Shown piece by piece: positions 1 through 64,000 of a DNA stretch of 64,000 nt (positions are counted from its first letter, which is position 1; each line of letters begins with the position of its first letter). The stretch comes from Patescibacteria group bacterium. Its GTDB lineage: Bacteria > Patescibacteriota > Minisyncoccia > Phycocordibacterales > JAKAEA01. The position numbers and the translations under genes are program-made. Where the stretch lies: NCBI GenBank assembly GCA_040387855.1, contig JAZKCY010000001.1, positions 189,857 through 253,856 of the forward strand, read 5' to 3'. The notes under the pieces are model-generated. The model did no database searches. It saw only the letters and a list, made by a program, of their open reading frames with translations, and was not told the origin of the DNA.

Positions 1-1
1 A

Positions 2-82
2 GGTATTCATACTGAAGCTATTTTAAATGAAGCACCAAAGCGTGAAGGTGATTACCTAAAAGTAAAAAAGATTCTCGGCTAA
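2..82 (+). CDS. gatC: C-terminal fragment of Asp/Glu-tRNA amidotransferase subunit C (5' truncated by the window edge)
   Basis: The frame ending in TAA at 80-82 translates to ...APKREGDYLKVKKILG, resembling the GatC C-terminus (APxxEDGxFKVPKI). It lies immediately upstream of gatA. Confidence 0.4.
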   Translation, partial: GIHTEAILNEAPKREGDYLKVKKILG

Positions 83-100
83 TTTCTGAATACTACCTCT

Positions 101-1534
101 ATGATCAATCTTAAAGACCTGACAATTAGAAAAGCACACGAAGCACTTGTGAAAGGCGATTTTACTGCAGTTGAATTAGCACAAGCCTACCTTTCAGAAA
201 TAGAAAAGAAAAATAAAGAACTTAATGCATTTCTTGAAGTATACTCGGATGTACTTACCCAAGCAGAAGCTGCAGATGCAAAGATAAAAGCAGGGAAGGC
301 AACACTTCTTACTGGAATTCCTATATCTATCAAAGATAATATTTTAATCAAAGGCAAGAAAGTTAGTTCAGCATCAAAGATGCTCGAGAATTATACTGGT
401 ACCTATGATGCAACTGTAATCACAAAATTAAAAGAAGAAGGTGCTGTATTTATTGGTCGCACAAACATGGATGAATTTGCCATGGGTGGCTCAACAGAGA
501 ACTCTGCGTTTGGAGTTGTAAAGAACCCTTACGACACAGCTCGAGTGCCTGGAGGCTCTTCTGGAGGTGCTGCAGCTGCTGTAGCTGCCGATATGTGTTT
601 GGTGTCACTTGGATCAGATACTGGTGGATCAATCCGACAACCAGCAAGTTATACAAATCTCGTTGGATTAAAACCAACATACGGTGCAGTATCTCGACAT
701 GGTCTTATGGCAATGACATCTTCATTTGACCAAATTGGTCCACTCACAAAAACTGTAGAAGATGCAGAAATTGTTTTTAATGCAATTAAAGGTAAAGATA
801 TAATGGATGCAACAAGTATCGATACTCCAACATCTACTGAATTAAGTGAAACAAAAGATAAAAAATATAAGATTGGAATTCCTTATGAGTTCTTAAAAGA
901 GGGAGTTGATGCTGATGTACTTCAAAACTTTAATGAATCTATAGATTTACTCAAAAAACATGGATGTGAAATTGTTGATATCTCACTCCCAAACATTCGC
1001 TATGCACTCGGTGTTTATTATATAATTGTACCAGCAGAGGTTTCTTCAAACCTCGCGCGATTTGATGGAGTGAAGTATGGACTTCATAAAGATGGGAAAG
1101 ATCTTTTGGAGGATTACTTACTTACTCGACAAGAAGGATTCGGTAAAGAAGTTCGACGGCGAATTATGCTTGGTACGTATGTGCTTTCATCAGGTTATTA
1201 TGATGCATATTATAATAAAGCAATGAAAGTGCGAGAATTACTCAAGCAAGATTTTGAAAAAGTATTTAGTAGTGTAGATGCAGTGCTTGTTCCTACATCA
1301 CCAATGCCTGCATTTAAGATCGGAGAAAAATCTGAAAATCCTCTTGCCATGTATCTTGCTGATATCTTTACCGTATCAGCAAATATCACATCGCTTCCAG
1401 CTATGTCAGTACCTGCCGGATTTGTAGAGAGAGAAGGAAAGCAGCTACCAGTCGGTATTCAGTTTACTGCACCATATGCAGAAGAGCCGACCCTCTTCGC
1501 ACTTGGGAAGTTGTTTGAAGGTCTTCGCTCATAA
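101..1534 (+). CDS. gatA: Glu-tRNA(Gln) amidotransferase subunit A (amidase signature family)
   Basis: 477 aa with the amidase signature GGSSGGAAAAVAA and Ser-cisSer-Lys context (GSDTGGSIRQPAS), co-linear with GatA. Confidence 0.9.
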   Translation: MINLKDLTIRKAHEALVKGDFTAVELAQAYLSEIEKKNKELNAFLEVYSDVLTQAEAADAKIKAGKATLLTGIPISIKDNILIKGKKVSSASKMLENYTGTYDATVITKLKEEGAVFIGRTNMDEFAMGGSTENSAFGVVKNPYDTARVPGGSSGGAAAAVAADMCLVSLGSDTGGSIRQPASYTNLVGLKPTYGAVSRHGLMAMTSSFDQIGPLTKTVEDAEIVFNAIKGKDIMDATSIDTPTSTELSETKDKKYKIGIPYEFLKEGVDADVLQNFNESIDLLKKHGCEIVDISLPNIRYALGVYYIIVPAEVSSNLARFDGVKYGLHKDGKDLLEDYLLTRQEGFGKEVRRRIMLGTYVLSSGYYDAYYNKAMKVRELLKQDFEKVFSSVDAVLVPTSPMPAFKIGEKSENPLAMYLADIFTVSANITSLPAMSVPAGFVEREGKQLPVGIQFTAPYAEEPTLFALGKLFEGLRS

Positions 1535-1539
1535 GCTAC

Positions 1540-2250
1540 ATGGCTGAAGAAAAAAAAGATTTTAAAGATAAAAAAGATGCACCTCCAAAGGAGGAGAAGC
1601 CTGCTCCAAAAGCAGATGCTGCAACTGATGCTACAGGAATTTTAATTCTGGTTATTCTTTTTATGGGAGTCTCTACAGCAGTGGGAGGCTTCTTTGCTAC
1701 ACGAGGTGGATTTAGTGTTGATGGTGTATTAAATTATTTTCTCAATTTAATACCTGATTATGTAATACTTTTCATTCGAAGACTTACTGCTTCATATATT
1801 ATTTTCGTAAACCTCCTTTCATTTATATTTGTAATTGGAATAGTTTACTCATTTATTAAATGGAGAAAGGTAGAAGACAAGTGGTATGCTGCTCTTTATC
1901 CTACACCCGTACCTATGGATGAAATTTCAGAAAAGAAAAATCAAAAATGGGAACGTATAGTCGCCCATATTTCATCAGACAATTCTAGTGATTGGAGATT
2001 GGCGATTCTTGAAGCAGATATAATGCTTGATGATTTATTGGATCATTTGGGATACGTAGGGGATACTATTGGAGATAAGCTTAAAAAGGCTGTACGAGGT
2101 GACTTTAAGACTATTGATCAAGCATGGGAAGCTCACAAAATTCGAAACGCTATAGCTCATGAAGGATCTGATTTTATTCTAACCCAACGTGATGCTCAAA
2201 GAATCATTGGTCTCTATGAAGATGTATTTCGTGAATTTGACTTTATCTAA
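1540..2250 (+). CDS. hypothetical membrane protein
   Basis: 236 aa with a K/D/P-rich N-terminus followed by hydrophobic segments; no recognisable catalytic motif. Confidence 0.5.
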   Translation: MAEEKKDFKDKKDAPPKEEKPAPKADAATDATGILILVILFMGVSTAVGGFFATRGGFSVDGVLNYFLNLIPDYVILFIRRLTASYIIFVNLLSFIFVIGIVYSFIKWRKVEDKWYAALYPTPVPMDEISEKKNQKWERIVAHISSDNSSDWRLAILEADIMLDDLLDHLGYVGDTIGDKLKKAVRGDFKTIDQAWEAHKIRNAIAHEGSDFILTQRDAQRIIGLYEDVFREFDFI

Positions 2251-2271
2251 TTTCTCATATATATTTTAAAC

Positions 2272-2340
2272 GCGGTTTGGTGGAACGGTACCACGGGAGG
2301 CTCATAACCTCCAAAACTCGGTTCAACTCCGAGAACCGCA
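2272..2340 (+). tRNA. tRNA with CAT anticodon (Met, initiator or Ile2-lysidine type); compact at 69 nt
   Basis: Cloverleaf by eye: acceptor GCGGTTT/GAACCGC, anticodon stem GGAGG/CCTCC, loop CTCATAA, T-arm CTCGG-TTCAACT-CCGAG. Short D arm. Confidence 0.55.
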
Positions 2341-2354
2341 ACAAGATTAACAAA

Positions 2355-2376
2355 GATACCCGAAAGGGTATTTTTG
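2355..2376 (+). terminator. intrinsic terminator-like hairpin
   Basis: ATACCCGAAAGGGTAT followed by TTTTT. Confidence 0.4.
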
Positions 2377-2432
2377 TTTGCTTAGTTTTACATATTGAAT
2401 ATTCGGGCATAGCATGGTAATCTAAATTTCAC

Positions 2433-2505
2433 GTCAGAGTAGCTCAGTTGGTAGAGCACAGGACTCATAAGCCTGGGGTCGTGGGTTCGATCCCCACCTC
2501 TGACA
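2433..2505 (+). tRNA. tRNA-Met (CAT)
   Basis: GTCAGAG acceptor, GCTCAGTTGGTAGAGC D-arm, loop CTCATAA, T-arm GTGGG-TTCGATC-CCCAC, 3' CTCTGAC-A. Confidence 0.75.
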
Positions 2506-2519
2506 CATTAAGTTTGCAT

Positions 2520-2830
2520 TAAGCGTACACTTGACCTAATCAGGCTCATCAGGTAGCATTCATCGTGGAGCGGTTTGACATTGGAGTCTACCGCGTTCTC
2601 GCATCACATCTCACTGAAGGACTGCTTCATGCAGTACGGGACTCACTCTCGGAAGGAAAGCTCCTACCCCCGCAAGGCCAACTCGCACGGCAAGAAGAAG
2701 CGCCGTGGGCCGCGCAGCCGCGACAACAAGGGGCAGCCCGTCACCACGTGGACTCGTCACCGGTAGAAGAACTTCGCCCGTAAGAGGAAGTACAGAGGCA
2801 TCGCCACGTTGTGGATGATCGCCTTTTTTT
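2520..2830. other. GC-rich (~60% GC) ~300 bp segment between tRNA-Met and tRNA-Asp; candidate structured ncRNA or foreign fragment
   Basis: Sharp compositional shift relative to ~35% GC flanks. It ends with GATCGCC followed by a T-run. Only TTG-started ORFs with low-complexity basic peptides are present. Confidence 0.25.
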
Positions 2831-2904
2831 ATATCAAAATTTCCGCCTAGATTTGCTGAATTCCTAAAAATCTGCTACATTTTACCCACATCCATTTTGG
2901 ATAT

Positions 2905-2978
2905 GCGGCCTTAGCTCAACTGGTTAGAGCACTCGCCTGTCACGTGAGAGGTTGCCGGTTCGAGTCCGGTAGGCCGCG
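2905..2978 (+). tRNA. tRNA-Asp (GTC)
   Basis: GCGGCCT acceptor, D-arm GCTCAACTGGTTAGAGC, anticodon stem CTCGC/GTGAG (one C-A mismatch), loop CTGTCAC, T-arm GCCGG-TTCGAGT-CCGGT, 3' AGGCCGC-G. Confidence 0.8.
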
Positions 2979-2996
2979 CAAAGAATAGTAAATTAG

Positions 2997-3025
2997 AAAT
3001 CCCCAGCATGAGCTGGGGATTTGTT
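2997..3025 (+). terminator. hairpin terminator after tRNA-Asp
   Basis: AAATCCCCAGC-ATG-AGCTGGGGATTT followed by a weak T-tract. Confidence 0.45.
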
Positions 3026-3254
3026 GTATAATTATCAAATGTATCAAAAGGTAACAAGAAATAAGTTTTTGTTTTCAGCAATGCCTGGTTATCTTATGAG
3101 TCTTTGTATGTTTTGTATTACTGGTAGTCTTTATAATAAAGATGAAGCTCCATCTGGGCCATTCATTATTGCTGTCGGATTATTTTTAATGTTTGTATCA
3201 ACATTTAGTTTTTATATATTTTCGCTCCATTCATATTTCTTTGATTAATACCCG

Positions 3255-4316
3255 ATGAAAAACATTTTCAATCGCTCATCACTAAATCCGATACTTCCTC
3301 CTACTAGTGAATGGTGGAAAGTGTATAATCCAGGTGCTGTCCTTGATGAGCAGGGAATTATCCATCTCTATCCACGAGTTGTAAAAAAAGAAGAAGATTG
3401 GCATTCTCGAATTGCTCATGCAACTTCAACAGATGGTGAGCATTTTACATGGGATTCTAATCTCATACTTGAGCGTGAGAATTCATTTGAAAAGAGGGGA
3501 CTTGAAGATCCACGTGTTGTAGAAATAGATAGTACCTACTACATGGCGTATGCGGCCTATGATGGAAAACATGTGCAATTACATACTGCGATTGCTACTA
3601 ATCCATATGGACCATGGCAGCGACAAGGCGAAGCCTTACCGGGATTTAATTTTTTTGCACATGGAGCAAAGATGGTGAAATGGGAACATGGAAAGCCTGT
3701 TGAAAAAACAGTAACAAAGAGAGGTGAGTATTGGTCAAAGTCAGGCACCTATTTTCCTCAGAAAATTAACGATGAGTATGTAATGCTCTTTGGTGAATAT
3801 TATATGTGGCTTGCAACATCACAAGATGGCATTACCTTTCACTCAGATGAAAAGCCATTTATTACTCCACGTAAAGGTACTAAGTATTTTGATAACACAT
3901 TTATAGAGACTGGTCCTCAGCCAATCCTCACAGAAAAGGGATGGCTAGTTTTGTATCACGGTATTGATGAAGCATTTCGTTATCAGCTTGGATTCATGAT
4001 TTTGGATAAAGACAATCCTCGAAATATTTTGTATAGATCAGATGAATCTATTTTTGGACCTCAAGAAGACTATGAAGTTGGAGATGCTCTTATTGATGTA
4101 ATCCCCGGCGGAGTGGATGCAATGAGTACCATGGATGATAATGAGCTCAAATCATTTTATAAAAAAGCACGTGATGAAAATATTATGCCTCAGGTTACTT
4201 TTTGTCCTGGAATTATAGTGCAGGATGGAATTGTGAGAATTTATTATGGAGCCGGGGACACTTCTATATGTACTGCATGGGCACGTCTTGAAGATATTTT
4301 GAAATTAGTTGCGTAA
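3255..4316 (+). CDS. GH130/DUF377-type glycosidase or phosphorylase (5-bladed beta-propeller family)
   Basis: 353 aa with LEDPRVV and STDGxHF motifs and an overall DUF377-like pattern. Confidence 0.6.
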   Translation: MKNIFNRSSLNPILPPTSEWWKVYNPGAVLDEQGIIHLYPRVVKKEEDWHSRIAHATSTDGEHFTWDSNLILERENSFEKRGLEDPRVVEIDSTYYMAYAAYDGKHVQLHTAIATNPYGPWQRQGEALPGFNFFAHGAKMVKWEHGKPVEKTVTKRGEYWSKSGTYFPQKINDEYVMLFGEYYMWLATSQDGITFHSDEKPFITPRKGTKYFDNTFIETGPQPILTEKGWLVLYHGIDEAFRYQLGFMILDKDNPRNILYRSDESIFGPQEDYEVGDALIDVIPGGVDAMSTMDDNELKSFYKKARDENIMPQVTFCPGIIVQDGIVRIYYGAGDTSICTAWARLEDILKLVA

Positions 4317-4327
4317 GTTTACTTGTA

Positions 4328-5161
4328 TTACTCTCTAATTCGCTTTGAGAACTCAGGATCGTCTGCAAATTTTAATGCACGTTCATTAATTAAATATTTT
4401 TCGCGTGCTTGTTCTATTGGTAGGTCTGTATCAAGCAACCCTAATTTGTAAGCCAACTTATCCGAAAATCCGGGCATAACAAATGCAAAGCTAAAGGGAA
4501 CTTTGTTGGGAGTAATTGCATTTACATGTTCAACAATATTGGTCGTGCAATTACTTGTAATACTATTGTAAAACTCAGGTTTGTCTTTCAATGTATTAAC
4601 TCTAGTAATAATACTCATAAATAAATCTTGAGCCTTTGCTTGTGTCGTTTTTACTGGATACACATAAACCTGATCTTTTCTATAATTGGATCGTAGTTTT
4701 ACTGCATCACGTTCATCAGCTAAAACGTACATGAGTTCATAACTATTAAAGAGGCCTTTGAATGCAGAAAATTTTTCACCTTGCTCTTTTCTGATTTCTA
4801 CAGATACCGCCAAAAATTGATCGTTCTCAAATTCAAAGCTTAAGAACGTATGGGCTGAGCCAACAAATCCAGAAAATGGTTCTACTATATAATAGACTTT
4901 TTTAAGTTTATTTAGATCAAAAGTTTTATCATAATAATTTGGTGTATAGCTTGTAGTAGATGCATAGGTAAAGTTTCTAATATTATGAACTGAGATAAGA
5001 TTCTCGCGTATTTCTGCATAGGGAAGCACAGCTTGATCAGCATTCCAATTGCGATCGTTTGAAGGTTCCGTGGACCAGTTTACAATAGCAGACACAAGGA
5101 TAATGCTGCTTATACTAATGAGAGCAGAGTACAAAACAATTGAGCGTAGTGTTTTTAACAT
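4328..5161 (-). CDS. hypothetical membrane-anchored protein (DUF4105-like)
   Basis: 277 aa with an N-terminal TM or signal anchor; no catalytic motif recognised. Confidence 0.45.
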   Translation of the reverse strand: MLKTLRSIVLYSALISISSIILVSAIVNWSTEPSNDRNWNADQAVLPYAEIRENLISVHNIRNFTYASTTSYTPNYYDKTFDLNKLKKVYYIVEPFSGFVGSAHTFLSFEFENDQFLAVSVEIRKEQGEKFSAFKGLFNSYELMYVLADERDAVKLRSNYRKDQVYVYPVKTTQAKAQDLFMSIITRVNTLKDKPEFYNSITSNCTTNIVEHVNAITPNKVPFSFAFVMPGFSDKLAYKLGLLDTDLPIEQAREKYLINERALKFADDPEFSKRIRE

Positions 5162-5183
5162 AGATGAGTATAAATAGTATACA

Positions 5184-5786
5184 TTATTTATACATGCATA
5201 CGGTAAAGTCGTGGGGAAGGTAATCTACCATAATATGAACATTGTCAGAGAGCGTTTTACAAAAATCTGAAATCTCATGAGGAGAATATGCCGCATACGT
5301 AGCATCATTGCGATGGGTGGCACTATTAAGCATATTGAATATGAGAGCCTCAGATGAGAGTTCGTACATTCTTTTGATCATGTCTTTATAATACGTATCA
5401 TTGTGTTCAACTTTAAAATTAAGGGATCCAGATGCGAGAACAACATCATATTTTTCTGTCACATCAAAAATGTCTTGAGTTAAAAATGTAGCCCCTGGAT
5501 ATTTTATCTTAGCTTCTTCTATAAACTCAGGAATGATATCTATGCCTGTATATTCAACAGGAATAGTTTTATTTTTTAAAAATAAATAAAGATCGCCAAG
5601 TCCACAGCCTACATCTAGTATCTTTTTATTTCGTAGATCAATGCTTTGTGCAAATACTTCGAAGCGGATATTTTGTGTGTGTGAATCCATCCATTGAACA
5701 CTGCGGGCATCGTTGGCGCCATACTCTTTTAGAGCATCTACATAAAAATCAGAGATTCTTTTTTGATCGGTAGGTGATAAATGCAT
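5184..5786 (-). CDS. class I SAM-dependent methyltransferase
   Basis: Motif I ILDVGCGLGDL followed by an acidic motif II region. Confidence 0.7.
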   Translation of the reverse strand: MHLSPTDQKRISDFYVDALKEYGANDARSVQWMDSHTQNIRFEVFAQSIDLRNKKILDVGCGLGDLYLFLKNKTIPVEYTGIDIIPEFIEEAKIKYPGATFLTQDIFDVTEKYDVVLASGSLNFKVEHNDTYYKDMIKRMYELSSEALIFNMLNSATHRNDATYAAYSPHEISDFCKTLSDNVHIMVDYLPHDFTVCMYK

Positions 5787-5831
5787 GAGACTATACTAAC
5801 ACACTTTTTGTGGTATAATAGATGAGTTACT

Positions 5832-6422
5832 ATGCACTCAATAATACTTCAGTATGTAGAAGCCTGGCCACCGCTCGGGTATGCAATTATAGGTTTGGGA
5901 ATGGCTATAGATGGCGAGCCTTTCCTATTTGCAGCAGCATTTTTACTCTATCAAGGAATTTTAGATTTCATTCCAACACTTTTGGTTGTATTTTCAATGA
6001 CTATTATTGGAGACATTGGTTGGTTTTATTTAGGTAAGCAATTTAATCGACTTCCACGCCCTATAAAGATTTGGATAGAACGATTGGCTGGCCCGTTTGA
6101 TCATTTCCTAGAATTTCATCCAGCAAAACTCATGGGGATTTCAAAGTTTGCATATGGTATCCATCATGCATTGTGGGCACGAGCAGGAGCACTCAATTTA
6201 GATCTTAAAAAATTAATTAAAATAGATATTGTTGCTACAATCGTATGGATTGGAATAGCTGGGGGACTGTCATATATATTTAGTGCTTCATTTGATAAAG
6301 TCACACGATATATTGGTTACTTAGAAATAGGGCTGCTTATTAGTCTTATTATTTTTGTCTATTTTCAGCAAAAGATAGGTAAATTTATTACTCGAAAAAT
6401 GAATGATGTAAATAAAGTGTAG
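5832..6422 (+). CDS. DedA/SNARE-associated family membrane protein
   Basis: 196 aa, multi-TM, with a DedA-like G-rich N-terminal segment. Confidence 0.45.
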   Translation: MHSIILQYVEAWPPLGYAIIGLGMAIDGEPFLFAAAFLLYQGILDFIPTLLVVFSMTIIGDIGWFYLGKQFNRLPRPIKIWIERLAGPFDHFLEFHPAKLMGISKFAYGIHHALWARAGALNLDLKKLIKIDIVATIVWIGIAGGLSYIFSASFDKVTRYIGYLEIGLLISLIIFVYFQQKIGKFITRKMNDVNKV

Positions 6423-6484
6423 CTTTGTTCATACTTTGCAAAAAGTACTAAAATCTTCTAGTATGTAACAACTGTTCTGTATAT

Positions 6485-6522
6485 GCCGTTGTAGCTCAGT
6501 TGGTAGAGCACGTCATTGGTAA
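6485..6522 (+). repeat. duplicated 5' half of tRNA-Thr(GGT) (acceptor, D-arm, anticodon stem and loop) with no 3' half
   Basis: 38 nt GCCGTTGTAGCTCAGTTGGTAGAGCACGTCATTGGTAA, identical to 6645-6682, followed by unrelated sequence. Confidence 0.6.
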
Positions 6523-6644
6523 GAAATAGGTCTACCATGATAAACTCATACACGTTGAGTATAAAGGGTAAATTTTGAAAGTTAGGTTGAGGGAGACCAC
6601 CTCTTGTAGAAAACAGGTCATCGGTTAAGTTCGTTAAAATACAT

Positions 6645-6912
6645 GCCGTTGTAGCTCAGTTGGTAGAGCACGTCATTGGTAAACAAAAATTGCCCTTCAT
6701 TTTGGAAACGAAATGATGAAGCCCGAATTACGGTTAATATCCATTTATATGGACAAGACCGTGGCGAGAAATCGCCCGAACGACTGACAAGGGGCGCTAA
6801 ACCGAAAAGGTATGCGCAAGATACAGTCTAATCCTTCTATAAGCCTTCTGGGGCGAAATTAAGGTATTAATGAATGACGAGGTCGACGGTTCAATCCCGT
6901 CCAACGGCTCCA
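6645..6912 (+). tRNA. tRNA-Thr (GGT) interrupted in the anticodon loop by a ~192 nt intron; CCA encoded
   Basis: The 5' exon is GCCGTTG...CGTCATTGGT(AA). The 3' exon is (AA)TGACGAGGTC-GACGG-TTCAATC-CCGTC-CAACGGC-T-CCA. Together they make a canonical cloverleaf with anticodon GGT. Confidence 0.75.
6681..6872 (+). ncRNA. group I-like self-splicing intron in the tRNA-Thr anticodon loop
   Basis: The exon ends in T and the intron ends in G (omega G). AAGATACAGTCT matches the group I S element consensus AAGAUAUAGUCY, and an upstream GACTG pairs with the CAGTC inside it (P7). Confidence 0.55.
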
Positions 6913-6955
6913 CTAAAAATAAAAACACTGCATAAGATATGTAGTGTTTTTATTT

Positions 6956-7852
6956 ATGAAAGATATAAAGATTTTGGCTCAAAAGTTTTATGATTATTCT
7001 ATTTATATTAGAGGATATTCACCAGAAACAGTAAAAAGGTATAGGCAGATTATTAACTTCTATTGTAGATTTTCCCAGATTACAAATATTGAGCAAGTTA
7101 GTGAAAAGAGTATTCAGGAACTCTTCTTATATGGCAGGACTCAAAGACAATGGCGGACAAATACCCACATTGTTTTTCATATTTCTCTAAATGTATTTTT
7201 CAGATGGTGTATTCAAGGTGGATATATAAAAATAAATCCAACAGAAAATATGGAGGTCCCTAAAGTTGAAAAGAGATTACCGCCCAAACTGACAAAACAA
7301 GATACATTAAAATTACTTGAGGTTGTCTATAATTATCCCTACGATTATAGGTATCTTAAGTATCGTAACCACGCAATATTTTCTACATTTATTTTTGCAG
7401 GACTACGTAAAAAAGAATTATTAGAATTGAAACTCTCTGATGTAGATATAGAAAATCTTACTATCTTTATCCGCCAAGGTAAGGGAAACAAAGATAGGGT
7501 GGTACCAATGACGTATACATTGGCCCAGACTCTTAAGGTATATATGAGTGAACGAAAAAGGCTGAATAAAACATGTCCACATTTCTTTGCATCCCTTAAC
7601 CGTAATATCGGGTTTACAAACATTGGATTAAGGAGATTGGTAAACAAAATCTGTATAGCTTCAGATATAAAGTTTACTATTCATAAGCTTAGACATACGT
7701 TTGCTACTCTTATGCTAGAAGGAGGTTGTGATATTTATAGTTTATCCAAGATGATGGGCCATAGTGACATCAAGACTACAACCATCTATCTCGCTGCAAG
7801 TGCTGAGCATTTGAGAATCCAAATAAGGAAACATCCCTTGAATAATTTATGA
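6956..7852 (+). CDS. tyrosine site-specific integrase/recombinase
   Basis: Catalytic-domain motifs HKLRHTFAT and GHSDIKTTTIYL (R..HxxR..Y) are present. It is adjacent to the tRNA attachment site. A GTG at 6944 lies inside the tRNA terminator hairpin, so the ATG at 6956 is preferred. Confidence 0.85.
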   Translation: MKDIKILAQKFYDYSIYIRGYSPETVKRYRQIINFYCRFSQITNIEQVSEKSIQELFLYGRTQRQWRTNTHIVFHISLNVFFRWCIQGGYIKINPTENMEVPKVEKRLPPKLTKQDTLKLLEVVYNYPYDYRYLKYRNHAIFSTFIFAGLRKKELLELKLSDVDIENLTIFIRQGKGNKDRVVPMTYTLAQTLKVYMSERKRLNKTCPHFFASLNRNIGFTNIGLRRLVNKICIASDIKFTIHKLRHTFATLMLEGGCDIYSLSKMMGHSDIKTTTIYLAASAEHLRIQIRKHPLNNL

Positions 7853-8046
7853 AATCATTGAGCAATTTTATTATTATGTAAAAATGTGTTATCGTTTCCG
7901 TCTTTAGTAATGAATTAAAAGAACTTGTTTTTAAGTCGGGCATTCTGTATACTATAAATGATTATATGGATCAGCTCTCTAATTCAAGTGTAGTAAATAT
8001 TTAGCCAAGATATAATTGGTGGGCTTTTTACTTTAGTTGTAATTTT

Positions 8047-8923
8047 ATGAAAAAATTCATTCAAAAAATATTGACAGGTACTAGATCATCTCAAAATGCT
8101 GATTTGCTTAATGAGTTTATTCAAACACAACAAGATATAAAGAAATTACCTGCCTTTTCTAACTTAGAAAAAGTTCAATTTGATCAAGATGTATCAATCG
8201 GTCATCTTTATTATTCAAGCAAAATAGAAGGTACCCATCTTGATGAAAAACGATTGAATCAAGCAATTCATGCAAAAAGAGTTTGAAAGAGCAACAGGAA
8301 AGACCGATTTGGAAAACAGAGAAGCATCTGGCTTTTGGAAAGCAATTACTTTGTCAAATGATATAGGTCAAGGGGATCAAGAAATTAATCTCGAAGTAAT
8401 TTTAAGTCTCAATCGATGTATTTTAGAGCATGCTATACCAGAAGCAGCTGGAAAACTAAGAGTAACTGGGGAGGATATACTTCCCCTTGAATGTGTAGAG
8501 CCTCCACCTGGATCTATGGTTAGAGAGAAAATGTATCAGTTTGAGAAAGATTTAAAACACAAAATTTACATAGTTCCTTTAAGGTGCCCTAAGCCAAATA
8601 ATCCTAAACACTATAAAAAGTGGGTAGATAGTGTTTTTGACCTTGCAGCATGGGTTCAGCATAGCTTAGTAGCAATACATCCCTTTTCAGAAGGGAATGG
8701 AAGGACTGCACGTCTTATGACTAATATTATTCTCAGAAGATACAATTTTCCTCCAACAGATGTGAAAATTGAATCTGATGACAAAGCAAAATATTTAAAT
8801 GCATTATGTCAAATTGATATGTATACTGATTATAAACCGTTAAAAGATCTGATACTAAAAGGTGCCCTGGCTACATTGCAAAAAGAAAGAGACATGAAAA
8901 GAAGAAAGCAAGCAGGTCAATAA
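8047..8923 (+). pseudogene. Fic/Doc-family protein split by a frameshift in an A5 run (two ORFs, 8047-8286 and 8270-8923)
   Basis: ORF1 carries the Fic N-terminal SSKIEGTHL motif and ORF2 the core HPFSEGNGRTARL. The two frames overlap at CATGCAAAAAGAG. Confidence 0.6.
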
Positions 8924-9101
8924 TTCATGATACCTTATTTTGGGTCGACGTAAGATTCAAGCTTATCTCGACGTCTAAGCTTGTAGTTATGTTGGTTTTA
9001 AAATAGTGTTAGAAATATGGATGTGTGTTACAATCTCTACTATTCTACATACAAATATAAGTACAGTAGCGATTGGAAAAAATTAAAGGTAAAATCAAAA
9101 T

Positions 9102-9464
9102 ATGGGGAATACAGACTTAATTTTACAATGGTCCAAATTAATATCATTGACTGAGGATCAAGTAGATAAACTACCTCAAGATATTGAAGGTGCTTTTCGT
9201 ATATCAAAAAAAGAGGGTGACGATAGATTCTATGTTGTTTTTATTGGCAGTTCTACAGATTTAAAAAAGGAACTTAAAAAATTGATTGCTGAAAAGAAAA
9301 CTAATTTTTTAGAACATAATGGGGAATTCTCTTTTAGATATGCTCCAGTTAAAGGCGTAGAAATAAGAAAGGCTATAGAGAAGCAGTTATATAGACAATA
9401 TGCTCCAGAATATAACTCAAAAGAACCAGAAAGCTCCTTAGATGTAAAAGCCAATCTAAATTAG
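9102..9464 (+). CDS. hypothetical protein, possibly a degenerate GIY-YIG-like domain
   Basis: 120 aa. The spacing GAFRI...(x9)...YVVFIGSS...DLKKELKK...E...YN is reminiscent of GIY-YIG, but the catalytic Tyr, Arg and His positions are substituted. Its stop is directly followed by the ATG of the next gene. Confidence 0.4.
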   Translation: MGNTDLILQWSKLISLTEDQVDKLPQDIEGAFRISKKEGDDRFYVVFIGSSTDLKKELKKLIAEKKTNFLEHNGEFSFRYAPVKGVEIRKAIEKQLYRQYAPEYNSKEPESSLDVKANLN

Positions 9465-10160
9465 ATGACATTAGTTATAGGATTAAAAGCCAAAGATGGA
9501 GTTGTAATCGCCTCTGATAGCAGAGCAAGTTCTACTATCACTAGTAATGATACTGTTCAAAAGATTTTTAAACTTGGAGATCATAGTGCAATTGGTATTG
9601 CTGGTGATGGTGGTTTGGCAATGTACTTTCTTGATCAAATAAGAGCTGGTTTAAATCATGGAACAGGGATTTCAGATTTGGCTGAACAAGTTAGAATAAA
9701 AGGTAAAAACACCTTCAATGACTTTTTCGAACATTTATTGCCAGATAAAAGACCTTCACTTTCTTTGTTATTAATTGGTTATACCACTGATGGTAAGCCT
9801 GAGATGTACACTCTCCAAAGTGGAGACAATTTTGTGCCGAGAAAAGGTGTTACAGGATTTGAATGTATAGGGGTTCCTTATATTGCAGATTATTTACTTA
9901 ATCGTCTTTATGAATCAGATATAAAAATTGATGCAGGGGCAGAGATGTCGGTTTTGTGTATACAAGAGACATCTTCTCAGGATAGAGGTGTCGGAGGTCC
10001 TACTAGAATTGCAACATTTTCTGCGACTAAACAATTTGAAGAGATGTCCAAATCAGATATCGATAAGCTAAAGCAAAAAGCTGAGCAATTTCAGATTAGT
10101 CAAAAGAATCGTTTCTACCCTGAAGATCCAAATTCTGGTATATCTGCGCCTACAGTATAG
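9465..10160 (+). CDS. Ntn-hydrolase of the proteasome beta-subunit/HslV family
   Basis: Begins MTLVIGLKAKDGVVIASDSRAS, so Thr sits directly after the initiator Met. GVVIASDSRAS matches the proteasome/HslV GxVIAADTRxT block, and Asp17 and a Lys near position 33 are present. It is 231 aa with a ~50 aa C-terminal extension. Confidence 0.65.
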   Translation: MTLVIGLKAKDGVVIASDSRASSTITSNDTVQKIFKLGDHSAIGIAGDGGLAMYFLDQIRAGLNHGTGISDLAEQVRIKGKNTFNDFFEHLLPDKRPSLSLLLIGYTTDGKPEMYTLQSGDNFVPRKGVTGFECIGVPYIADYLLNRLYESDIKIDAGAEMSVLCIQETSSQDRGVGGPTRIATFSATKQFEEMSKSDIDKLKQKAEQFQISQKNRFYPEDPNSGISAPTV

Positions 10161-10440
10161 ATGAAAATTTATGGAGTTAAGTTTGGGAACACTTATAAGC
10201 ATTACTCTAGTAGTTAAGCAGAACCATATGCTTTAGATGTTAGAAGGGAATTAAATCAAAACTAGAGCAATCTGGCTTTAAAGAGATATGGCTTACTAGT
10301 TCTATCCCCAAGCTAATATACAAACAGTATCCGTTGTAGACATTTCAGCAATGAATCTATTTGCATATGTAATTCCTGGGTTTTATCAAATCTACCTAAT
10401 ATAACGAAGACACAATAAAATCGTAAGATTTTAACTCAAC

Positions 10441-10818
10441 CTATTTTACCTTTCTAAATATAGAAAACCATTTCCTAGGTATCTTTTGATGGTGTTCAAG
10501 TAGTCTTGATTCGGTAGTAACAGAAGAAATATTTAATTCCTGTAAGACTTTCGGTTCTAAACTATCTGCAATTGAGCGAAAAGCACAAGCTAGGGTTTCT
10601 GTGGTGATCGTTTGATAATAGAATCGAGAACCCTGCTTACGACACTTTACAAGACCTCTTTTGTATAGCTTATTGATGAGTAGATAAACAGTTGGTCGAG
10701 GAATACAAGTGTCTAAGCTCAGGGAGGATAAACTTTTATTTGAAGAGTTAATCGACTGTAAAACAGCGTTCTCTTTATCTGATAATCCAAGAAGGTTTTT
10801 TTGCTCCTCAGTAAACAT
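10441..10818 (-). CDS. small winged-helix DNA-binding regulator-like protein
   Basis: 125 aa with a helix-turn-wing pattern (PTVYLLINKLYKRGLV...GSRFYY). It is oriented divergently from the RHS gene. Confidence 0.4.
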   Translation of the reverse strand: MFTEEQKNLLGLSDKENAVLQSINSSNKSLSSLSLDTCIPRPTVYLLINKLYKRGLVKCRKQGSRFYYQTITTETLACAFRSIADSLEPKVLQELNISSVTTESRLLEHHQKIPRKWFSIFRKVK

Positions 10819-10985
10819 ATAATTTTAGTTCTAATTAGTGTCGGATTTGCTGACATTTAAATTGTCTCACAAATAATCTTTTTCAAATAGATGAGTTATA
10901 CCCTGTATTACTTTTATAAGTTTTAGTATTAAAATTATTTCTACTTTAATCAAGATATAATCAGATTTTGCAAAATTAGAAAATG

Positions 10986-11013
10986 TTGATAGGAAAGTAT
11001 ACTCAGCTATAAC
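10986..11013 (+). promoter_or_regulatory. candidate sigma70-like promoter for the RHS gene
   Basis: TTGATA, 16 nt spacer, TATAAC, about 45 nt upstream of the GTG start at 11058. Confidence 0.25.
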
Positions 11014-11057
11014 ACCTAGCTATACTTTAGGTATTACTTACTCATCTAATAAATTAA

Positions 11058-14000
11058 GTGAACCAATCATTTTCACGGGAGCGACAGGGAAGAAACTTAA
11101 CAAACGTAATTGTTGGGTTACTTATCCTCTCATTAGTTTTTAGTAGTCCATTATTAACATTTGCTCAAAGTGTTGATGAAGCTCCTAGTCAGGCTCCTGT
11201 TGAAACTCCAACAAACTCACCAGCAGTTGATACAAATACTATTCCTCTTGATACATCTGAAATTCAAAATGCGATAGAATATAACAATAATAATCAGGAG
11301 GCTGCATTAACAGAGTCAGCTGAAGATTCACCACAGTCTTTAGAAGCAGAAGAGGACCAAAATATAATTGCACTTCCTGATGATGAGTTACAACCAGACT
11401 CACTATTGTCAGATACAGAGACAGGTGTAGATCGATTTCGTGATCCTTCAGCAAATGTTATTAAAAATCAAATATCCAGAAATTTGGCTGGTGCACTTAA
11501 TTATTCATACCCAATAGAAGTGCCTCCAGGAAGGACACAGGCTACAACTCCAAATTTGGAATTGCAATATTCAAGTAGTCCCGATCTTGCAAATGTGTTT
11601 GGCTATGGTTGGTCAGTTAACATTCCATATATCGAAAGAGTCGGAAAGAGAGGAACAGATAAGTTATATACAGGCACCGATTTTAATTCTTCTCTTACAG
11701 GAGAATTGGCATCAACTTCGGCAACAACCTATATCTCCAAAATTGATAATGGAGATTTTTTGAATTACACTTTTCAAAATAATATATGGACGGTTACTGA
11801 TAAATCGGGAAATCAATATACGTTTGGTTCAACAACAGCTGCAAGACAGGATAATGTTGCTAGCTCTACACAAGTTTATAAGTGGATGCTTGAAGATTTT
11901 AGAGATACAAATGGTAATTATATTAAGTATCAGTATTCTAAAGATTCTGGACAAATATATCCTTCATCAATTATTTATTCAGGAAATAATACAACAGACG
12001 GGCCATTTGAAGTTGCTTTCAGTCGAGAGTCTCGAGCTGATGTCTCAACTTCAACACAATCAGCGTTCAGTGTTGTTACAAAAGATAGAATTAATGAAAT
12101 TCAAACAAAATTTAACGGTGATTGGGTAAGGAAATATACACTAGCATATAGTACAGGCGATAATACTGTTCGATCCATATTAACCTCAGTGACACAATCT
12201 TCACGGGATGATTTACTTACAGCTACAACTACACTTCCTGCAACCACATTTACGTATTCAACTTCAACATTATCTTATTCACAAAGTTCTGCTTTTCAAC
12301 CTCCTATATCACTTAATGAAGCTTTTACTGATCCCTATTTCATGAACACTGGGGTAACTGATTATGGCTTGAAGATTGTTGATATAAACGGCGACGGATT
12401 AACTGATATTCTTCAAGCATTTGGTGCTCGATACGGTGGTTCTTGGACAGTTGAATATCACGCCTATATAAATAACGGGAATGGGTACACTGATACACCC
12501 TCTTGGTATTCTCCCGTGGATTTTATGATACAGGCTCAGGATGGTTATCGAATTGACACAGGTGTGGTATTTGAAGATATAAATGGGGATAAATTACCAG
12601 ATCTTATTCAGTCAAGTGATGGTACTCATGGTTGTGGTTGTTTTGGTTCCCCTTGGATTGAACCTGTAAAAAAGGTATATATAAATACTGGATCTGGTTT
12701 TGCAACGAGTACCGATTGGGTTATACCAGTTTATTTTGTATACAACGCAACACAACAACATACTAGAGATCTAGGTGTGCGAATGGCTGATGTTAATGGT
12801 GATGATTTACCAGATATTCTTGAAGGCCGCACTTATTCAAATGGTTCAGGAGGTACAACAACAGTTAAAAATGTATTTATTAATACTGGAACAGGTTTCG
12901 CTACATCAACAAGTTGGACTCTGCCTGTAGATTTTGTTGATAGCTGGAATCAAAATCGTGGTAATCCCTACCAAGATCTTGGAGTTAGAATTGTGGATAT
13001 TAACTCTGATGGTCTTAATGATATTGTAGAATCGAGCTGCCTTTCTAATGGATCAGTTTACCGTAAGAAAGCATATATAAATTCTGGTACTGGTTTTGTT
13101 GATGATCCAACATGGCATCCTGCTTTATGTTTTGTTACGAGAGATCCTGCCACACCTAACACTTATAGTCTGGTTAATTACATGGATGAGGGGGTACGAT
13201 TTATGGATATCAATGGTGATAGTCTTGTGGATTTTTATAAAAGTACAACTAACGATGCTACTGCGACCTCTACTGCTTATCTAAATACGGGAAAAGGTTT
13301 TAGTTTGCTTAATTCATGGACCCCTGCAACATCAACAATTTATGCATCGGGAAATGATAGAAATGATCGTGCAACGAGATTTGTTGATATAAATGGTGAT
13401 GGAAGAACAGACGTTTTGCAAGGAAGAGGTGATGTGTATCCTAGTCTAAGATACGCATACTTAAGTGCTTCAACAACTCCAGATTTGCTTATAAAAGTTC
13501 AAGAGCCACAGGGTGGTATGACATCAATGTCATACAAAATGTCTGCTCAATACAATAATGCAACCTCATCAAATCCGAATCTCCCACTTAATGTTCGAAC
13601 TGTTGAAACAATTGCTACTAACAATGCCTTTGGAATAGTGGGTACAACTACATATGCATATAATGGAGGACTCTTCTATTTCAATAATGCATTTGATAAG
13701 AAGTTTGCAGGTTTTGCATCAACAACTGAAACTGATGCTGTTGGGAATCTAACAAAATCTTATTTTCACCAGGGGAGTACGACTGATTCAAGTCATGGTG
13801 AGTATCAAGATGATGCTTCAAAAATTGGTAAAGCTTATCGAATTGAAAAATATGATAATGCCAATAATCTCTATCAGAAAATAATTAATAAGTGGGATAA
13901 GTCTGCTCTTTCTAATGGAGCAAACTTTGTGAAGCTTACCCAAACGATTAATTCTGCATATGATGGAACAGTAAATCATAAAGACAAGGCAGAGCAGTAT

Positions 14001-17000
14001 ATATATAATGATGCCGCTGGAACACTAACTCAAAAAATTCAACTCGGAGAGGTCACGGGTAGTGATGATGGTACCCTCTCGGATACTGGTGCAGATTTAT
14101 TTACAACAACAATAACCTATGCTACCAGCTCTCCTATAATTATTCCTGCTACTGAGATCATGGTAGATCAGAGTTCAGTTAAAGTTGCTGAGGTTCGTCA
14201 TTACTATGATACCCTCTCTTTGGGAAGTGTGACAAAAGGTAATAAGACAAAAATTGAAAAGTGGAAAGTAAGTAGCTCATATGCATCTACCACGCGGACA
14301 TTCAATGCTTATGGTCTTGTAACACAAGAACTTGATCCCCGAAGTAAGGCAACAAACTATGTATACGATATATATAATATGTATCCAGCAACAAGTACAA
14401 ACGCATTAAGTCAATCCACATCATATGTATACAATTACCTAGTTGGTAAAGTAAAACAGGTAACTGACTCTAACGGTTTGGTAAATCAAACTACTTATGA
14501 TGGATTCGGAAGAGTTACAGAAGAAAAGCAACCTGATCTTACAACTCCTTCAACTCTAGTTACAAAAGCAACATATGCGTATACAGACACAGCATTACAA
14601 ACAAGTGTTCATAAGGTAAATTATCTTTCTGCATCAAGCACTACAAATTCCTATAATTACTATGATGGATTAGGTAGATTGATTCAAGAACGAAAATCTG
14701 CAGAGGGAACTAATTATTCAGTCAGTGATACTATTTATAATTCTCTTGGTCTTAAGGCTTCACAATCACTCCCATATTTCTCAACTGGTTCTGCAAGTAC
14801 AACCCCAACGGCAACAACAGCACTTTATACACGGTATACGTATGACCCATTACAGCGAGTGAAAACAGTTGCCAACATTGTTGGTACAACTACAAATACA
14901 TACACACCTTGGGTGGTTCATGTTGAAGATCCTCGATATAAAGCAAAGAACTATTATCGCGATGCATATAATAACCTCATAAAGGTTGATGAAATTGATG
15001 GAGTGACAGGATATGCAACTGAATATCAATATAACGGTTTGGGTAAACTTACAAAGATCACTGATGGACTAGCAAATGTGCGTAACTTTACCTACGATGG
15101 ACTTGGAAGAAGATTAACAGCACAAGACCTTCATGCATCAGCTGATACAACATTTGGAAGTACAACCTATGCATATGATGATGCTGGAAACCTAACTCAA
15201 AAAATAGATGCAAATAATCAGACTGTGAATTATACCTATGATGATCTCAATAGACCACTAACTGAAAATTATACAGGTGCAGTAGGAACTGAAATAAGCT
15301 ACGGATATGATTCTTGTGTTTATGGAGTGGGAAGATTATGTAGTGCTACAACAACTGATGCTATTACTCAATATGAATACAACACTGAAGGATTACAGAG
15401 TAAAGAAACAAAAACTTTAAATGCAGTTAATTATATTACTCAGACTCAATATGATCGACAGGGTAATGTAACAAACATTGTATATCCTGATAGTTCACAA
15501 GTTGCATACACGTATAATACTGGCGGTCTTCTAGAAACAGTCTCACGAAAAGAAAGTACTGATGGAGGATTTACTAATGTGGTGACAAATTATGACTACT
15601 CACCATTAGGTCAGGTTACTGCTATTGCATATCAAAATGGAGTGCAAACTACAAACACTTATGATGCAAATGAACTCTACAGATTAAGAAGTAAAGTAAC
15701 TACAAATGCATCAAGTACCAATCTTCAGAATATTGCTTACACCTATGATGCCGTAGGAAATATCACTGGCATTACAGATACTTCAGCAACAAATGGAGCA
15801 AAGACAGCAGTTTATACTTATGACGATCTTAATCGCTTATCATCAGCAACTGTAACTGCTTCAAGCACCAGTGGAGGTAGTTGGTACAACTCATCATGGG
15901 GATACCGAGTTCCAATAACTGCAAGTTCTTCTAAAGTTCTTGAAGACATTAAGGACGTATATGTACCACTCTCATCATTACCATCAGGTTTCTTTGCAAA
16001 TGCAAAATCAGATAGTTGTGATATTCGAATGACAAAAGCAGATGGTACTACTGAGCTAGCAATAGATTTAGTATCTGCATCAACAACTGGTCAGCTGCAT
16101 TTCTCAACAGGGAATAGTCTCTCAACTTCTTCAAGTACAATCTTCTATCTTTACTACGGAAACCCAAGTGCAAGTTGTTATGCCTCAAATGCTACCTACG
16201 GAGCAAACAATGTGTATGACTCAAATACAAAGGGAGTATGGCATTTAGAGCAAAATTCAGCCTCTACAGGAGCAATTGTAGACTCAACCTCAAATGTTCA
16301 TCATGGAACTATGTATTCAAATTATTCAGCAAATGCAAACGGAACTACAACTGGAAAACTTGGAAGTGCAGCAGTCTTTGATGGTACAAATGACACTATC
16401 GATGTCCCAGACAGTTCAGACTTTGAAGGTGCTGCGACAACTATTGAAGCCTGGGCATACATGGATACACTTCCAAGTGTAAAGGGTGAGAATGAAGTCC
16501 TAGTTACAAAGAAGCATGGATCATCACCATGGAGATCATATGCTGTTATGTTTTCAAATCCTGAAAATAGAACTGATGGTAATTGGAATAATAGTTCAGG
16601 AAGTACAGGATATGCTGGTACCTATGCAGGATCAGTATCAGCAAATGCATGGCATTATGTAACCCTACGACAAAATCCTTCAGATACCTCAAGTGAAGTA
16701 TCTGTGCGAACCAATGCTTCAAATGCTACAACATATACCGCCGATACTGATGGCACTACTTACAATTCAAATGATGCTCTACGTTTTGGTGCAGACTATG
16801 CTGGTGGAGAACGACTTGATGGAAACCTAGATGAAATCCGAATTCACAATGTTGCTCGAAGTGATAATTACATCACTACTCGATACAACAACATGAATGC
16901 TCCTTCAACATTCTGGAGTGTTGGATCACAAACTGCAGCTGCAACATCTTCAAACACAAGTTATACAGAAAACTACACTTACAATATTCTTGGAAACATA

Positions 17001-18281
17001 CTTACTAAGACAGGCGCAGCTGGTACATATGCATATACTGGTAGTTCAACAGGCTATGCAAATCCTCATGCGGTGACTGCGATTGGATCTGATACCTATG
17101 CATATGATAACAATGGAAATCTTACTTCGGCTCCAGGAATCACTAACTTATGGGATTATCGAAATCGATTAACACAATCTGTCGCTACGAGTACCGTGAC
17201 CTATGCGTACGATCATGCTAATAGTCGAATTAAATATTCAGTAGCATCAACTACAACCTCTTATCCAAATAAGTTCTACAATACAACAGGTGCAACCACT
17301 ACAAAGCACATCTTTGATGATAGAGGTCAGATGATCGCTACACTTGAAGGCTCAAATGCAAGTACAACGGTTCATTATACTCATACTGATCATCTTTCTG
17401 GATCAAATGTTATTACGAATTCATCTGGTATCTTAGAACAATTGACGGATTACTATCCTTACGGTAATGTTCGCTTAGATGAAAGGACTGGAGCGTTTAA
17501 TGAGCAGAGGAAGTATGCAGGTAGTGAGTTTGACGGTGATACAGCGTATAACTATATGCAAGCTAGGTATTATGATAGTAATAGTGGAAGGTTTATTTCT
17601 CAGGATTCTATATTTCTTAATATGGGAAATGAAAATGACTTCCTTTCTGATCCTCAGCAACTAAATAGTTACAGTTACGCGAGAAACAATCCATTAAAAT
17701 ACTATGATCCTGATGGTAATCAGACAGTATCGGCTCCTCTTAATGCAGTTTTTCGATTTTCAGGATCAGCTAGTCTTGCGCAATCACTTGCAATGGCCGA
17801 TGCTATTCTTGCTGGGGGTTCAATTGCGGGTGCAATCGTCAGTGCTGGACCTGTGTTAGTGGGAGGGGGTATAACTGCTGTTCTCGTTTATGCTGTTGTT
17901 ACTACACCTTGGACACCATTAAGTCAAAACCAAAGTACTCCTTCGTTTTCTAGTTCTTTATCACCAACAAGTCTTCCAACCGCAAATTCAAATCCTCTTT
18001 TGGGAACTGGTACAACAGCTGATTTTGGTAATTGGTTTAATTCAATAAACTTATCAAAAACAACAATTACACAAAAACCTGGTAATTTTAACGATGCACA
18101 GAGAGATTTTTGGGCAAGAAATCCAGAGAATGTGCAACATCGACCAAATGGTACAATTACTGGAAATTTACCAAATGGTGACAAAATAAATGTAAGACCA
18201 CAAAGTAGTGATGGTCGACCTACAATTGAGATTCAGAAAGAGGGTGGTGGAGTAGAAAAAATAAGATATGGAAATAAATAA
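11058..18281 (+). CDS. RHS/YD-repeat polymorphic toxin (2407 aa), built as signal peptide, SpvB/TcdB-N-like domain, FG-GAP/beta-propeller repeats, YD-repeat shell with an inserted DUF2341/LamG-like module, RHS core with a DPxG motif, and a variable C-terminal domain
   Basis: N-terminal signal peptide; a SpvB-like block (NVFGYGWSVNIPYIERV); seven VDINGDGLTDIL-type repeats; many YD repeats (YTYDGLGRRLT, YAYDDAGNLTQK, YTYDDLNRPLTE...); LDGNLDEIRIHNVARSDNY (LamG); and the RHS core ...RYYDSNSGRFISQDS...NNPLKYYDPDGNQ. Confidence 0.9.
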   Translation: MNQSFSRERQGRNLTNVIVGLLILSLVFSSPLLTFAQSVDEAPSQAPVETPTNSPAVDTNTIPLDTSEIQNAIEYNNNNQEAALTESAEDSPQSLEAEEDQNIIALPDDELQPDSLLSDTETGVDRFRDPSANVIKNQISRNLAGALNYSYPIEVPPGRTQATTPNLELQYSSSPDLANVFGYGWSVNIPYIERVGKRGTDKLYTGTDFNSSLTGELASTSATTYISKIDNGDFLNYTFQNNIWTVTDKSGNQYTFGSTTAARQDNVASSTQVYKWMLEDFRDTNGNYIKYQYSKDSGQIYPSSIIYSGNNTTDGPFEVAFSRESRADVSTSTQSAFSVVTKDRINEIQTKFNGDWVRKYTLAYSTGDNTVRSILTSVTQSSRDDLLTATTTLPATTFTYSTSTLSYSQSSAFQPPISLNEAFTDPYFMNTGVTDYGLKIVDINGDGLTDILQAFGARYGGSWTVEYHAYINNGNGYTDTPSWYSPVDFMIQAQDGYRIDTGVVFEDINGDKLPDLIQSSDGTHGCGCFGSPWIEPVKKVYINTGSGFATSTDWVIPVYFVYNATQQHTRDLGVRMADVNGDDLPDILEGRTYSNGSGGTTTVKNVFINTGTGFATSTSWTLPVDFVDSWNQNRGNPYQDLGVRIVDINSDGLNDIVESSCLSNGSVYRKKAYINSGTGFVDDPTWHPALCFVTRDPATPNTYSLVNYMDEGVRFMDINGDSLVDFYKSTTNDATATSTAYLNTGKGFSLLNSWTPATSTIYASGNDRNDRATRFVDINGDGRTDVLQGRGDVYPSLRYAYLSASTTPDLLIKVQEPQGGMTSMSYKMSAQYNNATSSNPNLPLNVRTVETIATNNAFGIVGTTTYAYNGGLFYFNNAFDKKFAGFASTTETDAVGNLTKSYFHQGSTTDSSHGEYQDDASKIGKAYRIEKYDNANNLYQKIINKWDKSALSNGANFVKLTQTINSAYDGTVNHKDKAEQYIYNDAAGTLTQKIQLGEVTGSDDGTLSDTGADLFTTTITYATSSPIIIPATEIMVDQSSVKVAEVRHYYDTLSLGSVTKGNKTKIEKWKVSSSYASTTRTFNAYGLVTQELDPRSKATNYVYDIYNMYPATSTNALSQSTSYVYNYLVGKVKQVTDSNGLVNQTTYDGFGRVTEEKQPDLTTPSTLVTKATYAYTDTALQTSVHKVNYLSASSTTNSYNYYDGLGRLIQERKSAEGTNYSVSDTIYNSLGLKASQSLPYFSTGSASTTPTATTALYTRYTYDPLQRVKTVANIVGTTTNTYTPWVVHVEDPRYKAKNYYRDAYNNLIKVDEIDGVTGYATEYQYNGLGKLTKITDGLANVRNFTYDGLGRRLTAQDLHASADTTFGSTTYAYDDAGNLTQKIDANNQTVNYTYDDLNRPLTENYTGAVGTEISYGYDSCVYGVGRLCSATTTDAITQYEYNTEGLQSKETKTLNAVNYITQTQYDRQGNVTNIVYPDSSQVAYTYNTGGLLETVSRKESTDGGFTNVVTNYDYSPLGQVTAIAYQNGVQTTNTYDANELYRLRSKVTTNASSTNLQNIAYTYDAVGNITGITDTSATNGAKTAVYTYDDLNRLSSATVTASSTSGGSWYNSSWGYRVPITASSSKVLEDIKDVYVPLSSLPSGFFANAKSDSCDIRMTKADGTTELAIDLVSASTTGQLHFSTGNSLSTSSSTIFYLYYGNPSASCYASNATYGANNVYDSNTKGVWHLEQNSASTGAIVDSTSNVHHGTMYSNYSANANGTTTGKLGSAAVFDGTNDTIDVPDSSDFEGAATTIEAWAYMDTLPSVKGENEVLVTKKHGSSPWRSYAVMFSNPENRTDGNWNNSSGSTGYAGTYAGSVSANAWHYVTLRQNPSDTSSEVSVRTNASNATTYTADTDGTTYNSNDALRFGADYAGGERLDGNLDEIRIHNVARSDNYITTRYNNMNAPSTFWSVGSQTAAATSSNTSYTENYTYNILGNILTKTGAAGTYAYTGSSTGYANPHAVTAIGSDTYAYDNNGNLTSAPGITNLWDYRNRLTQSVATSTVTYAYDHANSRIKYSVASTTTSYPNKFYNTTGATTTKHIFDDRGQMIATLEGSNASTTVHYTHTDHLSGSNVITNSSGILEQLTDYYPYGNVRLDERTGAFNEQRKYAGSEFDGDTAYNYMQARYYDSNSGRFISQDSIFLNMGNENDFLSDPQQLNSYSYARNNPLKYYDPDGNQTVSAPLNAVFRFSGSASLAQSLAMADAILAGGSIAGAIVSAGPVLVGGGITAVLVYAVVTTPWTPLSQNQSTPSFSSSLSPTSLPTANSNPLLGTGTTADFGNWFNSINLSKTTITQKPGNFNDAQRDFWARNPENVQHRPNGTITGNLPNGDKINVRPQSSDGRPTIEIQKEGGGVEKIRYGNK

Positions 18282-18771
18282 AAATAAATCAAATATTCTA
18301 ATGCCAGAAAAATATAGTAAATGGGAACCAATTCAGGGAATCGAATCCGAACTATGGATAGAAGCACTTCACGATGACTACGAAGGCTTGCGAATTATAG
18401 TTAAGGGTACTAATGAGGCTTCGGCTATGTATAGTATACTTTTTCCAAATTATTATACATATCGTAATACTGATGAATCGTATCGACTCAAGCTTTGGGA
18501 AGAAGGTGAGTTTGAAGACCGTAAGTGGTCACTCTTTTTCATTAAAGCATCAAAATTTATAGATTGGGTTCATGAAGAAAGTGATACTCTGTATAAAAAA
18601 GAAGATATGATGCATTACTTGATTAAGACAGGAGCTGATGTGATTGAAGTTGTCACGAATGGTATCGAACCAAAAGTTATAAAACTTCACGAAAAGGTTC
18701 AGTCTGACCTAGAATCTAATTCATTAGTTAGAAGAGGTAAAAGAGGTAGCTATTTTGATAAAATTGATTAA
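18268..18771 (+). CDS. putative cognate immunity protein for the RHS C-terminal toxin
   Basis: 167 aa cytoplasmic-type ORF that overlaps the RHS stop by 14 nt (translational coupling), which is the canonical toxin-immunity arrangement. Confidence 0.5.
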   Translation: MEINKNKSNILMPEKYSKWEPIQGIESELWIEALHDDYEGLRIIVKGTNEASAMYSILFPNYYTYRNTDESYRLKLWEEGEFEDRKWSLFFIKASKFIDWVHEESDTLYKKEDMMHYLIKTGADVIEVVTNGIEPKVIKLHEKVQSDLESNSLVRRGKRGSYFDKID

Positions 18772-18787
18772 GTTGTGGCCACGGTGA

Positions 18788-18964
18788 AGGTTATATGTCG
18801 CAGCAGTCCTTTACCCACTACATAGTGATCATCTATCTGGATCAAGTATTGTATCAAATGTTTCAGGAAGTATTGAAGAACTTTCAGATTATTATCCATA
18901 CGGAGCTATGAGAATTAGTGATCAGTCTGGATCATTTACTGACCTAAGAAAATATGTATTTTAA
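18788..18964 (+). pseudogene. orphan RHS core remnant (displaced C-terminal fragment)
   Basis: Translates to ...LHSDHLSGSSIVSNVSGSIEELSDYYPYGAMRISDQSGSFTDLRKYVF*, homologous to the HTDHLSGSNVITNSSGILEQLTDYYPYGNVRLDE core of the full-length gene. No start codon, and it ends before a DPxG motif. Confidence 0.6.
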
Positions 18965-18984
18965 TTTCATTAATAAAACATATT

Positions 18985-19431
18985 ATGCATCCATACGAAT
19001 ATAATTTAAGTTTCAGTCTTGTACATCCAAAGAAGAAATTAAGTGAGTTATATAATAGAATTAGTGAAGTTTCTGGATTTTATCCTCGACGAATTTGGAC
19101 TGCAGGAGATAAACGAAAGACCCAATCGGGAGAAGATCTGGAAGGAACATACAAAGAATCATACTGTTATTTTGCTCTAAATAATTCTTTATTAAAAAGT
19201 TCAGAAATTCGTTTGGAAAATAGTCTTGAAGAAGTCTTAGAGAAGCTTTCAGTTTTGAAAAGAGAATTCAAAGAATTTGTTGACGAGGATGGAGTTTTAG
19301 AAATAACCGTTGGGTTTTACGTTGATTCAAATTCTGCTGGAATATTTCATTTTGAATTACTTAGAAAATTCTGTGATTTAGGAATTGGCTTAACTCTTGA
19401 TGTATACTCTTCAGTTAATGAGATGAAATAA
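18985..19431 (+). CDS. hypothetical small protein, candidate orphan immunity protein
   Basis: 148 aa immediately downstream of the RHS core remnant. Acidic, with no TM; the size and context fit an immunity-gene array. Confidence 0.4.
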   Translation: MHPYEYNLSFSLVHPKKKLSELYNRISEVSGFYPRRIWTAGDKRKTQSGEDLEGTYKESYCYFALNNSLLKSSEIRLENSLEEVLEKLSVLKREFKEFVDEDGVLEITVGFYVDSNSAGIFHFELLRKFCDLGIGLTLDVYSSVNEMK

Positions 19432-19434
19432 TTC

Positions 19435-20004
19435 ATGAAATACAAAGTTGAAAGACCCCCATTAACAGGAAACTTTTTCTTGCCTTCAAAAGAAAGTTTA
19501 GTTGAACTTAAACCAGGCAATCTTGTCAAAATTATGATTAGACATGAAGAAGAAGGAGTAGAAAGAATGTGGGTAAAAATAATACAACAGCAAGATATTT
19601 CAGAATGGACTGGGGTTTTAGATAATGATCCTGTAGGTGAAAAAATGAGTGGATTGTTAAAAGCAGGAGATATAGTAATATTTCATCCTCTGGATATCAT
19701 TCAGATCTGGGATGATAAAAAAATTACAAACTGGGAATTTAAAGAAGCAATAAATGCCAGAGTGTTTACTACTCCAGAAATAGCTTCGGGTATAAAACCT
19801 GTTTTATTTGCAATACATGAATTAGATGGCGATTGGCAGTTTTTGCCATCTGAAAAAACTGAGGATAAAAACGCAATTTTTATCCCTTTGAGGTACTTAA
19901 TTGAAAATGATAATACTTTGTCTGAATTGGGTAATCTACCTGTGGGATGGCACGCAAAACGAAAAAGTATTGAGGATTCGTGGATTAGAGAAAGTGAAAA
20001 ATAA
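19435..20004 (+). CDS. DUF2314(YegJ)-like protein, candidate immunity protein
   Basis: 189 aa with ERMWVKI...GVLDNDP, resembling the ERMWVxV...GxLxNxP pattern of DUF2314 proteins that recur in polymorphic-toxin immunity arrays. The start is 3 nt after the previous stop. Confidence 0.45.
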   Translation: MKYKVERPPLTGNFFLPSKESLVELKPGNLVKIMIRHEEEGVERMWVKIIQQQDISEWTGVLDNDPVGEKMSGLLKAGDIVIFHPLDIIQIWDDKKITNWEFKEAINARVFTTPEIASGIKPVLFAIHELDGDWQFLPSEKTEDKNAIFIPLRYLIENDNTLSELGNLPVGWHAKRKSIEDSWIRESEK

Positions 20005-20119
20005 CCTTAACTATATATTTAAATTTTTTATTGCATTAATAAGCGAAAAATTTGACTTGACCCTAATTACTACCTCACATTCAGGTAGACCAAATCCTTA
20101 ATAATAATAATTAACTGAT

Positions 20120-20425
20120 ATGTATATTAAAAAACAATTAGAGGACGGTGGAAATAAAATAATATGGAAAGGCAATGTGTCTTTTCCTGAAAAAATGATT
20201 AATATAATAAGTAAAATAGATACTCGAATTTATCCATTATTAAAAGGGATCGCATCTTACGAGGATACTTATTTTAATTCACAACAGACAAAGGATCTCA
20301 TTGAAGAACTTCAATCGTTTAAAGATTCACTTACTGATGAAAAGGATAAAGAGGAAATAGAAAGCTTAGTAAAATTCGCTAAGGATATAGATATGCAGGA
20401 ACATTTGGTTTTTGTAGGTGATTAA
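20120..20425 (+). CDS. hypothetical small acidic protein (immunity-like)
   Basis: 101 aa located within the immunity-like gene run. Confidence 0.35.
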   Translation: MYIKKQLEDGGNKIIWKGNVSFPEKMINIISKIDTRIYPLLKGIASYEDTYFNSQQTKDLIEELQSFKDSLTDEKDKEEIESLVKFAKDIDMQEHLVFVGD

Positions 20426-20545
20426 ATGCTGTCTAGGTGTTGACCCATTAATTTAAGGGAGGTTGTGCATAAAAATAAATGGCAAATTGTAGAAAAATCT
20501 AATTTGTAAACATACTCTTTTCTATTAGTTTGCTAGAATAAAGTT

Positions 20546-21064
20546 ATGGCAACATTGCGTCAAAAATTGGCTTTTAATAAAACCATTGAAAATCAGGGAA
20601 ATGTTAGTAAAGCTATGAAAGAAGCTGGTTATTCCAGGAGTCACGCTCATAATCCACAATCACTGGTTAAGAGTAAAGGTTTTCAGCAGATGCTTCAAAA
20701 TTATATTCCAGAGCAACGAATTCTTGAGAAAGTTAGTGAGTTGTTTGAAAGGGGAGAAATAGTAAGTCGGACATTTCCTTCAATCCTTGGTTTAGATACC
20801 GTTAAGAAAATGTTTGAAAAGGCAGGATTGACCATTTTAAATTTACGAGAAGTAGGGGATCAAAAAAATGAAATAGAAGTATATTTCATTCAGCCAGATG
20901 CTACATCACAAGATAAGGCTCTCGAAAAATCAATTAAATTGCATGGTTTATATGAGACAGATCATACACATGGGGCTAATGCTAAAGGATTGTCACTTAT
21001 AAGTCTTTTTGAAAAGGTAGAAGAAAGAAGAGCAAATAGGGCAATGAAGAATAAGATTCAATAA
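20546..21064 (+). CDS. phage terminase small subunit-like HTH protein
   Basis: The N-terminus LRQKLAFNKTIENQGNVSKAMKEAGYSRSHAHNPQSLVKSKGFQQML matches the LxxKQxxFxxxYxxxGNxxxAxxxAGYS...A...LLK pattern of phage terminase small subunits. Confidence 0.45.
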   Translation: MATLRQKLAFNKTIENQGNVSKAMKEAGYSRSHAHNPQSLVKSKGFQQMLQNYIPEQRILEKVSELFERGEIVSRTFPSILGLDTVKKMFEKAGLTILNLREVGDQKNEIEVYFIQPDATSQDKALEKSIKLHGLYETDHTHGANAKGLSLISLFEKVEERRANRAMKNKIQ

Positions 21065-21720
21065 GTCTTTATTTGAAAGTAAGAAGTATTATTTAGTTGT
21101 TTAGACACTAGTTCTAATTTTTTTATATGCTCTAATGGGCGCTTGAGGTCCTGACCCTGTGAAATCAGGTTTTCGTAATTTTCTGCTAGCTTATTACCGA
21201 ACACACCGTCTCCAAAAATATCATAGTCTTGTTTAATAAACTTACCCAATCCAAATGGAAAGACTGCATCAAGTTTAGTTGTACCAAAACCTACTGGTAA
21301 GCGACTATGAATATCGTGAAATGGACTAAAGCTGTATCCTTTTGGAATTTTAACTGATCGTCTCGGGTGATATGGATGGAAGTAGAGGATATCCCAGCTT
21401 TTGCCATCAAAGGATACAGTTTCAAATACATCAATAGGATTTGCTATTGCACCTATAGTTACTGATCCAATCCTATGAAATAGTAACGCTGAATTATTTT
21501 TCGTTCTAAGTCTACCAATATATTTAATTTCACCAATAGGTCCATTAACAGGTATAGGATTGGATGCCATTAATCCAAATGAACCATTAGCTCCTTTAAC
21601 TTCGTCACAAACTTCTCCTTCTAGACATATTTTAGAAAACTGTTCAGGAAATTTAAGTAGATCAGCTTTTTGTTCTAGTAAGGACTCATCTTTGATGACT
21701 TTTTTAAAAAGGTTGAACAT
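21058..21720 (-). CDS. hypothetical protein (220 aa)
   Basis: Long ORF with no recognisable motif. It abuts the upstream 101-aa ORF with zero spacing (coupled pair). Confidence 0.45.
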   Translation of the reverse strand: MFNLFKKVIKDESLLEQKADLLKFPEQFSKICLEGEVCDEVKGANGSFGLMASNPIPVNGPIGEIKYIGRLRTKNNSALLFHRIGSVTIGAIANPIDVFETVSFDGKSWDILYFHPYHPRRSVKIPKGYSFSPFHDIHSRLPVGFGTTKLDAVFPFGLGKFIKQDYDIFGDGVFGNKLAENYENLISQGQDLKRPLEHIKKLELVSKQLNNTSYFQIKTY

Positions 21721-22026
21721 TTATTTAATTCCAAACGCATAACCAGCTACAAGTATTATAAGTATTACAAAAATGAGAGTGCTTAACCAGAAGCCCCCCC
21801 AGAAAGCACTTCTTGCATTGGTATACTCAGCCCAGAATGCCATTTCAAACTTCTTGATATTATTTGCTAAAATGAATTCTTCTAAATCCATGTGACTCAT
21901 TTTTCTGAATGAAATCCCTGGATGTTTTATGTGTACACCTTTCTCTACAAGGGTATCAAGTGAAGTCCCAAAGTGAATCCTTGGTCCCGTAAGCTCATTT
22001 ATGATCTTTTGTAAGTCAGGAGGCAT
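21721..22026 (-). CDS. hypothetical protein with a C-terminal transmembrane anchor
   Basis: 101 aa with a C-terminal hydrophobic helix (FWGGFWLSTLIFVILIILVAGYAFGIK). It is the first gene of a two-gene minus-strand cassette. Confidence 0.4.
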   Translation of the reverse strand: MPPDLQKIINELTGPRIHFGTSLDTLVEKGVHIKHPGISFRKMSHMDLEEFILANNIKKFEMAFWAEYTNARSAFWGGFWLSTLIFVILIILVAGYAFGIK

Positions 22027-22126
22027 GTTGATGACTATAAGTATCTATACTCCTACTCTACCACAATTATAATGATACTTATAGTCCGTCGCCTTAAAGT
22101 CATCATCACAATACCCTTAAGGTATT

Positions 22127-22351
22127 ATGATCCCTAAAAACAGCGCTATCTTAAAAAAGTTTGGAGAACGCGTGAGAGATATACGGTTACGAAAAGGAAT
22201 ATCTTCACAGATGACTTTTGCTAATAAAGCTGGACTAGATCGAACCTATATTGGAGGAGTGGAAAGAGGTGAACGAAATGTATCTTTAATCAATATTGAA
22301 AAGATTGCAAAAACTCTTAATGTTAATATTGAAGACTTGTTTAAGTTTTAG
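22127..22351 (+). CDS. XRE-family (Cro/CI-type) HTH transcriptional regulator
   Basis: 74 aa with the HTH_XRE pattern RLRKGISSQMTFANKAGLDRTYIGGVERGERNVSLINIEKIAKTL. Confidence 0.75.
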   Translation: MIPKNSAILKKFGERVRDIRLRKGISSQMTFANKAGLDRTYIGGVERGERNVSLINIEKIAKTLNVNIEDLFKF

Positions 22352-22522
22352 AGAGAATGGAATTATACACATAGTATCAACACATGTTCTTTGACATGAA
22401 ACAGGTTGTTGATACTATATAAATATAACTAAATAGAAAAAAGCTCAGTGAGATGGCTTTCCAGGTTACATAAAAACATGTAACAAGAAAGTTTATCGCT
22501 GGGCTTTTTTTGTGGAAAAAAT

Positions 22523-23470
22523 ATGAAAGAAAATATTTCGGAATTATTTAAAAAATTTATTGAGGACTGTAGGTATATTAAACGGCTTCGTCCAGAAACT
22601 ATTCGTACTTACTCTGAGGCATTTAAAACTTTTATAAAAGTTATGCCAGAAGTGGTCAATGTTAAGTTGCTTACTCGTGAGATGCTAACTCTCTACTTCA
22701 AAAGACTTGAAACAAGAGGGAGAAAGGTTGGAAAAGATACTATTAAAATTGGTGTAAAGGACTCAACAATTAAAACCTATCAGAATAGATTAAATGTGTT
22801 TTTCACATGGCTTGTAAATATGCAACATATAGAAACCAATCCATTTATTGGGATGAAGTTTCCTAATCCAGTATACGAAGATAGTAGAGCATTAGAGCAA
22901 GATAGTATTGATAAAATATTTGCTGCTGTGGCGTTACACTCAATAAATTCACTAATCCATAAGCGAGACATAGCAATACTAAGTCTACTTATGTTCTGTG
23001 GTTTGAGAAGAAATGAGCTTATCTCACTTCAAGTTAATGATGTTGATTTTGAAAATTCAATGTTAGTCATTAAAGGTGAGACATCGAAATCTAAAAAAAC
23101 GCATTCTGTCCCATTACATCCAACTCTAGGAATGCATTTAAAGGATTACTTAAAAGAACGTTGCAAAAAAGAGTATAAAACTCAATATTTAATCATCTCT
23201 ACAAATAGAGATCGAGGATTAAGTAGCGATGGATTGAAACATTGGGTAAAAAGGCTGGTTAAATTATCTGGTGTAAAATTTCATCTCCATAAATTTCGAC
23301 ATACCTTTGCCTGTAACCTAGCTAAAAATAATGTAAGCGTATTCAACATTCAAACGTTGATGGGGCATAAAGATTATAAGATGACGTTATCATATTTGAG
23401 ATCAGTGAAAACTAAGGATCTTAGAGACGAGATTAATAGGTTATACAGTAATGTTGATAATTTTCACTAA
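22523..23470 (+). CDS. tyrosine site-specific integrase (second copy, distinct sequence)
   Basis: HKFRHTFACNLA and GHKDYKMTLSYL catalytic motifs, plus an N-terminal core-binding domain. It lies 190 nt upstream of the partial tRNA repeat. Confidence 0.85.
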   Translation: MKENISELFKKFIEDCRYIKRLRPETIRTYSEAFKTFIKVMPEVVNVKLLTREMLTLYFKRLETRGRKVGKDTIKIGVKDSTIKTYQNRLNVFFTWLVNMQHIETNPFIGMKFPNPVYEDSRALEQDSIDKIFAAVALHSINSLIHKRDIAILSLLMFCGLRRNELISLQVNDVDFENSMLVIKGETSKSKKTHSVPLHPTLGMHLKDYLKERCKKEYKTQYLIISTNRDRGLSSDGLKHWVKRLVKLSGVKFHLHKFRHTFACNLAKNNVSVFNIQTLMGHKDYKMTLSYLRSVKTKDLRDEINRLYSNVDNFH

Positions 23471-23659
23471 ATCTGTCACTATGATGGAAGTCAGCTATTA
23501 TTATCAAATATTGGTTGCAGTGAGTCTCTCAGGAGATTTTTATTTTGAGTTAAAACCTGTAATAAACAGGTCCTCACAACAGTATAGATTTAATGAACTA
23601 AATCGAAATTCTAGCTCTAAAAATATAGCCTTGTAATGGTTTAGACCTCTACCTATTTA

Positions 23660-23701
23660 TTGGTAATGACGAGGTCACCGGTTCAATCCCGGTCAACGGC
23701 T
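23660..23701 (+). repeat. partial tRNA-Thr 3' segment (anticodon loop through acceptor), the attR-like direct repeat
   Basis: TTGGTAATGACGAGGTC-ACCGG-TTCAATC-CCGGT-CAACGGC-T is intronless and has compensatory T-stem changes relative to 6873-6909. There is no 5' half upstream. Confidence 0.65.
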
Positions 23702-23733
23702 CCCGTAATTAATTTTAACGAACTATTAAATAT

Positions 23734-24633
23734 ATGGAACCAAATATTTTACCAGGATCATGGTCACTTATTAAAAAAGCCTGGGCAGAAGTTAAAGTAC
23801 GATACTCATATATATTCCCTGTACTCGGGATTATGTTTATTGCTCAGTCATTGCCACTTGTTATCGCTTCAAAAATGATTGATGAGGCAGTTTTCCAACT
23901 TGATCAATATGGCAGTCTAACAACTCAATATTTGATTATTATCGCAATTGTTCTCGTGACTAGTATCGTTTCATTTATCTCAACTATAGTGTTGATGACC
24001 CTAATCTCAAAGAAGGAAACCGAAGTGCTCACACTACGAGAGCTGTATTCTAATGCTGTCCGATTAGCAATTCCTTATGCGTGGGTTTCAATTCTTATTG
24101 CATTAGCTATTGTGCCTGGTTTGGTGCTTCTTATTGTTCCAGGAATATTGCTTACTCTATTAGTAAGCTTTGCAGGCTTTGCTCTTATTATTGATAATGA
24201 CCGTGGGTTATCTGCACTTACACGAAGTTGGTTTTATGTAAAAAATAACTTCAAACTCGTTATTTGGCGATTTCTAGGATTCGTTCTTTTCGCAATCATA
24301 ATTACAATCGTTATTGCAATAATAGAATCTATCGTTGGGATTTCAATGTATGGATCTGCAGAATATCTTAAAATGATTGATGATCAAACCACTCCAATTA
24401 CATCTACTATAATAAATAATATTGTTCAGACATTTGTACTTACCCCAATTGGTCTTATGTACTTCTGGTATCTCTATGAATTTATGAAGATTAAAGAAGG
24501 CCCTGTGGTAAATCCTGAAGAAGCTATCCTAATCAGAAAGCGAATTACTATCTTAACAATCGTCGGAGCACTAATTACTATTGCATTAGTTATCGCTTTT
24601 GGATATTTTTTCTTTACGGTAACTCCTCTATAA
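23734..24633 (+). CDS. hypothetical polytopic membrane protein
   Basis: 299 aa with multiple hydrophobic helices. Confidence 0.5.
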   Translation: MEPNILPGSWSLIKKAWAEVKVRYSYIFPVLGIMFIAQSLPLVIASKMIDEAVFQLDQYGSLTTQYLIIIAIVLVTSIVSFISTIVLMTLISKKETEVLTLRELYSNAVRLAIPYAWVSILIALAIVPGLVLLIVPGILLTLLVSFAGFALIIDNDRGLSALTRSWFYVKNNFKLVIWRFLGFVLFAIIITIVIAIIESIVGISMYGSAEYLKMIDDQTTPITSTIINNIVQTFVLTPIGLMYFWYLYEFMKIKEGPVVNPEEAILIRKRITILTIVGALITIALVIAFGYFFFTVTPL

Positions 24634-24661
24634 TGGCTTCTCCTCGATAAGAGGAGAGTAC

Positions 24662-24737
24662 GCCACCTTAGCTCAGTTGGTAGAGCAATGCTTTCGTAAA
24701 GCAGAGGTCCCGAGTTCGATTCTCGGAGGTGGCTCCA
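24662..24737 (+). tRNA. tRNA-Thr (CGT), CCA encoded
   Basis: GCCACCT acceptor, D-arm GCTCAGTTGGTAGAGC, anticodon stem ATGCT/AGCAG, loop TTCGTAA, T-arm CCGAG-TTCGATT-CTCGG, 3' AGGTGGC-T-CCA. Confidence 0.8.
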
Positions 24738-24749
24738 GTTTGATATACT

Positions 24750-25631
24750 ATGGATATGGACAAAGAAGCTATTGATGCACGCATACTAGAGATTGAAAAT
24801 GCCATGTCTGAAGCTGATTTTTGGGCTGACAAAGATAAAGCACAAGCAGCTATTCGTGAACTTCAAGATTTAAAAGAACAAAAAGAAGGTGTTGGTAAAT
24901 ATGATCGAGGCAACGCAGTCATAAATATTCTTGCTGGGGCAGGAGGGGATGATGCAGAAGATTTTTCTTCTATGCTTTTTGATATGTATCGAAAGTATAT
25001 AGATAATCAAGGATGGCAGGCATCTATAGTTCATGAAAATCGAAACGATCATGGCGGGTTCCGAAATATTAGTTTTGAAGTCCAAGGTAAAAATGCCTAT
25101 GGCACATTAAAGAACGAATCGGGAGTTCACAGACTCGTCCGAATTTCTCCATTTAATGCAAAACAAATGCGACATACGTCTTTTTCACTTGTTGAGGTGA
25201 TTCCAAAATTTGAGAAAGTAGCAGAAACCGAAATTCCACCTGATCAAATCAGAATAGAACTTTCAAAAGCCGGTGGCCCAGGAGGACAAAATGTAAACAA
25301 ACGAGAGACAGCGGTACGTATTGTGCATATTCCTACAAATATTTCTGTGCATGTAACATCAGAACGATCTCAAGCTCAGAATAAAGAAAAAGCATTTGCC
25401 TTGCTTAAGGGGAAGCTCTACAAGAAACAAGAAGATGATGAAAAGAAAAAAGCAGCTGGACTTTCAATTAGCTCAACAACAGACATTGAATGGGGTAGTC
25501 AGATCCGTTCATATGTTCTTCATCCATACAAAATGGTAAAGGATCATCGTACTGATGTGACCGTCCATGATGCCGACAAAGTATTGAATGGTGCGCTTGA
25601 TGAGTTTATTGATGCCGAACGAGCGCTCTAA
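24750..25631 (+). CDS. prfB: peptide chain release factor 2
   Basis: SPF tripeptide (RISPFNAKQ) and GGQ motif (GGPGGQNVNK). It is a single ORF with no programmed frameshift visible. Confidence 0.85.
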   Translation: MDMDKEAIDARILEIENAMSEADFWADKDKAQAAIRELQDLKEQKEGVGKYDRGNAVINILAGAGGDDAEDFSSMLFDMYRKYIDNQGWQASIVHENRNDHGGFRNISFEVQGKNAYGTLKNESGVHRLVRISPFNAKQMRHTSFSLVEVIPKFEKVAETEIPPDQIRIELSKAGGPGGQNVNKRETAVRIVHIPTNISVHVTSERSQAQNKEKAFALLKGKLYKKQEDDEKKKAAGLSISSTTDIEWGSQIRSYVLHPYKMVKDHRTDVTVHDADKVLNGALDEFIDAERAL

Positions 25632-25689
25632 ACAATAAGATTATAGAGGTTGCATTTGTAGCTCAAGATACTACAATAGATAGAGCATT

Positions 25690-26370
25690 ATGATTTACTT
25701 CGACAATGTTTCAAAAGTATATACTGACGATTCAATAGCACTTGAAGATATCAGTTTTACCATCGAACCCAATGAATTCGTCTCAATAGTGGGACACTCA
25801 GGAGCAGGAAAAACTACCTTGCTTAAAATGTTATTAGCTGAAGAACGACCTTCTGATGGGAAGGTGTATTTTCAGTCAACCGACATTCATACACTCAGTA
25901 AAAATCAGATCAACCATTTTCGTCGAAAGATTGGAGCTGTGTTTCAGGATTTTCGCTTGCTTCCAAATAAAACAGCATATGAAAATATTGCTTTTGCTAT
26001 GGAAGTAGCAGGTAAGAGCGACGAAGAAATTGCTTCAGATGTACCACATGTTCTCGAACTCGTTGATCTTGGTAAAAAAATGTGGAATTTCCCTGGCCAG
26101 CTTTCTGGAGGGGAAAAGCAGCGAGTTGCAATTGCACGAGCAATTGTAAATCATCCTGATATAATTATCGCTGATGAGCCAACAGGAAATCTTGATCCAA
26201 TTAATACCTATGAGATTGTCCAGATTTTAAAGAAGATCAATGATTTAGGTACTACCGTAATTCTGACTACGCACAATAAAGGTGTTATTGATGCATTAAA
26301 CCGCCGTGTGATAACCATAGAAAATGGAAGAATTACTCGTGATGATAAAGAAGGACGATATATCCTATAA
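25690..26370 (+). CDS. ftsE: cell-division ABC ATPase FtsE
   Basis: Walker A GHSGAGKTT, signature LSGGEKQRVAIARA, Walker B IIIADEPTGNLD; followed by ftsX. Confidence 0.85.
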   Translation: MIYFDNVSKVYTDDSIALEDISFTIEPNEFVSIVGHSGAGKTTLLKMLLAEERPSDGKVYFQSTDIHTLSKNQINHFRRKIGAVFQDFRLLPNKTAYENIAFAMEVAGKSDEEIASDVPHVLELVDLGKKMWNFPGQLSGGEKQRVAIARAIVNHPDIIIADEPTGNLDPINTYEIVQILKKINDLGTTVILTTHNKGVIDALNRRVITIENGRITRDDKEGRYIL

Positions 26371-26382
26371 TTCAAATTTATA

Positions 26383-27309
26383 ATGTTGTGGACAAATACT
26401 AAACGTGTAATAAGAGCTGGGTTTGTTAATTTCTGGAGAAATGGGTTTGTTTCTCTTGCTTCAGTACTCGTAATGACTATTACGCTTTTTGTGCTTGGCT
26501 CTATTGTATTTATGAGTGCTCTATTAAATTCTGCACTTATCCAAATTAAAGATAAAGTTGATATCAACGTGTACTTTGTAACTACAGCAAAAGAAAGCGA
26601 TATCTTGGCAATTCAGGATTCTCTTAAAACTCTTCCTGAAGTTGCACAAGTAAATTACTCTTCACGAGAGCAGGAGTTGGCAAACTTCAAAAAGAAGCAT
26701 GAAAACGATCAGTTTACACTTCAGGCGCTTGAAGAACTTAAGGATAACCCATTGGGCGCAGTTTTGAATGTGAAGGCAAGAGAACCATCTCAGTATTCTG
26801 GAATCGTTACTTTTTTAGAAAAGAGTAGTGTGTCTGCACTAGATGGTACTCCAATAGTTGATGATGTTAACTACAATGAAAATAAAGTAGCTATTGATAC
26901 ACTTACTAAGATTATTGAATCAGGTCAACGATTAGGATTCTTTATTATGATCTTGCTTGTGGTCATGTCTATTATGATTACCTTCAACACTATTCGATTG
27001 GCTATCTATATTTCTCGAGAAGAAATTGCTGTTATGCGATTGGTGGGTGCTAGTTCAAAATATGTACGAGGTCCATTTGTTATCATTGGTATTATGTACG
27101 GAATGTTCTCAGCAATTATTGCTGGAGCAATCTTTTTTCCAGCAACATACTATTTAGGTAGAGCAACAGAAAACTTCTTCACAGGAATAAATGTGTACAA
27201 CTATTATGTTACAAACTTTGGTCAAGTGTTTGTGATGTTGTTGGTAGCTGGAATTGTTATTGGGGCAGTATCAAGTTATTTGGCCGTACGAAGATATTTA
27301 AGAGTCTAA
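26383..27309 (+). CDS. ftsX: cell-division permease-like protein FtsX
   Basis: 308 aa with an N-terminal TM, a large periplasmic loop and three C-terminal TMs; immediately downstream of ftsE. Confidence 0.8.
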   Translation: MLWTNTKRVIRAGFVNFWRNGFVSLASVLVMTITLFVLGSIVFMSALLNSALIQIKDKVDINVYFVTTAKESDILAIQDSLKTLPEVAQVNYSSREQELANFKKKHENDQFTLQALEELKDNPLGAVLNVKAREPSQYSGIVTFLEKSSVSALDGTPIVDDVNYNENKVAIDTLTKIIESGQRLGFFIMILLVVMSIMITFNTIRLAIYISREEIAVMRLVGASSKYVRGPFVIIGIMYGMFSAIIAGAIFFPATYYLGRATENFFTGINVYNYYVTNFGQVFVMLLVAGIVIGAVSSYLAVRRYLRV

Positions 27310-27341
27310 TAGATAATCACAAAAGATAACCATACGTCAGC

Positions 27342-29006
27342 ATGAAAAAAAATCATAAATACATTTTTGTTGTGGGAGGTGTAATGTCTGGAGTGGGCAA
27401 GGGTATCGCCACCTCTTCAATCGGTCAAATACTTCAAGCAAAAGGTTTCAAGGTCAATCCCATAAAGATTGACCCTTATCTTAACGTAGATGCAGGTACA
27501 ATGAATCCTACTGAGCACGGAGAGACCTTTGTACTCGACTCAGGGCTAGAAACAGATCAGGACATGGGTAACTACGAACGCTTCTTGAATGTCGATTTGA
27601 TTCCTGAAGATTATATGACCTCAGGAATGATTTATCTCCATATCATTCAGAAAGAACGAAATCTTGGATACAATGGAAAATGCGTCGATCCACTCCCATA
27701 CACCACTGAAGAAATCATCCGTCGTTGGAAAAAGTCAGCCGATCACCATGCATCAGATATCTCTATTATTGAAATTGGAGGAACTATTGGTGACTATCAA
27801 AACGTAATGTTTATCGAGGCAGCTCGAATTCTTAAAGTAAAACATCCCCAGGATGTTATTTTTGTGATTGTTTCGTATCTTCCAATTCCAAGTACGTTGG
27901 GTGAAATGAAGACTCGACCTACACAAAATGCTGTGCGACAACTCAACTCATATGGAGTACAACCAGATATTATTATTGCGCGAGGATCACATCCGCTTGA
28001 TCATAAGCGAAAAGAAAAAATTGCATTTTCATGTAGTGTGCAGGAAGATCATGTGATTTCTGCTCCTGACATTAAAAGTATTTATGATGTACCCGTTAAC
28101 TTTGAGAAAGATAGAATCGGCGACATTATTTTGAAAGATTTAAATCTTCGAGCAAAAAATAAAGATGATGGGCTCAGTGATTGGAAAAAATTTGTTGCTA
28201 AAACTAAAAATGGCAGCAAAGAATTAAACATAGCAATAGTTGGAAAATATTTTGATACTGGCGACTTTGTACTTTCAGATGCCTATGTATCTGTCATAGA
28301 AGCCATAAAGTTTTCTGCGTACCATCAAGGAGCAAAACCAAATCTCACATGGATAAATTCAAAGCATTATGAAACTGGCGATAGGGATGTATCTGAGCTT
28401 TCAAATTATGATGGGGTAATAGTGCCTGGAGGTTTTGGTGAATCAGGAATTGAAGGAGTCATTAAAGCAATTACGTATGCACGAGAAAATAAAATCCCAT
28501 ACCTTGGACTGTGCTATGGTATGCAGCTCATGACTATTGAATATGCACGTAATGTTGTAGGACTTAAAGGTGCACACACTACTGAAATAAATAAGAAAAC
28601 GCAGTATCCAATAATCGATATTATGGAGCACCAGAAAAAGCATTTAGAAGCCGGAAACTTTGGTGCCACTATGAGGCTTGGACAATACGAAGCGCATTTG
28701 AAGAAAGGAACAATTGCTCGAAAAGCGTATGGGATAGAAAGTGTTTTGGAACGTCATCGACATCGTTATGAAGTAAATCCAAAATTTGTGGAACAAATAG
28801 AACAAGCTGGTCTTGTTTTCTCAGGCACTTCCCCAGATGGCACACTTATGGAAATTGCAGAACTCCCTCAAGATATTCATCCGTTTTTTCTAGGTACTCA
28901 GTTTCATCCAGAGTTTAAAGCCCGTCCTTTAGCACCTCATCCGTTATTCTCTGAATTTGTAAAAGCATCATTGAAGAACAAAAAGCCCTCTGTGAAACTA
29001 GCTTGA
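27342..29006 (+). CDS. pyrG: CTP synthase
   Basis: 554 aa with an N-terminal synthetase domain (GGVMSGVGKGI) and a C-terminal class I glutamine amidotransferase domain (GLCYGMQ, HPEF). Confidence 0.9.
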   Translation: MKKNHKYIFVVGGVMSGVGKGIATSSIGQILQAKGFKVNPIKIDPYLNVDAGTMNPTEHGETFVLDSGLETDQDMGNYERFLNVDLIPEDYMTSGMIYLHIIQKERNLGYNGKCVDPLPYTTEEIIRRWKKSADHHASDISIIEIGGTIGDYQNVMFIEAARILKVKHPQDVIFVIVSYLPIPSTLGEMKTRPTQNAVRQLNSYGVQPDIIIARGSHPLDHKRKEKIAFSCSVQEDHVISAPDIKSIYDVPVNFEKDRIGDIILKDLNLRAKNKDDGLSDWKKFVAKTKNGSKELNIAIVGKYFDTGDFVLSDAYVSVIEAIKFSAYHQGAKPNLTWINSKHYETGDRDVSELSNYDGVIVPGGFGESGIEGVIKAITYARENKIPYLGLCYGMQLMTIEYARNVVGLKGAHTTEINKKTQYPIIDIMEHQKKHLEAGNFGATMRLGQYEAHLKKGTIARKAYGIESVLERHRHRYEVNPKFVEQIEQAGLVFSGTSPDGTLMEIAELPQDIHPFFLGTQFHPEFKARPLAPHPLFSEFVKASLKNKKPSVKLA

Positions 29007-29062
29007 TTATATCCCCATTTTGAGGTATTTTAGAGAAACCCTTTTGTTTCACAGAAGGTATT

Positions 29063-29131
29063 GCGGGATCGTCTAATGGTAGGACATTTGCCTCTGGAGC
29101 AGAGTATCTAGGTTCGAGTCCTAGTCCCGCA
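29063..29131 (+). tRNA. tRNA, probably Gln (CTG); compact
   Basis: GCGGGAT acceptor, short D-arm GTCTAATGGTAGGAC, anticodon stem TTTGC/GCAGA with loop CTCTGGA, T-arm CTAGG-TTCGAGT-CCTAG, 3' TCCCGC-A. The anticodon assignment is by eye. Confidence 0.5.
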
Positions 29132-29250
29132 GCAAAGACTTTTGAGTTTGATATGTGGATTCTGAAATCAACATCCAATGCTATACTAAATAGGCTATCA
29201 AACGGAAAAAGAAAGATAATAAAAAACAGAACAAATATATTCCACAAATA

Positions 29251-30345
29251 GTGGTTATTGTTTTTGGTATCACTGCTGGAATAAGCTTTCTCTATTTTAT
29301 TTCAGGTACTCTATCTAGTCATGAATATGTTGCCGGTGTAGCCGCAACAACTTCTGAAAAGACTAGTATCGTTATTCCAACACTTGATAAAGCTCTCTAC
29401 AATGAAAAGATGATTGCTTTAGCAAATAATCCTGCACCAAAAATAAGCGCGAGTTCTACTGAAGCAACATCGACCCCTCCTTTGCCAGTGAGTTCAGATA
29501 CAGTGTCAGTACGTATCCCTAACAAGCCATGGCCAGTTGCTGGTGCATATCCAAAAGAGGGGGCATTGTTGCCATTCAATCGCATACTTGCGTACTACGG
29601 AAATTTTTATTCTACAAAGATGGGCGTGCTTGGAGAATATCCGCCTGATCAAATGCTTAAGATGCTTAAAGCTGAAGTAGCTAAATGGAACGCAGCTGAT
29701 CCCAGCACTCCAGCAATTCCTGCAATTCATTATATTGTAACCACAGCACAAGGTTCACCTGGAAAAGATGGAATGTATCGTCTTCGCATGCCAGATGAGC
29801 ACATCCAAAAAGCTATTGATTTAGCAAAAGAAGTAGACGGCATAGTTTTCCTCGATGTTCAGGTGGGATTAAGTAATCTTCAAGCAGAGCTTGCACCACT
29901 TGAGCAATATTTGAAGTTGCCAAATGTACATTTAGGTATTGATCCGGAATTTTCTATGAAAACAGGTGCGAAGCCGGGATCTGTTATTGGAACATTTAAT
30001 TCTGATGATATTAATTATGCTACAAATTTCTTAGCGAAAATTGTTAAAGAAAATAATCTTCCACCAAAGGTACTTGTTATTCATCGCTTTACTACTCGCA
30101 TGGTTACTGGATCTGAAAATATTAAGTTACTGCCAGAAGTGCAGATAGTTATGGATATGGATGGTTGGGGACCTCAGGCACAAAAACTAAGAACATATCG
30201 AGACATTGTCGTTGATGAACCTGTGCAATTCACTGGATTTAAATTGTTTTATAAACATGATCTCTTACCACCAAGTACTGGAATACTCACTCCTGAGCAG
30301 TTGTTGAAACTAACTCCGCGACCAATTTACATTCAATTTCAATAG
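29251..30345 (+). CDS. hypothetical membrane-anchored/secreted protein
   Basis: 364 aa with an N-terminal TM and a GTG start; no firm motif. Confidence 0.45.
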   Translation: MVIVFGITAGISFLYFISGTLSSHEYVAGVAATTSEKTSIVIPTLDKALYNEKMIALANNPAPKISASSTEATSTPPLPVSSDTVSVRIPNKPWPVAGAYPKEGALLPFNRILAYYGNFYSTKMGVLGEYPPDQMLKMLKAEVAKWNAADPSTPAIPAIHYIVTTAQGSPGKDGMYRLRMPDEHIQKAIDLAKEVDGIVFLDVQVGLSNLQAELAPLEQYLKLPNVHLGIDPEFSMKTGAKPGSVIGTFNSDDINYATNFLAKIVKENNLPPKVLVIHRFTTRMVTGSENIKLLPEVQIVMDMDGWGPQAQKLRTYRDIVVDEPVQFTGFKLFYKHDLLPPSTGILTPEQLLKLTPRPIYIQFQ

Positions 30346-30362
30346 GTCTACTATAGTGAGAT

Positions 30363-31193
30363 ATGTATAAACGATTAACCGCACTATTTCTTTTTATTGC
30401 ATATAGTTTGATCTTGATCAAAGTAATGGTACTTAAAGATGTCCCACTTATTAAAGTTGGCATGGTTAAATTAAATTTTGGTGGAACTACTACAGACAAT
30501 CCTGCCAACTTTATTCCGTTTAAAACCATTCTGCCATATTTGTTTGGTCATAGGGGATTGGTTATTGCTGGTATAAATCTAGTCGGAAATATTATATTAC
30601 TTGTGCCGTTGGGATTTCTTATTCCGTTAATCTATAAGAATATAACGTGGAAAAAATCTTTTTTAATTGCTGCTGCTTCTGGCCTCATAATCGAAGTACT
30701 ACAAGTGCTCTTGCAGGTGGGAATATTTGATATCGATGATGTTATTCTCAATGCTTTTGGTTTCATGATTGGGTATTGGATATATTGTGTACTTGCAAAG
30801 ATCATGCGTTTCTTGAATCCCAAAAATAGAATCATTATAGCTGTATTGATTTTGGGAATTGCTGGTGCAGTTGTGTTCTATGGTTATCAAAAATTGCAAT
30901 TAGGTTTTGAACCTGGTGTGAGAAGTAGTGAGGAAAGTACTACAAATCAACGTGACCTTTGTAATGGTACTGGAGGCAACGGTAAGATTATTAGTGTTGG
31001 AGATACTACATTTACTCTTGAATTAAAAAACGGCAAGAAGCAAATTGTGTATCTTACAGATAAGACTAAAATAAAAATATCTTCAGGGGATGGTTCTATT
31101 TCAGATTTGAAAATAGGTGTAAGAGTAACTCTTGTTGGAGATGTGAATAATGATGGTGGCTTTGCGGCAGATTCTGTATATGTTTGTAACTAA
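30363..31193 (+). CDS. VanZ-like membrane protein with a C-terminal DUF5666-like beta domain
   Basis: The VanZ pattern (FIPFKTILPY...GNIILLVPLGFLIPL) is followed by a C-terminal GDGSISDLKIGVRVTLVGD segment. Confidence 0.5.
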   Translation: MYKRLTALFLFIAYSLILIKVMVLKDVPLIKVGMVKLNFGGTTTDNPANFIPFKTILPYLFGHRGLVIAGINLVGNIILLVPLGFLIPLIYKNITWKKSFLIAAASGLIIEVLQVLLQVGIFDIDDVILNAFGFMIGYWIYCVLAKIMRFLNPKNRIIIAVLILGIAGAVVFYGYQKLQLGFEPGVRSSEESTTNQRDLCNGTGGNGKIISVGDTTFTLELKNGKKQIVYLTDKTKIKISSGDGSISDLKIGVRVTLVGDVNNDGGFAADSVYVCN

Positions 31194-31255
31194 ATAATAA
31201 AAAACAGAAGCTCTTTTTGAGAGTCCTGTTTTTAAAATAATCTATATAACTATTT

Positions 31256-31987
31256 TTATTGCACTGTAACTATTGATGACATATTTACACCTGTAGTTGC
31301 TCCCACAAAAGTGTAGGTATACATACCAGGAGTTGAAGGCATACTCATTGATCCAGTTGTGAAATTTCCGCCACCATCAGCGTGTGCTTGTCCTACTCGT
31401 ACTCCATCTCTATAAATCCAAATATCTTCTTCATGAGGGAAATTGGTTCCACTAAAATCAATACTTTGACCTGTCATTACTGTATGACTCATTGGCATAA
31501 GCTTCATGCTTGGATACATTGAATTGTGATATTCAGGTGTTGTTGTAGATGTACCTGGAGTTGTTGTTGACGTTGAGGTTGCTTGAGTTGATGTATGTGA
31601 CCAGAAGTTCCACTCAGTGCCGTTCCACTTCATAAGGAACTGAACACCATTCCTCATCCATTCTGTACCATCCCATGATCCAACACAGAGCATTGGATCA
31701 GTACATGGAACCAAACCATTAACGAGCCACACCAAACCATTGTCTGGCACATGGATCATGGTTGTTGTTGCCACCTCTTGTGTCGTTGTTCCAACTGTCA
31801 TCATATCTGTTGATGTTGCAGATGTTGTTGTTGCTGTGACATCTAGGTCAATAATTGCAGTCTCTTGTGTTGTGCTTGCTGATTCAGTTGAGCTAGCTGT
31901 TTGTGCATGCGTCACGTCTTGGAATAGAAACGCTAAGACTAGTAGGAGCGTCAGTTGAGAAAGTTTAAATGCTATATTTTTTTTCAT
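31256..31987 (-). CDS. secreted Thr/Ser-rich surface protein
   Basis: Signal peptide plus long T/S-rich low-complexity tracts (TSTSTTTPGTSTTTP). Confidence 0.5.
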   Translation of the reverse strand: MKKNIAFKLSQLTLLLVLAFLFQDVTHAQTASSTESASTTQETAIIDLDVTATTTSATSTDMMTVGTTTQEVATTTMIHVPDNGLVWLVNGLVPCTDPMLCVGSWDGTEWMRNGVQFLMKWNGTEWNFWSHTSTQATSTSTTTPGTSTTTPEYHNSMYPSMKLMPMSHTVMTGQSIDFSGTNFPHEEDIWIYRDGVRVGQAHADGGGNFTTGSMSMPSTPGMYTYTFVGATTGVNMSSIVTVQ

Positions 31988-32153
31988 AAGTTATAAAGTT
32001 AAATGAATATTACTTGCCAGTACTGTGTTGTAAGTTGTCTATGACGACTCGGTTGTAAGATACTTACTTTGCTGAGTTAGTGTGAGTTATTACTATGTAG
32101 CTGGTATATAAATATGCTTGTGCTACAATTTTGTTACACTAGAGCAAACTATC

Positions 32154-32690
32154 ATGAAAAAAAATTTACCACTTATTGTAGGTCTGGCATTACCATTTGT
32201 ATTTATATTATTAATTGCAGTAGTCGTATATCTACCAAATGTTTTTATTAAACCTCAGCATGATTTTTTATATACAATGGCTGACCGAAATAATTACAAT
32301 TACAATACTGTCTATAAAAATACGTATGCAATCGAAAATGGAGGACTTGTTCAACGCCCAGTTGAATTACCAAAGCTGAATGAAAATGACACAAGAGTTA
32401 TAATCGATGCACCAAAATTGTATCGTTACAATGTTAAAGATTCTACAAACAAAGAAATTAGCTTTACCGAGGCACAATCACTAAAAATTGATGTGGGTCC
32501 ATCATCTCCAGATGGATACATTGTGGCATATAGATACAATCATAATGGAGTCTTTGAACTGTTTGGTAGTAATGGCAATAATAGTGGATATTTCATTTCA
32601 AAGGGTAAAGGGGGAAAGAAGCTTATTGGATTAGATAGTGCTGGTTATTACTATGAAAATAATTTTACCTTATTAGGCTGGATAAAATAA
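32154..32690 (+). CDS. hypothetical secreted/membrane-anchored protein
   Basis: The internal start MKKNLPLIVGLALPF gives a signal-anchor at the N-terminus. Confidence 0.45.
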   Translation: MKKNLPLIVGLALPFVFILLIAVVVYLPNVFIKPQHDFLYTMADRNNYNYNTVYKNTYAIENGGLVQRPVELPKLNENDTRVIIDAPKLYRYNVKDSTNKEISFTEAQSLKIDVGPSSPDGYIVAYRYNHNGVFELFGSNGNNSGYFISKGKGGKKLIGLDSAGYYYENNFTLLGWIK

Positions 32691-32696
32691 AAATAT

Positions 32697-33713
32697 ATGG
32701 ACAAGCAACAGATCATTTCATTTATTCAAAATCAGGTCGCACAGGGAAATATTTCTCGTGATGACCTTGCTGCATTAGCTGGAATTGATACTCCACAGGT
32801 ACAATCTGTACTTGCTACTGGTACTACTCCAAACACAGTCGTGTCACCTGAACACTCCTCAAGAAACCTTATTAATGTTTTCTATATTATTGGAGCAATC
32901 ATTGTGTTGATTGGAGTTATTATTCTTCTTGGTCAAAATTGGGATGATATTGGATTCATAGGCCGTGTGGGATCTACTCTTGGAATTGCACTTGTAACAT
33001 ATCTTGCTGGTCTCACACTAAGTAAGTCTGTGCATGATACCCTCTCTCAAGTAATGTTTATGTTATCAGCTGTTTTGGCTCCCTTTGGAACTTTCATCTT
33101 ACTTGATGAAATGAATGTATTTGTAGATATCTCTGCACAAGTAGTGATTGCGTTGGTTTTTGTTTGTATCTATAGTGTTGCACAATTTGTTGCTCGAAAA
33201 AATATTCTTACTGTTGTCATTGCAGGGTATGCTACATGGGCATACTATGCTTTCTTACTAAAAATACTTGATAATCAACTCTTTGATAACGATATTATTA
33301 TTTGGGCAACAATGCTCCTCGGTATTTCGTACTGTGCAGTAGCATATGGATACTCATCAAAAAAAGTTGGATCTGTAGAAAAAGTAACTCAACGAGCATC
33401 TATTACACATCTTTTTTATGGAGCAGGTACGCTCGCAATTTTAGGTGGGGGAATTAGTCTTGGTGGAATGTGGGACCTTCCTTATATAGTACTTATCTTT
33501 GCAACATTTTATCTAAGTGTGTTTGTAAAAAATAGAGCAATGCTCGTGATTGCCGCGGCTTTCCTTGTGGGGCATATTATAAAACTAACTTCAAAATACT
33601 TCCTTGATTCTGTAGGATGGCCATTGGCACTTATTATCTGTGGATTTGCTGTGATTGGAGTAGGCTATATGACCTATTACGTAAATCGAAAATACTTAGC
33701 TAAAAAATACTAG
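32697..33713 (+). CDS. hypothetical polytopic membrane protein
   Basis: 338 aa with about 9 TM helices. Confidence 0.5.
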   Translation: MDKQQIISFIQNQVAQGNISRDDLAALAGIDTPQVQSVLATGTTPNTVVSPEHSSRNLINVFYIIGAIIVLIGVIILLGQNWDDIGFIGRVGSTLGIALVTYLAGLTLSKSVHDTLSQVMFMLSAVLAPFGTFILLDEMNVFVDISAQVVIALVFVCIYSVAQFVARKNILTVVIAGYATWAYYAFLLKILDNQLFDNDIIIWATMLLGISYCAVAYGYSSKKVGSVEKVTQRASITHLFYGAGTLAILGGGISLGGMWDLPYIVLIFATFYLSVFVKNRAMLVIAAAFLVGHIIKLTSKYFLDSVGWPLALIICGFAVIGVGYMTYYVNRKYLAKKY

Positions 33714-33732
33714 TAAAAGTAATTAAATACTT

Positions 33733-34101
33733 ATGTCTGAAATCCTAACGCTTTTTATTTTAGCTATTCCAATTGCCTGCATTGCATGGACAGTTACTCA
33801 TGAAGAGGTTTTTCGAGAGGCTCGTGAGTTTTGTGAACGCCGAAGTAGAAAAAGTAAGAGCATAATCACTCGTAAATTCTTCTATTTATTTACCTGTGAA
33901 TATTGCTTTAGTCATTATGTAACTATTGCAGTACTGTATTTTACAAACTATACATTGTTATTTACTGATTGGAGAGGATATGTACTTGCAGGATTTAGTT
34001 TAGTTTGGATAGCAAATGTGTACATGAGTTTGTTTGCTTTAATACGAGTGGATTTACGAAAAGAACGACTAGAAGCAAACAAAATTGAACAAGAATTATA
34101 A
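33733..34101 (+). CDS. hypothetical small membrane protein
   Basis: 122 aa with 3 TM helices. Confidence 0.4.
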   Translation: MSEILTLFILAIPIACIAWTVTHEEVFREAREFCERRSRKSKSIITRKFFYLFTCEYCFSHYVTIAVLYFTNYTLLFTDWRGYVLAGFSLVWIANVYMSLFALIRVDLRKERLEANKIEQEL

Positions 34102-34105
34102 AGCA

Positions 34106-34543
34106 CTAGTGTACTTTTAGATTTACATATTTGTTCATTAGGAAATTCCAAATACCCACAAGGGCACCTACTGTTATTCTTGATGTGATGAAACTCATAT
34201 GGAGTACGTCAACACAGATGATCATGAGCCCTATGATAAGCAATAGGCTACTAAGAGCAATAAGTAAGAAGTAGATGTATCCTTTCCCAATAGATCTGTG
34301 CGTGCCTTTAAACGCCCAGGTTCTACTTAACATATAATTTACAGTAATTGCGATCATGAATGAAATAATAATTGCTACTATATAATGAATCTTGAGAATA
34401 TCAGTAAATATCCATAATAGGAAAAGATCAAAAGCAAAAGTAGAACTGCTTGAAAGGGTATATCGGATAAACTGAGTTACGCTTCTACTCGCATGCCCAC
34501 CAAGCGAGGTAATCCAATTAAAATAATGAGTTAACGTAATCAC
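34106..34543 (-). CDS. GtrA-family membrane protein (polysaccharide biosynthesis-associated)
   Basis: 145 aa with 4 TMs and the GtrA-like YxxxRxWxF motif (YMLSRTWAF). Confidence 0.55.
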   Translation of the reverse strand: MITLTHYFNWITSLGGHASRSVTQFIRYTLSSSSTFAFDLFLLWIFTDILKIHYIVAIIISFMIAITVNYMLSRTWAFKGTHRSIGKGYIYFLLIALSSLLLIIGLMIICVDVLHMSFITSRITVGALVGIWNFLMNKYVNLKVH

Positions 34544-34594
34544 GAATGTATTATAACCCTTTTATAGAATTTAGCTTGGGTGTACACTAGAGGT

Positions 34595-35080
34595 ATGAAA
34601 AAGAAAGGATTCTCACTTATTGAGCTGTTGGTTGTTATCGCAATTATTGGAATTTTGGCAGCTATTATTTTAACCGCAGTAAACACAGCTCGTGGTAAAG
34701 CACGTGATGCGAAAAGAAAATATGAAATTGCACAGATTGGAAGATTGGCAATCTCTTCAACTTGTTATGTTCCAGAAGCTGGGGCAGGGACATATGACCT
34801 CACAGATTTAGTTCCAGAGCTCGTTGCCCAAAATGCGCAGCTTGCACAGTATGTAAATCAGATCCCTCGAGATCCACAGGGATCTGAGACAGAAAGTTTA
34901 TATAAATATATAGTAGATGCTGAAGGGAAATGCGCTGTGTTTGCAAATCTTGAAAATGATAATGAGCGTGTGACACTTACGAGCGTTACAGCACCAACTC
35001 CAGGTGGTGGAACAGGCGTGCTTGAAGCAAGTGAGGAAGGATGGAATGGGTCAACAAAATATTTTCAAGTATCAAATTAA
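34595..35080 (+). CDS. type IV pilin/pseudopilin with a prepilin N-terminal cleavage and methylation motif
   Basis: [22 protein letters not shown] is the class III signal, and an AGAGG RBS precedes the ATG at 34595. Confidence 0.75.
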
Positions 35081-35083
35081 TAT

Positions 35084-35674
35084 ATGAATCCTTCAACAAA
35101 ATGGTATAACCGAATCCCAACATGGGGCTATGTAGTTTTAACACTAGGAGTCGTAGTTTTGGCTGGGGTTATTGAATATATGATGGGACGCAATGCGCTG
35201 TGCGCATGTGGCTATACATTGTTTTGGCAAACGTGGGGAGATACTTCAGGAAGCTCTCAACATATTTCTGATTGGTATACATTTTCACACATCATTCACG
35301 GATTTGTATTTTATGGATTCTTTAGATTAATTAGTAGGGGCAAGTGGCCTGTATGGTTTTGTTTATTGCTTGCAACAGGTGTTGAGGCTGGATGGGAAAT
35401 CCTAGAAAATTCTAGTTTTATTATTGATCGATATCGTGAATCAACAGTCTCACTTGATTACAACGGTGATAGTATTTTAAATTCGATTGCTGATATTTTG
35501 TATATGTTTGTTGGATTTTTCCTAGCACGCAAATTCCCAGTTTGGGTATCTATTGCACTCATTATATTTATGGAGGTGTGGGTGGGGTATATGATTCGAG
35601 ATAATCTTACATTAAATATTATTATGCTTATTTCTCCATTAGATGCCATTCGTACTTGGCAAATGGGCGGGTAA
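35084..35674 (+). CDS. hypothetical membrane protein
   Basis: 196 aa with multiple TMs. Confidence 0.45.
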   Translation: MNPSTKWYNRIPTWGYVVLTLGVVVLAGVIEYMMGRNALCACGYTLFWQTWGDTSGSSQHISDWYTFSHIIHGFVFYGFFRLISRGKWPVWFCLLLATGVEAGWEILENSSFIIDRYRESTVSLDYNGDSILNSIADILYMFVGFFLARKFPVWVSIALIIFMEVWVGYMIRDNLTLNIIMLISPLDAIRTWQMGG

Positions 35675-35705
35675 AAAAAAGCACCATCGCGAGATGAATG
35701 CTATG

Positions 35706-36305
35706 TTACGTCCACTTCATGCGGACAAGGGTGACTGACCAGAGGGCAACGACTTCGATCGATAGGAAGATCCAGAAGTTGCGGTCGGGCTTCCACTGTT
35801 TGCTGAACTTCATCATCCCGAGCGGGAAGAACAGGGTGAGGATGCTCGAGACGATCAGCAGGTCCCGTGTGCTTATCTGAGGCACTACCGGAAATAAGTA
35901 GAACAGGACGCACACCGACAGTCCAAACACCGCATAGAGGCCGTGAACCCATCCCGCAGCGGTGGTTTGTCCGTCGTGAGTATGAGCCTCCGGATGCTCA
36001 AGCGCTTGCCTGCTAAACAACATGCCGAGTCCTATTGCCCCAAACATCAGGAACATCATAGTGATGATGCCCGGGCCGGTGTAGAAGGGCAGTTTGTAGT
36101 TGCCCATGATGAACGCCACCAGGGGCGTAATCACGAACACATCTGCCCACATGCCGCCATGCTCCATAAAGGAGTAACCGTTCATAATGCCGCGCCGGCG
36201 CATCTGTGCTTGGGTCAGGAATCCGTCCAAGTAAGCGCAGACCGCTTGCAACAGCACCAGGCCGAGACCGATCATGAGAACCGGGATTGAAAAGGACATG
36301 GTCAC
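35706..36305 (-). CDS. hypothetical membrane protein encoded by a GC-rich (~55% GC) gene
   Basis: 199-aa ORF with 5-6 TMs and GC-rich codon usage that is unlike the neighbouring genes. Confidence 0.5.
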   Translation of the reverse strand: MTMSFSIPVLMIGLGLVLLQAVCAYLDGFLTQAQMRRRGIMNGYSFMEHGGMWADVFVITPLVAFIMGNYKLPFYTGPGIITMMFLMFGAIGLGMLFSRQALEHPEAHTHDGQTTAAGWVHGLYAVFGLSVCVLFYLFPVVPQISTRDLLIVSSILTLFFPLGMMKFSKQWKPDRNFWIFLSIEVVALWSVTLVRMKWT

Positions 36306-36436
36306 GTACTCCGAAAAGGCAGAGACTGGTTATTGACGCCAGTGCACACAATACCACGTATTTGTATTTATGGCAATAGTAAGAATTACTCAAATAGCTT
36401 CCCATTTATCGAAAAATAAGGTAATCTTATAAAACT

Positions 36437-37894
36437 ATGTCAAGCGGAGAAGTAATAATAAGATTCGATGAAGTTTCATTCGAATATGGCCACAACAAAC
36501 CTATTTTAGATGAGGTTAGTTTTTCAGTGCGCAAAGGAACAAAGGTAACTATTATGGGTCAAAACGGTGCAGGTAAGAGTACTCTTTTTGGACTTATTAA
36601 TGGAAGTAATAAAAAGGAATCAGGTGATATCCACATTAATAATAAATTAACTATAGCAACATCACGACAGGTTATTCCTCGTGATCAGCTTGATCTCACG
36701 GTTCGAGAGTTTTTTGAGAAGTGTTTTGATACTAAAATTTATGATATTGACCCACGTATAGATAAAGTTCTTGATGTGGTTAATCTTCATGCACCTAAAG
36801 ATAAAATCATTCGAGCGTTTTCTGGAGGACAACAAGCGCGACTTTTGCTTGCCTCAGCATTGATTCAGGATCCAGATATTCTATTGCTTGATGAGCCTAC
36901 CAACAACTTGGATAAAGCAGGGATCGAACATCTTACTAAATTCTTGATTGAATATAAAAAGACTGTATTAGTTATTTCTCACGATGCTGACTTTTTGAAC
37001 TCATTCACCCATGGAGTGTTGTATCTTGATGTATTTACTAAAAAGATTGAGCAGTATGATGGTAACTACCTAGATGTAGTGAAAAATATTTCTGCTCGAA
37101 TCGAAAAAGAAAATCGAAAGAATGCACAGTTAGCAAAAGAAATTCAAGATAATAAAGATAAGGCTAACTTCTTTGCAAATAAAGGAGGTCAGATGCGTCT
37201 CGTTGCAAAGCGAATGCGAGAAAAGGCAGAGGAGCTTGAAGATGAAATTGTAGATATTCGAAAAGAAGATCGAACTATTCGACCTTTTATTATTCAGTCT
37301 CAGCCAGATTTTGTTGGTGAGATTTTGAATATCACTTCGTTGATGACTATGAATCCTAAGACTCATAAGCCTGTAACAAGAAAGGCAACTATCTCTCTAA
37401 AACGAAATCAGCATCTACTTTTGAAAGGACCAAACGGAATTGGGAAGACTACATTACTTGAATCTCTCGCAAATGGAACTGCAAAAGGGGCAACAATTAC
37501 TGATGGAATCAGAGTGGGGTACTATAGACAGGATTTTTCTACGCTCAATTTTGATGACACTGTATATGATGCTCTCATGGCTGTAATGGATAAGCAGATA
37601 GAAGAAAATATGCGTTCGACAGCTGCAGGGTTTCTTATTAATGGAGAAATGATGCGTACAAAAATTGGTAGCTTATCTGAAGGACAGAAAGGATTAGTAG
37701 CGTTTGCACGTCTAGTGTTACAGAAGCCAGGGTTGCTTATCCTCGATGAGCCAACAAACCATATCAACTTCCGACATATTCCTGTAATTGCAGAAGCCCT
37801 AAATAAGTATGAAGGAGCTATGGTGCTGGTAAGTCACGTGCCTGAGTTTGTAGAAAAAATTAGAATTGATGAGACATTAGATCTCGAAAAATAA
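36437..37894 (+). CDS. ABC-F family ATPase (tandem ABC domains, no TMD)
   Basis: Two Walker A motifs (GQNGAGKST, GPNGIGKTT), two signature motifs (SGGQQARL, SEGQKGLV) and a linker region. Confidence 0.85.
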   Translation: MSSGEVIIRFDEVSFEYGHNKPILDEVSFSVRKGTKVTIMGQNGAGKSTLFGLINGSNKKESGDIHINNKLTIATSRQVIPRDQLDLTVREFFEKCFDTKIYDIDPRIDKVLDVVNLHAPKDKIIRAFSGGQQARLLLASALIQDPDILLLDEPTNNLDKAGIEHLTKFLIEYKKTVLVISHDADFLNSFTHGVLYLDVFTKKIEQYDGNYLDVVKNISARIEKENRKNAQLAKEIQDNKDKANFFANKGGQMRLVAKRMREKAEELEDEIVDIRKEDRTIRPFIIQSQPDFVGEILNITSLMTMNPKTHKPVTRKATISLKRNQHLLLKGPNGIGKTTLLESLANGTAKGATITDGIRVGYYRQDFSTLNFDDTVYDALMAVMDKQIEENMRSTAAGFLINGEMMRTKIGSLSEGQKGLVAFARLVLQKPGLLILDEPTNHINFRHIPVIAEALNKYEGAMVLVSHVPEFVEKIRIDETLDLEK

Positions 37895-37901
37895 AAAACA
37901 T

Positions 37902-38237
37902 ATGTTATTCTTTCTCGTTCTAGGATTGTTACTTGGTGCTGTTGCAGTAATTTTTGCATTGCAAAATCTCACTACTATTTCAATTGCATTTTTAGGATGG
38001 AATCTTGAAGGATCATTAGCTCTTGTGTTGGTTCTTGCTATGGTCGCAGGGGTACTTATAAGTATTCTTGTTTCTATTCCTGAATTTATAAAGACTCAGA
38101 TGAAACTTTCAGCTCTTAAGAAACAGAACAAGAGACTTGAAGAAGAAGTTTTGAGACTTAAAGATTTAGTAAATCCAATTGTGGAACAACCTGTAATTGA
38201 AAGAACTGTAGTTACAGAAACAACACCAGTTGCATAG
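37902..38237 (+). CDS. LapA/DUF1049-family small membrane protein
   Basis: 111 aa with two TMs followed by a coiled-coil (LKKQNKRLEEEVLRLK). Confidence 0.5.
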   Translation: MLFFLVLGLLLGAVAVIFALQNLTTISIAFLGWNLEGSLALVLVLAMVAGVLISILVSIPEFIKTQMKLSALKKQNKRLEEEVLRLKDLVNPIVEQPVIERTVVTETTPVA

Positions 38238-38508
38238 TTCTCTATACGTACTCATGAACTATTATGTTTACATACTAGAGTGTGCAGATACAACACTATA
38301 TGTAGGTATAACTACTGATCTTACTCGAAGAGTACAAGAACATAATACATCACCAAAAGGAGCAAAATATACAAAAGCACGACGGCCTGTCGTGCTTTCG
38401 TATTTTGAAGAGTTTAAAAACAGAAGTGAAGCTTCAAAGCGGGAATATGAGCTCAAAAAAATGAAACGCGAGGAGAAGCTAAGACTCTTACAATCCAAGG
38501 CTCGCTAA
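38230..38508 (+). CDS. GIY-YIG nuclease-superfamily protein (UPF0213-like)
   Basis: YYVYILEC...LYVGITTDLTRRVQEHN fits GIY-YIG plus the conserved Arg/Glu/His/Asn positions. Confidence 0.7.
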   Translation: MHSSLYVLMNYYVYILECADTTLYVGITTDLTRRVQEHNTSPKGAKYTKARRPVVLSYFEEFKNRSEASKREYELKKMKREEKLRLLQSKAR

Positions 38509-39210
38509 AAATTGCTCAAGCTGGGGTCCTTCAATCTTTTTGTATTCACCAGGCTTTAGTGTGCCTAAAGAAATATTCATAACTCGAGTTCGTTTTAGAT
38601 CAATAACTTCATTGTGCATTGCTGAACACATTCGGCGGATCTGATGTTTCTTTCCTTCTGTAAGGGTGATTTTGAATGTGTCATCCCCAGTAACTGTTAC
38701 TTTACATTTCTTGGTTATATATCCTTCGATATCTACTCCCTTTTCCATATACTCTTTAAAGCTTGGGCGTAAATTATTTACTGTTTTAACTATGTATTCT
38801 TTATCGTGAACATACTCAGGATTCAATAGTCGATCAGTAATTCGTCCATCATTTGTAAGAATCAAAAGCCCTGAAGAGTTTTTATCAAGACGTCCAATAG
38901 GGAATACATCCTTCATGGGAACTACAGACTTAATGTCTTTTTCACCTTTTTGTGGTGAGTGCGTAATAATGCCTTTTGGCTTATTGTAAGCAAAATAAAC
39001 ATATGACTTTGGCTTTTGTCGTGAACTTACTTCCACTTCATCGCCTTCATCAACCTTATCTCCAAGTACGGCAAAACGGCCATTAATGAGAATTTTCTTT
39101 TGGGAAATCAATTTATCTGCATCTCGGCGTGTAGCCACACCTTTCCAAGCTAGATACTTATTGATTCGCATAGGGAACGTTGGTTCTTCCATAGGCCCGC
39201 AGTATAACAC
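38488..39210 (-). CDS. pseudouridine synthase of the RsuA/RluB family with an S4 domain
   Basis: N-terminal S4 RNA-binding domain and catalytic-Asp motif GRLDKNSSGLLILTNDG. Confidence 0.8.
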   Translation of the reverse strand: MLYCGPMEEPTFPMRINKYLAWKGVATRRDADKLISQKKILINGRFAVLGDKVDEGDEVEVSSRQKPKSYVYFAYNKPKGIITHSPQKGEKDIKSVVPMKDVFPIGRLDKNSSGLLILTNDGRITDRLLNPEYVHDKEYIVKTVNNLRPSFKEYMEKGVDIEGYITKKCKVTVTGDDTFKITLTEGKKHQIRRMCSAMHNEVIDLKRTRVMNISLGTLKPGEYKKIEGPQLEQFLASLGL

Positions 39211-39404
39211 ATTGACGAATTAAAGATAGTGTGGGTATTATATACTCATGAATACAATATTTAGTACGCCAACAGTGTTAGCTCATAATGGGGTAGATCA
39301 CAGTACGGAGCATGTTGCTGCTCCTATAGTACAACACAGCTTTTTTCAGCATAATTTCCATCTATTTCTCTTTGGAATTGCATTCGCCATTGTCCTCGCT
39401 GTAA

Positions 39405-40301
39405 TTATTTGGGGGAAGGAAGATACGGTAGTTCAACGATAAATTTTGTTCCAATCCCTGCCACACTTTCAATAGAGATATTTCCATTAAAATCTTTCTC
39501 AATAAATGTTTTAGTAGAAGATAGACCTAAGCCCATCCCTTTGTAGTGGGCTTTTGTTGTAAAAAAGGGATCAAAGATCTTCGAAACTAAACTGAGCGGT
39601 ATGCCAGTACCAAAATCTTTAATAGTTACTCTAAGATGTGAGTAATAGGAACTTAAAGAAATATAAATCACTTTTTTTGAAAAAGAGTTTTTACCATCAT
39701 ATGCATCTATTGCATTTGAGATAAGATTCGCGATAATTTGTTGAAATCTGATAGGATTTCCAAATAGCTCAGAGACTTTTTTAATTTTAGTTTGAAGATG
39801 CACTTCTGCTCTTCGGGCTTTGTATCCAAGCAATAAGAGAACATTCTCAAGTTCTTTTTGAGGACTAAATAGTATATTTGTATTTTGAAATGATAGTTGA
39901 TTCTGAAGCGCACAAATAATCTTTTGCGTTTGTGTACTTGCTGCTAGAGCTCTCTGTATGTACTTTTTGGTTTCTATGATTTGAAGATTTGCTGGATCTA
40001 ATTGATTAATATTGAGTGAAATAGCAGTTAAAGGATTTATAAGGTCATGAAAAATACCCGATGATATTTTACCAAACTCAGCAAATCTATAGAGCTGGGC
40101 TAACTTTTCTTGATGTAATACAGCTAATTCTTTTTCTTGATCTTTTATTTTTTGCTCTAATCTTAGTTGCTCAGTACGTAATCCACCTTCTGTTGTTGAG
40201 ACCGATAAAAATGACCCTAATGCTGCACGATTAAGCACCCATGCGATTGCAAGAATAATGAAAAGTATTAGACCAATAAAGTTTTCAATGGAGTAAAACA
40301 T
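39405..40301 (-). CDS. sensor histidine kinase (HisKA plus HATPase_c)
   Basis: N-terminal TM, H-box FHDLINPLTAI, N/G-box region ...DFGTGIP...GMGLGLS. Confidence 0.75.
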   Translation of the reverse strand: MFYSIENFIGLILFIILAIAWVLNRAALGSFLSVSTTEGGLRTEQLRLEQKIKDQEKELAVLHQEKLAQLYRFAEFGKISSGIFHDLINPLTAISLNINQLDPANLQIIETKKYIQRALAASTQTQKIICALQNQLSFQNTNILFSPQKELENVLLLLGYKARRAEVHLQTKIKKVSELFGNPIRFQQIIANLISNAIDAYDGKNSFSKKVIYISLSSYYSHLRVTIKDFGTGIPLSLVSKIFDPFFTTKAHYKGMGLGLSSTKTFIEKDFNGNISIESVAGIGTKFIVELPYLPSPK

Positions 40302-40391
40302 TGTCGACTGTAAGAAAGCTAAACCTCATTCGTTTCTAAACACAGATGGTTACATTCCATCAGTAATTATTACATTTTAAACAAAAACACT

Positions 40392-40688
40392 ATGGTGAAA
40401 AAAATAGCAGCTTTAAGTATATTGTCTCTCGCACTCGTTGTAGCAAACGTAGCAGGAGCTCAAACTCTTGATACAACAACAGGCGCGACAACAACAACCC
40501 AAACACAGGGGACTACAGGAACTGGAGTTGGAAGCGATTCATCAATGACAACAACTGATGCATCAGCTCCTGGACTACCAAATACTGGTACAGGTGCTAA
40601 TGCAGCTCTCAATGCAGCCCTTCTTCTTGCAACAGGAGTAGCCGCTGTAGCTGGAGTAGCATACCTTGTTCGACGAAAGACTGTGTAA
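40392..40688 (+). CDS. small LPXTG-anchored T/G-rich surface protein (sortase substrate)
   Basis: 98 aa with a signal peptide, a T/G-rich low-complexity region, and LPNTG followed by a hydrophobic stretch and RRK. Confidence 0.6.
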   Translation: MVKKIAALSILSLALVVANVAGAQTLDTTTGATTTTQTQGTTGTGVGSDSSMTTTDASAPGLPNTGTGANAALNAALLLATGVAAVAGVAYLVRRKTV

Positions 40689-40748
40689 TGTGCACCACTA
40701 TCTTGTGTAGCAAACCTCCATCATGGAGGTTTTGTTATAATCATATCT

Positions 40749-41354
40749 ATGAAGAATATAACATACATTCTTGTAGCGATTTTAACCCTTGCATGTGGCA
40801 CGATATTCATTCATACCTTAACTCGTGCATATATAGCTCCACCACGTGAAGAAGAGGTGGTGGTAATTGAACCTGTGACTCCTGCTACTCCAGCTCAACC
40901 TGATGCGATCACACCTGATAGATTACAAATTCCCGTACTACATGTAGATGCTCATGTGCAACATGTAGGGATGACTAAAAAAGGAACAATGTCTGTACCT
41001 TCAAATTACACGGATGTAGGATGGTATCGTCATGGTTCTATGCCAGGTGACAATGGGATAGCTGTTTTTGACGGGCATGTAGATAATGGCGTTGGACTTG
41101 CTGGTGTGTTTAAGCATCTCAAGACTCTTAAAGCAGGAGATGATATCTATATAGTAAATAAAGAAGGAAAGAAAATTCACTTTAAGGTAACGGGTATACA
41201 AGACTTTCCTCATGATACAAAAGATACAGCCTCTATATTTCAGACTACAGGAACTCCATCAATAAAGCTTATTACCTGTGAAGGGGAATGGAATAAAGAG
41301 TTGAAGACCTATATGCAACGATTAATAGTATCTGCAGAACTTGTTGCTAGTTAA
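40749..41354 (+). CDS. sortase-family transpeptidase
   Basis: N-terminal TM, a His in VFDGHV, and an active-site Cys in LITCEG (TLxTC). Confidence 0.65.
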   Translation: MKNITYILVAILTLACGTIFIHTLTRAYIAPPREEEVVVIEPVTPATPAQPDAITPDRLQIPVLHVDAHVQHVGMTKKGTMSVPSNYTDVGWYRHGSMPGDNGIAVFDGHVDNGVGLAGVFKHLKTLKAGDDIYIVNKEGKKIHFKVTGIQDFPHDTKDTASIFQTTGTPSIKLITCEGEWNKELKTYMQRLIVSAELVAS

Positions 41355-42026
41355 TTATACTGATTCTATTTTGTAGCCTCGACCTGGCAAGGTGTGAATG
41401 AGTTTGCATGTTTTATGTGTATCAACTTTCTTTCGTATATTTAAAATGTGAGCCTCGATTGTATTTGAGAATGGATCACTATCAGCATTCCACACATGTT
41501 CCATTATCATGCCACGTGATACAACATTGCCTCGATGTCGCATGAGATATTCCAAAAGAGAAAATTCTTTCCTCGTGAGATAAATTTCTTTGCTGTTACG
41601 TAATACTTTTTGTCGAGCCGTATCGATAGTGAGATCGGCAACTTTCAATATATCTGCTTCTATATGTAGGGGGCGACGGAGTAGTGCTCGGATTCGCGCG
41701 AGCAATTCTTTAAATGAGAATGGTTTTATAAGATAGTCATCTGCTCCTGAATTGAGAAGTCGCACTTTTTCTTGAATATCACTGAGGACGGTGAGCATTA
41801 TAATCGGAGTTGTTTTGCCAGATGCTCTAATTTCAGTACATACCGTATGTCCATCTTTTTTAGGTAATGCCAAATCTAAGATGATCGTATCGTATTCATT
41901 TGTACGAGCTACATATGATCCCTTCTCACCATCACTTACGGCATCTACTATATAACCTTCAGATTCTAATGCTGCTTTTAAAAATTCCTGAATATTCACA
42001 TCGTCTTCAATAAGTAGTATTCGCAT
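41355..42026 (-). CDS. OmpR-family response regulator
   Basis: A REC domain (MRILLIEDD...D...K) is followed by a winged-helix trans_reg_C domain (LTRKEFSLLEYLMRH...GRGYK). Confidence 0.85.
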   Translation of the reverse strand: MRILLIEDDVNIQEFLKAALESEGYIVDAVSDGEKGSYVARTNEYDTIILDLALPKKDGHTVCTEIRASGKTTPIIMLTVLSDIQEKVRLLNSGADDYLIKPFSFKELLARIRALLRRPLHIEADILKVADLTIDTARQKVLRNSKEIYLTRKEFSLLEYLMRHRGNVVSRGMIMEHVWNADSDPFSNTIEAHILNIRKKVDTHKTCKLIHTLPGRGYKIESV

Positions 42027-42342
42027 AGTGATGAGTTATTATGAGGTCATTATTACAGAACTTTAGAAATCACAAAGCGTAGATAGGGGATGGACCTTCA
42101 TAATTTATTCATGTTATCCACAGAACTCATCAGTATTATCATTACAATACAGAAGATAAAACTAATCTAGACTAAGAAAATAGTCGAATCCTAGCTGTTT
42201 TTGAGGCTCAGGGGGTTTACATGGCCCCAAGCTTGTTACATGTTCAAGAAAAATGGTTGTTTGCTCATCTATGCACTCGATTTCTAATGTAAAATGAGAT
42301 ACGTTTTTAAAGTTATTAATTAGAAGATAGTCGCTATAGCTT

Positions 42343-45027
42343 ATGAGTATATCCATCACCACATACGACGGTACAAAAGTTCCGTTTAATGCAGATAAGA
42401 TTAACCGTTCTATTGAACGAGCATGTTTCGGTCTTACCGATCCTGTTGCAATGGTAACCCAGATTGCAACCGAAACACGTCTTACGCTCTATGATGGTAT
42501 TACAACAGAAGAACTTGATCAGGCGACGATCAACGCTGCTGTTCAAAATATCAAAGAAGATATTGAATACGATAAAGTTGCGACACGACTTCTTCTAAAA
42601 ACTGTCTATCGAAAAGTTATTGGTGAATGTAATTGGGATGATGCAGATGAACTTAAGCAAAAACATCGTGATGGATTTGTTGCTTATATCAAGCGAGGAA
42701 TTGCTGCCAATCGACTCCACAAGAATATGGAGGAAAAGTATGATCTTGAAGAACTAGCAAACTACCTCAAAATAGAGCGAGATCAAATCTTTATGTATGC
42801 TGGAGTAGACGGTCTTTTAAATCGATACGGATTGAAAGATATGAAACAGCAGCCTTTGGAAACTCCGCAGTATCTTTTTATGCGTATTGCTATGGGGCTC
42901 TCATACAATGAGAAGAATCCTACAGAAATGGCAAAGAAGTTTTATAACAAGATGTCAAAGCATGAATATCTTGCTGGAGGCTCAACAAATCTTGGAGCCG
43001 GAACAACTCGACCTGCACTCTCAAACTGCTTTCTCCTTGAAATGCACGATGATATGGAACACATCGCAAAATCAGTATCTGATGTGATGCTTCTTTCAAA
43101 AGGGTCTGGGGGAATTGGATTATCTATTACAAAGCTTCGAGCAGCGGGTTCTCCATTGAAGTCAAACTTCGGAGGAGTTTCAACTGGTCCAACACCATTT
43201 GCAAAAATTATTGATACAGCTATTCGAGCTATTCAGCGAGGTGGAAAGAAGAAAGGTGCTCTTTGTTTCTATATGGAAAACTGGCATTTGGATTTTCCAG
43301 AATTTCTTGATTGGAAGCATAATGCAGGAGACGATTATCTCCGAATGCGAACTGCCAACACTTCAGTATTCATGACTGACGAATTCATGAAGCGAGTAGA
43401 GCGAAATGATGATTGGTATATGTTTGACCCTGCAGATGCAGCAGATCTCAATGAACTCTATGGCGCAGCATTTACAAAACGCTATGCAGAATATATTGCT
43501 ATGGCAGATGCTGGTAAAATGCGAACCTATAAAAAGGTGCCAGCACGTGAACAATTCCGACAGATTCTTGTGATGCTTCAGACTACATCTCATCCTTGGC
43601 TCACTTGGAAAGATACTATCAACCTTCGCGCGCTCAACAACAACACCGGTACTATTCACATGAGTAATTTGTGTACTGAAATTTGTTTGCCTCAGGATCG
43701 AGATAATGTAGCGGTATGTAATCTTGCATCATTGAATCTTGCCGCACATATTAATGGAAAAGAAATAAATTGGATGAAGCTTGAGGATTCAGTTCGAATG
43801 GCAATCCGACAGCTTGATAACCTTATTGATATCAACATACTTCCTATTAAAGAAGCTGTTAAGTCTGACAAAGAAAACCGAGCTGTTGGTCTTGGCGTGA
43901 TGGGATTCTCAGATACTATTGAGCAATTGGGTCTTTCATATGATTCAGAACATGCCTGGGATTTTGCTGATCGAATTTTTGAATTCGTAAGCTATATGGC
44001 AATTGACGAATCAGCAAATCTTGCAGCAGAACGAGGGAGTTATACAAACTTCCAGGGATCTGGATGGTCACAAGGAATGGTGCCTATCGATAGTATTGCA
44101 CGCGTAGAAGCAGACCGAGGACGAAAGCTTACCGTGACTCGAGAAAGTAAACATAAAGGATTAAATTGGGATATTCTCCGGGCAAAGGTAAAGAAGGGAA
44201 TGCGAAATGCAACATTAATGGCCGTTGCTCCAAATGCAAACATTGGTCTTGTTGCAGGAACTACACCAGGTATTGACCCAAGATTTGCTCAAATCTTTTC
44301 ACGAAATAAAATTTCAGGAAAGTATGTTGATATCAACCACAACTTGGTGAAGGATCTTAAAAACATGGGTATTTGGGATAAAGTTAAAGGAGAAATTATT
44401 GTTCATCAGGGAGATATTTCTGGCATCAATGGAATTCCTCAGCACATTAAAGATATCTATAAGACTTCGTTCACTACATCACCATACGCATTCATTGAAG
44501 TTGCAGCGCGAGCTCAAAAGTGGGTAGATCAGGCACTTTCACGAAACATGTATCTTGAAACTCGAGACATCGATGAAACTATGCGAATCTATCAGACTGC
44601 TTGGGACAAGGGAGTAAAGACTACATACTACTTGCACATGAAGCCTCGACACACTGCAGAGCAAAGTACTACATCAGTTAATAAGGCAGCAGTTATGGGC
44701 AAAGTTGGATTCGGTGCACTACGAGCAAAAGCTGTTACTCAAGAATCAGCCCCTGCTGGATTCTCATCACCACTTCAGAAGACGTTTGATATCCCTTCAC
44801 CAGTTTCAGTCGAAGTTGCTGCAGGTCAGATGAGTTTGGGAGCTCAACCAACCCCTGTTGCGGTAGCTGCAACTCCTGCTGTAGAAAAAACTGAAACAGA
44901 ACGACCTAAAGCAGCACCTGCAGCATCAACACACGATGCACCAAAGCCAAAAGGATTTGTATCATTAGAAAATTTGAAGGCAGGAATGTCGACAGAAAAG
45001 AAGGATGGTAATGAAAAGAAATCATAA
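42343..45027 (+). CDS. nrdA: class I ribonucleotide reductase alpha subunit with an N-terminal ATP-cone and an atypical ~130-aa Ala/Pro/Thr/Val-rich C-terminal extension
   Basis: ATP-cone at the N-terminus and the active-site NLCTEI motif. The C-terminal 130 aa are low complexity and contain no Cys. Confidence 0.9.
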   Translation: MSISITTYDGTKVPFNADKINRSIERACFGLTDPVAMVTQIATETRLTLYDGITTEELDQATINAAVQNIKEDIEYDKVATRLLLKTVYRKVIGECNWDDADELKQKHRDGFVAYIKRGIAANRLHKNMEEKYDLEELANYLKIERDQIFMYAGVDGLLNRYGLKDMKQQPLETPQYLFMRIAMGLSYNEKNPTEMAKKFYNKMSKHEYLAGGSTNLGAGTTRPALSNCFLLEMHDDMEHIAKSVSDVMLLSKGSGGIGLSITKLRAAGSPLKSNFGGVSTGPTPFAKIIDTAIRAIQRGGKKKGALCFYMENWHLDFPEFLDWKHNAGDDYLRMRTANTSVFMTDEFMKRVERNDDWYMFDPADAADLNELYGAAFTKRYAEYIAMADAGKMRTYKKVPAREQFRQILVMLQTTSHPWLTWKDTINLRALNNNTGTIHMSNLCTEICLPQDRDNVAVCNLASLNLAAHINGKEINWMKLEDSVRMAIRQLDNLIDINILPIKEAVKSDKENRAVGLGVMGFSDTIEQLGLSYDSEHAWDFADRIFEFVSYMAIDESANLAAERGSYTNFQGSGWSQGMVPIDSIARVEADRGRKLTVTRESKHKGLNWDILRAKVKKGMRNATLMAVAPNANIGLVAGTTPGIDPRFAQIFSRNKISGKYVDINHNLVKDLKNMGIWDKVKGEIIVHQGDISGINGIPQHIKDIYKTSFTTSPYAFIEVAARAQKWVDQALSRNMYLETRDIDETMRIYQTAWDKGVKTTYYLHMKPRHTAEQSTTSVNKAAVMGKVGFGALRAKAVTQESAPAGFSSPLQKTFDIPSPVSVEVAAGQMSLGAQPTPVAVAATPAVEKTETERPKAAPAASTHDAPKPKGFVSLENLKAGMSTEKKDGNEKKS

Positions 45028-45050
45028 TTATTAATTAGTAGATAAAATCT

Positions 45051-46097
45051 ATGGCACTCATTGGAAAAGCATCACCAGAAGATATGAATCTCCACCCATT
45101 TCATTACAAATGGGCATACGATTTATACAATCAGGCAGTTCGAAACACTTGGTTCCCACACGAAATTGCACTTAAAGAAGATCTCGACGATTGGGAAAAA
45201 ATGACAGAAGACGAACAGCATGCTGTGAAGTTCTTGATGGCATTCTTCAACCCTGCTGAGCTTATTGTGAATCGATCTATTGCTCTTGGAGTGTATCCAT
45301 ACTTGAAGTCTCCTGAATGTCACTTGTATCTTGCAAAGCAGATGTGGGAAGAAGCAAACCACTGTGTGGCGTTCGAATATGTACTTGAAACATTTCCATT
45401 TGATCGAGAAAAGATTTTCAATACTCACCTTGAAGTACCATCAATGGTTGCTAAAGAAGGCTTCATCAACAAATACATGAAGCGAATGATGGATGAAAAC
45501 CTTGATATTGAAACAGTAGAAGGGAAGAAAGATTTCATCCGAAACCTCGTTGCAACAAACATTGTGATGGAAGGTATTTGGTTCTACTCAGGATTCATGG
45601 TTGCTCTCTCATTCCGACAGCGAAATCAGCTTCGAAATTTTGGTTCTATGATCAACTGGGTGATCCGAGACGAATCACTACACCTTAAATTCGGTATGAA
45701 CCTTGTTCATAATATTCTTGAAGAAAATCAGGAACTTCTCACTGAAGAATTTGCAGAAGAAATCAGAAATATTGTTATCGAAGGAGTGGATCTTGAAACC
45801 ACATACAACAAAGATTTGTTCCCAAATGGAATTCTTGGATTGAATGCTGATTACGTAAACCAGTATGTACAATATGTTGCAGATCGACGATTGGAAGAGC
45901 TTGGACTTCCAAAGCATTACAACGCAACTAATCCCGCAAAGTGGATGAGTACAGCAACTGATGTATTTGAACTTGTGAACTTCTTTGAAGCACAAAATAC
46001 TAGTTATGAAGTGGATGCACGAGCTCATAGTTCAAAGAAAGAAGAGAAAGCAGCGATACCAGCTCCAGAAGTACAGGCGACTCCTATAGCTGAGTAA
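45051..46097 (+). CDS. nrdB: ribonucleotide reductase beta subunit (ferritin-like di-metal/tyrosyl radical protein)
   Basis: EEANHCVAFEY and EGIWFYSGF motifs (ExxH ligands); adjacent to nrdA. Confidence 0.85.
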   Translation: MALIGKASPEDMNLHPFHYKWAYDLYNQAVRNTWFPHEIALKEDLDDWEKMTEDEQHAVKFLMAFFNPAELIVNRSIALGVYPYLKSPECHLYLAKQMWEEANHCVAFEYVLETFPFDREKIFNTHLEVPSMVAKEGFINKYMKRMMDENLDIETVEGKKDFIRNLVATNIVMEGIWFYSGFMVALSFRQRNQLRNFGSMINWVIRDESLHLKFGMNLVHNILEENQELLTEEFAEEIRNIVIEGVDLETTYNKDLFPNGILGLNADYVNQYVQYVADRRLEELGLPKHYNATNPAKWMSTATDVFELVNFFEAQNTSYEVDARAHSSKKEEKAAIPAPEVQATPIAE

Positions 46098-46117
46098 TAT
46101 TAAAACTGTGTGAAGCA

Positions 46118-46165
46118 CTATAAAACCCCTTATGTAAAGGGGTTTTATAGTATTGCTTTTTTGCA
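46118..46165 (+). terminator. intrinsic terminator after nrdB
   Basis: CTATAAAACCCCTT-ATGTAA-AGGGGTTTTATAG followed by TTGCTTTTTTG. Confidence 0.5.
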
Positions 46166-46472
46166 TAAATATGATATAATACTAGTTATCGTGAAAAAAG
46201 TATTATTCTTTTTATTGATGCCGATCTATATCCCGCTTTCATTATTCTTGAACGCGACATTTGATTGGTGGATGAAGTTGAGTGAGTAATCTCACTTTGC
46301 TATACTGTACTTACTAATTTCCAACTCCCATGCTTATTTCAAACACAATCTCTACCTGGTCAGGATTTGCCGCTACAATCTTTCACGTCTAACGCGAGAG
46401 GGATTTCATATACAGCAATGTACAGAAACCGCCTCTATGCGGTTTTTTGTTATTTATTTTTCTACTCATCCA

Positions 46473-47312
46473 ATGTCTACTTCACAATCAATTCCAAATA
46501 TTCAAGCACTTGTACAAGCTTGCAATGAATTACATATTTCTTATTCGTTTTATGACAGTAATCACAATTTTGTAGGTCTCAATGTAAAAAAGCCTTCGTA
46601 TTTTGCTAATGCATCAACACCACTCAATGATGAATCAGTCTCAAAAATTTGCAAAGACAAGGAGTTTACATTCAAACTTGTTGGTACCATAGTACGTATG
46701 CCAAAGACCTTGGGATTTGTAAATCCGTTGTGTGATCCTCAGTATCAAAAATATGTGCAATATGATTCATATGCTGCTATAGCTTCAAAGATAGAAAAAG
46801 AATTCACGTATCCGCTAATTATAAAAATGAACTCCGGGTCGAGGGGTGCAAATATATATAAGTGCCATAATAAACAAGATGTGCTCAAAGCGCTTGCAAT
46901 AATCTATAATAAACAATCGTTCCAGTATGACTATATTGCATTAGCTCAGGAATATATTAGTATTGCACGTGAGTTTAGAGTAATTATATTTAATAAAAAA
47001 GTTGTACTAGTGTATGAAAAGGACTTTAGTAAGGCTCAGTTTGTAGGTAATATAAGTCCATTTCATCAAGAAAATGCTCGAGCTTTGCATATAACTGACT
47101 CTGTATTGGTAACCAAACTACAAAACTTCATAGATCCGTTATTTAGTAGATTAGATGTTATGTTTGCGGGTCTAGATATAGTTTTAGATAAGGATGGAGA
47201 CTGTTGCATGATAGAATTAAACTCAAAACCAGGTTTTGAATATTTCGTAAGAGATAATGGATATTCTGCACTCGTTGATGTATATAAGAAAATAATAAGC
47301 TACCTGAAATAA
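46473..47312 (+). CDS. ATP-grasp family protein (RimK/glutathione synthetase-like), hypothetical
   Basis: An ATP-grasp-like fold pattern is suggested (ELNSKPG). The start is placed at MSTSQ because the upstream ATG at 46437 sits inside a terminator hairpin. Confidence 0.4.
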   Translation: MSTSQSIPNIQALVQACNELHISYSFYDSNHNFVGLNVKKPSYFANASTPLNDESVSKICKDKEFTFKLVGTIVRMPKTLGFVNPLCDPQYQKYVQYDSYAAIASKIEKEFTYPLIIKMNSGSRGANIYKCHNKQDVLKALAIIYNKQSFQYDYIALAQEYISIAREFRVIIFNKKVVLVYEKDFSKAQFVGNISPFHQENARALHITDSVLVTKLQNFIDPLFSRLDVMFAGLDIVLDKDGDCCMIELNSKPGFEYFVRDNGYSALVDVYKKIISYLK

Positions 47313-47313
47313 C

Positions 47314-48162
47314 ATGGCACACATATTAAATGGAAAAGAGGTGCGGGATATCATACGCAATGACTTGAAAGAGCAGGTTGCTCATTTTGCTACCAAGCCA
47401 ACACTTGCAATTATTCAAGTGGGTGACAGACCTGATTCAAATGTCTATATTCGCCAGAAAAAACTTTTTGCGGAAGCTATTGGAGCTAAGGTGATTCATA
47501 ATGTTTTTCCAGAAACTGTTACCCAAGAAGAACTTGTATCGACAATAGAACTCTACAATCAGGATATATCTGTGCATGGGATTTTATTACAACTACCGTT
47601 CCCACAGCATCTCAATAAAGAAGATTTGCTTGAAAAAATAGTTGCAGTGAAAGATGTGGACGGGCTTACTGCTGCAAATATAAAAGCTCTTTTTGATGAG
47701 ACAGGACGGGGGCATATTGCAGCAACTGCTCGGGGAATCATCTCACTCTTAGATTTTGCAAAAATAGACCTCAAGGGAAAAAATGTTGTTATGATTGGAC
47801 GGTCTTCACTTGTAGGAAAGCCCACAGCACTTGCTTGTATGCATCGCGATGCAACGGTTACTATTGCTCATAAGCACACCCAAGAATTAGAGAAAATCAC
47901 ACAAAATGCTGATATCATAATTGTTGCTATTGGTGATCCTGAATTTATAACTCAAAAATATGTGCGCCAAGGACAGATTGTTATTGATGTTGGTATAAAT
48001 GAGATTGAACGTGATGGAAAGCAAAAATTGGTTGGAGATGTAAAATTTGAAGAGGTTGAAAAAATGGTAGATATAATTACTCCCGTACCCGGGGGAGTCG
48101 GGCCGATGACAGTAGCTTCACTTTTCCAAAATCTAATAGATGCGTATACTAGATTAAAATAA
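47314..48162 (+). CDS. folD: bifunctional methylenetetrahydrofolate dehydrogenase/cyclohydrolase
   Basis: 282 aa with ...KKLFAEAIGAKV... at the N-terminus and the NAD(P) site GRSSLVGKP...PVPGGVGPMTVA. Confidence 0.9.
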   Translation: MAHILNGKEVRDIIRNDLKEQVAHFATKPTLAIIQVGDRPDSNVYIRQKKLFAEAIGAKVIHNVFPETVTQEELVSTIELYNQDISVHGILLQLPFPQHLNKEDLLEKIVAVKDVDGLTAANIKALFDETGRGHIAATARGIISLLDFAKIDLKGKNVVMIGRSSLVGKPTALACMHRDATVTIAHKHTQELEKITQNADIIIVAIGDPEFITQKYVRQGQIVIDVGINEIERDGKQKLVGDVKFEEVEKMVDIITPVPGGVGPMTVASLFQNLIDAYTRLK

Positions 48163-48171
48163 TTTATATTT

Positions 48172-48678
48172 ATGACACTTACTACTCATGCAGTAACAGG
48201 AGCTTTGGTGGGAGCAGTAGCTTCCAGTAATCCTGCTTTTGCTGCGGTAGCGGCATTTGCTAGTCATTTTTTGCTTGATGCGATTCCACATTGGGATTAT
48301 TCTCTTTCTACAGTTTCTGAAGATTCAAAGAATCCACTAAATAACAATATGCAAACTAAGGGAAAGCGCTTTTATGTTGATCTCTCAAAAACTCTTTTTG
48401 ATGCAGTGCTGGGGATGGCTATTGTTATCCTTGTATTTATGAATGCGCCAGTCCAAGTACTAATTGGAGCGCTTATTGGAGCAATCTTTGCTGTTGCTCC
48501 TGATCCTCTCCAATTTGTCTATTGGAAACTTCGTCTTCGTATCTTGGAACCTGTCCAAAAGTTTCATCTTTTTATCCATGCAAAAACACTGCTTAAAGAT
48601 CGACCAGTAATTGGGATTGGTTCACAAATTATCTTAATCATACTAACTGTTCTTGCAGCTCATGCATTGTGGTACTAA
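48172..48678 (+). CDS. hypothetical membrane protein
   Basis: 168 aa with 4 TMs. Confidence 0.4.
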   Translation: MTLTTHAVTGALVGAVASSNPAFAAVAAFASHFLLDAIPHWDYSLSTVSEDSKNPLNNNMQTKGKRFYVDLSKTLFDAVLGMAIVILVFMNAPVQVLIGALIGAIFAVAPDPLQFVYWKLRLRILEPVQKFHLFIHAKTLLKDRPVIGIGSQIILIILTVLAAHALWY

Positions 48679-48721
48679 GCGTAGTATAATGTAAGTTATT
48701 CAAGAGCTAACGTCTTAAATT

Positions 48722-49291
48722 ATGAAGAATGGAATTTTAGTAATTATTGTTTTGTTCATAGTAATAGCTGTGTTGAGTATTATTCTCATGTTTGATATTG
48801 GAAGAAAAGCTCCAGAAAGGTATCTTTCAGTCGCAAATTTTGAGGAGTGTGCAAAAGCAGGATATCCAATAATGGAATCATATCCATCTCGTTGTTCAAC
48901 CCCCGATGGTAAAACGTATACCCAAAACGTAAGCACTTCAACTATTACTATTGCAACATCAACTAAGAGTTCAAATGTACGTATGGCAACTCCACGACCT
49001 GAGGAACTTGTAAAAAGCCCGTTGAAAATTGCTGGATCAGCACGAGGAACATGGTTTTTTGAAGCATCATTCCCAGTTCAGCTTGTAGATGCCAATGGTA
49101 CACTGATTGCTCAAGGTCCAGCAACAGCAAAGGGAGAATGGATGACAACAGATTTTGTGCCATTTGAAGCATCACTTGTGTTTACCAATCCCACAACAGC
49201 CACAGGAACATTAATACTTAAAAAAGATAATCCATCAGGAGATTTGGCTCGAGATGAAGAACATAGAATTCCAATAACCTTTAGTAAATAA
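48722..49291 (+). CDS. hypothetical secreted protein (Ig-like/Gmad2-type C-terminal domain?)
   Basis: 189 aa with a signal anchor; domain assignment is tentative. Confidence 0.4.
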   Translation: MKNGILVIIVLFIVIAVLSIILMFDIGRKAPERYLSVANFEECAKAGYPIMESYPSRCSTPDGKTYTQNVSTSTITIATSTKSSNVRMATPRPEELVKSPLKIAGSARGTWFFEASFPVQLVDANGTLIAQGPATAKGEWMTTDFVPFEASLVFTNPTTATGTLILKKDNPSGDLARDEEHRIPITFSK

Positions 49292-49295
49292 ATTT

Positions 49296-49571
49296 ATGGA
49301 GACACTTATTCACGCAGATATATTCTTTTTTATCACCACAGTTTCACTTGTTGTGATTAGTCTTGGCTTGGTGATCGCTATTATATATCTCATAAAGATA
49401 CTACGAGATATATCTGCAGTTTCACACAAAGTTAAGGATGAAAGTGCTGAAATAATCGCAGACCTCAAACATATTCGTGGTACTATAAAACAGCAAGCTT
49501 TTAGTTTTGGGGGGATAAGTCAGATAATAGGATTGATTTTTCGTCGAAAAAAATCAAAGCGGAATGAATAA
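49296..49571 (+). CDS. hypothetical small membrane protein
   Basis: 91 aa with one TM. Confidence 0.35.
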   Translation: METLIHADIFFFITTVSLVVISLGLVIAIIYLIKILRDISAVSHKVKDESAEIIADLKHIRGTIKQQAFSFGGISQIIGLIFRRKKSKRNE

Positions 49572-49591
49572 TAACCAATAATAATAACGTT

Positions 49592-50044
49592 ATGGAAAAG
49601 AAAACAACACACAAAGGAAGTACCGTTGGGGAGAAAGTGGCAGCTGGACTTGGTCTTGCAGCACTCGCAGCTGCTGCAGCAGGAGCAATATTTTTATATG
49701 GTACAGATGCAGGAAAGAAACGACGAGCTCAAATTAAAAGTTGGTCCCTACGAATGAAAGGTGATGTCATGGACCGTATGGAAAAGATGAAAGATTGGAG
49801 TGAAGAATCTTATTCAGATATTGTAGATACTGTTGCAGAAAAATATAAAAACTTAAAGAATGTAGATGCAGGTGAGCTTTCGGTTATAGTTGCTGATCTC
49901 AAGCGACATTGGAAGACAATTAAAAAACATGTTGAGGGAAACACAAAAAAGAAGCCGTCAGCAGGAGCAAAGGCAAAAGCTAAGCCAAAAGCAAAAAAGA
50001 AAGTAACAGATGTAGAAGTAGTTAAAGAACCAAAGCAGGAATAA
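49592..50044 (+). CDS. hypothetical protein with an N-terminal TM and a Lys/Ala-rich histone-H1-like tail
   Basis: C-terminal AGAKAKAKPKAKKKV. Confidence 0.45.
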   Translation: MEKKTTHKGSTVGEKVAAGLGLAALAAAAAGAIFLYGTDAGKKRRAQIKSWSLRMKGDVMDRMEKMKDWSEESYSDIVDTVAEKYKNLKNVDAGELSVIVADLKRHWKTIKKHVEGNTKKKPSAGAKAKAKPKAKKKVTDVEVVKEPKQE

Positions 50045-50065
50045 GTTTTCTTAAAAAATAATAAG

Positions 50066-50098
50066 AGCTCATGCAGATCATGCATGAGCTTTTGTTTT
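50066..50098 (+). terminator. strong intrinsic terminator
   Basis: Perfect 10-bp stem AGCTCATGCA-GATCA-TGCATGAGCT followed by TTTTGTTTT. Confidence 0.55.
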
Positions 50099-50117
50099 AG
50101 TTAAAAATCAACCAAAT

Positions 50118-50250
50118 AAAGAACCCTGGAGTTCAAGCGTTGCTGCGGGGTGCTTAGCAACGCGAACGTCAACAGGGTTCGTGTTTTAAGGTGATGCAGG
50201 CCTCTCGGAAAAACCTGCACCACCCGGGAGGCGGGCATCAAGATCAAACG
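50118..50250 (+). other. GC-rich multi-hairpin element (nested inverted repeats), candidate ncRNA or cis-regulatory leader
   Basis: Nested inverted repeats GAACCCTG/CAGGGTTC enclosing CGTTGCT/AGCAACG, followed by a TGCAGG...CCTGCA hairpin and a CCCGGG palindrome. GC content is far above the flanks. Confidence 0.35.
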
Positions 50251-50298
50251 ATCTGCTCAATACTTTACACTTATAAAATAATTTGTCAATATAGCTTA

Positions 50299-51051
50299 AT
50301 GAAACAAAACACCTCATGGGGCAACGTTGCTGATTGGTATGCTGCTTTACTCAAAGATCCAGATAACTATCAATCACAGGTCATTTTGCCCAACCTAGTA
50401 CGTGTTATGGACGTTAAACCAACTCACACGGTACTTGATCTAGCGTGTGGTACTGGTTTCTTTTCAGAAGTCTTCTGTTCTCAAGGGGGAAAGGTGATTG
50501 GTGTCGATATTTCACCTGAACTTATTGAAATTGCAAAAGCTCATGCTTCAAAAGACATCTCATTTTCCGTATCGCAAGCTCATAAGCTTCCAATGATAGA
50601 ATCGGGAACAGTGGATTCTATTGCTATCGTATTAGCACTGCAAAATATTAAAGAAGCAAAAGAAACACTTACAGAATGTTTTCGGGTATTAAAGCCGGGA
50701 GGTAAAGTGTGTATAGTGCTCAATCATCCTGCATATAGAATTCCAACCGCATCTAGCTGGGAATGGGATGAGAAAAATAATAAGCAGTTTAGACGGATTG
50801 ATCAGTATCTTTCAGAAAAATCTGTAGAGATCGCCATGCATCCAGGTGCAAAGCCACATGAGAAGACTGTGTCATTTCATCGACCACTTCAGTTTTATGT
50901 AAAAGCTGCACGAGCTTCAGGATTTGTTATTACGCGACTGGAAGAATGGATTTCACATAAGGCTTCACAAAAGGGACCTCGACAGCAGGAAGAAGACCGA
51001 ATTAGAAAAGAGATACCATTGTTTATGCTCCTTGAATGTACGAAATTATAA
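50299..51051 (+). CDS. class I SAM-dependent methyltransferase (type 11-like)
   Basis: Motif I VLDLACGTGFFS. The start is placed at MKQNTSW because the longer ORF from 50191 runs through the GC-rich hairpin element. Confidence 0.7.
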   Translation: MKQNTSWGNVADWYAALLKDPDNYQSQVILPNLVRVMDVKPTHTVLDLACGTGFFSEVFCSQGGKVIGVDISPELIEIAKAHASKDISFSVSQAHKLPMIESGTVDSIAIVLALQNIKEAKETLTECFRVLKPGGKVCIVLNHPAYRIPTASSWEWDEKNNKQFRRIDQYLSEKSVEIAMHPGAKPHEKTVSFHRPLQFYVKAARASGFVITRLEEWISHKASQKGPRQQEEDRIRKEIPLFMLLECTKL

Positions 51052-51076
51052 TCACACGGTATACTATACGTACTCT

Positions 51077-51304
51077 ATGAACCACGAAAAACATTATGTA
51101 TGCAGTGAGTGCGGAAATGTATCTAAGAATCCTGGCACATGCCAAATTGATGATTGCACTCAGCAAGGTGTAGCATTACACGAATGCCATTGTAAAAACA
51201 ATAAACACGAGAGCATAGTAAATCAATTTAAATCTTCAGATGAAAATCAAGAGGCAGAAGGTTCAAAAATAAATCTTTTAGATCTCGACTCGCCAAATCC
51301 ATAA
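51077..51304 (+). CDS. small Cys-rich (zinc-ribbon-like) protein
   Basis: 75 aa with CSEC...C...C and CHC spacing. The start is at MNHEKHY; the longer ORF overlaps the MTase 3' end. Confidence 0.35.
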   Translation: MNHEKHYVCSECGNVSKNPGTCQIDDCTQQGVALHECHCKNNKHESIVNQFKSSDENQEAEGSKINLLDLDSPNP

Positions 51305-51321
51305 GAAACAAAAAAGAATCC

Positions 51322-52500
51322 CTAGAGGATTCTTTTTGCTTTTATGCTTCGCAGTTTATAACTAAATATAGTTCCTATAGATAACGTAATTCCAGTAAAC
51401 AAGAACAGATAATTTATTGGAAGGGTAGTAATAAATAGTTGGATAGTTAATGGAATAACTATGTAAGCCAGAGGACCAGTCATTTTATTTACACTAATAA
51501 GCCCAACATCTTGGTCAGAAATTCGAAGGAAGAATGCGTAGTCACTAGCGACTTCTACGAAGCTTGCACCCATTCGTGAGAAAAAGAGGAGCAGCATCCA
51601 GGTGGCAATACTTGTTGATGTTACTGAAAACATAAGAACTGTAGCAAGAGCCATAATTATAAATCCAACGATGAGGGTGTCTTTTTCTGTGTGCATTGCA
51701 TCAAACATTCGGCCAAGCGGCGCTTCAAAAATAACAAATGGAATAAGCATCACGGTAAAGATCGCACCAATAGATTGCCAATCAAATCCAATCACATTGT
51801 GAAGATAGAGTGGTGTATAAATAACCATCACAGCATAAAAGCTTTGAAGCAAAAAATTTATAATAAATATTCTGCAAAGATCTTTATGCTTTAAAAACGT
51901 ACGAACACTTTCTAGGAAGTTTACTTCTTTTAATTCGCGGGTACGAATAGTACGGAAGCTCTCTACAGTAATAAAAAGAAAAAGAGCACACAAAAGCGCA
52001 GAAATTAAATAGATTACTTGATACGAGCTTACCGAAATAATCTTTCCTACTATAAGGGGGGAGATAACAAAGGCAAGGTTCATCGAGGTTAGATACATTG
52101 ATCTAATTCGTCCAATCGAAGCTTGTGTGCGGAGAGTCCCTTCTAGAAACACATCTAATCCCATGAGTAGCAAGGGTGGAAGTGCCTGATGAATTATGAA
52201 GAAAAATTTAATGAGTGCGGGATCTCGCGTTGCAAAAAGGCCGAGAAGGGAAATGATTTCTGCAAATATAACCGCTATGATTACTCTGAAATTACCAAAT
52301 CGTTTAATTAAACTTGTACTAATTATAAACGCAATAAGAGTTAGAATAGCTCCGGATGTATAGAGATAACTAATAGTACGCTCACTAAAATATTCACTCA
52401 GGAAGTTTGAGTTTATATAGATAGTGAAACTGTAGTGGAGAGCTAATATAAGCGCGCCGAGATAAATAAATTTTAATCTCGAAGAAACATAACGTGGCAT
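51322..52500 (-). CDS. MFS-type transporter
   Basis: 392 aa with about 12 TMs and an MFS-like loop between TM6 and TM7. Confidence 0.65.
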   Translation of the reverse strand: MPRYVSSRLKFIYLGALILALHYSFTIYINSNFLSEYFSERTISYLYTSGAILTLIAFIISTSLIKRFGNFRVIIAVIFAEIISLLGLFATRDPALIKFFFIIHQALPPLLLMGLDVFLEGTLRTQASIGRIRSMYLTSMNLAFVISPLIVGKIISVSSYQVIYLISALLCALFLFITVESFRTIRTRELKEVNFLESVRTFLKHKDLCRIFIINFLLQSFYAVMVIYTPLYLHNVIGFDWQSIGAIFTVMLIPFVIFEAPLGRMFDAMHTEKDTLIVGFIIMALATVLMFSVTSTSIATWMLLLFFSRMGASFVEVASDYAFFLRISDQDVGLISVNKMTGPLAYIVIPLTIQLFITTLPINYLFLFTGITLSIGTIFSYKLRSIKAKRIL

Positions 52501-52578
52501 GTGCTTTATTATATCAGGCTCTGCTTATTTAAGACTGTTGATAAAACACCCTGTACCATTTGGTACAGGGTGTTTTAT

Positions 52579-54516
52579 TTAGACTCCGAGTAATACTGGG
52601 ATTACGATCGGTCGTTTATTTGTTTGCTGGAAGAGATACTTAGAGACATTATCTGATACAACTTGTTTTACATAATCAAAGTTGATTGGATGCTGTCCTG
52701 CAATACTTTCTTCAATTGTTTTCTTGATGATGTATCGAGTCTGCTGGAGAAGATCTTGTGATTCTCTAAGATACACGAATCCTCGAGAGATAATATCTGG
52801 ACTCTTCTTGAGTTTTCCGGTGGCAGTGTTAATAGATGCAATGAGGACAAACATTCCGTCTTGTGCCAGCATTTGTCGATCTCGAATCACCACTTCCTGA
52901 ATGTCTCCAACTGAGAACCCGTCTACAAGAACCATCCCTGATGGAGCTTTTTCCTTTAGTCGAACAAGCTTAGTTCCTTCGTCTCGGATTTCAACAATTG
53001 TTCCGTTGTCGGGCACAATCATATTTTCTTCTGGCATTCCTAGAGATTCCGCAAGATCTGCATGGAGCTTCAATCGGTAGTGGTTGCCGTGTACGGGCAT
53101 GAAGAACTTTGGATTTACTTTCTTAAACATCCATTCAAGTTCACCCTTGTTTCCGTGACCAGATCCGTGAATATACACATCTGATGTTCGGTAGTGAATA
53201 ATTTTTGCACCTTGTCGAGCAAGATTGTCTTTGAGTTTTTCTACGGCCTTTTCGTTACCAGGAATAATAGATGATGAAAGAAGAACTGTGTCTCGATTTG
53301 AAAGCTTCACATTCTTGTGTGAACGGTTACTGATTCGCATAAGGGCTGCAAATTCTTCTCCTTGAGCACCTGTTGCAAGCATAATGATTCGATCAGGTGG
53401 ATATGATTCCATGTCCTGAACATTGATGATTGTGCCTTTCTTTACTTTGAGCATGCCGGCAAGGGTAGCGATTTCAATGTTTGTCTTCATTGATCGTCCT
53501 TCCATGACAACTTTCTTTCCTAGCTTTTCTGCGATTTCAATGATCTTAATCATTCGTTCCATTTGAGATGCAAATGTTCCAATGATCAATCGTCCTTTAA
53601 TATTTCGAATGATTTCTTCGAGGTTTTTGTGAACTAGTTTTTCTGGGGTAGAGAAGCCAGGGTTTTCAATGTTGGTAGAGTCGTTCATCATGAATAAAAT
53701 ATTCATGTCTTTAAACTTGTCGTACTCATTGGTTTCAGCTTCTGTAGGAATTGTATCAGTGTGATCAAGCTTTGGATCTCCTGGGTTCACAATATTTCCG
53801 TACGGAGTTTCAATGATCACTCCCATAGAATCTGGAATAGTGTGAGTCACTGCAAAAAACTTAACGGTAAGTTTCCCAATCTGAACATGTGAATCTTTTT
53901 CAACAATTCGGATATCAAGAGGATCAAGCTGAGGAAATTCTTCCTGTCGCTTTTTGATCATAAGCGCTGTAAGGTTTCGTGTGTAAATTGGGGGATTACC
54001 AATTCGAGGCATGATGTAAGGAATTCCTCCTGTGTGATCAAGGTGACCGTGAGTGATGATCACTGCGCGGATCTTATCTTTTCGATCTTCAATATATTTT
54101 GTATTTGGAAGAATATAGTCGATACCTGGTGTGTCTTCTTCTTGAAATTGGAAACCAAGGTCAATAACAATGATGTCATCATTGAATTCAACCATCATAC
54201 AGTTCTGACCAATCTGTTCTACACCTCCAAGTGGAATAACTCGAATAGTATTTGGTGCGAGTGGGGGAATGGCAATTGAGTCTGATTTCTTTGCAAATGG
54301 TCGAGCATCAGGCTTTTGCATACTTCGAGGTGAATGATCTCGGTGTGGTCGATCACGTCGATTAGTTCGTGGTTTATGTGCCGGAGAATTAGTTGGATTA
54401 GTTCCAAATGCCTTTCGGTCTGCGCTGAAAGTTCGGGTTCTATTTTGATATGGTCTTTGGTTTTGTGCTGGTGCTGGTTGTGCTTGAGGCTGAGATTGTG
54501 GGTTTTCTGGATTCAT
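52579..54516 (-). CDS. rnj: ribonuclease J (metallo-beta-lactamase/beta-CASP) with an N-terminal low-complexity extension
   Basis: HGHLDHTGG motif, beta-CASP region, ~645 aa. The first ~90 aa are P/Q/R-rich. Confidence 0.85.
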   Translation of the reverse strand: MNPENPQSQPQAQPAPAQNQRPYQNRTRTFSADRKAFGTNPTNSPAHKPRTNRRDRPHRDHSPRSMQKPDARPFAKKSDSIAIPPLAPNTIRVIPLGGVEQIGQNCMMVEFNDDIIVIDLGFQFQEEDTPGIDYILPNTKYIEDRKDKIRAVIITHGHLDHTGGIPYIMPRIGNPPIYTRNLTALMIKKRQEEFPQLDPLDIRIVEKDSHVQIGKLTVKFFAVTHTIPDSMGVIIETPYGNIVNPGDPKLDHTDTIPTEAETNEYDKFKDMNILFMMNDSTNIENPGFSTPEKLVHKNLEEIIRNIKGRLIIGTFASQMERMIKIIEIAEKLGKKVVMEGRSMKTNIEIATLAGMLKVKKGTIINVQDMESYPPDRIIMLATGAQGEEFAALMRISNRSHKNVKLSNRDTVLLSSSIIPGNEKAVEKLKDNLARQGAKIIHYRTSDVYIHGSGHGNKGELEWMFKKVNPKFFMPVHGNHYRLKLHADLAESLGMPEENMIVPDNGTIVEIRDEGTKLVRLKEKAPSGMVLVDGFSVGDIQEVVIRDRQMLAQDGMFVLIASINTATGKLKKSPDIISRGFVYLRESQDLLQQTRYIIKKTIEESIAGQHPINFDYVKQVVSDNVSKYLFQQTNKRPIVIPVLLGV

Positions 54517-54552
54517 AAGTATTATTAATTTCTTCTAATTGGTTATTTTTGC

Positions 54553-56304
54553 TTATTTTGATGTAAAGACTTCCCAGACTTTGTCGGTACCTATATACCA
54601 ATCAAGAATAGTACTAAATCGTTCACTCGGTGATGAAACTTGATTCAACTGCAATCCTTTTATATTCGGTGAAGTGACGTAAATAAAGCTTGGAGAATAG
54701 AGGAATACTGCCGGTATATCTTTTCGTATTTCTTCGTCGAATCCTTTGTATACATCAAGCCGTGTTGCTCGATCGGGAATTTGGCGAATCATCTCAAGTG
54801 CTTTATCTGCTTTTGTATTTTGATACATAGCAACGTTCAATCCTGGATCCTGTCGTTCTTTCGAATGCCAGAATGCATACAAATCAAGCTCTCTGTTTAC
54901 TACCTGTCCAAATAGCAATGCATCATACTTTCTAGGCTTGATAACATTTTGATTCAAATATCCACCTTCAATGACTTTGACTGAAACTTGTGCTCCTAAT
55001 TTTTGCCATTCAGTTTTAACTTTTTCAGCTACGTCCTTAAGTTCAGGAGCGTCTGATGTTGAAATTGAGAATGAAAGAGGAACAGTATCTTTACCGATCT
55101 TTTTTTCCCGGATGCCCTCAGTAGTAAGAGTCCAGCCGTTTTTTTCAAGAAGAGTTATTGCTTCATTGAGAGAGGCTGATGTATAGAGAGGGTCACGAGG
55201 GGAATCAATATCACTAGTAAAGCTTTTTGGAGCCGCGCTGTCAAGTGCTGTGCCAAATCCGTGAAGCGTACTATTGATAATAGCATCACGATCAATACTC
55301 ATATTTAATGCCTGTCGGACTTCAAGTTCGGCCAATGCTTTGTTTGCTTCTTGATTAAAAAACACTGCAAATACACGTGGAAGTGATCCTGTAGTTACAG
55401 TCTTTCCTGCGACTTTAAGATCTGCAGCGACATCAGGAGAAATACTGTTTATATTATCTACATCACCAGCTTTAAATGCATCAATCATGCTTTTCTCTGA
55501 TGTATAAAATTTAACAACAAGAGTTTTAATATATGGGGTACCACGAACATACCGATCAAAAGCTTCAAGATCATACGCCATAGGTACGCCATTGTCGTTT
55601 CGTTCTACCGATCCGATCTTATATGGTCCAGAGCCAATAGGTTCAACATTGAGATCACTTGCTATAAAGCTTTCTCCTTCTGCTCCTTGCCACAAATGTT
55701 GAGGCAAAATACCCATAGTTGTATTTTCAATAAATGCTGCGAATGGCTGCTTTAAAGTGAACTTCACTTCAAGGTCACTTATTTTTTCAACGACAACCCC
55801 ATCCCAGTTTGCTCGTTTATTGCTTTTGATTGCTGGATCCTGTGCTTTTGAAATTGTGAAAAGTACGTCATCAGCAGTTACAGGTGTCCCATCATGAAAG
55901 ACTGCAGTATTTCGTAATTTAAAAGAATAGACTTTTCCATCTGCAGAAACAGAATATGTTTCGGCAAGATCAGGAACAAATTCTCCTGTTGGATTTATTC
56001 TAAGTAATCCGGAATATACTAATGCAGATAAATCTTTATCTCCATCAGTTACAGAAAGAAGGGGATTAATAAAACGAGGAAGACCTACAACTCCTTCTGT
56101 GATTCTTCCTCCACGACTAGGTATCTCAACCATGTATGCACTATTTACTTGCAAAAGCATGGCAATAGATGACACTGAAAAGAGTGCTATTAAACTTCCT
56201 AAGAATATTTTTCCGGTAAGAGAAAGTGATGAAACAACTTTCTCAATACGACGCGTAAATGGTAAACGGAAATGCCTTGAGGGCACGAATGGTTTATCGT
56301 TCAC
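54553..56304 (-). CDS. ABC transporter substrate-binding protein, family 5 (oligopeptide/nickel type)
   Basis: 583 aa with a signal anchor and an SBP_bac_5-like architecture. Confidence 0.75.
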   Translation of the reverse strand: MNDKPFVPSRHFRLPFTRRIEKVVSSLSLTGKIFLGSLIALFSVSSIAMLLQVNSAYMVEIPSRGGRITEGVVGLPRFINPLLSVTDGDKDLSALVYSGLLRINPTGEFVPDLAETYSVSADGKVYSFKLRNTAVFHDGTPVTADDVLFTISKAQDPAIKSNKRANWDGVVVEKISDLEVKFTLKQPFAAFIENTTMGILPQHLWQGAEGESFIASDLNVEPIGSGPYKIGSVERNDNGVPMAYDLEAFDRYVRGTPYIKTLVVKFYTSEKSMIDAFKAGDVDNINSISPDVAADLKVAGKTVTTGSLPRVFAVFFNQEANKALAELEVRQALNMSIDRDAIINSTLHGFGTALDSAAPKSFTSDIDSPRDPLYTSASLNEAITLLEKNGWTLTTEGIREKKIGKDTVPLSFSISTSDAPELKDVAEKVKTEWQKLGAQVSVKVIEGGYLNQNVIKPRKYDALLFGQVVNRELDLYAFWHSKERQDPGLNVAMYQNTKADKALEMIRQIPDRATRLDVYKGFDEEIRKDIPAVFLYSPSFIYVTSPNIKGLQLNQVSSPSERFSTILDWYIGTDKVWEVFTSK

Positions 56305-56326
56305 AATATGTAGATGTTAGCTTTTA

Positions 56327-56569
56327 TTATCGAGCAATGAGCGCAATAAGCGATGATGCAGCAAAAAGGATTGCAACGACAATAGTAGATATGAAGATAA
56401 CTCTCTCCATTCCTCGTCGTGTGTGGGCTGGGGCGTTTAGGTTTTCGCCACCTCCAAACGCGCTACCTAGATCGGCTTCTGACTGTTGTAGAAGGACAAG
56501 GATAATTAAAAGCGCAGAAAGGATTATCTGGAGATACGGTAATATCGGGATGATGATGCTCATGGGCAA
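56327..56569 (-). CDS. secG: preprotein translocase subunit SecG
   Basis: 80 aa with two TMs and the SecG-like pattern LLQQSEADLGSAFGGG. Confidence 0.65.
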   Translation of the reverse strand: MPMSIIIPILPYLQIILSALLIILVLLQQSEADLGSAFGGGENLNAPAHTRRGMERVIFISTIVVAILFAASSLIALIAR

Positions 56570-56624
56570 TACTATATCATGACTTAGGAATTGTGCAATG
56601 GGTAATGTATGTTATATTTTTCGT

Positions 56625-56924
56625 ATGAAAAAGAAAATCCAACCGCTCGGTGATCGAGTCCTTGTGCGACCAATCGTAGAGAATGAGTCAGGGAAGACCG
56701 CGTCTGGGATCTACTTGCCTGATGCTGCACGAAAAGAACAATCTGGAGAAGGGGAAATCATTGCTGTAGGAGAAGGACGATATGAAAACGGTGTACTCAT
56801 CCCTATGAATGTAAAAATTGGTGATAAAGTGTTGTTTTCAAAATATGCCTATGAAGAAGTAAAGATAGATGGAGAAGACTATTACATTTTTAAATTAGAA
56901 AACATTTTAGCTGTAATTAAATAA
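56625..56924 (+). CDS. groES: co-chaperonin GroES
   Basis: [16 protein letters not shown]...; immediately upstream of groEL. Internal Met chosen as the start. Confidence 0.85.
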
Positions 56925-58571
<1,647 letters not shown>

Positions 58572-58592
58572 ATATAGTATAATTAATGCACG

Positions 58593-59270
58593 ATGGCTTT
58601 TGAAACTCCACAGGAGAATAATTTTGGTGAAAAATTATATTCACCTCGAGATATTGATGGGAATAAAAACAGTGAAATTATAGAGCAGGTCCGTGATCTT
58701 GAAGAACGACTTACTCCGTACCCATGGTTTATTGGGGTCTCTCCGTTTGGTTCAACGATGAAAGGATATAGTAATGAAGAATCAGATCTGGATGTAAGGA
58801 TTTTGTATGATGAGCCTATACTTAAGACATCTGATGATCTTGAATTGTATAGAAATATGAATGAATGGGCAGCGCAGTTTAAAGGTAAAACAGGAAGAGA
58901 TTTAAATGTGCTTTTAGAACCGATTGATTCTAATAGAGTACGTGAGTATTTTACTATTATTAAAAATAGATCATTCGCTCCCATTCCTTCTGAATTAGTA
59001 AATATGTGTAAGATGACAACTGGGCATGTGATTGATGCCTATCGCTCATCAATGGTTGCAGGATTTTCTATGCTTGGAGATAAACAAAAAGATTTTGTTT
59101 TGTCCGGGCTTCTGAATGAATTTAAACGTGATGAGTATGCATCACTCGAAAAATTTAAAAATAGAGTGGATTCAAAAAATCACCAAGAATATTTTCAAGA
59201 AAGAATGGAACTTTGGAAACATAGAATAGAAGAAGTGTTTCAGTATACTCCAGCTCGGTGGGATTATTAG
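58593..59270 (+). CDS. nucleotidyltransferase-domain protein (Pol beta superfamily)
   Basis: GVSPFGSTMKGYSNEESDLDVRIL, i.e. the GS-x9-DxD motif. Confidence 0.5.
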   Translation: MAFETPQENNFGEKLYSPRDIDGNKNSEIIEQVRDLEERLTPYPWFIGVSPFGSTMKGYSNEESDLDVRILYDEPILKTSDDLELYRNMNEWAAQFKGKTGRDLNVLLEPIDSNRVREYFTIIKNRSFAPIPSELVNMCKMTTGHVIDAYRSSMVAGFSMLGDKQKDFVLSGLLNEFKRDEYASLEKFKNRVDSKNHQEYFQERMELWKHRIEEVFQYTPARWDY

Positions 59271-59312
59271 GATCTGTTACATTCGCCCTTATTTTTCGTA
59301 TATACTGTATAT

Positions 59313-60398
59313 ATGAATAAGAAAATCATTGTCATCCTTTCAGTATTAGCCATAATCGTCTTTGCTGGCGCTGTTATTATTTCTGTAAATAAAAACTCAA
59401 ATTCTGTACCTGTAGCAACAAATACAGGCTCAACAACACCAACAGGAAGTTCAAGTACATCAACACCTACAACAGGTGGTACTGCTACTACAACTCCTAA
59501 TGTAAAAACATACAACAATACTACTCACGCATTCTCATTTCAGTATCCAGCAACGTATCGAGATACAACAGCAGAACGAAGTTCAAACATCCCACTTCTT
59601 TCACTTGAAAAAGGTGAGACTGCTATTGCTATAAAAAGAATAGTTCCAACTGCATCTCAAACATATGAGAAAGCCCTTATTAATGATGTGATTCTTGATC
59701 CAAAGGGAGATCATCCAGAATCATTTAAAGAATTTACATCACGAACTATAAATGGAAAGCAATTCCATTGGATTGTTACAAGTAGATTTGAAGGATTGAT
59801 TACGATTAATTATTATTTGAAACGAGACAAAGATATTCTAGTTTTCTCAACTCAAAATCGAAATGTGCCTGAATGGACAAACCCTGCATATGTTATAGAT
59901 GATGAACCTGTGCACAAAGATTTGCGTGGAATGCTTGCAACATTGAAATCTGCAACAGCTGCAGATACAACACTAGAAATTAGTTTGTTCTATGTGAATA
60001 CTACAAGTCCTGATTTTAATGTATCATGCGCTGCAACTGGAAAAGTTACGAGAATAATACCTAAGACTGTTGCAACAGCTGATGCTGCACTAAAAGAATT
60101 ATTTAAGGGACCAACAGCAACAGAAAAATCCCAAGGACTTATATCTTCATTTGATAAACCACTTGAAGGTTCGACTCAAGATCCAAAACCACTTCGTGAT
60201 CACTATATTGGTGTGACGGTAAAAAATGGAAAGGCAACAGTTAACTTTAAACCCGACGGTATGACTTATTTAAACTCAACTGCATGCATGCAGGAGAGTG
60301 TAAAAACATCAATTGAGAAAACACTAAAGCAGTTCTCATCAATTACTGAAGTTGTGTATGCAATCAATGGGAAAGTTGTAACAGATTGGGATGCTTAA
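59313..60398 (+). CDS. secreted protein with a T/S-rich linker and a C-terminal GerMN-like domain
   Basis: Signal anchor, T/S low-complexity region, and a C-terminal LKELFKGPT...GKATVNFKP...ITEVVYAINGKVV segment. Confidence 0.45.
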   Translation: MNKKIIVILSVLAIIVFAGAVIISVNKNSNSVPVATNTGSTTPTGSSSTSTPTTGGTATTTPNVKTYNNTTHAFSFQYPATYRDTTAERSSNIPLLSLEKGETAIAIKRIVPTASQTYEKALINDVILDPKGDHPESFKEFTSRTINGKQFHWIVTSRFEGLITINYYLKRDKDILVFSTQNRNVPEWTNPAYVIDDEPVHKDLRGMLATLKSATAADTTLEISLFYVNTTSPDFNVSCAATGKVTRIIPKTVATADAALKELFKGPTATEKSQGLISSFDKPLEGSTQDPKPLRDHYIGVTVKNGKATVNFKPDGMTYLNSTACMQESVKTSIEKTLKQFSSITEVVYAINGKVVTDWDA

Positions 60399-60443
60399 AC
60401 TCGACAATAATGTGTGCTATACTAGCCACATAACAATAAATAT

Positions 60444-60998
60444 ATGATGTACATACTTTTAGCCATTGTAGCGGTAATAGTTCTATGGTTTATCGTTGCA
60501 TACAACGGTTTTGTCAGTCTTATTAATCGTGCAAAAGAAGCATGGGCTGACATTGATGTGCAGCTCAAACGACGGTATGACCTTATCCCAAATCTTGTAA
60601 ATACGGTAAAGGGATATGCAACGCATGAAAGTTCAGCATTTGAAAATGTAACAAAGGCTCGAGCAGCAGCAATTGGTGCGCAAAATATTAATGAAAAAGG
60701 GGAAGCAGAAAATATGCTCTCTGGTGCATTAAAATCACTCTTTGCAGTTGCCGAAGCATATCCAGATTTGAAAGCCAATCAAAACTTCCTCGAACTTCAG
60801 CGAGAACTTTCAGACACAGAAAATAAAATTCAAGCAGCTCGACGATTCTACAACGGTAATGTGCGAGACTTAAACACAAAGGCAGAATCATTTCCTTCAA
60901 ACATTGTGGCAAAAACATTCAGCTTTGGAAAAATGGAATTCTTTGAACTTGGTGCAGATGAAGCAGCAGCACGAAACCCAGTAGAAGTTAAATTCTAA
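60444..60998 (+). CDS. lemA: LemA family protein
   Basis: An N-terminal TM followed by the LemA pattern NGFVSLINRAKEAWADIDVQLKRRYDLIPNLV. Confidence 0.8.
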   Translation: MMYILLAIVAVIVLWFIVAYNGFVSLINRAKEAWADIDVQLKRRYDLIPNLVNTVKGYATHESSAFENVTKARAAAIGAQNINEKGEAENMLSGALKSLFAVAEAYPDLKANQNFLELQRELSDTENKIQAARRFYNGNVRDLNTKAESFPSNIVAKTFSFGKMEFFELGADEAAARNPVEVKF

Positions 60999-61003
60999 AA
61001 AAC

Positions 61004-62983
61004 ATGACACAAGCACAGAGGACATGCTCTCGATTTTTAAAGAGTAGCATCATACTGCTCTGTGCTTTTGTTGTATTTGGAAGTGCATATTCTATTGCTC
61101 AAGCCCAAACTTCTGATCGAAGCTATAAATATGAATCCATCTATTATTCATATTCAATAAATAAAGATTCATCTGTTGATGCACGAGAAACTCAAACATA
61201 TATATTTCAGGGAACGTATCATGCTGCAGAGCGAATAATCCCACTTAATAAAATAGATGACATTACTGATATTTCAGTCGTAGATGCTACGACAGGTACA
61301 CCACTTATATATAGTACAGAGCCAATAGATAAAAATGATCCAGCAAGCTGGGGGAAATACACAGTCACTCTAGAAAACAGCAATTATTATATACGTTGGT
61401 ATTACGACCTTACTGATACTACTCATACGTGGATAGTGTCATATAAGCTTCACGGAGCAATTACATTCCTTAAAGAGAAAGATGAGTTCTATTGGAATTT
61501 ATTTGAAAGGTATGATGTGCCTATAGCACAGAGTAAAATTTCTGTAATGCTTCCCGATCATTCTTTTGGAACTAAAGGAATGAATGTTCAGCTGTATGCA
61601 AGTGGTGGAATTACGGGTAGCTCTGGTATTGTGAATTCTCGGTTGTTTGAATTTACTGCAGAGAATATCCAACCTGGTCAGCCTGTAACAATTGCCGCAG
61701 GTTGGGCAAAAGGAATTGTATCTAGGGCTTCGTATTGGAAATATTTCTTGTTCCAGTATTTACCATATGTAATTGCAATTCTTGTTGCTATTGGATCACT
61801 TATTATTGGACTCCTTCATTGGTACTTTACTGAGAAACATAATGTGGGCCGTGGCACTATTATCCCAGAATATGAACCTCCACAAAACTTGCGTCCTGCA
61901 ATGGCAGAAGCACTCGTAAAAGAGGGAATAAGCAATAAAGCATGGGCTGCAACAATAGTTGATTTGGCAGTTCGTGGTTATGTGAAAATTTCAGAAGAAA
62001 GTTCAAGCGTATGGAATAAAATGGTGTATGTTATTCCCATAGCTTTTTTCGGGCTATTTTTAGCACTATTTGTTATCCCATCTCTAGTTGAAGGTGACTT
62101 TCTTGGAGCACTAATTTTTGGGGGATTTGTTGTCTTGATAATCTTTTTTAGATTTATGGGTGGGAAATTAAATTTGGCTCCTAAAGATTACATTATTGAA
62201 AGACTGAAAGATCCTGTAGGTGATCCTCACCTTGAGAATTATGAAAAGAGTTTCATTGGCATTTTAGGAACACGTTTTTCTACAAAGGATATGAAACGAG
62301 CTAGTAAATCAACTAAATCTGAGATGGCCTCAGCTATGAGAGATCTAAAAACAGATTTGTATGCAGAAACAGATCTTGATACTCGTGCCTATTCAGTGCC
62401 ATTGTCACATTCTAAATATATAGGATATGCATTTGGATCTTTGTTTCTCATTGCATGGGTCGTTGGATTCTTTATGGAAAATATTCCCGGGGTAACTTTT
62501 GCAACAGGAATCCCAGGAAGTTATATTTTTTCTGGAATAGTATGTTTCATATCTCTTGGTTTCTTGTTCTTGTATATAAAATTTAATCCGCGGTTATCAG
62601 AAGAGGGAGCAATCTTACGAGAGAAATGGTTGGGATTCAAAATGTACTTAGAAACAGCAGAACGATATAGAATGCAAAATCTTACTCCAGAACTATTTGA
62701 AAAATATCTACCATATGCCATTATATTCGGGGTTGAAAAGAAATGGGCTCGATCATTTGAAAGTATCAACATTACACCTCCGTCTTGGTTTGTAGGCCCA
62801 GCCTATATTGGATCAACTGGTATCGCAAGCTCTGTAGGGGCATCATCATTCTCAGCCTCAGCGTTCTCATCTTCATTTTCTTCAAGTCTCACATCATCAT
62901 TCTCAAGTGCAGGTGGTGGTGCATCAGGTGGCGGTGGAAGCTCAGGTGGCGGCGGAGGAGGAGGTGGTGGAGGTGCTAGTTAA
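61004..62983 (+). CDS. DUF2207-family membrane protein with a C-terminal poly-Gly/Ser tail
   Basis: 659 aa with a large extracytoplasmic N-terminal domain, multiple TMs and a C-terminal GGGASGGGGSSGGGGGGGGGG tail. The placement next to lemA is conserved. Confidence 0.6.
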   Translation: MTQAQRTCSRFLKSSIILLCAFVVFGSAYSIAQAQTSDRSYKYESIYYSYSINKDSSVDARETQTYIFQGTYHAAERIIPLNKIDDITDISVVDATTGTPLIYSTEPIDKNDPASWGKYTVTLENSNYYIRWYYDLTDTTHTWIVSYKLHGAITFLKEKDEFYWNLFERYDVPIAQSKISVMLPDHSFGTKGMNVQLYASGGITGSSGIVNSRLFEFTAENIQPGQPVTIAAGWAKGIVSRASYWKYFLFQYLPYVIAILVAIGSLIIGLLHWYFTEKHNVGRGTIIPEYEPPQNLRPAMAEALVKEGISNKAWAATIVDLAVRGYVKISEESSSVWNKMVYVIPIAFFGLFLALFVIPSLVEGDFLGALIFGGFVVLIIFFRFMGGKLNLAPKDYIIERLKDPVGDPHLENYEKSFIGILGTRFSTKDMKRASKSTKSEMASAMRDLKTDLYAETDLDTRAYSVPLSHSKYIGYAFGSLFLIAWVVGFFMENIPGVTFATGIPGSYIFSGIVCFISLGFLFLYIKFNPRLSEEGAILREKWLGFKMYLETAERYRMQNLTPELFEKYLPYAIIFGVEKKWARSFESINITPPSWFVGPAYIGSTGIASSVGASSFSASAFSSSFSSSLTSSFSSAGGGASGGGGSSGGGGGGGGGGAS

Positions 62984-62994
62984 TTCTGAACATT

Positions 62995-63882
62995 ATGAAT
63001 ATTTATCACGAACAAAGTAAGAACGTCTGGAAGACATGGTTTCTCATGATCATGTTTTTTGCAGTGATCATTGGAATTGGATTTGGATTTGCTCAAGCAT
63101 ACAATAATTCTATTATTCTCTACATTGCAGTTGGATTTAGTTTTTTTATGAATATCTTTAGTTATTGGTATTCAGATAAAATTGTGCTGAAAATGTATAA
63201 AGCACAAGAAGTAACAAATGAAAGTCATCCTGATTTGTATAACAGTGTAGAAAATTTGTGCATTACTGCGGGATTACCTTTACCTAAGATTTATGTAATT
63301 CCTGATGCAGCACCCAATGCTTTTGCTACAGGGAGAAATAAAAATCATGCAGCAGTGGCATTTTCATCCGGGCTTTTGCAAATGCTTAATAAATCAGAAC
63401 TTGAAGGAGTGATAGCTCACGAGCTTTCACATATTGGGAATAGAGATATTCTCATTTCAACTATTGTAGTTGTGCTTGTGGGATTTGTGAGTATTCTAGC
63501 TGACATGTTTTTGCACGGTGCGATGTGGGGAGGAATGAATCGTGATGATGACTCAAAAGGTAATGCAATCTCTGTTATTATTGGAATTGCATTAGCTATT
63601 TTAGCTCCATTAGCGGTAACTGTCATTCAGCTAGCTATCTCACGAAAAAGAGAATACCTTGCCGATGCATCTGGTGCACTGCTCACTCGATATCCAGAAG
63701 GACTTGCTTCAGCTCTTGAAAAAATTTCCTCTTACAACCGTCCTATGAATCATGCAACTCAAGCGACAGCGCATATGTTTATTGCAAATCCATTTGGAGG
63801 TCTAGGCAAACGTGCAGCAGGACTTTTTGCAACTCATCCACCTGCAGAAGATCGAATTAGAATTTTGCGAGGAATGAAATAA
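62995..63882 (+). CDS. htpX: HtpX-like M48 zinc metalloprotease
   Basis: HELSHIGNRD (HExxH), a downstream Glu ligand region, and 4 TMs. Confidence 0.8.
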   Translation: MNIYHEQSKNVWKTWFLMIMFFAVIIGIGFGFAQAYNNSIILYIAVGFSFFMNIFSYWYSDKIVLKMYKAQEVTNESHPDLYNSVENLCITAGLPLPKIYVIPDAAPNAFATGRNKNHAAVAFSSGLLQMLNKSELEGVIAHELSHIGNRDILISTIVVVLVGFVSILADMFLHGAMWGGMNRDDDSKGNAISVIIGIALAILAPLAVTVIQLAISRKREYLADASGALLTRYPEGLASALEKISSYNRPMNHATQATAHMFIANPFGGLGKRAAGLFATHPPAEDRIRILRGMK

Positions 63883-63902
63883 TTACTAAATATATAAAAC
63901 AT

Positions 63903-64000
63903 ATGCTAATAAAAAATCAGATAAAAAATAAAGGCGCGATAGGTATATCAGCAATTATTGGAATTATAGTTGTAATTCTTATCATTGTAGGTGTTATGCT
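63903..64000 (+). CDS. hypothetical membrane protein (3' truncated by the window edge)
   Basis: The ORF starts MLIKNQIKNKGAIGISAIIGIIVVILIIVGVM and runs off the end of the window. Confidence 0.3.
   Translation, partial: MLIKNQIKNKGAIGISAIIGIIVVILIIVGVM

Follow-up and report, generated by a model that had tools for sequence, protein, structure and literature searches.

A 2407-residue protein encoded in a stretch of a Patescibacteria genome (64,000 nucleotides, hereafter the window) is probably a Sec-exported, single-chain RHS polymorphic toxin of TcB-TcC-like build, whose gene is followed by a cognate immunity gene and lies on an integrative element. The protein is a member of the already catalogued 'TcdB/TcaC' class, which is common in Patescibacteria, and not a new kind of system. 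The features of the locus are listed in Table 1.

Table 1. Features of the toxin locus and of the element that carries it (positions in the window; aa, residues of the toxin)
Feature	Position	Strand	Evidence or properties
Left boundary repeat, 3' half of tRNA-Thr(GGU)	6873..6916	+	Direct-repeat family D5, 86% identity over 44 nt
Tyrosine recombinase by left boundary	6944..7852	+	Phage_integrase
Complete RHS toxin gene	11058..18281	+	2407 aa, 262 kDa, GTG start
Sec-type signal peptide, aa 1-36	11058..11165	+	Hydropathy and motif; predicted cleavage between TFA and QS
Acidic low-complexity linker, aa 37-135	11166..11462	+	Net charge -21, pI 4.05
SpvB/TcB N-terminal domain, aa ~136-400	11463..12257	+	Pfam SpvB E 2.7e-14; family profile against 6p0x and TcB
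FG-GAP beta-propeller, aa ~430-800	12345..13457	+	FG-GAP_3 E 4.2e-8; six DxNGD motifs
YD/RHS-repeat shell part 1, aa ~801-1604	13458..15869	+	Pfam RHS_repeat, YxYD motifs
Inserted binding module, aa ~1605-1965	15870..16952	+	DUF2341-like beta-sandwich and LamG jelly roll
YD/RHS-repeat shell part 2, aa ~1966-2131	16953..17450	+	Motifs, family alignment, profile
RHS-associated core / aspartyl autoprotease, aa 2132-2221	17451..17720	+	TIGR03696; YenC2 alignment
Hydrophobic Gly/Ala-rich stretch, aa 2243-2285	17784..17912	+	Start of predicted released fragment; putative function
C-terminal toxin tip, aa ~2332-2407	18051..18281	+	pI 9.9; unnamed widespread family; BECR-like topology
Cognate immunity gene (from synteny), 156 aa, pI 5.1	18301..18771	+	Homologues directly downstream of same tip
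Orphan RHS-core remnant	18821..18958	+	52% identical to aa ~2104-2150, tblastn E 2e-15; stop after RKYVF
DUF4279-like ORF, 148 aa	18985..19431	+	Pfam DUF4279 E 4.3e-4, below curated cut-off
Second tyrosine recombinase by right boundary	22523..23470	+	Phage_integrase; 28% identical to first
Right boundary repeat, second copy of tRNA-Thr 3' half	23665..23708	+	Direct repeats, ARAGORN

Results

The gene and its family

ORF calling placed the toxin in one unbroken frame. At NCBI the identical protein is named 'MAG: RHS repeat-associated core domain-containing protein [Patescibacteria group bacterium]' and lies on a contig of 981,549 bp; it also occurs in a Logan assembly of SRR26324620. The protein is collinear over its full length with hundreds of homologues. 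A misassembly or gene fusion was therefore discarded. HMM searches, proposed as a check in the preliminary description, recovered SpvB, FG-GAP, RHS_repeat, Rhs_assc_core and LamG. The domain order given in that description is retained, except that the propeller has six blades and that an insert of about 360 residues had been missed. The designation as an RHS polymorphic toxin is borne out by the YD repeats, the conserved autoprotease core, the variable tip, the cognate immunity gene and the orphan core remnant.

Homologues are very common in Patescibacteria. The literature search on this family returned passing mentions and no dedicated study. An uninformative scan for promoters and terminators gave fewer promoter-like sites than shuffled sequences, and a terminator count equal to expectation.

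RHS core and autoprotease

The Rhs_assc_core model (TIGR03696) matches residues 2132–2220 with an E-value of 4.9e-16. The motif scan located the end of the core at PLKYYDPDGN (residues 2212–2221), which is the PxxxxDPxG autoproteolysis signature already recognized in the preliminary description. R2170, D2183, D2217 and G2220 are invariant among 39 homologues, and an alignment puts R2170/D2183/D2217 in register with the R/D/D residues of YenC2, of which the crystallized chain (4igl_B) stops one residue past DPDG. The spacing between the two aspartates is 34, instead of 23, because of an 11-residue loop that is common in the clade. Experiments with RhsA have established that the two Asp and the PxxxxDPxG motif are required (PMC8765631). 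Cleavage is predicted between N2221 and Q2222. The Asn following DPxG had been remarked upon as a substitute for the usual Leu; it is normal in the clade, the residue at this position being R in 23, K in 17, N in 16, E in 13, L in 11 and Q in 6 of 120 homologues.

The toxin tip

The fragment expected after cleavage has 186 residues and a mass of 19 kDa, and is basic (pI 9.5). A C-terminal cargo domain, as previously proposed, is indeed present, but it is composite, consisting of a hydrophobic stretch (residues 2243–2285), a linker rich in S, T and P, and a tip of about 75 residues. Beyond the core, the tails of 97 homologues are mutually unrelated, and they diverge between homologues that are 40–50% identical in the scaffold. 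Precomputed Pfam annotations of the homologues include many different toxin domains.

A word-indexed search with the tip alone gave three proteins, whereas an exhaustive search gave 1440 representatives (E ≤ 1e-3), in which the tip is always C-terminal and is borne on RHS cores and on PT-HINT. Pfam and NCBIfam searches with the C-terminal 187–213 residues and with tip homologues returned no family. In the AF2 model of the tip, which has pLDDT values >90 in its core, strand 28–33 and helix 37–46 are followed by strands 50–54, 60–63, 69–73, 82–86 and 92–97. The topology is thus b0-a-b1..b5: a five-stranded sheet is preceded by a helix and, ahead of that helix, by an additional strand. V-R2380 ends b3, S2383-x-D-G-R-P forms a loop and T2389-x-E2391-x-Q2393 starts b4. 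The residues of this signature (R2380...S2383.DGRPT.E2391.Q2393), which flank the b3–b4 loop, are 77–99% conserved in 150 tip sequences. The family has about ten near-invariant polar residues of a kind typical of enzymes. The tip of the present toxin retains every strongly conserved residue, while three N-terminal residues at positions of moderate conservation differ from the consensus (S2333 for G, I2337 for Q, Q2339 for E).

In the BECR-like fold, a helix leads into a beta-meander with b5 at its C-terminal end, and in some cases an additional strand precedes the helix; conserved polar residues where b3 ends and b4 begins, on either side of an extended loop, are a pattern of BECR-like RNases (bioRxiv 10.64898/2026.08.28.747851). 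BECR-like RNase toxins also resemble the present one in topology, in their place at the C-terminus of polymorphic toxins and in being followed by a small immunity gene. Judging from the model, the tip is most likely a BECR-like RNase. The family lacks a conserved His, though many BECR and BECR-like RNases use one, and no link to a named BECR or BECR-like member was detectable by sequence, profile or fold. Searches of the PDB sequences with the tip (phmmer and profile) gave chance matches only, and comparison of solved structures with the tip model gave no significant match. Membership of SRLase1 was considered and rejected, as that enzyme uses R70/D72/H85/H97 (bioRxiv 10.64898/2026.09.18.752725) and the catalytic His residues are missing from the tip.

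Immunity gene and target of the toxin

Eleven loci were located through the tip alone, using a 4-sequence tip alignment as query. In 10 of them, the next gene after the tip is a homologue of the ORF that follows the toxin gene (18301..18771). These tip and immunity loci belong to Pseudomonadota, Desulfobacterota, Bacillota, Balneolaceae and Paceibacterota (phmmer E-values of the immunity protein from 5e-30 to 5e-7). The start at 18301 follows the gene call and the alignment; a longer ORF of 167 residues begins at 18268. The product is acidic and soluble, with no membrane segment detected, and its charge is opposite to that of the fragment (pI 5.1 versus 9.5). Pfam searches with the 11 homologues returned no family. 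Another family member has Barstar encoded downstream. By its conserved position, the ORF is identified as the cognate immunity gene of the tip, which favours a function in interbacterial antagonism. Further downstream, an RHS-core remnant precedes an ORF that is likely an orphan immunity gene, as judged from its similarity to DUF4279; this family corresponds to the FdL-Imm5 immunity proteins (PMC9424270, PMC13304343).

The bacterium on which the episymbiont lives is an alternative target, although an unlikely one. The host envelope would be the docking site of the lectin-like module, the RNase-like tip would either disable the host or release nucleotides for a cell unable to make its own, and the immunity gene would serve only against self-intoxication. 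Patescibacteria that have been brought into culture are epibionts with scant capacity for nucleotide biosynthesis, which speaks for this possibility. So do the origin of the sequence, a Patescibacteria MAG with a contig of about 1 Mb in a group where the toxin family is so frequent, and the variable binding modules at recurrent sites of the shell, which fit differing host surfaces. However, free-living Pseudomonas, Massilia, Bacillus and others also have this tip and immunity pair, as fits ordinary interbacterial competition, and orphan immunity genes fit a conflict with kin or competitors. No feature of the sequence names the target.

Export signal, propeller and shell

The signal peptide consists of a basic n-region and a 19-residue h-region (Kyte–Doolittle hydropathy of 2.4) ahead of the predicted cleavage site. 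The same n-h-AXA design was found in 47 of 50 complete homologues, in agreement with the preliminary assignment. The AXA-type signal-peptidase site is kept by the family, which speaks for a released and not an anchored protein; the contact-dependent role suggested in the preliminary description is a conjecture. The acidic linker, likewise assigned before, has the expected charge (Table 1) and is acidic in 98% of homologues.

The SpvB domain is followed by the propeller, for which six DxNGD-type motifs were counted in the motif scan (at residues 442, 507, 578, 647, 717 and 777) in place of the seven FG-GAP repeats claimed previously. A seventh blade was ruled out, as there is no seventh DxNGD motif. 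The count of six agrees with the pseudo-six-fold propeller of TcB (PMC11435725). Positions 330–813 of the family profile align to residues 344–796 of TcdB1 and 341–801 of YenB, in the propeller region.

The shell was matched by Pfam RHS_repeat in six stretches (E 1.2e-21), by TIGR01643 (E 2.4e-11) and by YD_repeat_2x, and sixteen YxY[DN] motifs were found in the toxin. A precomputed TEN_YD-shell match is also recorded, and the shell matches Tse15 and other Rhs chains. It is interrupted by the insert of about 360 residues (~1604–1965) that was absent from the earlier domain order. This module combines a DUF2341-like beta-sandwich (residues ~1614–1715) with a LamG domain (Pfam Laminin_G_3, residues 1775–1939, E 2.8e-12). 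Members of the family have variable binding modules, at recurrent insertion sites in the shell.

Such a module, the TEN_YD-shell matches and a profile match to teneurin-like proteins (E 1e-20 to 3e-22) could be expected of a teneurin-like adhesin for partner attachment, in which the tip would have a minor part or be a vestige; a type II anchor is a conceivable role for the N-terminal hydrophobic segment. This is judged improbable. In teneurins the core is not cleaved, an FN-plug occurs with an NHL propeller, and ABD/Tox-GHH is external (PMC8765631), whereas the autoprotease residues are invariant here and Pfam detected neither NHL nor Tox-GHH in the toxin. The plug end is occupied by SpvB and an FG-GAP propeller, so that the earlier comparison with teneurins fails there. 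The fold of the YD shell is shared with teneurins and bacterial teneurin-like proteins. The AXA-type sites, the strongly conserved residues of the tip and its conserved immunity partner also speak against an adhesin.

The hydrophobic stretch

Besides the signal peptide, residues 2243–2285 form the sole hydrophobic segment of the toxin, 43 residues rich in G, A, V and I. A similar stretch follows the cleavage site in 32–54% of homologues and in 0 shell controls, and also precedes the same tip in other phyla. The stretch might thus be a glycine zipper forming a membrane-depolarizing pore, the C-terminal domain being accessory, but this is improbable: the stretch is paired with many different tips, like a carrier; the downstream gene co-varies with the tip and not with the stretch; the immunity product is not a membrane protein by prediction; and the near-invariant polar residues of the tip are typical of an enzyme.

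Comparison with Tc toxins and other RHS systems

When the family profile was compared with the PDB, the best match was TcdB2-TccC3 (E 4e-56), followed by TcdB1 (5e-27) and YenB (2e-25), with further matches to TccC2/YenC2 and to the SpvB N-domain (6p0x, E 1e-8). The TcB/TcC-like architecture put forward in the preliminary description is thus upheld, over the propeller and the SpvB N-domain as well. With the BC cocoon of Tc toxins (Photorhabdus TcdB2-TccC3, Yersinia YenB-YenC2), the Patescibacteria protein shares SpvB, propeller, shell, core and autoprotease residues, and probably the encapsulation of the toxin. It differs from them in being one polypeptide with a shell about 700 residues shorter, in having a signal peptide, an immunity gene and a LamG module, and in a cargo of 186 residues. 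Tc loci are not known to have dedicated immunity genes.

It is very unlikely that the protein is the BC part of a three-component Tc (ABC) toxin with a eukaryotic target and a TcA encoded elsewhere in the genome: although its best structural matches are Tc proteins, the six-bladed propeller is the TcA-docking element of Tc toxins (PMC11435725) and natural B-C fusions are known (PMC7861908), no TcA gene was found in the 64 kb of the window, nor up to 6 kb away from three Patescibacteria homologues, a TcA of ~2500 residues would be a heavy load on a 1-Mb genome, members of the family keep a cleavable signal peptide, and a cognate immunity gene goes with a bacterial-type tip in a fragment of 186 residues, below the 201–400 residues of the hypervariable regions of valid TcC proteins (PMC7861908).

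The single-chain toxin matches the 'TcdB/TcaC' trafficking class of an earlier survey (Zhang et al. 2012, PMC3482391), where the class is defined by a signal peptide, SpvB, an integrin-like beta-propeller, RHS repeats, a variable toxin and an adjacent immunity gene. All these parts are present. Patescibacteria lie outside the coverage of that survey, and neither lectin-like inserts at recurrent points of the shell nor the present tip and immunity pair appear to be described in it (PMC3482391).

The best single-sequence PDB matches of the toxin are effectors of the T6SS. These Rhs effectors (P. protegens RhsA, A. baumannii Tse15, Tse5) likewise have a YD shell, a core autoprotease and immunity genes. 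They also have PAAR/prePAAR or clade domains, a cork-like plug and an N-terminal autocleavage (PMC8765631). Pfam and NCBIfam gave no match to a PAAR/prePAAR or VgrG-binding domain in the toxin, of which the N-terminus is a Sec signal.

Bacillus subtilis WapA is reported (Koskiniemi et al. 2013) to be a Sec-exported Rhs toxin with WapI as immunity protein. The parallels are a monoderm cell, a Sec signal peptide, an RHS shell, an RNase-type C-terminal tip and a downstream immunity gene. WapA reportedly differs by its N-terminal cell-wall-binding repeats, and by lacking SpvB, the propeller and a LamG insert.

Mobile element

The toxin locus lies inside an element of about 16.8 kb, bounded by halves of tRNA-Thr and two integrases (Table 1). 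The identity of the tRNA was established by running ARAGORN on the joined halves. A group I intron was sought in the 192-nt piece that splits tRNA-Thr; the Rfam E-value scan of positions 6400–6960 detected no model of such an intron.

Discussion

The following mechanism is proposed for the single-chain toxin. After cleavage of the signal peptide between TFA and QS, the acidic protein of 239 kDa would fold extracellularly. By homology, the SpvB-like domain and the YD repeats would form a closed shell, capped at one end by the six-bladed FG-GAP propeller and sealed at the opposite end by the RHS core. The aspartyl protease of the core, with R2170, D2183 and D2217, would cut after N2221, and the basic C-terminal fragment would remain within the shell. 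The DUF2341-like and LamG module, recognizable by its fold, would be placed in a loop that joins two YD repeats and project outward, and may bind a glycan or a surface receptor on the target cell. Binding would be followed by release of the fragment, the hydrophobic Gly/Ala stretch helping it to cross the target membrane. The tip of 75 residues would then act in the target cytoplasm, most likely as a BECR-like RNase, and would be neutralized in the producer and its kin by the acidic product of the downstream gene. The locus may diversify through swaps of tip and immunity cassettes, of which the core remnant would be a trace, and would travel on the island integrated in tRNA-Thr.

Patescibacteria have genomes of about 1 Mb and live attached to other cells; little is known of the means by which they combat or exploit their neighbours. 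In the locus described here, one such genome devotes 0.7% of its DNA to a toxin and immunity system that is complete and apparently functional, and that is carried on a mobile element. Current ideas are not overturned, and a known toxin class is extended into a poorly studied phylum. Beyond the individual locus, it is conceivable, though rather doubtful, that Patescibacteria SpvB-propeller-RHS proteins are self-contained delivery devices independent of TcA, in which one secreted chain unites a Tc-like cocoon with an exchangeable receptor-binding module of its own, and a hydrophobic carrier replaces the TcA channel. If so, the binding module, a lectin-like domain in fixed loops of the shell, would be the counterpart of the Hc domain in clostridial neurotoxins, and ultra-small episymbionts would turn the device on host or rival cells, as a weapon or as a means of feeding.

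Three leads can be followed. The propeller gate of Tc toxins needs docking to TcA in order to open, and a Tc-like gate would here have to open without it. Fixed insertion points in the RHS shell, with lectin-like modules that can be exchanged, recur throughout the family. The tip and immunity pair is widespread, from Pseudomonas to Bacillus, and is unnamed in curated libraries.

Such genes have been noticed before in passing. A single sentence on the genome of T. rhizospherense (Saccharibacteria), unaccompanied by analysis, reports a 2487-residue RHS/YD protein with PA14 and galactose-binding domains (PMC6031116). By this description it is likewise a very large RHS toxin of the CPR that has domains for carbohydrate binding and an immunity gene next to it.

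Toxin gene and domain organization

The toxin gene (11058..18281, forward strand) is a single unbroken reading frame of 2407 codons with a GTG start. An identical protein is already in public databases under the title 'MAG: RHS repeat-associated core domain-containing protein [Patescibacteria group bacterium]', from a contig of 981,549 bp, and a Logan assembly of run SRR26324620 contains it as well. At E ≤ 1e-10 it has more than 900 protein matches. The best 120 of these are collinear with it along the full length, and their named members are mostly Patescibacteria (Paceibacterota, Adler-, Ryan-, Kaiser- and Doudnabacteria). The frame is therefore real, and an origin by misassembly or gene fusion, raised as a caveat in the preliminary description, is ruled out.

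Curated models identified SpvB (E 2.7e-14), FG-GAP_3 (E 4.2e-8), RHS_repeat (E 1.2e-21), Laminin_G_3 (aa 1775–1939, E 2.8e-12), and Rhs_assc_core (aa 2132–2220, E 4.9e-16); YD_repeat_2x was also matched. The domains initially read from the translation were all recovered in the proposed order, which had omitted an insert of about 360 residues (aa ~1604–1965) in the YD shell. The propeller, initially credited with seven FG-GAP-like repeats, contains six DxNGD-type motifs, which fits the pseudo-six-fold symmetry of the TcB propeller (PMC11435725). The signal peptide and linker design, with AXA-type sites (for example VFA/QE and ALA/QE), recurs in 47 of the 50 N-terminally complete homologues, and the linker is acidic in 98% of these homologues. 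The conservation of this design argues for cleavage of the signal peptide and release of the protein, and against a membrane anchor.

Features of the toxin (aa, toxin numbering; insertion points from 39 aligned homologues) and of the surrounding locus (nt, window numbering)
Feature	Position	Strand	Remarks
Sec-type signal peptide	aa 1-36	+	basic n-region, 19-residue h-region, TFA/QS site
Acidic low-complexity linker	aa 37-135	+	net charge -21
SpvB-like domain	aa ~136-400	+	
Beta-propeller	aa ~430-800	+	six DxNGD-type motifs: aa 442, 507, 578, 647, 717, 777
YD shell	aa ~801-2131, broken at ~1604-1965	+	
RHS core	C-terminal limit aa 2221	+	
Insertion point	after aa ~1549		11 sequences
Insertion point	after aa ~1603		6 sequences, this toxin among them
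Insertion point	after aa ~2042		about 10 sequences
Insertion point	after aa ~2104		3 sequences
Putative integrated element, ~16.8 kb	~6873-23708		tRNA-Thr(GGU) 3'-half repeats at both limits
Fic/DOC-domain protein	8270-8923		upstream of toxin, same element; E 4.7e-12
Proteasome-subunit-like protein	9465-10160		upstream of toxin, same element; Pfam Proteasome E 1.6e-20
TrmB-like regulator	10441..10818	-	divergent, just before toxin gene

Relationship to Tc toxins

A family profile built from 22 members was compared with the PDB. The best match was the TcdB2-TccC3 fusion (E 4e-56). The propeller region matched TcdB1 (5e-27) and YenB (2e-25), the C-terminal shell matched TccC2 and YenC2, and the SpvB N-domain was matched at 1e-8. 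T6SS Rhs effectors and bacterial teneurin-like proteins were also found. These matches make the toxin a natural, single-chain relative of the BC cocoon of Tc toxins, with a shorter shell. Fusions of B and C are already known (PMC7861908).

The toxin differs from a full Tc toxin by its immunity gene, short cargo, and signal peptide, and by the lack of a TcA nearby. TcA-like genes are absent from the 64-kb window, where the other large genes are housekeeping, and the 6-kb surroundings of three further homologues from Patescibacteria also lack them. In Tc toxins, docking to TcA opens the propeller gate (PMC11435725). The likeness to teneurins drawn in the preliminary description did not hold, as the plug is different and the protease intact, whereas that to TcB/TcC did. 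A T6SS Rhs effector is dismissed by the absence of PAAR. Every defining feature of the 'TcdB/TcaC' class of Zhang et al. 2012, namely signal peptide, SpvB, integrin-like propeller, RHS repeats, variable tips, and immunity genes, is present (PMC3482391). The toxin is a further member of this already defined class, and the initial interpretation was essentially correct.

A giant RHS protein with a neighbouring immunity gene has been noted in a Saccharibacteria genome (PMC6031116); no dedicated study of this Patescibacteria family was found in the literature. The interest of the locus is moderate. Worth following up are the widespread tip/immunity pair, which has no family name, the fixed shell insertion points carrying exchangeable lectin-like modules, and the working of a TcB-like gate with no TcA nearby in the window.

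Predicted autoproteolysis and released fragment

Residues R2170, D2183, and D2217 align with the arginine and two aspartates of the YenC2 aspartyl autoprotease and, together with G2220, do not vary among 39 aligned homologues. Both aspartates and the PxxxxDPxG motif are needed for cleavage and killing by RhsA (PMC8765631). In its crystal structure, YenC2 stops exactly one residue past DPDG; by analogy, the cut is predicted between N2221 and Q2222. The resulting C-terminal fragment would comprise 186 aa (19.3 kDa, pI 9.5), the remainder having a pI of 4.7. The autoproteolysis motif was correctly recognized at the outset, but the asparagine thought unusual is ordinary in the clade, where R, K, N, E, L, or Q follow DPxG in similar counts.

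The C-terminal cargo, previously taken for a single domain, is composite, with a hydrophobic stretch and a tip formed by the last ~75 residues (aa ~2332–2407). Apart from the signal peptide, the protein has a single hydrophobic segment, aa 2243–2285, which is Gly/Ala/Val-rich and lies shortly C-terminal of the predicted cut. Among the Patescibacteria homologues, 32–54% have a similar stretch behind the core, against none of the shell controls, and such stretches also occur ahead of this tip in other phyla. It may be a common pre-toxin carrier for membrane passage.

In an exhaustive profile search with the tip, 1440 representative proteins scored E ≤ 1e-3, and 686 of these reached E ≤ 1e-10. 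The proteins range from 80 to 3300 aa, and the tip invariably occupies their extreme C-terminus. An NCBIfam scan found an RHS core in six of eight tip-family proteins, and one of these six additionally contains PT-HINT (Pfam). Pfam and NCBIfam gave no model for the tip, either in the toxin C-terminus or in the tip-family proteins scanned. The consensus is KGRTxQxEKPGxxxxANxDFDxLxPxxV...G.LPDGRxVNVRPxSSDGRPTLEIQxGKxxIKxRYG. From A2347 on, all strongly conserved residues are kept; three moderately conserved positions upstream differ. In the tails of homologues P0001–P0120 and of the tip-family proteins P0122, P0123, and L001, a hydrophobic Gly/Ala-rich stretch immediately after the cleavage site is paired with many unrelated tips, in several phyla.

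The tip model (core pLDDT >90) consists of an extra strand, one helix, and an antiparallel five-stranded sheet. The near-invariant R2380, S2383, D2385, R2387, T2389, E2391, and Q2393 flank the loop that connects the third strand to the fourth, and K2401, R2403, and Y2404 are on the last strand. Recent work reports the same arrangement in RNase toxins termed 'BECR-like' (bioRxiv 10.64898/2026.08.28.747851), SRLase1 among them. Assignment of the tip to the BECR-like RNase type is only tentative, because its family has no conserved histidine and is distinct from SRLase1. Identity with SRLase1 itself was rejected, the two being clearly different. According to the same authors (bioRxiv 10.64898/2026.08.28.747851), structure searches from BECR-like proteins miss canonical BECR proteins; the weak structure matches of the tip therefore decide neither way.

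Probable immunity gene and displaced cassettes

A search for the tip alone, with one genome per species, gave 11 loci, in Massilia, Pseudomonas, Lysobacter, Methylococcaceae, Parvularcula, Desulfobacteraceae, Balneolaceae, Bacillaceae (three), and a Paceibacterota MAG. A homologue of the ORF following the toxin gene lies directly downstream of the tip in 10 of them (phmmer E 5e-30 to 5e-7). This ORF (18301..18771, forward strand), with a start supported by alignment and the public gene call, begins 20 nt past the toxin stop and encodes 156 aa (pI 5.1); Pfam has no family for its homologues. That the two genes stay together in different phyla strongly supports their reading as a toxin and cognate immunity protein. 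In the Patescibacteria homologue P0010, which has a different tip, a Barstar-family gene occupies the immunity position (locus L015, 11970–12383). Members of the family thus exchange classical RNase/immunity cassettes.

An orphan RHS core remnant of 46 codons closed by a stop (18821–18958) lies 50 bases past the immunity gene and is 52% identical to aa ~2104–2150 of the toxin (E 2e-15). The ORF on its 3' side (from 18985) weakly matches DUF4279, which comprises immunity proteins of polymorphic toxin systems (PMC9424270, PMC13304343). The combination is a classic trace of tip/immunity displacement at an RHS locus. Together with the small ORFs 19435..20004 and 20120..20425, which have no family match, the DUF4279-like ORF may constitute an array of orphan immunity genes.

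Shell insert

At the insert, the toxin has 381 residues versus 20 in homologues of ~2000 aa. The ~350-aa unit occurs in single or double copy in at least 14 homologues. Its AlphaFold model (pLDDT 79.8, pTM 0.82) consists of a small β-sandwich, weakly matching DUF2341, and then a LamG jelly roll; each end of the unit contributes one strand, as expected of a domain placed in a hairpin. The insert is inferred to project from the shell and to bind a surface glycan or receptor. The scaffold has a near-constant length of ~1950–2000 aa (family alignment A3, P0001–P0115), with extra domains at recurrent points: LamG/DUF2341, CBM_4_9, Ig-like, PF25788, and others. Large insertions in the 39 aligned homologues are likewise found at few points (Table). 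Pentraxins and phage tailspikes are listed with the DUF2341/LamG unit.

Putative mobile element and split tRNA gene

The ~6.9–23.7 kb region looks, from its sequence, like an integrated mobile element. The boundary repeats are two tRNA-Thr(GGU) 3' halves, 86% identical over 44 nt, each adjoined by a tyrosine recombinase (6944..7852 and 22523..23470, mutually 28% identical). The G+C content is 0.347 inside versus 0.378–0.379 in the flanks. Besides the RHS locus, the cargo includes the Fic, proteasome-like and TrmB-like genes (Table), a gene for an XRE-type HTH protein (22127..22351), and several ORFs without family match.

In the tRNA-Thr(GGU) gene (halves at 6645–6680 and 6873–6916), a 192-nt piece (6681–6872) interrupts the anticodon loop behind nucleotide 36. 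This piece is preceded by U and ends with G, as would be expected of a group I intron. No Rfam intron model matches this piece. ARAGORN and Rfam scans of the raw window missed the split gene; ARAGORN finds an intact tRNA in the joined halves. An extra copy of the 5' half (6485–6522), 98% identical, is located 160 nt upstream.

Follow-up and report, generated by a model that had tools for sequence, protein, structure and literature searches.

Probable decay at the tail of an RHS polymorphic-toxin locus in a Patescibacteria genome: a truncated core remnant followed by orphan immunity-family genes

The window, by which the whole 64-kb stretch of DNA analysed is meant, comes from an NCBI Patescibacteria MAG and contains a large RHS gene, a candidate immunity gene that overlaps its end, a truncated copy of part of the RHS core, and three small ORFs of 148, 189, and 101 aa. 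The last three were found where the preliminary description had placed them, and all are annotated as hypothetical proteins in the MAG (V4519_01205, V4519_01210, and V4519_01215, respectively). The features are as follows.

11058-18281, + strand: main RHS/YD-repeat polymorphic toxin gene, 2407 aa (Pfam and TIGR03696 matches)
17382-17519, + strand: block of the main RHS gene homologous to the stub, residues 2109-2154 (BLASTP)
17718-18278, + strand: C-terminal toxin tip of the main RHS protein, 187 aa, after DPDG
18268-18771, + strand: candidate cognate immunity gene for the main tip, 167 aa (156 aa if the start at 18301 is used instead)
18788-18964, + strand: RHS core remnant (pseudogene stub), 177 nt, homologous part 18821-18958
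18985-19431, + strand: 148-aa ORF, putative orphan immunity gene of the DUF4279/FdL-Imm5 family (Pfam and context of relatives)
19435-20004, + strand: 189-aa ORF, two-domain polyimmunity-like gene (Pfam matches of family members)
19435-19734, + strand: N-domain of the 189-aa ORF, Imm34/DUF2314-like, residues 1-100
about 19735-20001, + strand: C-domain of the 189-aa ORF, probable Imm33/DUF2185-like (hhalign and the Pfam match of a relative)
20120-20425, + strand: 101-aa ORF with no assigned function, membership of the array unproven

The main RHS protein consists of a signal-peptide-like N-terminus, a SpvB/TcdB-like region, FG-GAP repeats, a YD shell with a Laminin_G_3 insert, and the Rhs-associated core. 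It was matched by the Pfam families RHS_repeat (1e-21), SpvB (3e-14), Laminin_G_3 (3e-12), and FG-GAP_3 (4e-8) and by TIGR03696 (1.6e-17, with the domain starting at about residue 2132). The DPDG motif occupies residues 2217-2220 (nt 17706-17717), and the tip that follows it shares 44% identity with that of the RHS gene in a related locus, L042. The 167-aa gene begins within the RHS gene, with an overlap of 14 nt at the RHS stop; its product matched no family in Pfam or NCBIfam, and in L042 a gene 48% identical to it lies directly behind the homologous toxin tip. The working unit of the locus would be made up of the 2407-aa RHS protein and this overlapping 167-aa immunity gene.

Frame 2 of 18788-18964 translates to RLYVAAVLYPLHSDHLSGSSIVSNVSGSIEELSDYYPYGAMRISDQSGSFTDLRKYVF* (asterisk, stop codon). 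This fragment had been described as a diverged copy of the main RHS core, and formal alignment by BLASTP confirmed this: stub residues 12-57 align with residues 2109-2154 of the main protein without gaps, with 24 of 46 positions identical (52%), 39 of 46 positive, and an E value of 7e-18. A tblastn search of the whole 64-kb window with the RHS C-terminus returned, besides the gene itself, only 18821-18958 (E 1e-13), and the similarity of the stub to RHS exceeds chance. The stub runs from the last YD repeat into Rhs_assc_core, of which it holds the first ~24 residues (about the first third); its length of 58 aa does not suffice for the TIGR03696 and Pfam thresholds to be reached by the stub on its own. 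An in-frame TGA (18785-18787) lies directly 5' of the frame, and there is no ATG, GTG, or TTG in it until the Met of 'GAMR'; the stub is absent from the called ORFs and untranslatable because it has no usable start codon. The frame ends at a TAA (18962-18964) situated 66 residues before the equivalent of the DPDG of the main protein, and no continuation of the core in another frame, as expected of a frameshift, was found past 18964. The earlier statement that the fragment lacks a start codon and terminates before any DPxG motif was therefore correct. Since it carries neither a DPxG motif nor a toxin, the stub is a remnant and not an orphan toxin module. The chance of a 59-codon open frame in such A+T-rich DNA is ~0.005. 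A 22-nt repeat (18911-18932 and 19057-19078, RISDQSG and RISEVSG, 82% identical) was also seen and was taken as a chance match.

In a codon-based DNA alignment, 90 of 138 nt are identical between the stub and the main core (65%), the longest exact run is 10 nt, and identity by codon position is 65/78/52%, from which it follows that both copies would have diverged as coding sequence before the truncation. Homologous recombination by RecA requires far more than 65% identity with exact runs of at most 10 nt. These values bear on the reading in which the stub would serve as a working homology arm for active tip switching and the array as a silent store of cassettes, as shown for orphan rhs of Salmonella and for CDI orphans. 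The stub frame is still open, and elsewhere among bacteria orphan modules are known to recombine with the main gene (PMC7043789, PMC10539506), but the identity is too low, repeats connecting the stub with the main gene were not found, and there is no downstream toxin to swap in, so that this reading is considered highly improbable. Judged from its sequence, the stub appears to record an old event and not ongoing switching. The ongoing RHS diversification proposed at the outset is not supported for this genome, whereas diversity of the tips across the wider lineage is evident from the comparison of related loci.

The 148-aa ORF matches DUF4279 (PF14106) over profile positions 9-114 of 116 with an E value of 4e-4 and 21 bits, which is below the cut-off of 25, and the precomputed annotation of the searched protein collection also gives PF14106 for it. 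Its relatives comprise 476 representatives at E<=1e-3 (phmmer), and 26 of the top 40 match DUF4279 at E<=1e-3 (best 5.6e-8). Nothing significant was obtained in a sequence/profile search of the PDB with the ORF and its family profile. By family relationship, its product is taken to be a divergent DUF4279/FdL-Imm5 immunity-family protein. FdL-Imm5, or DUF4279, is a ferredoxin-like-domain immunity family of polymorphic toxin systems, for which CdiI (4G6V_B) is given as a structural relative (PMC9424270), and DUF4279 has been proposed as the immunity partner of the Rhs-Ntox33 effector of Salmonella SPI-19 (PMC13304343).

Related DUF4279 loci were retrieved using a four-sequence alignment, and the comparison with relatives pointed to a candidate toxin tip for this gene. 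In three independent metagenomic loci (L006, L043-45, and L050), relatives 40-46% identical to the 148-aa ORF lie directly behind RHS genes, with a gap between the RHS stop and the relative of 3 nt in L006 and 10 nt in L043-45 and an overlap in L050. As with other FdL-Imm5/DUF4279 proteins, which form a single-domain family encoded right after polymorphic toxin genes, it is this slot that the relatives hold. The RHS tips of the three loci are mutually homologous (E 1e-23 to 1e-42) and constitute one toxin-tip family. They bear the pattern 'PSGTxPIDQ...DWTG...NxGP'. Unlike the tip of the Rhs-Ntox33/DUF4279 pair (PMC13304343), the tip linked to this DUF4279 subfamily is not recognisably Ntox33, because no Pfam family was matched by it. 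The 148-aa ORF itself is preceded by the stub only and by no toxin gene, and no trace of the linked tip family was found in the 64-kb window; on account of this absence the ORF is classed as an orphan immunity gene.

The 189-aa ORF had been singled out for a DUF2314-like pattern, which was substantiated at the level of its family. Its own DUF2314 (PF10077) match is under the Pfam curated cut-off (E 0.09), 10 of 27 family members match DUF2314 at E<=0.01 (best 4e-7), and ERMW and LDNxP are (near-)invariant across the family. The ORF fits the signature of Imm34 (DUF2314), which is ExxW (here ERMW) with a C-terminal D, and assignment of its N-domain to the DUF2314/Imm34 family is supported by these matches. 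The AF2 model has a confident all-beta barrel for the N-domain (pLDDT ~88) and is poor for the C-domain; Foldseek comparison of the model with the PDB gave weak Tudor/SH3-like barrels alone (E >= 0.08), and a sequence/profile search of the PDB with the ORF and its family profile gave nothing significant. The C-domain itself has no match to Pfam Imm33 (PF09951). The C-domain of a relative (P0002), 56% identical to it, matches Pfam Imm33 with an E value of 0.0017 and 18.6 bits (under the cut-off of 25.4), and hhalign of the C-domain against Imm33 domains of the same family gave a P value of 1.6e-4 with a probability of 50%; together these matches are suggestive of Imm33. To our knowledge, no experimental immunity activity has been reported for Imm34/DUF2314.

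Three related RHS loci have the closest relatives of the N-domain (58-73% identical) at their distal edge. The distance from the RHS gene, which lies upstream, is 1-2.5 kb; these RHS genes show 47-51% identity to that of the window, and their tips all differ. More remote Imm34-like relatives are found among housekeeping genes (in the GAPDH/DAP epimerase and dapB-like/purF-like intervals, and after hisD-like genes). Because it is conserved at the distal edge while the toxins of the loci differ, the 189-aa ORF does not belong with a tip that was displaced recently. The same distribution could be read to mean that at least the 189-aa and 101-aa ORFs are conserved flanking or accessory genes, such as an export or loading helper, or unrelated neighbours, and not immunity genes: the N-domain gene is better conserved than the RHS shell, it keeps its far-end place while toxins and intervening genes differ, some relatives adjoin housekeeping genes, and the 101-aa ORF has no relatives. 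This is regarded as distinctly unlikely, given that the family of the 189-aa ORF scores as DUF2314, that is Imm34, that 3 two-domain proteins among the 27 family members carry a fused, bona fide Imm33 (9e-13), which is a polyimmunity architecture (PMC3482391), and that immunity genes, too, typically occur as scattered orphan copies beside housekeeping genes. It also leaves out the 148-aa ORF, with a toxin linkage that is consistent in three loci.

No match other than itself was found for the 101-aa ORF among 5.8 billion proteins, no family was assigned to it in Pfam, NCBIfam, or PHROGs, and its AF2 model (single-sequence, pLDDT 62) had no fold match. Of the three small ORFs that had been called immunity-like, the first two can be retained as such through DUF4279 and Imm34, and for the 101-aa ORF the label is unsupported. 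The 148-aa and 189-aa ORFs are 3 nt apart on the + strand and, like polyimmunity loci (PMC3482391), represent tandem same-strand small genes of immunity families with no adjacent intact toxin. The interpretation as orphan toxin/immunity cassettes had to be abandoned: no toxin-coding sequence was found downstream of the main RHS gene, and the array for this reason consists of immunity genes only. Remnants of the toxins or immunity genes of five related loci were likewise not found in the window. An Rfam scan of 18200-22600 returned nothing, matches in a promoter/terminator scan were no more numerous than in shuffled sequence, and no att-type repeats or second tRNA-Thr 3' end delimiting an island were detected.

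The stretch is most probably the tail end of an RHS polymorphic-toxin locus in a decayed state, comprising a displaced and truncated RHS remnant and orphan immunity genes. An earlier tip and its DUF4279 immunity gene would have been displaced downstream when the present tip/immunity cassette was installed, and a later deletion of ~0.6-0.8 kb would have taken away the toxin together with what was left of the core and spared the immunity gene, which is intact 20 nt past the scar. This second event must be assumed because the stub keeps the 5' core, whereas a classic orphan keeps the 3' core joined to the toxin; no direct trace of the deletion was found. Truncated orphans in relatives provide a precedent: an IS200-like transposase interrupts an orphan tip of L010 immediately behind 'YIHGDHLGG'. 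The 148-aa protein may bind and neutralise incoming RHS toxins of the 'PSGTxPIDQ...DWTG...NxGP' family from neighbouring cells, and the 189-aa protein would be an Imm34-Imm33-type fused immunity protein, probably an older and widely retained orphan at the distal edge. The past tip displacement postulated earlier is hence kept in part: the RHS remnant and the position of the DUF4279 relatives in the cognate slot agree with it, but the retention of the 5' core calls for a second event, and the 189-aa ORF is not tied to a recently displaced tip.

The distant locus L042 (44-48% protein identity) has the same order as the window, with a tip of the window type, an immunity gene of the window type, and then DUF4279 genes, which sit in a run of small same-strand ORFs. 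This shared order suggests that the block is able to move, or to be retained, as a whole, and the tip, immunity gene, stub, and DUF4279 gene may have arrived here en bloc, with the orphan already decayed in the donor and with neither displacement nor deletion in this lineage. Where the window has the stub, however, L042 has a 93-aa ORF in a spacer without core stub or DNA similarity, and among everything compared the stub is closest to the core of the window's own RHS gene (52% identity against 39-45% for the RHS genes of four other loci by tblastn), which favours a local or closely related origin. En-bloc import is thus given some chance, though a small one. Since L042 shows this order without the stub, the DUF4279 gene may have lost its toxin partner already before its arrival in this genome. 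Pfam searches with the immunity candidates and toxin tips of the related loci mostly returned no family.

Rhs orphan toxin/immunity modules are described for the main and orphan rhs of Salmonella Typhimurium and for arrays in Serratia and bee-gut symbionts (PMC7043789, PMC10539506, PMC5727410). The window shares with the enterobacterial modules the persistence of orphan immunity genes without a toxin. It differs from them in that the stub keeps the 5' core start alone, with DPxG and toxin lost, in that identity between stub and core DNA is too low for switching, and in that the host is a Patescibacteria MAG, with an RHS whose N-terminus is of the SpvB/TcdB type and carries a signal peptide and which has no T6SS PAAR/VgrG context. 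With respect to the recurrent Imm34-Imm33 fusions in polyimmunity loci of Zhang et al. 2012 (PMC3482391), the 189-aa ORF resembles them in its ExxW and D, followed by a W-containing and mostly beta second domain; compared with such loci, the array is very short, with two supported genes that are both under Pfam curated cut-offs and an Imm33 call that is indirect. It is an Rhs orphan/polyimmunity array of a well-known and ordinary kind, here in a bacterium of the candidate phyla radiation.

Bacteroidales AID islands, according to Ross et al. in 2019, reportedly hold orphan immunity genes, sometimes behind remnants of toxin genes, near a tyrosine recombinase. Orphan immunity genes, a toxin-gene remnant, and a nearby tyrosine recombinase are likewise present in the window, but its Xer-like recombinase is 2 kb beyond the array behind unrelated ORFs, nothing was found that ties it to the array, and no repeat structure was found.

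If the preferred reading of a decayed locus tail is correct, even episymbiotic Patescibacteria with genomes of ~1 Mb retain antidotes to RHS toxins that they no longer make, which would imply that toxins truly mediate competition among these cells or between them and their neighbours. The association of one subfamily of DUF4279 with an RHS tip that had so far not been classified offers a testable toxin/immunity pair. Otherwise, the array is a textbook case of the traces that the evolution of Rhs loci leaves behind, and no general picture is changed by it.

A doubtful further proposal is that the Imm34-like gene forms a conserved right boundary of the cassette-exchange region in these Patescibacteria RHS loci. 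Tip/immunity cassettes would then be swapped by double crossover, with the conserved RHS core as the left arm and the Imm34-like gene as the right arm; this would explain the conservation of that gene (58-73%) above that of the RHS shell (47-51%) and the mobile-element genes just beyond it (Xer-like recombinase, serine recombinases, and IS200-like transposases). Possibly, 'orphan' tips with signal peptides of their own, which occur in the relatives only, are exported as shell-less mini-toxins.

The region (approximately 33% G+C) is dominated by the main RHS gene, and its features are listed below.

RHS gene and downstream array in the window
9465-10160, proteasome-family subunit gene, just upstream of the RHS locus
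11058-18281, main RHS gene, 2407 aa
17718-17900, hydrophobic stretch right after the DPxG motif
18268-18771, 167-aa ORF overlapping the main RHS stop codon
18788-18964, RHS core remnant (stub), frame 2
18985-19431, ORF148, identical to hypothetical protein V4519_01205
19435-20004, ORF189, identical to hypothetical protein V4519_01210
20120-20425, ORF101, identical to hypothetical protein V4519_01215

The main RHS protein opens with a signal-peptide-like segment, followed by SpvB, FG-GAP, and RHS repeats, a Laminin_G_3 insertion, the Rhs-associated core (TIGR03696, 1.6e-17), a DPDG motif at residues 2217-2220, and a 187-aa C-terminal toxin tip. The 167-aa ORF is expected to be its cognate immunity gene; in L042, a related metagenomic locus, a tip 44% identical to that of the window was followed by a gene 48% identical to this ORF. 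A Gly/Ala-rich, transmembrane-like stretch was located between DPxG and the toxin domain in every RHS tip seen, including the RHS C-termini of related loci L006, L042, L043, and L050, and weak cross-matches between different tips (E 1e-3 to 3e-4) were attributed to it. The upstream proteasome-family gene carried a precomputed PF00227 match; archaeal and bacterial proteasome models of NCBIfam scored 1e-9 to 1e-13 on it, none reaching its cut-off.

The frame-2 translation of the stub was as given in the preliminary description, which had called it a diverged copy of the main RHS core without a start codon or DPxG motif, and the homology was confirmed by BLASTP as an ungapped, significant alignment to residues 2109-2154 of the main protein (24/46 identical, 39/46 similar, E 7e-18). 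An in-frame TGA (18785-18787) precedes the stub, no start codon was present between this TGA and the Met of 'GAMR', and the frame closes at a TAA (18962-18964) located 66 residues before the DPxG position. The sole extra RHS-like piece within the 64-kb window, the stub contains the last YD repeat and roughly 24 residues from the start of the core domain. Codon-aligned DNA of the stub and the main core was identical at 90 of 138 positions (65%; 65/78/52% by codon position), with the same codon at 14 of the 24 conserved residues and a longest exact shared run of 10 nt. This identity pattern indicates that the copies diverged as protein-coding sequence and that the stub did not arise by recent duplication of the resident core. 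The stub frame remained open over 59 codons (chance about 0.005), which argues for little decay since the stub was cut. Among the RHS genes compared, the stub was nearest to the window's own gene (52%, versus 39-45% for the others). A 22-nt direct repeat (18911-18932 and 19057-19078; 82% identical), which is read in frame as RISDQSG in the stub and as RISEVSG in ORF148, was judged to be a chance match.

The three small ORFs had been described as immunity-like; their identical counterparts are annotated in an NCBI metagenome-assembled genome of a Patescibacteria group bacterium. For ORF148, the Pfam DUF4279 profile was spanned in full at a sub-threshold score (E 4e-4, 21 bits versus a cut-off of 25), and the assignment was supported by its relatives. 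A k-mer-based search returned nothing beyond ORF148 itself; full HMMER against 1.84 billion representatives produced 476 relatives with E<=1e-3, 74 of them with E<=1e-10, and 26 of the 40 best matched DUF4279 (best 5.6e-8). DUF4279 (FdL-Imm5) is an immunity family of polymorphic toxin systems (PMC9424270) and has been suggested to act as immunity partner to an Rhs-Ntox33 effector (PMC13304343). Relatives of ORF148 began 3 nt past a 1937-aa RHS gene in L006, a Saccharibacteria MAG (46% identity), were located 10 nt behind the RHS gene in L043-45 (42%), and overlapped the RHS gene end in L050 (approximately 40%). The tips of these loci were mutually homologous (E 1e-23 to 1e-42), shared the signature '...PSGTxPIDQxG...DWTG..P.GD.IT..PNG...N.GP', and matched no Pfam family; wherever this tip family occurred (L006 6614-6994, L043 ~3840-4287, L050 ~370-785), an ORF148-subfamily DUF4279 gene followed. 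No traces of the family were found in the window and, since the DUF4279-linked tip is absent, ORF148 is a predicted orphan immunity gene for a toxin not encoded by the genome, the genomic context of its relatives being considered decisive. Some of the remaining relatives lay in series of small genes on one strand that include no toxin (L047, and L042 with its two DUF4279 copies); others had unrelated surroundings (L046, L048).

A two-step history of the array is consistent with the data: a resident 'PSGTxPIDQ'-type tip and its DUF4279 immunity gene would have been displaced downstream as the current tip/immunity pair was installed, and a deletion would then have taken the rest of the core and the toxin and spared the immunity gene. 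ORF148 starts 20 nt past the stub's stop, and a truncated orphan has a precedent in the related locus L010, where an IS200-like insertion truncates an orphan tip immediately behind 'YIHGDHLGG'. The tip displacement proposed in the preliminary description is compatible with these data, but a later deletion is also needed, as the stub keeps the 5' part of the core and not the 3' part joined to a toxin. The main alternative is acquisition en bloc of an already decayed array, at which L042 hints, since it shares the tip family, the immunity family, and the order of the DUF4279 genes but has no stub. Active cassette switching at the array is very unlikely, because the array contains no replacement toxin and the stub offers no usable homology to the main core. 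Orphan RHS tips in L010 (3884-5017 and 5446-5748) and L006 (7486-8244) open with an ATG of their own and a leader resembling a signal peptide (e.g. MPKALALLLIALILAPTSVIFA...), after which come the last YD repeat, core, and toxin; these might be exported shell-less mini-toxins rather than silent cassettes.

The DUF2314-like character ascribed to ORF189 was supported at the family level: DUF2314 (Imm34) was matched by 10 of 27 non-redundant family members (best 4e-7), and the ERMW and LDNDP motifs, both present in ORF189, were invariant or nearly so across the family. Seven close relatives were identified, of which five were stand-alone proteins (~120 aa) corresponding to N-terminal residues 1-100 and another, P0002, had both domains; a metagenome scan added 35 loci. 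The N-domain was modeled confidently as a beta-barrel. The C-domain is indirectly assigned to Imm33 (DUF2185) by sequence comparison: it had no Pfam Imm33 match itself, hhalign gave P 1.6e-4 (probability 50%), the C-domain of P0002 (56% identical) matched Pfam Imm33 at E 0.0017, and three two-domain family members also matched Imm33 (9e-13). Imm34 has been fused to Imm33 repeatedly and independently and is found in heterogeneous polyimmunity loci (Zhang et al., PMC3482391).

The four closest N-domain relatives (L007-L010; 58-73% identity) were all located 1-2.5 kb downstream of RHS genes and were counted as three independent loci, as L008 is a short contig whose matches mirror those of L007. 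Their RHS genes were 47-51% identical to the window's, and the tips and intervening small genes all differed. In each, the Imm34-like gene closes the block, with unrelated or mobile genes beyond: L009 carries two serine-recombinase-like genes there and L010 two identical IS200-like transposases. The window has ORF101 past its ORF189, and then a block ending in a Xer-like recombinase. Relatives at <=45% identity had no RHS nearby, and several were among housekeeping genes. Since displacement places the oldest cassette farthest from the main gene, the distal Imm34-like gene is compatible with an ancient orphan common to these loci; a conserved role as accessory or boundary gene is a conceivable alternative. 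In L009, the RHS gene was split into two consecutive ORFs (3-2921 and 2926-6036; frameshift, stop codon, or assembly error), its tip had a deaminase-like HAE...CPSC pattern by eye, and the 207-aa gene behind the tip matched DUF416 (1e-7). Directly after its Imm34-like gene were two tandem ~575-aa ORFs (7294-10748, minus strand) with large-serine-recombinase-like N-termini by eye. The L010 transposase genes (5777-6454 and 7563-8240; IS200/Y1-type, Pfam Y1_Tnp 5e-14) flank a 154-aa ORF and the Imm34-like gene.

Both orphan Rhs modules and arrays of orphan or poly-immunity genes have ample precedent in the literature (PMC7043789, PMC10539506, PMC5727410, PMC4436062, PMC3482391), and Saccharibacteria are reported to have an RHS toxin next to an immunity gene (PMC6031116). 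The window array joins this documented kind. It is distinguished by being immunity-only, by a stub that keeps the 5' rather than the 3' part of the core, by its conserved Imm34-like terminal gene, and by one DUF4279 subfamily that consistently accompanies an unclassified toxin tip.

The immunity-like label was not supported for ORF101, for which no relatives, family match, or fold match were found and the structure model was poor; separated from ORF189 by 115 nt, it could be part of the variable region past the locus. The stretch downstream of the array (20546-23470) starts with a 172-aa ORF faintly similar to terminase small subunits (Pfam E 0.04; PHROG 51 E 0.003), continues with two minus-strand ORFs and an XRE-type HTH gene, and ends with the Xer-like tyrosine recombinase (best NCBIfam match XerA, 2e-38, below cut-off). 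No att-like repeats were found, and the block may be a mobile element or may hold the chromosomal Xer gene. The tRNA-Thr gene is located at 24662-24737, 1.2 kb beyond the recombinase.
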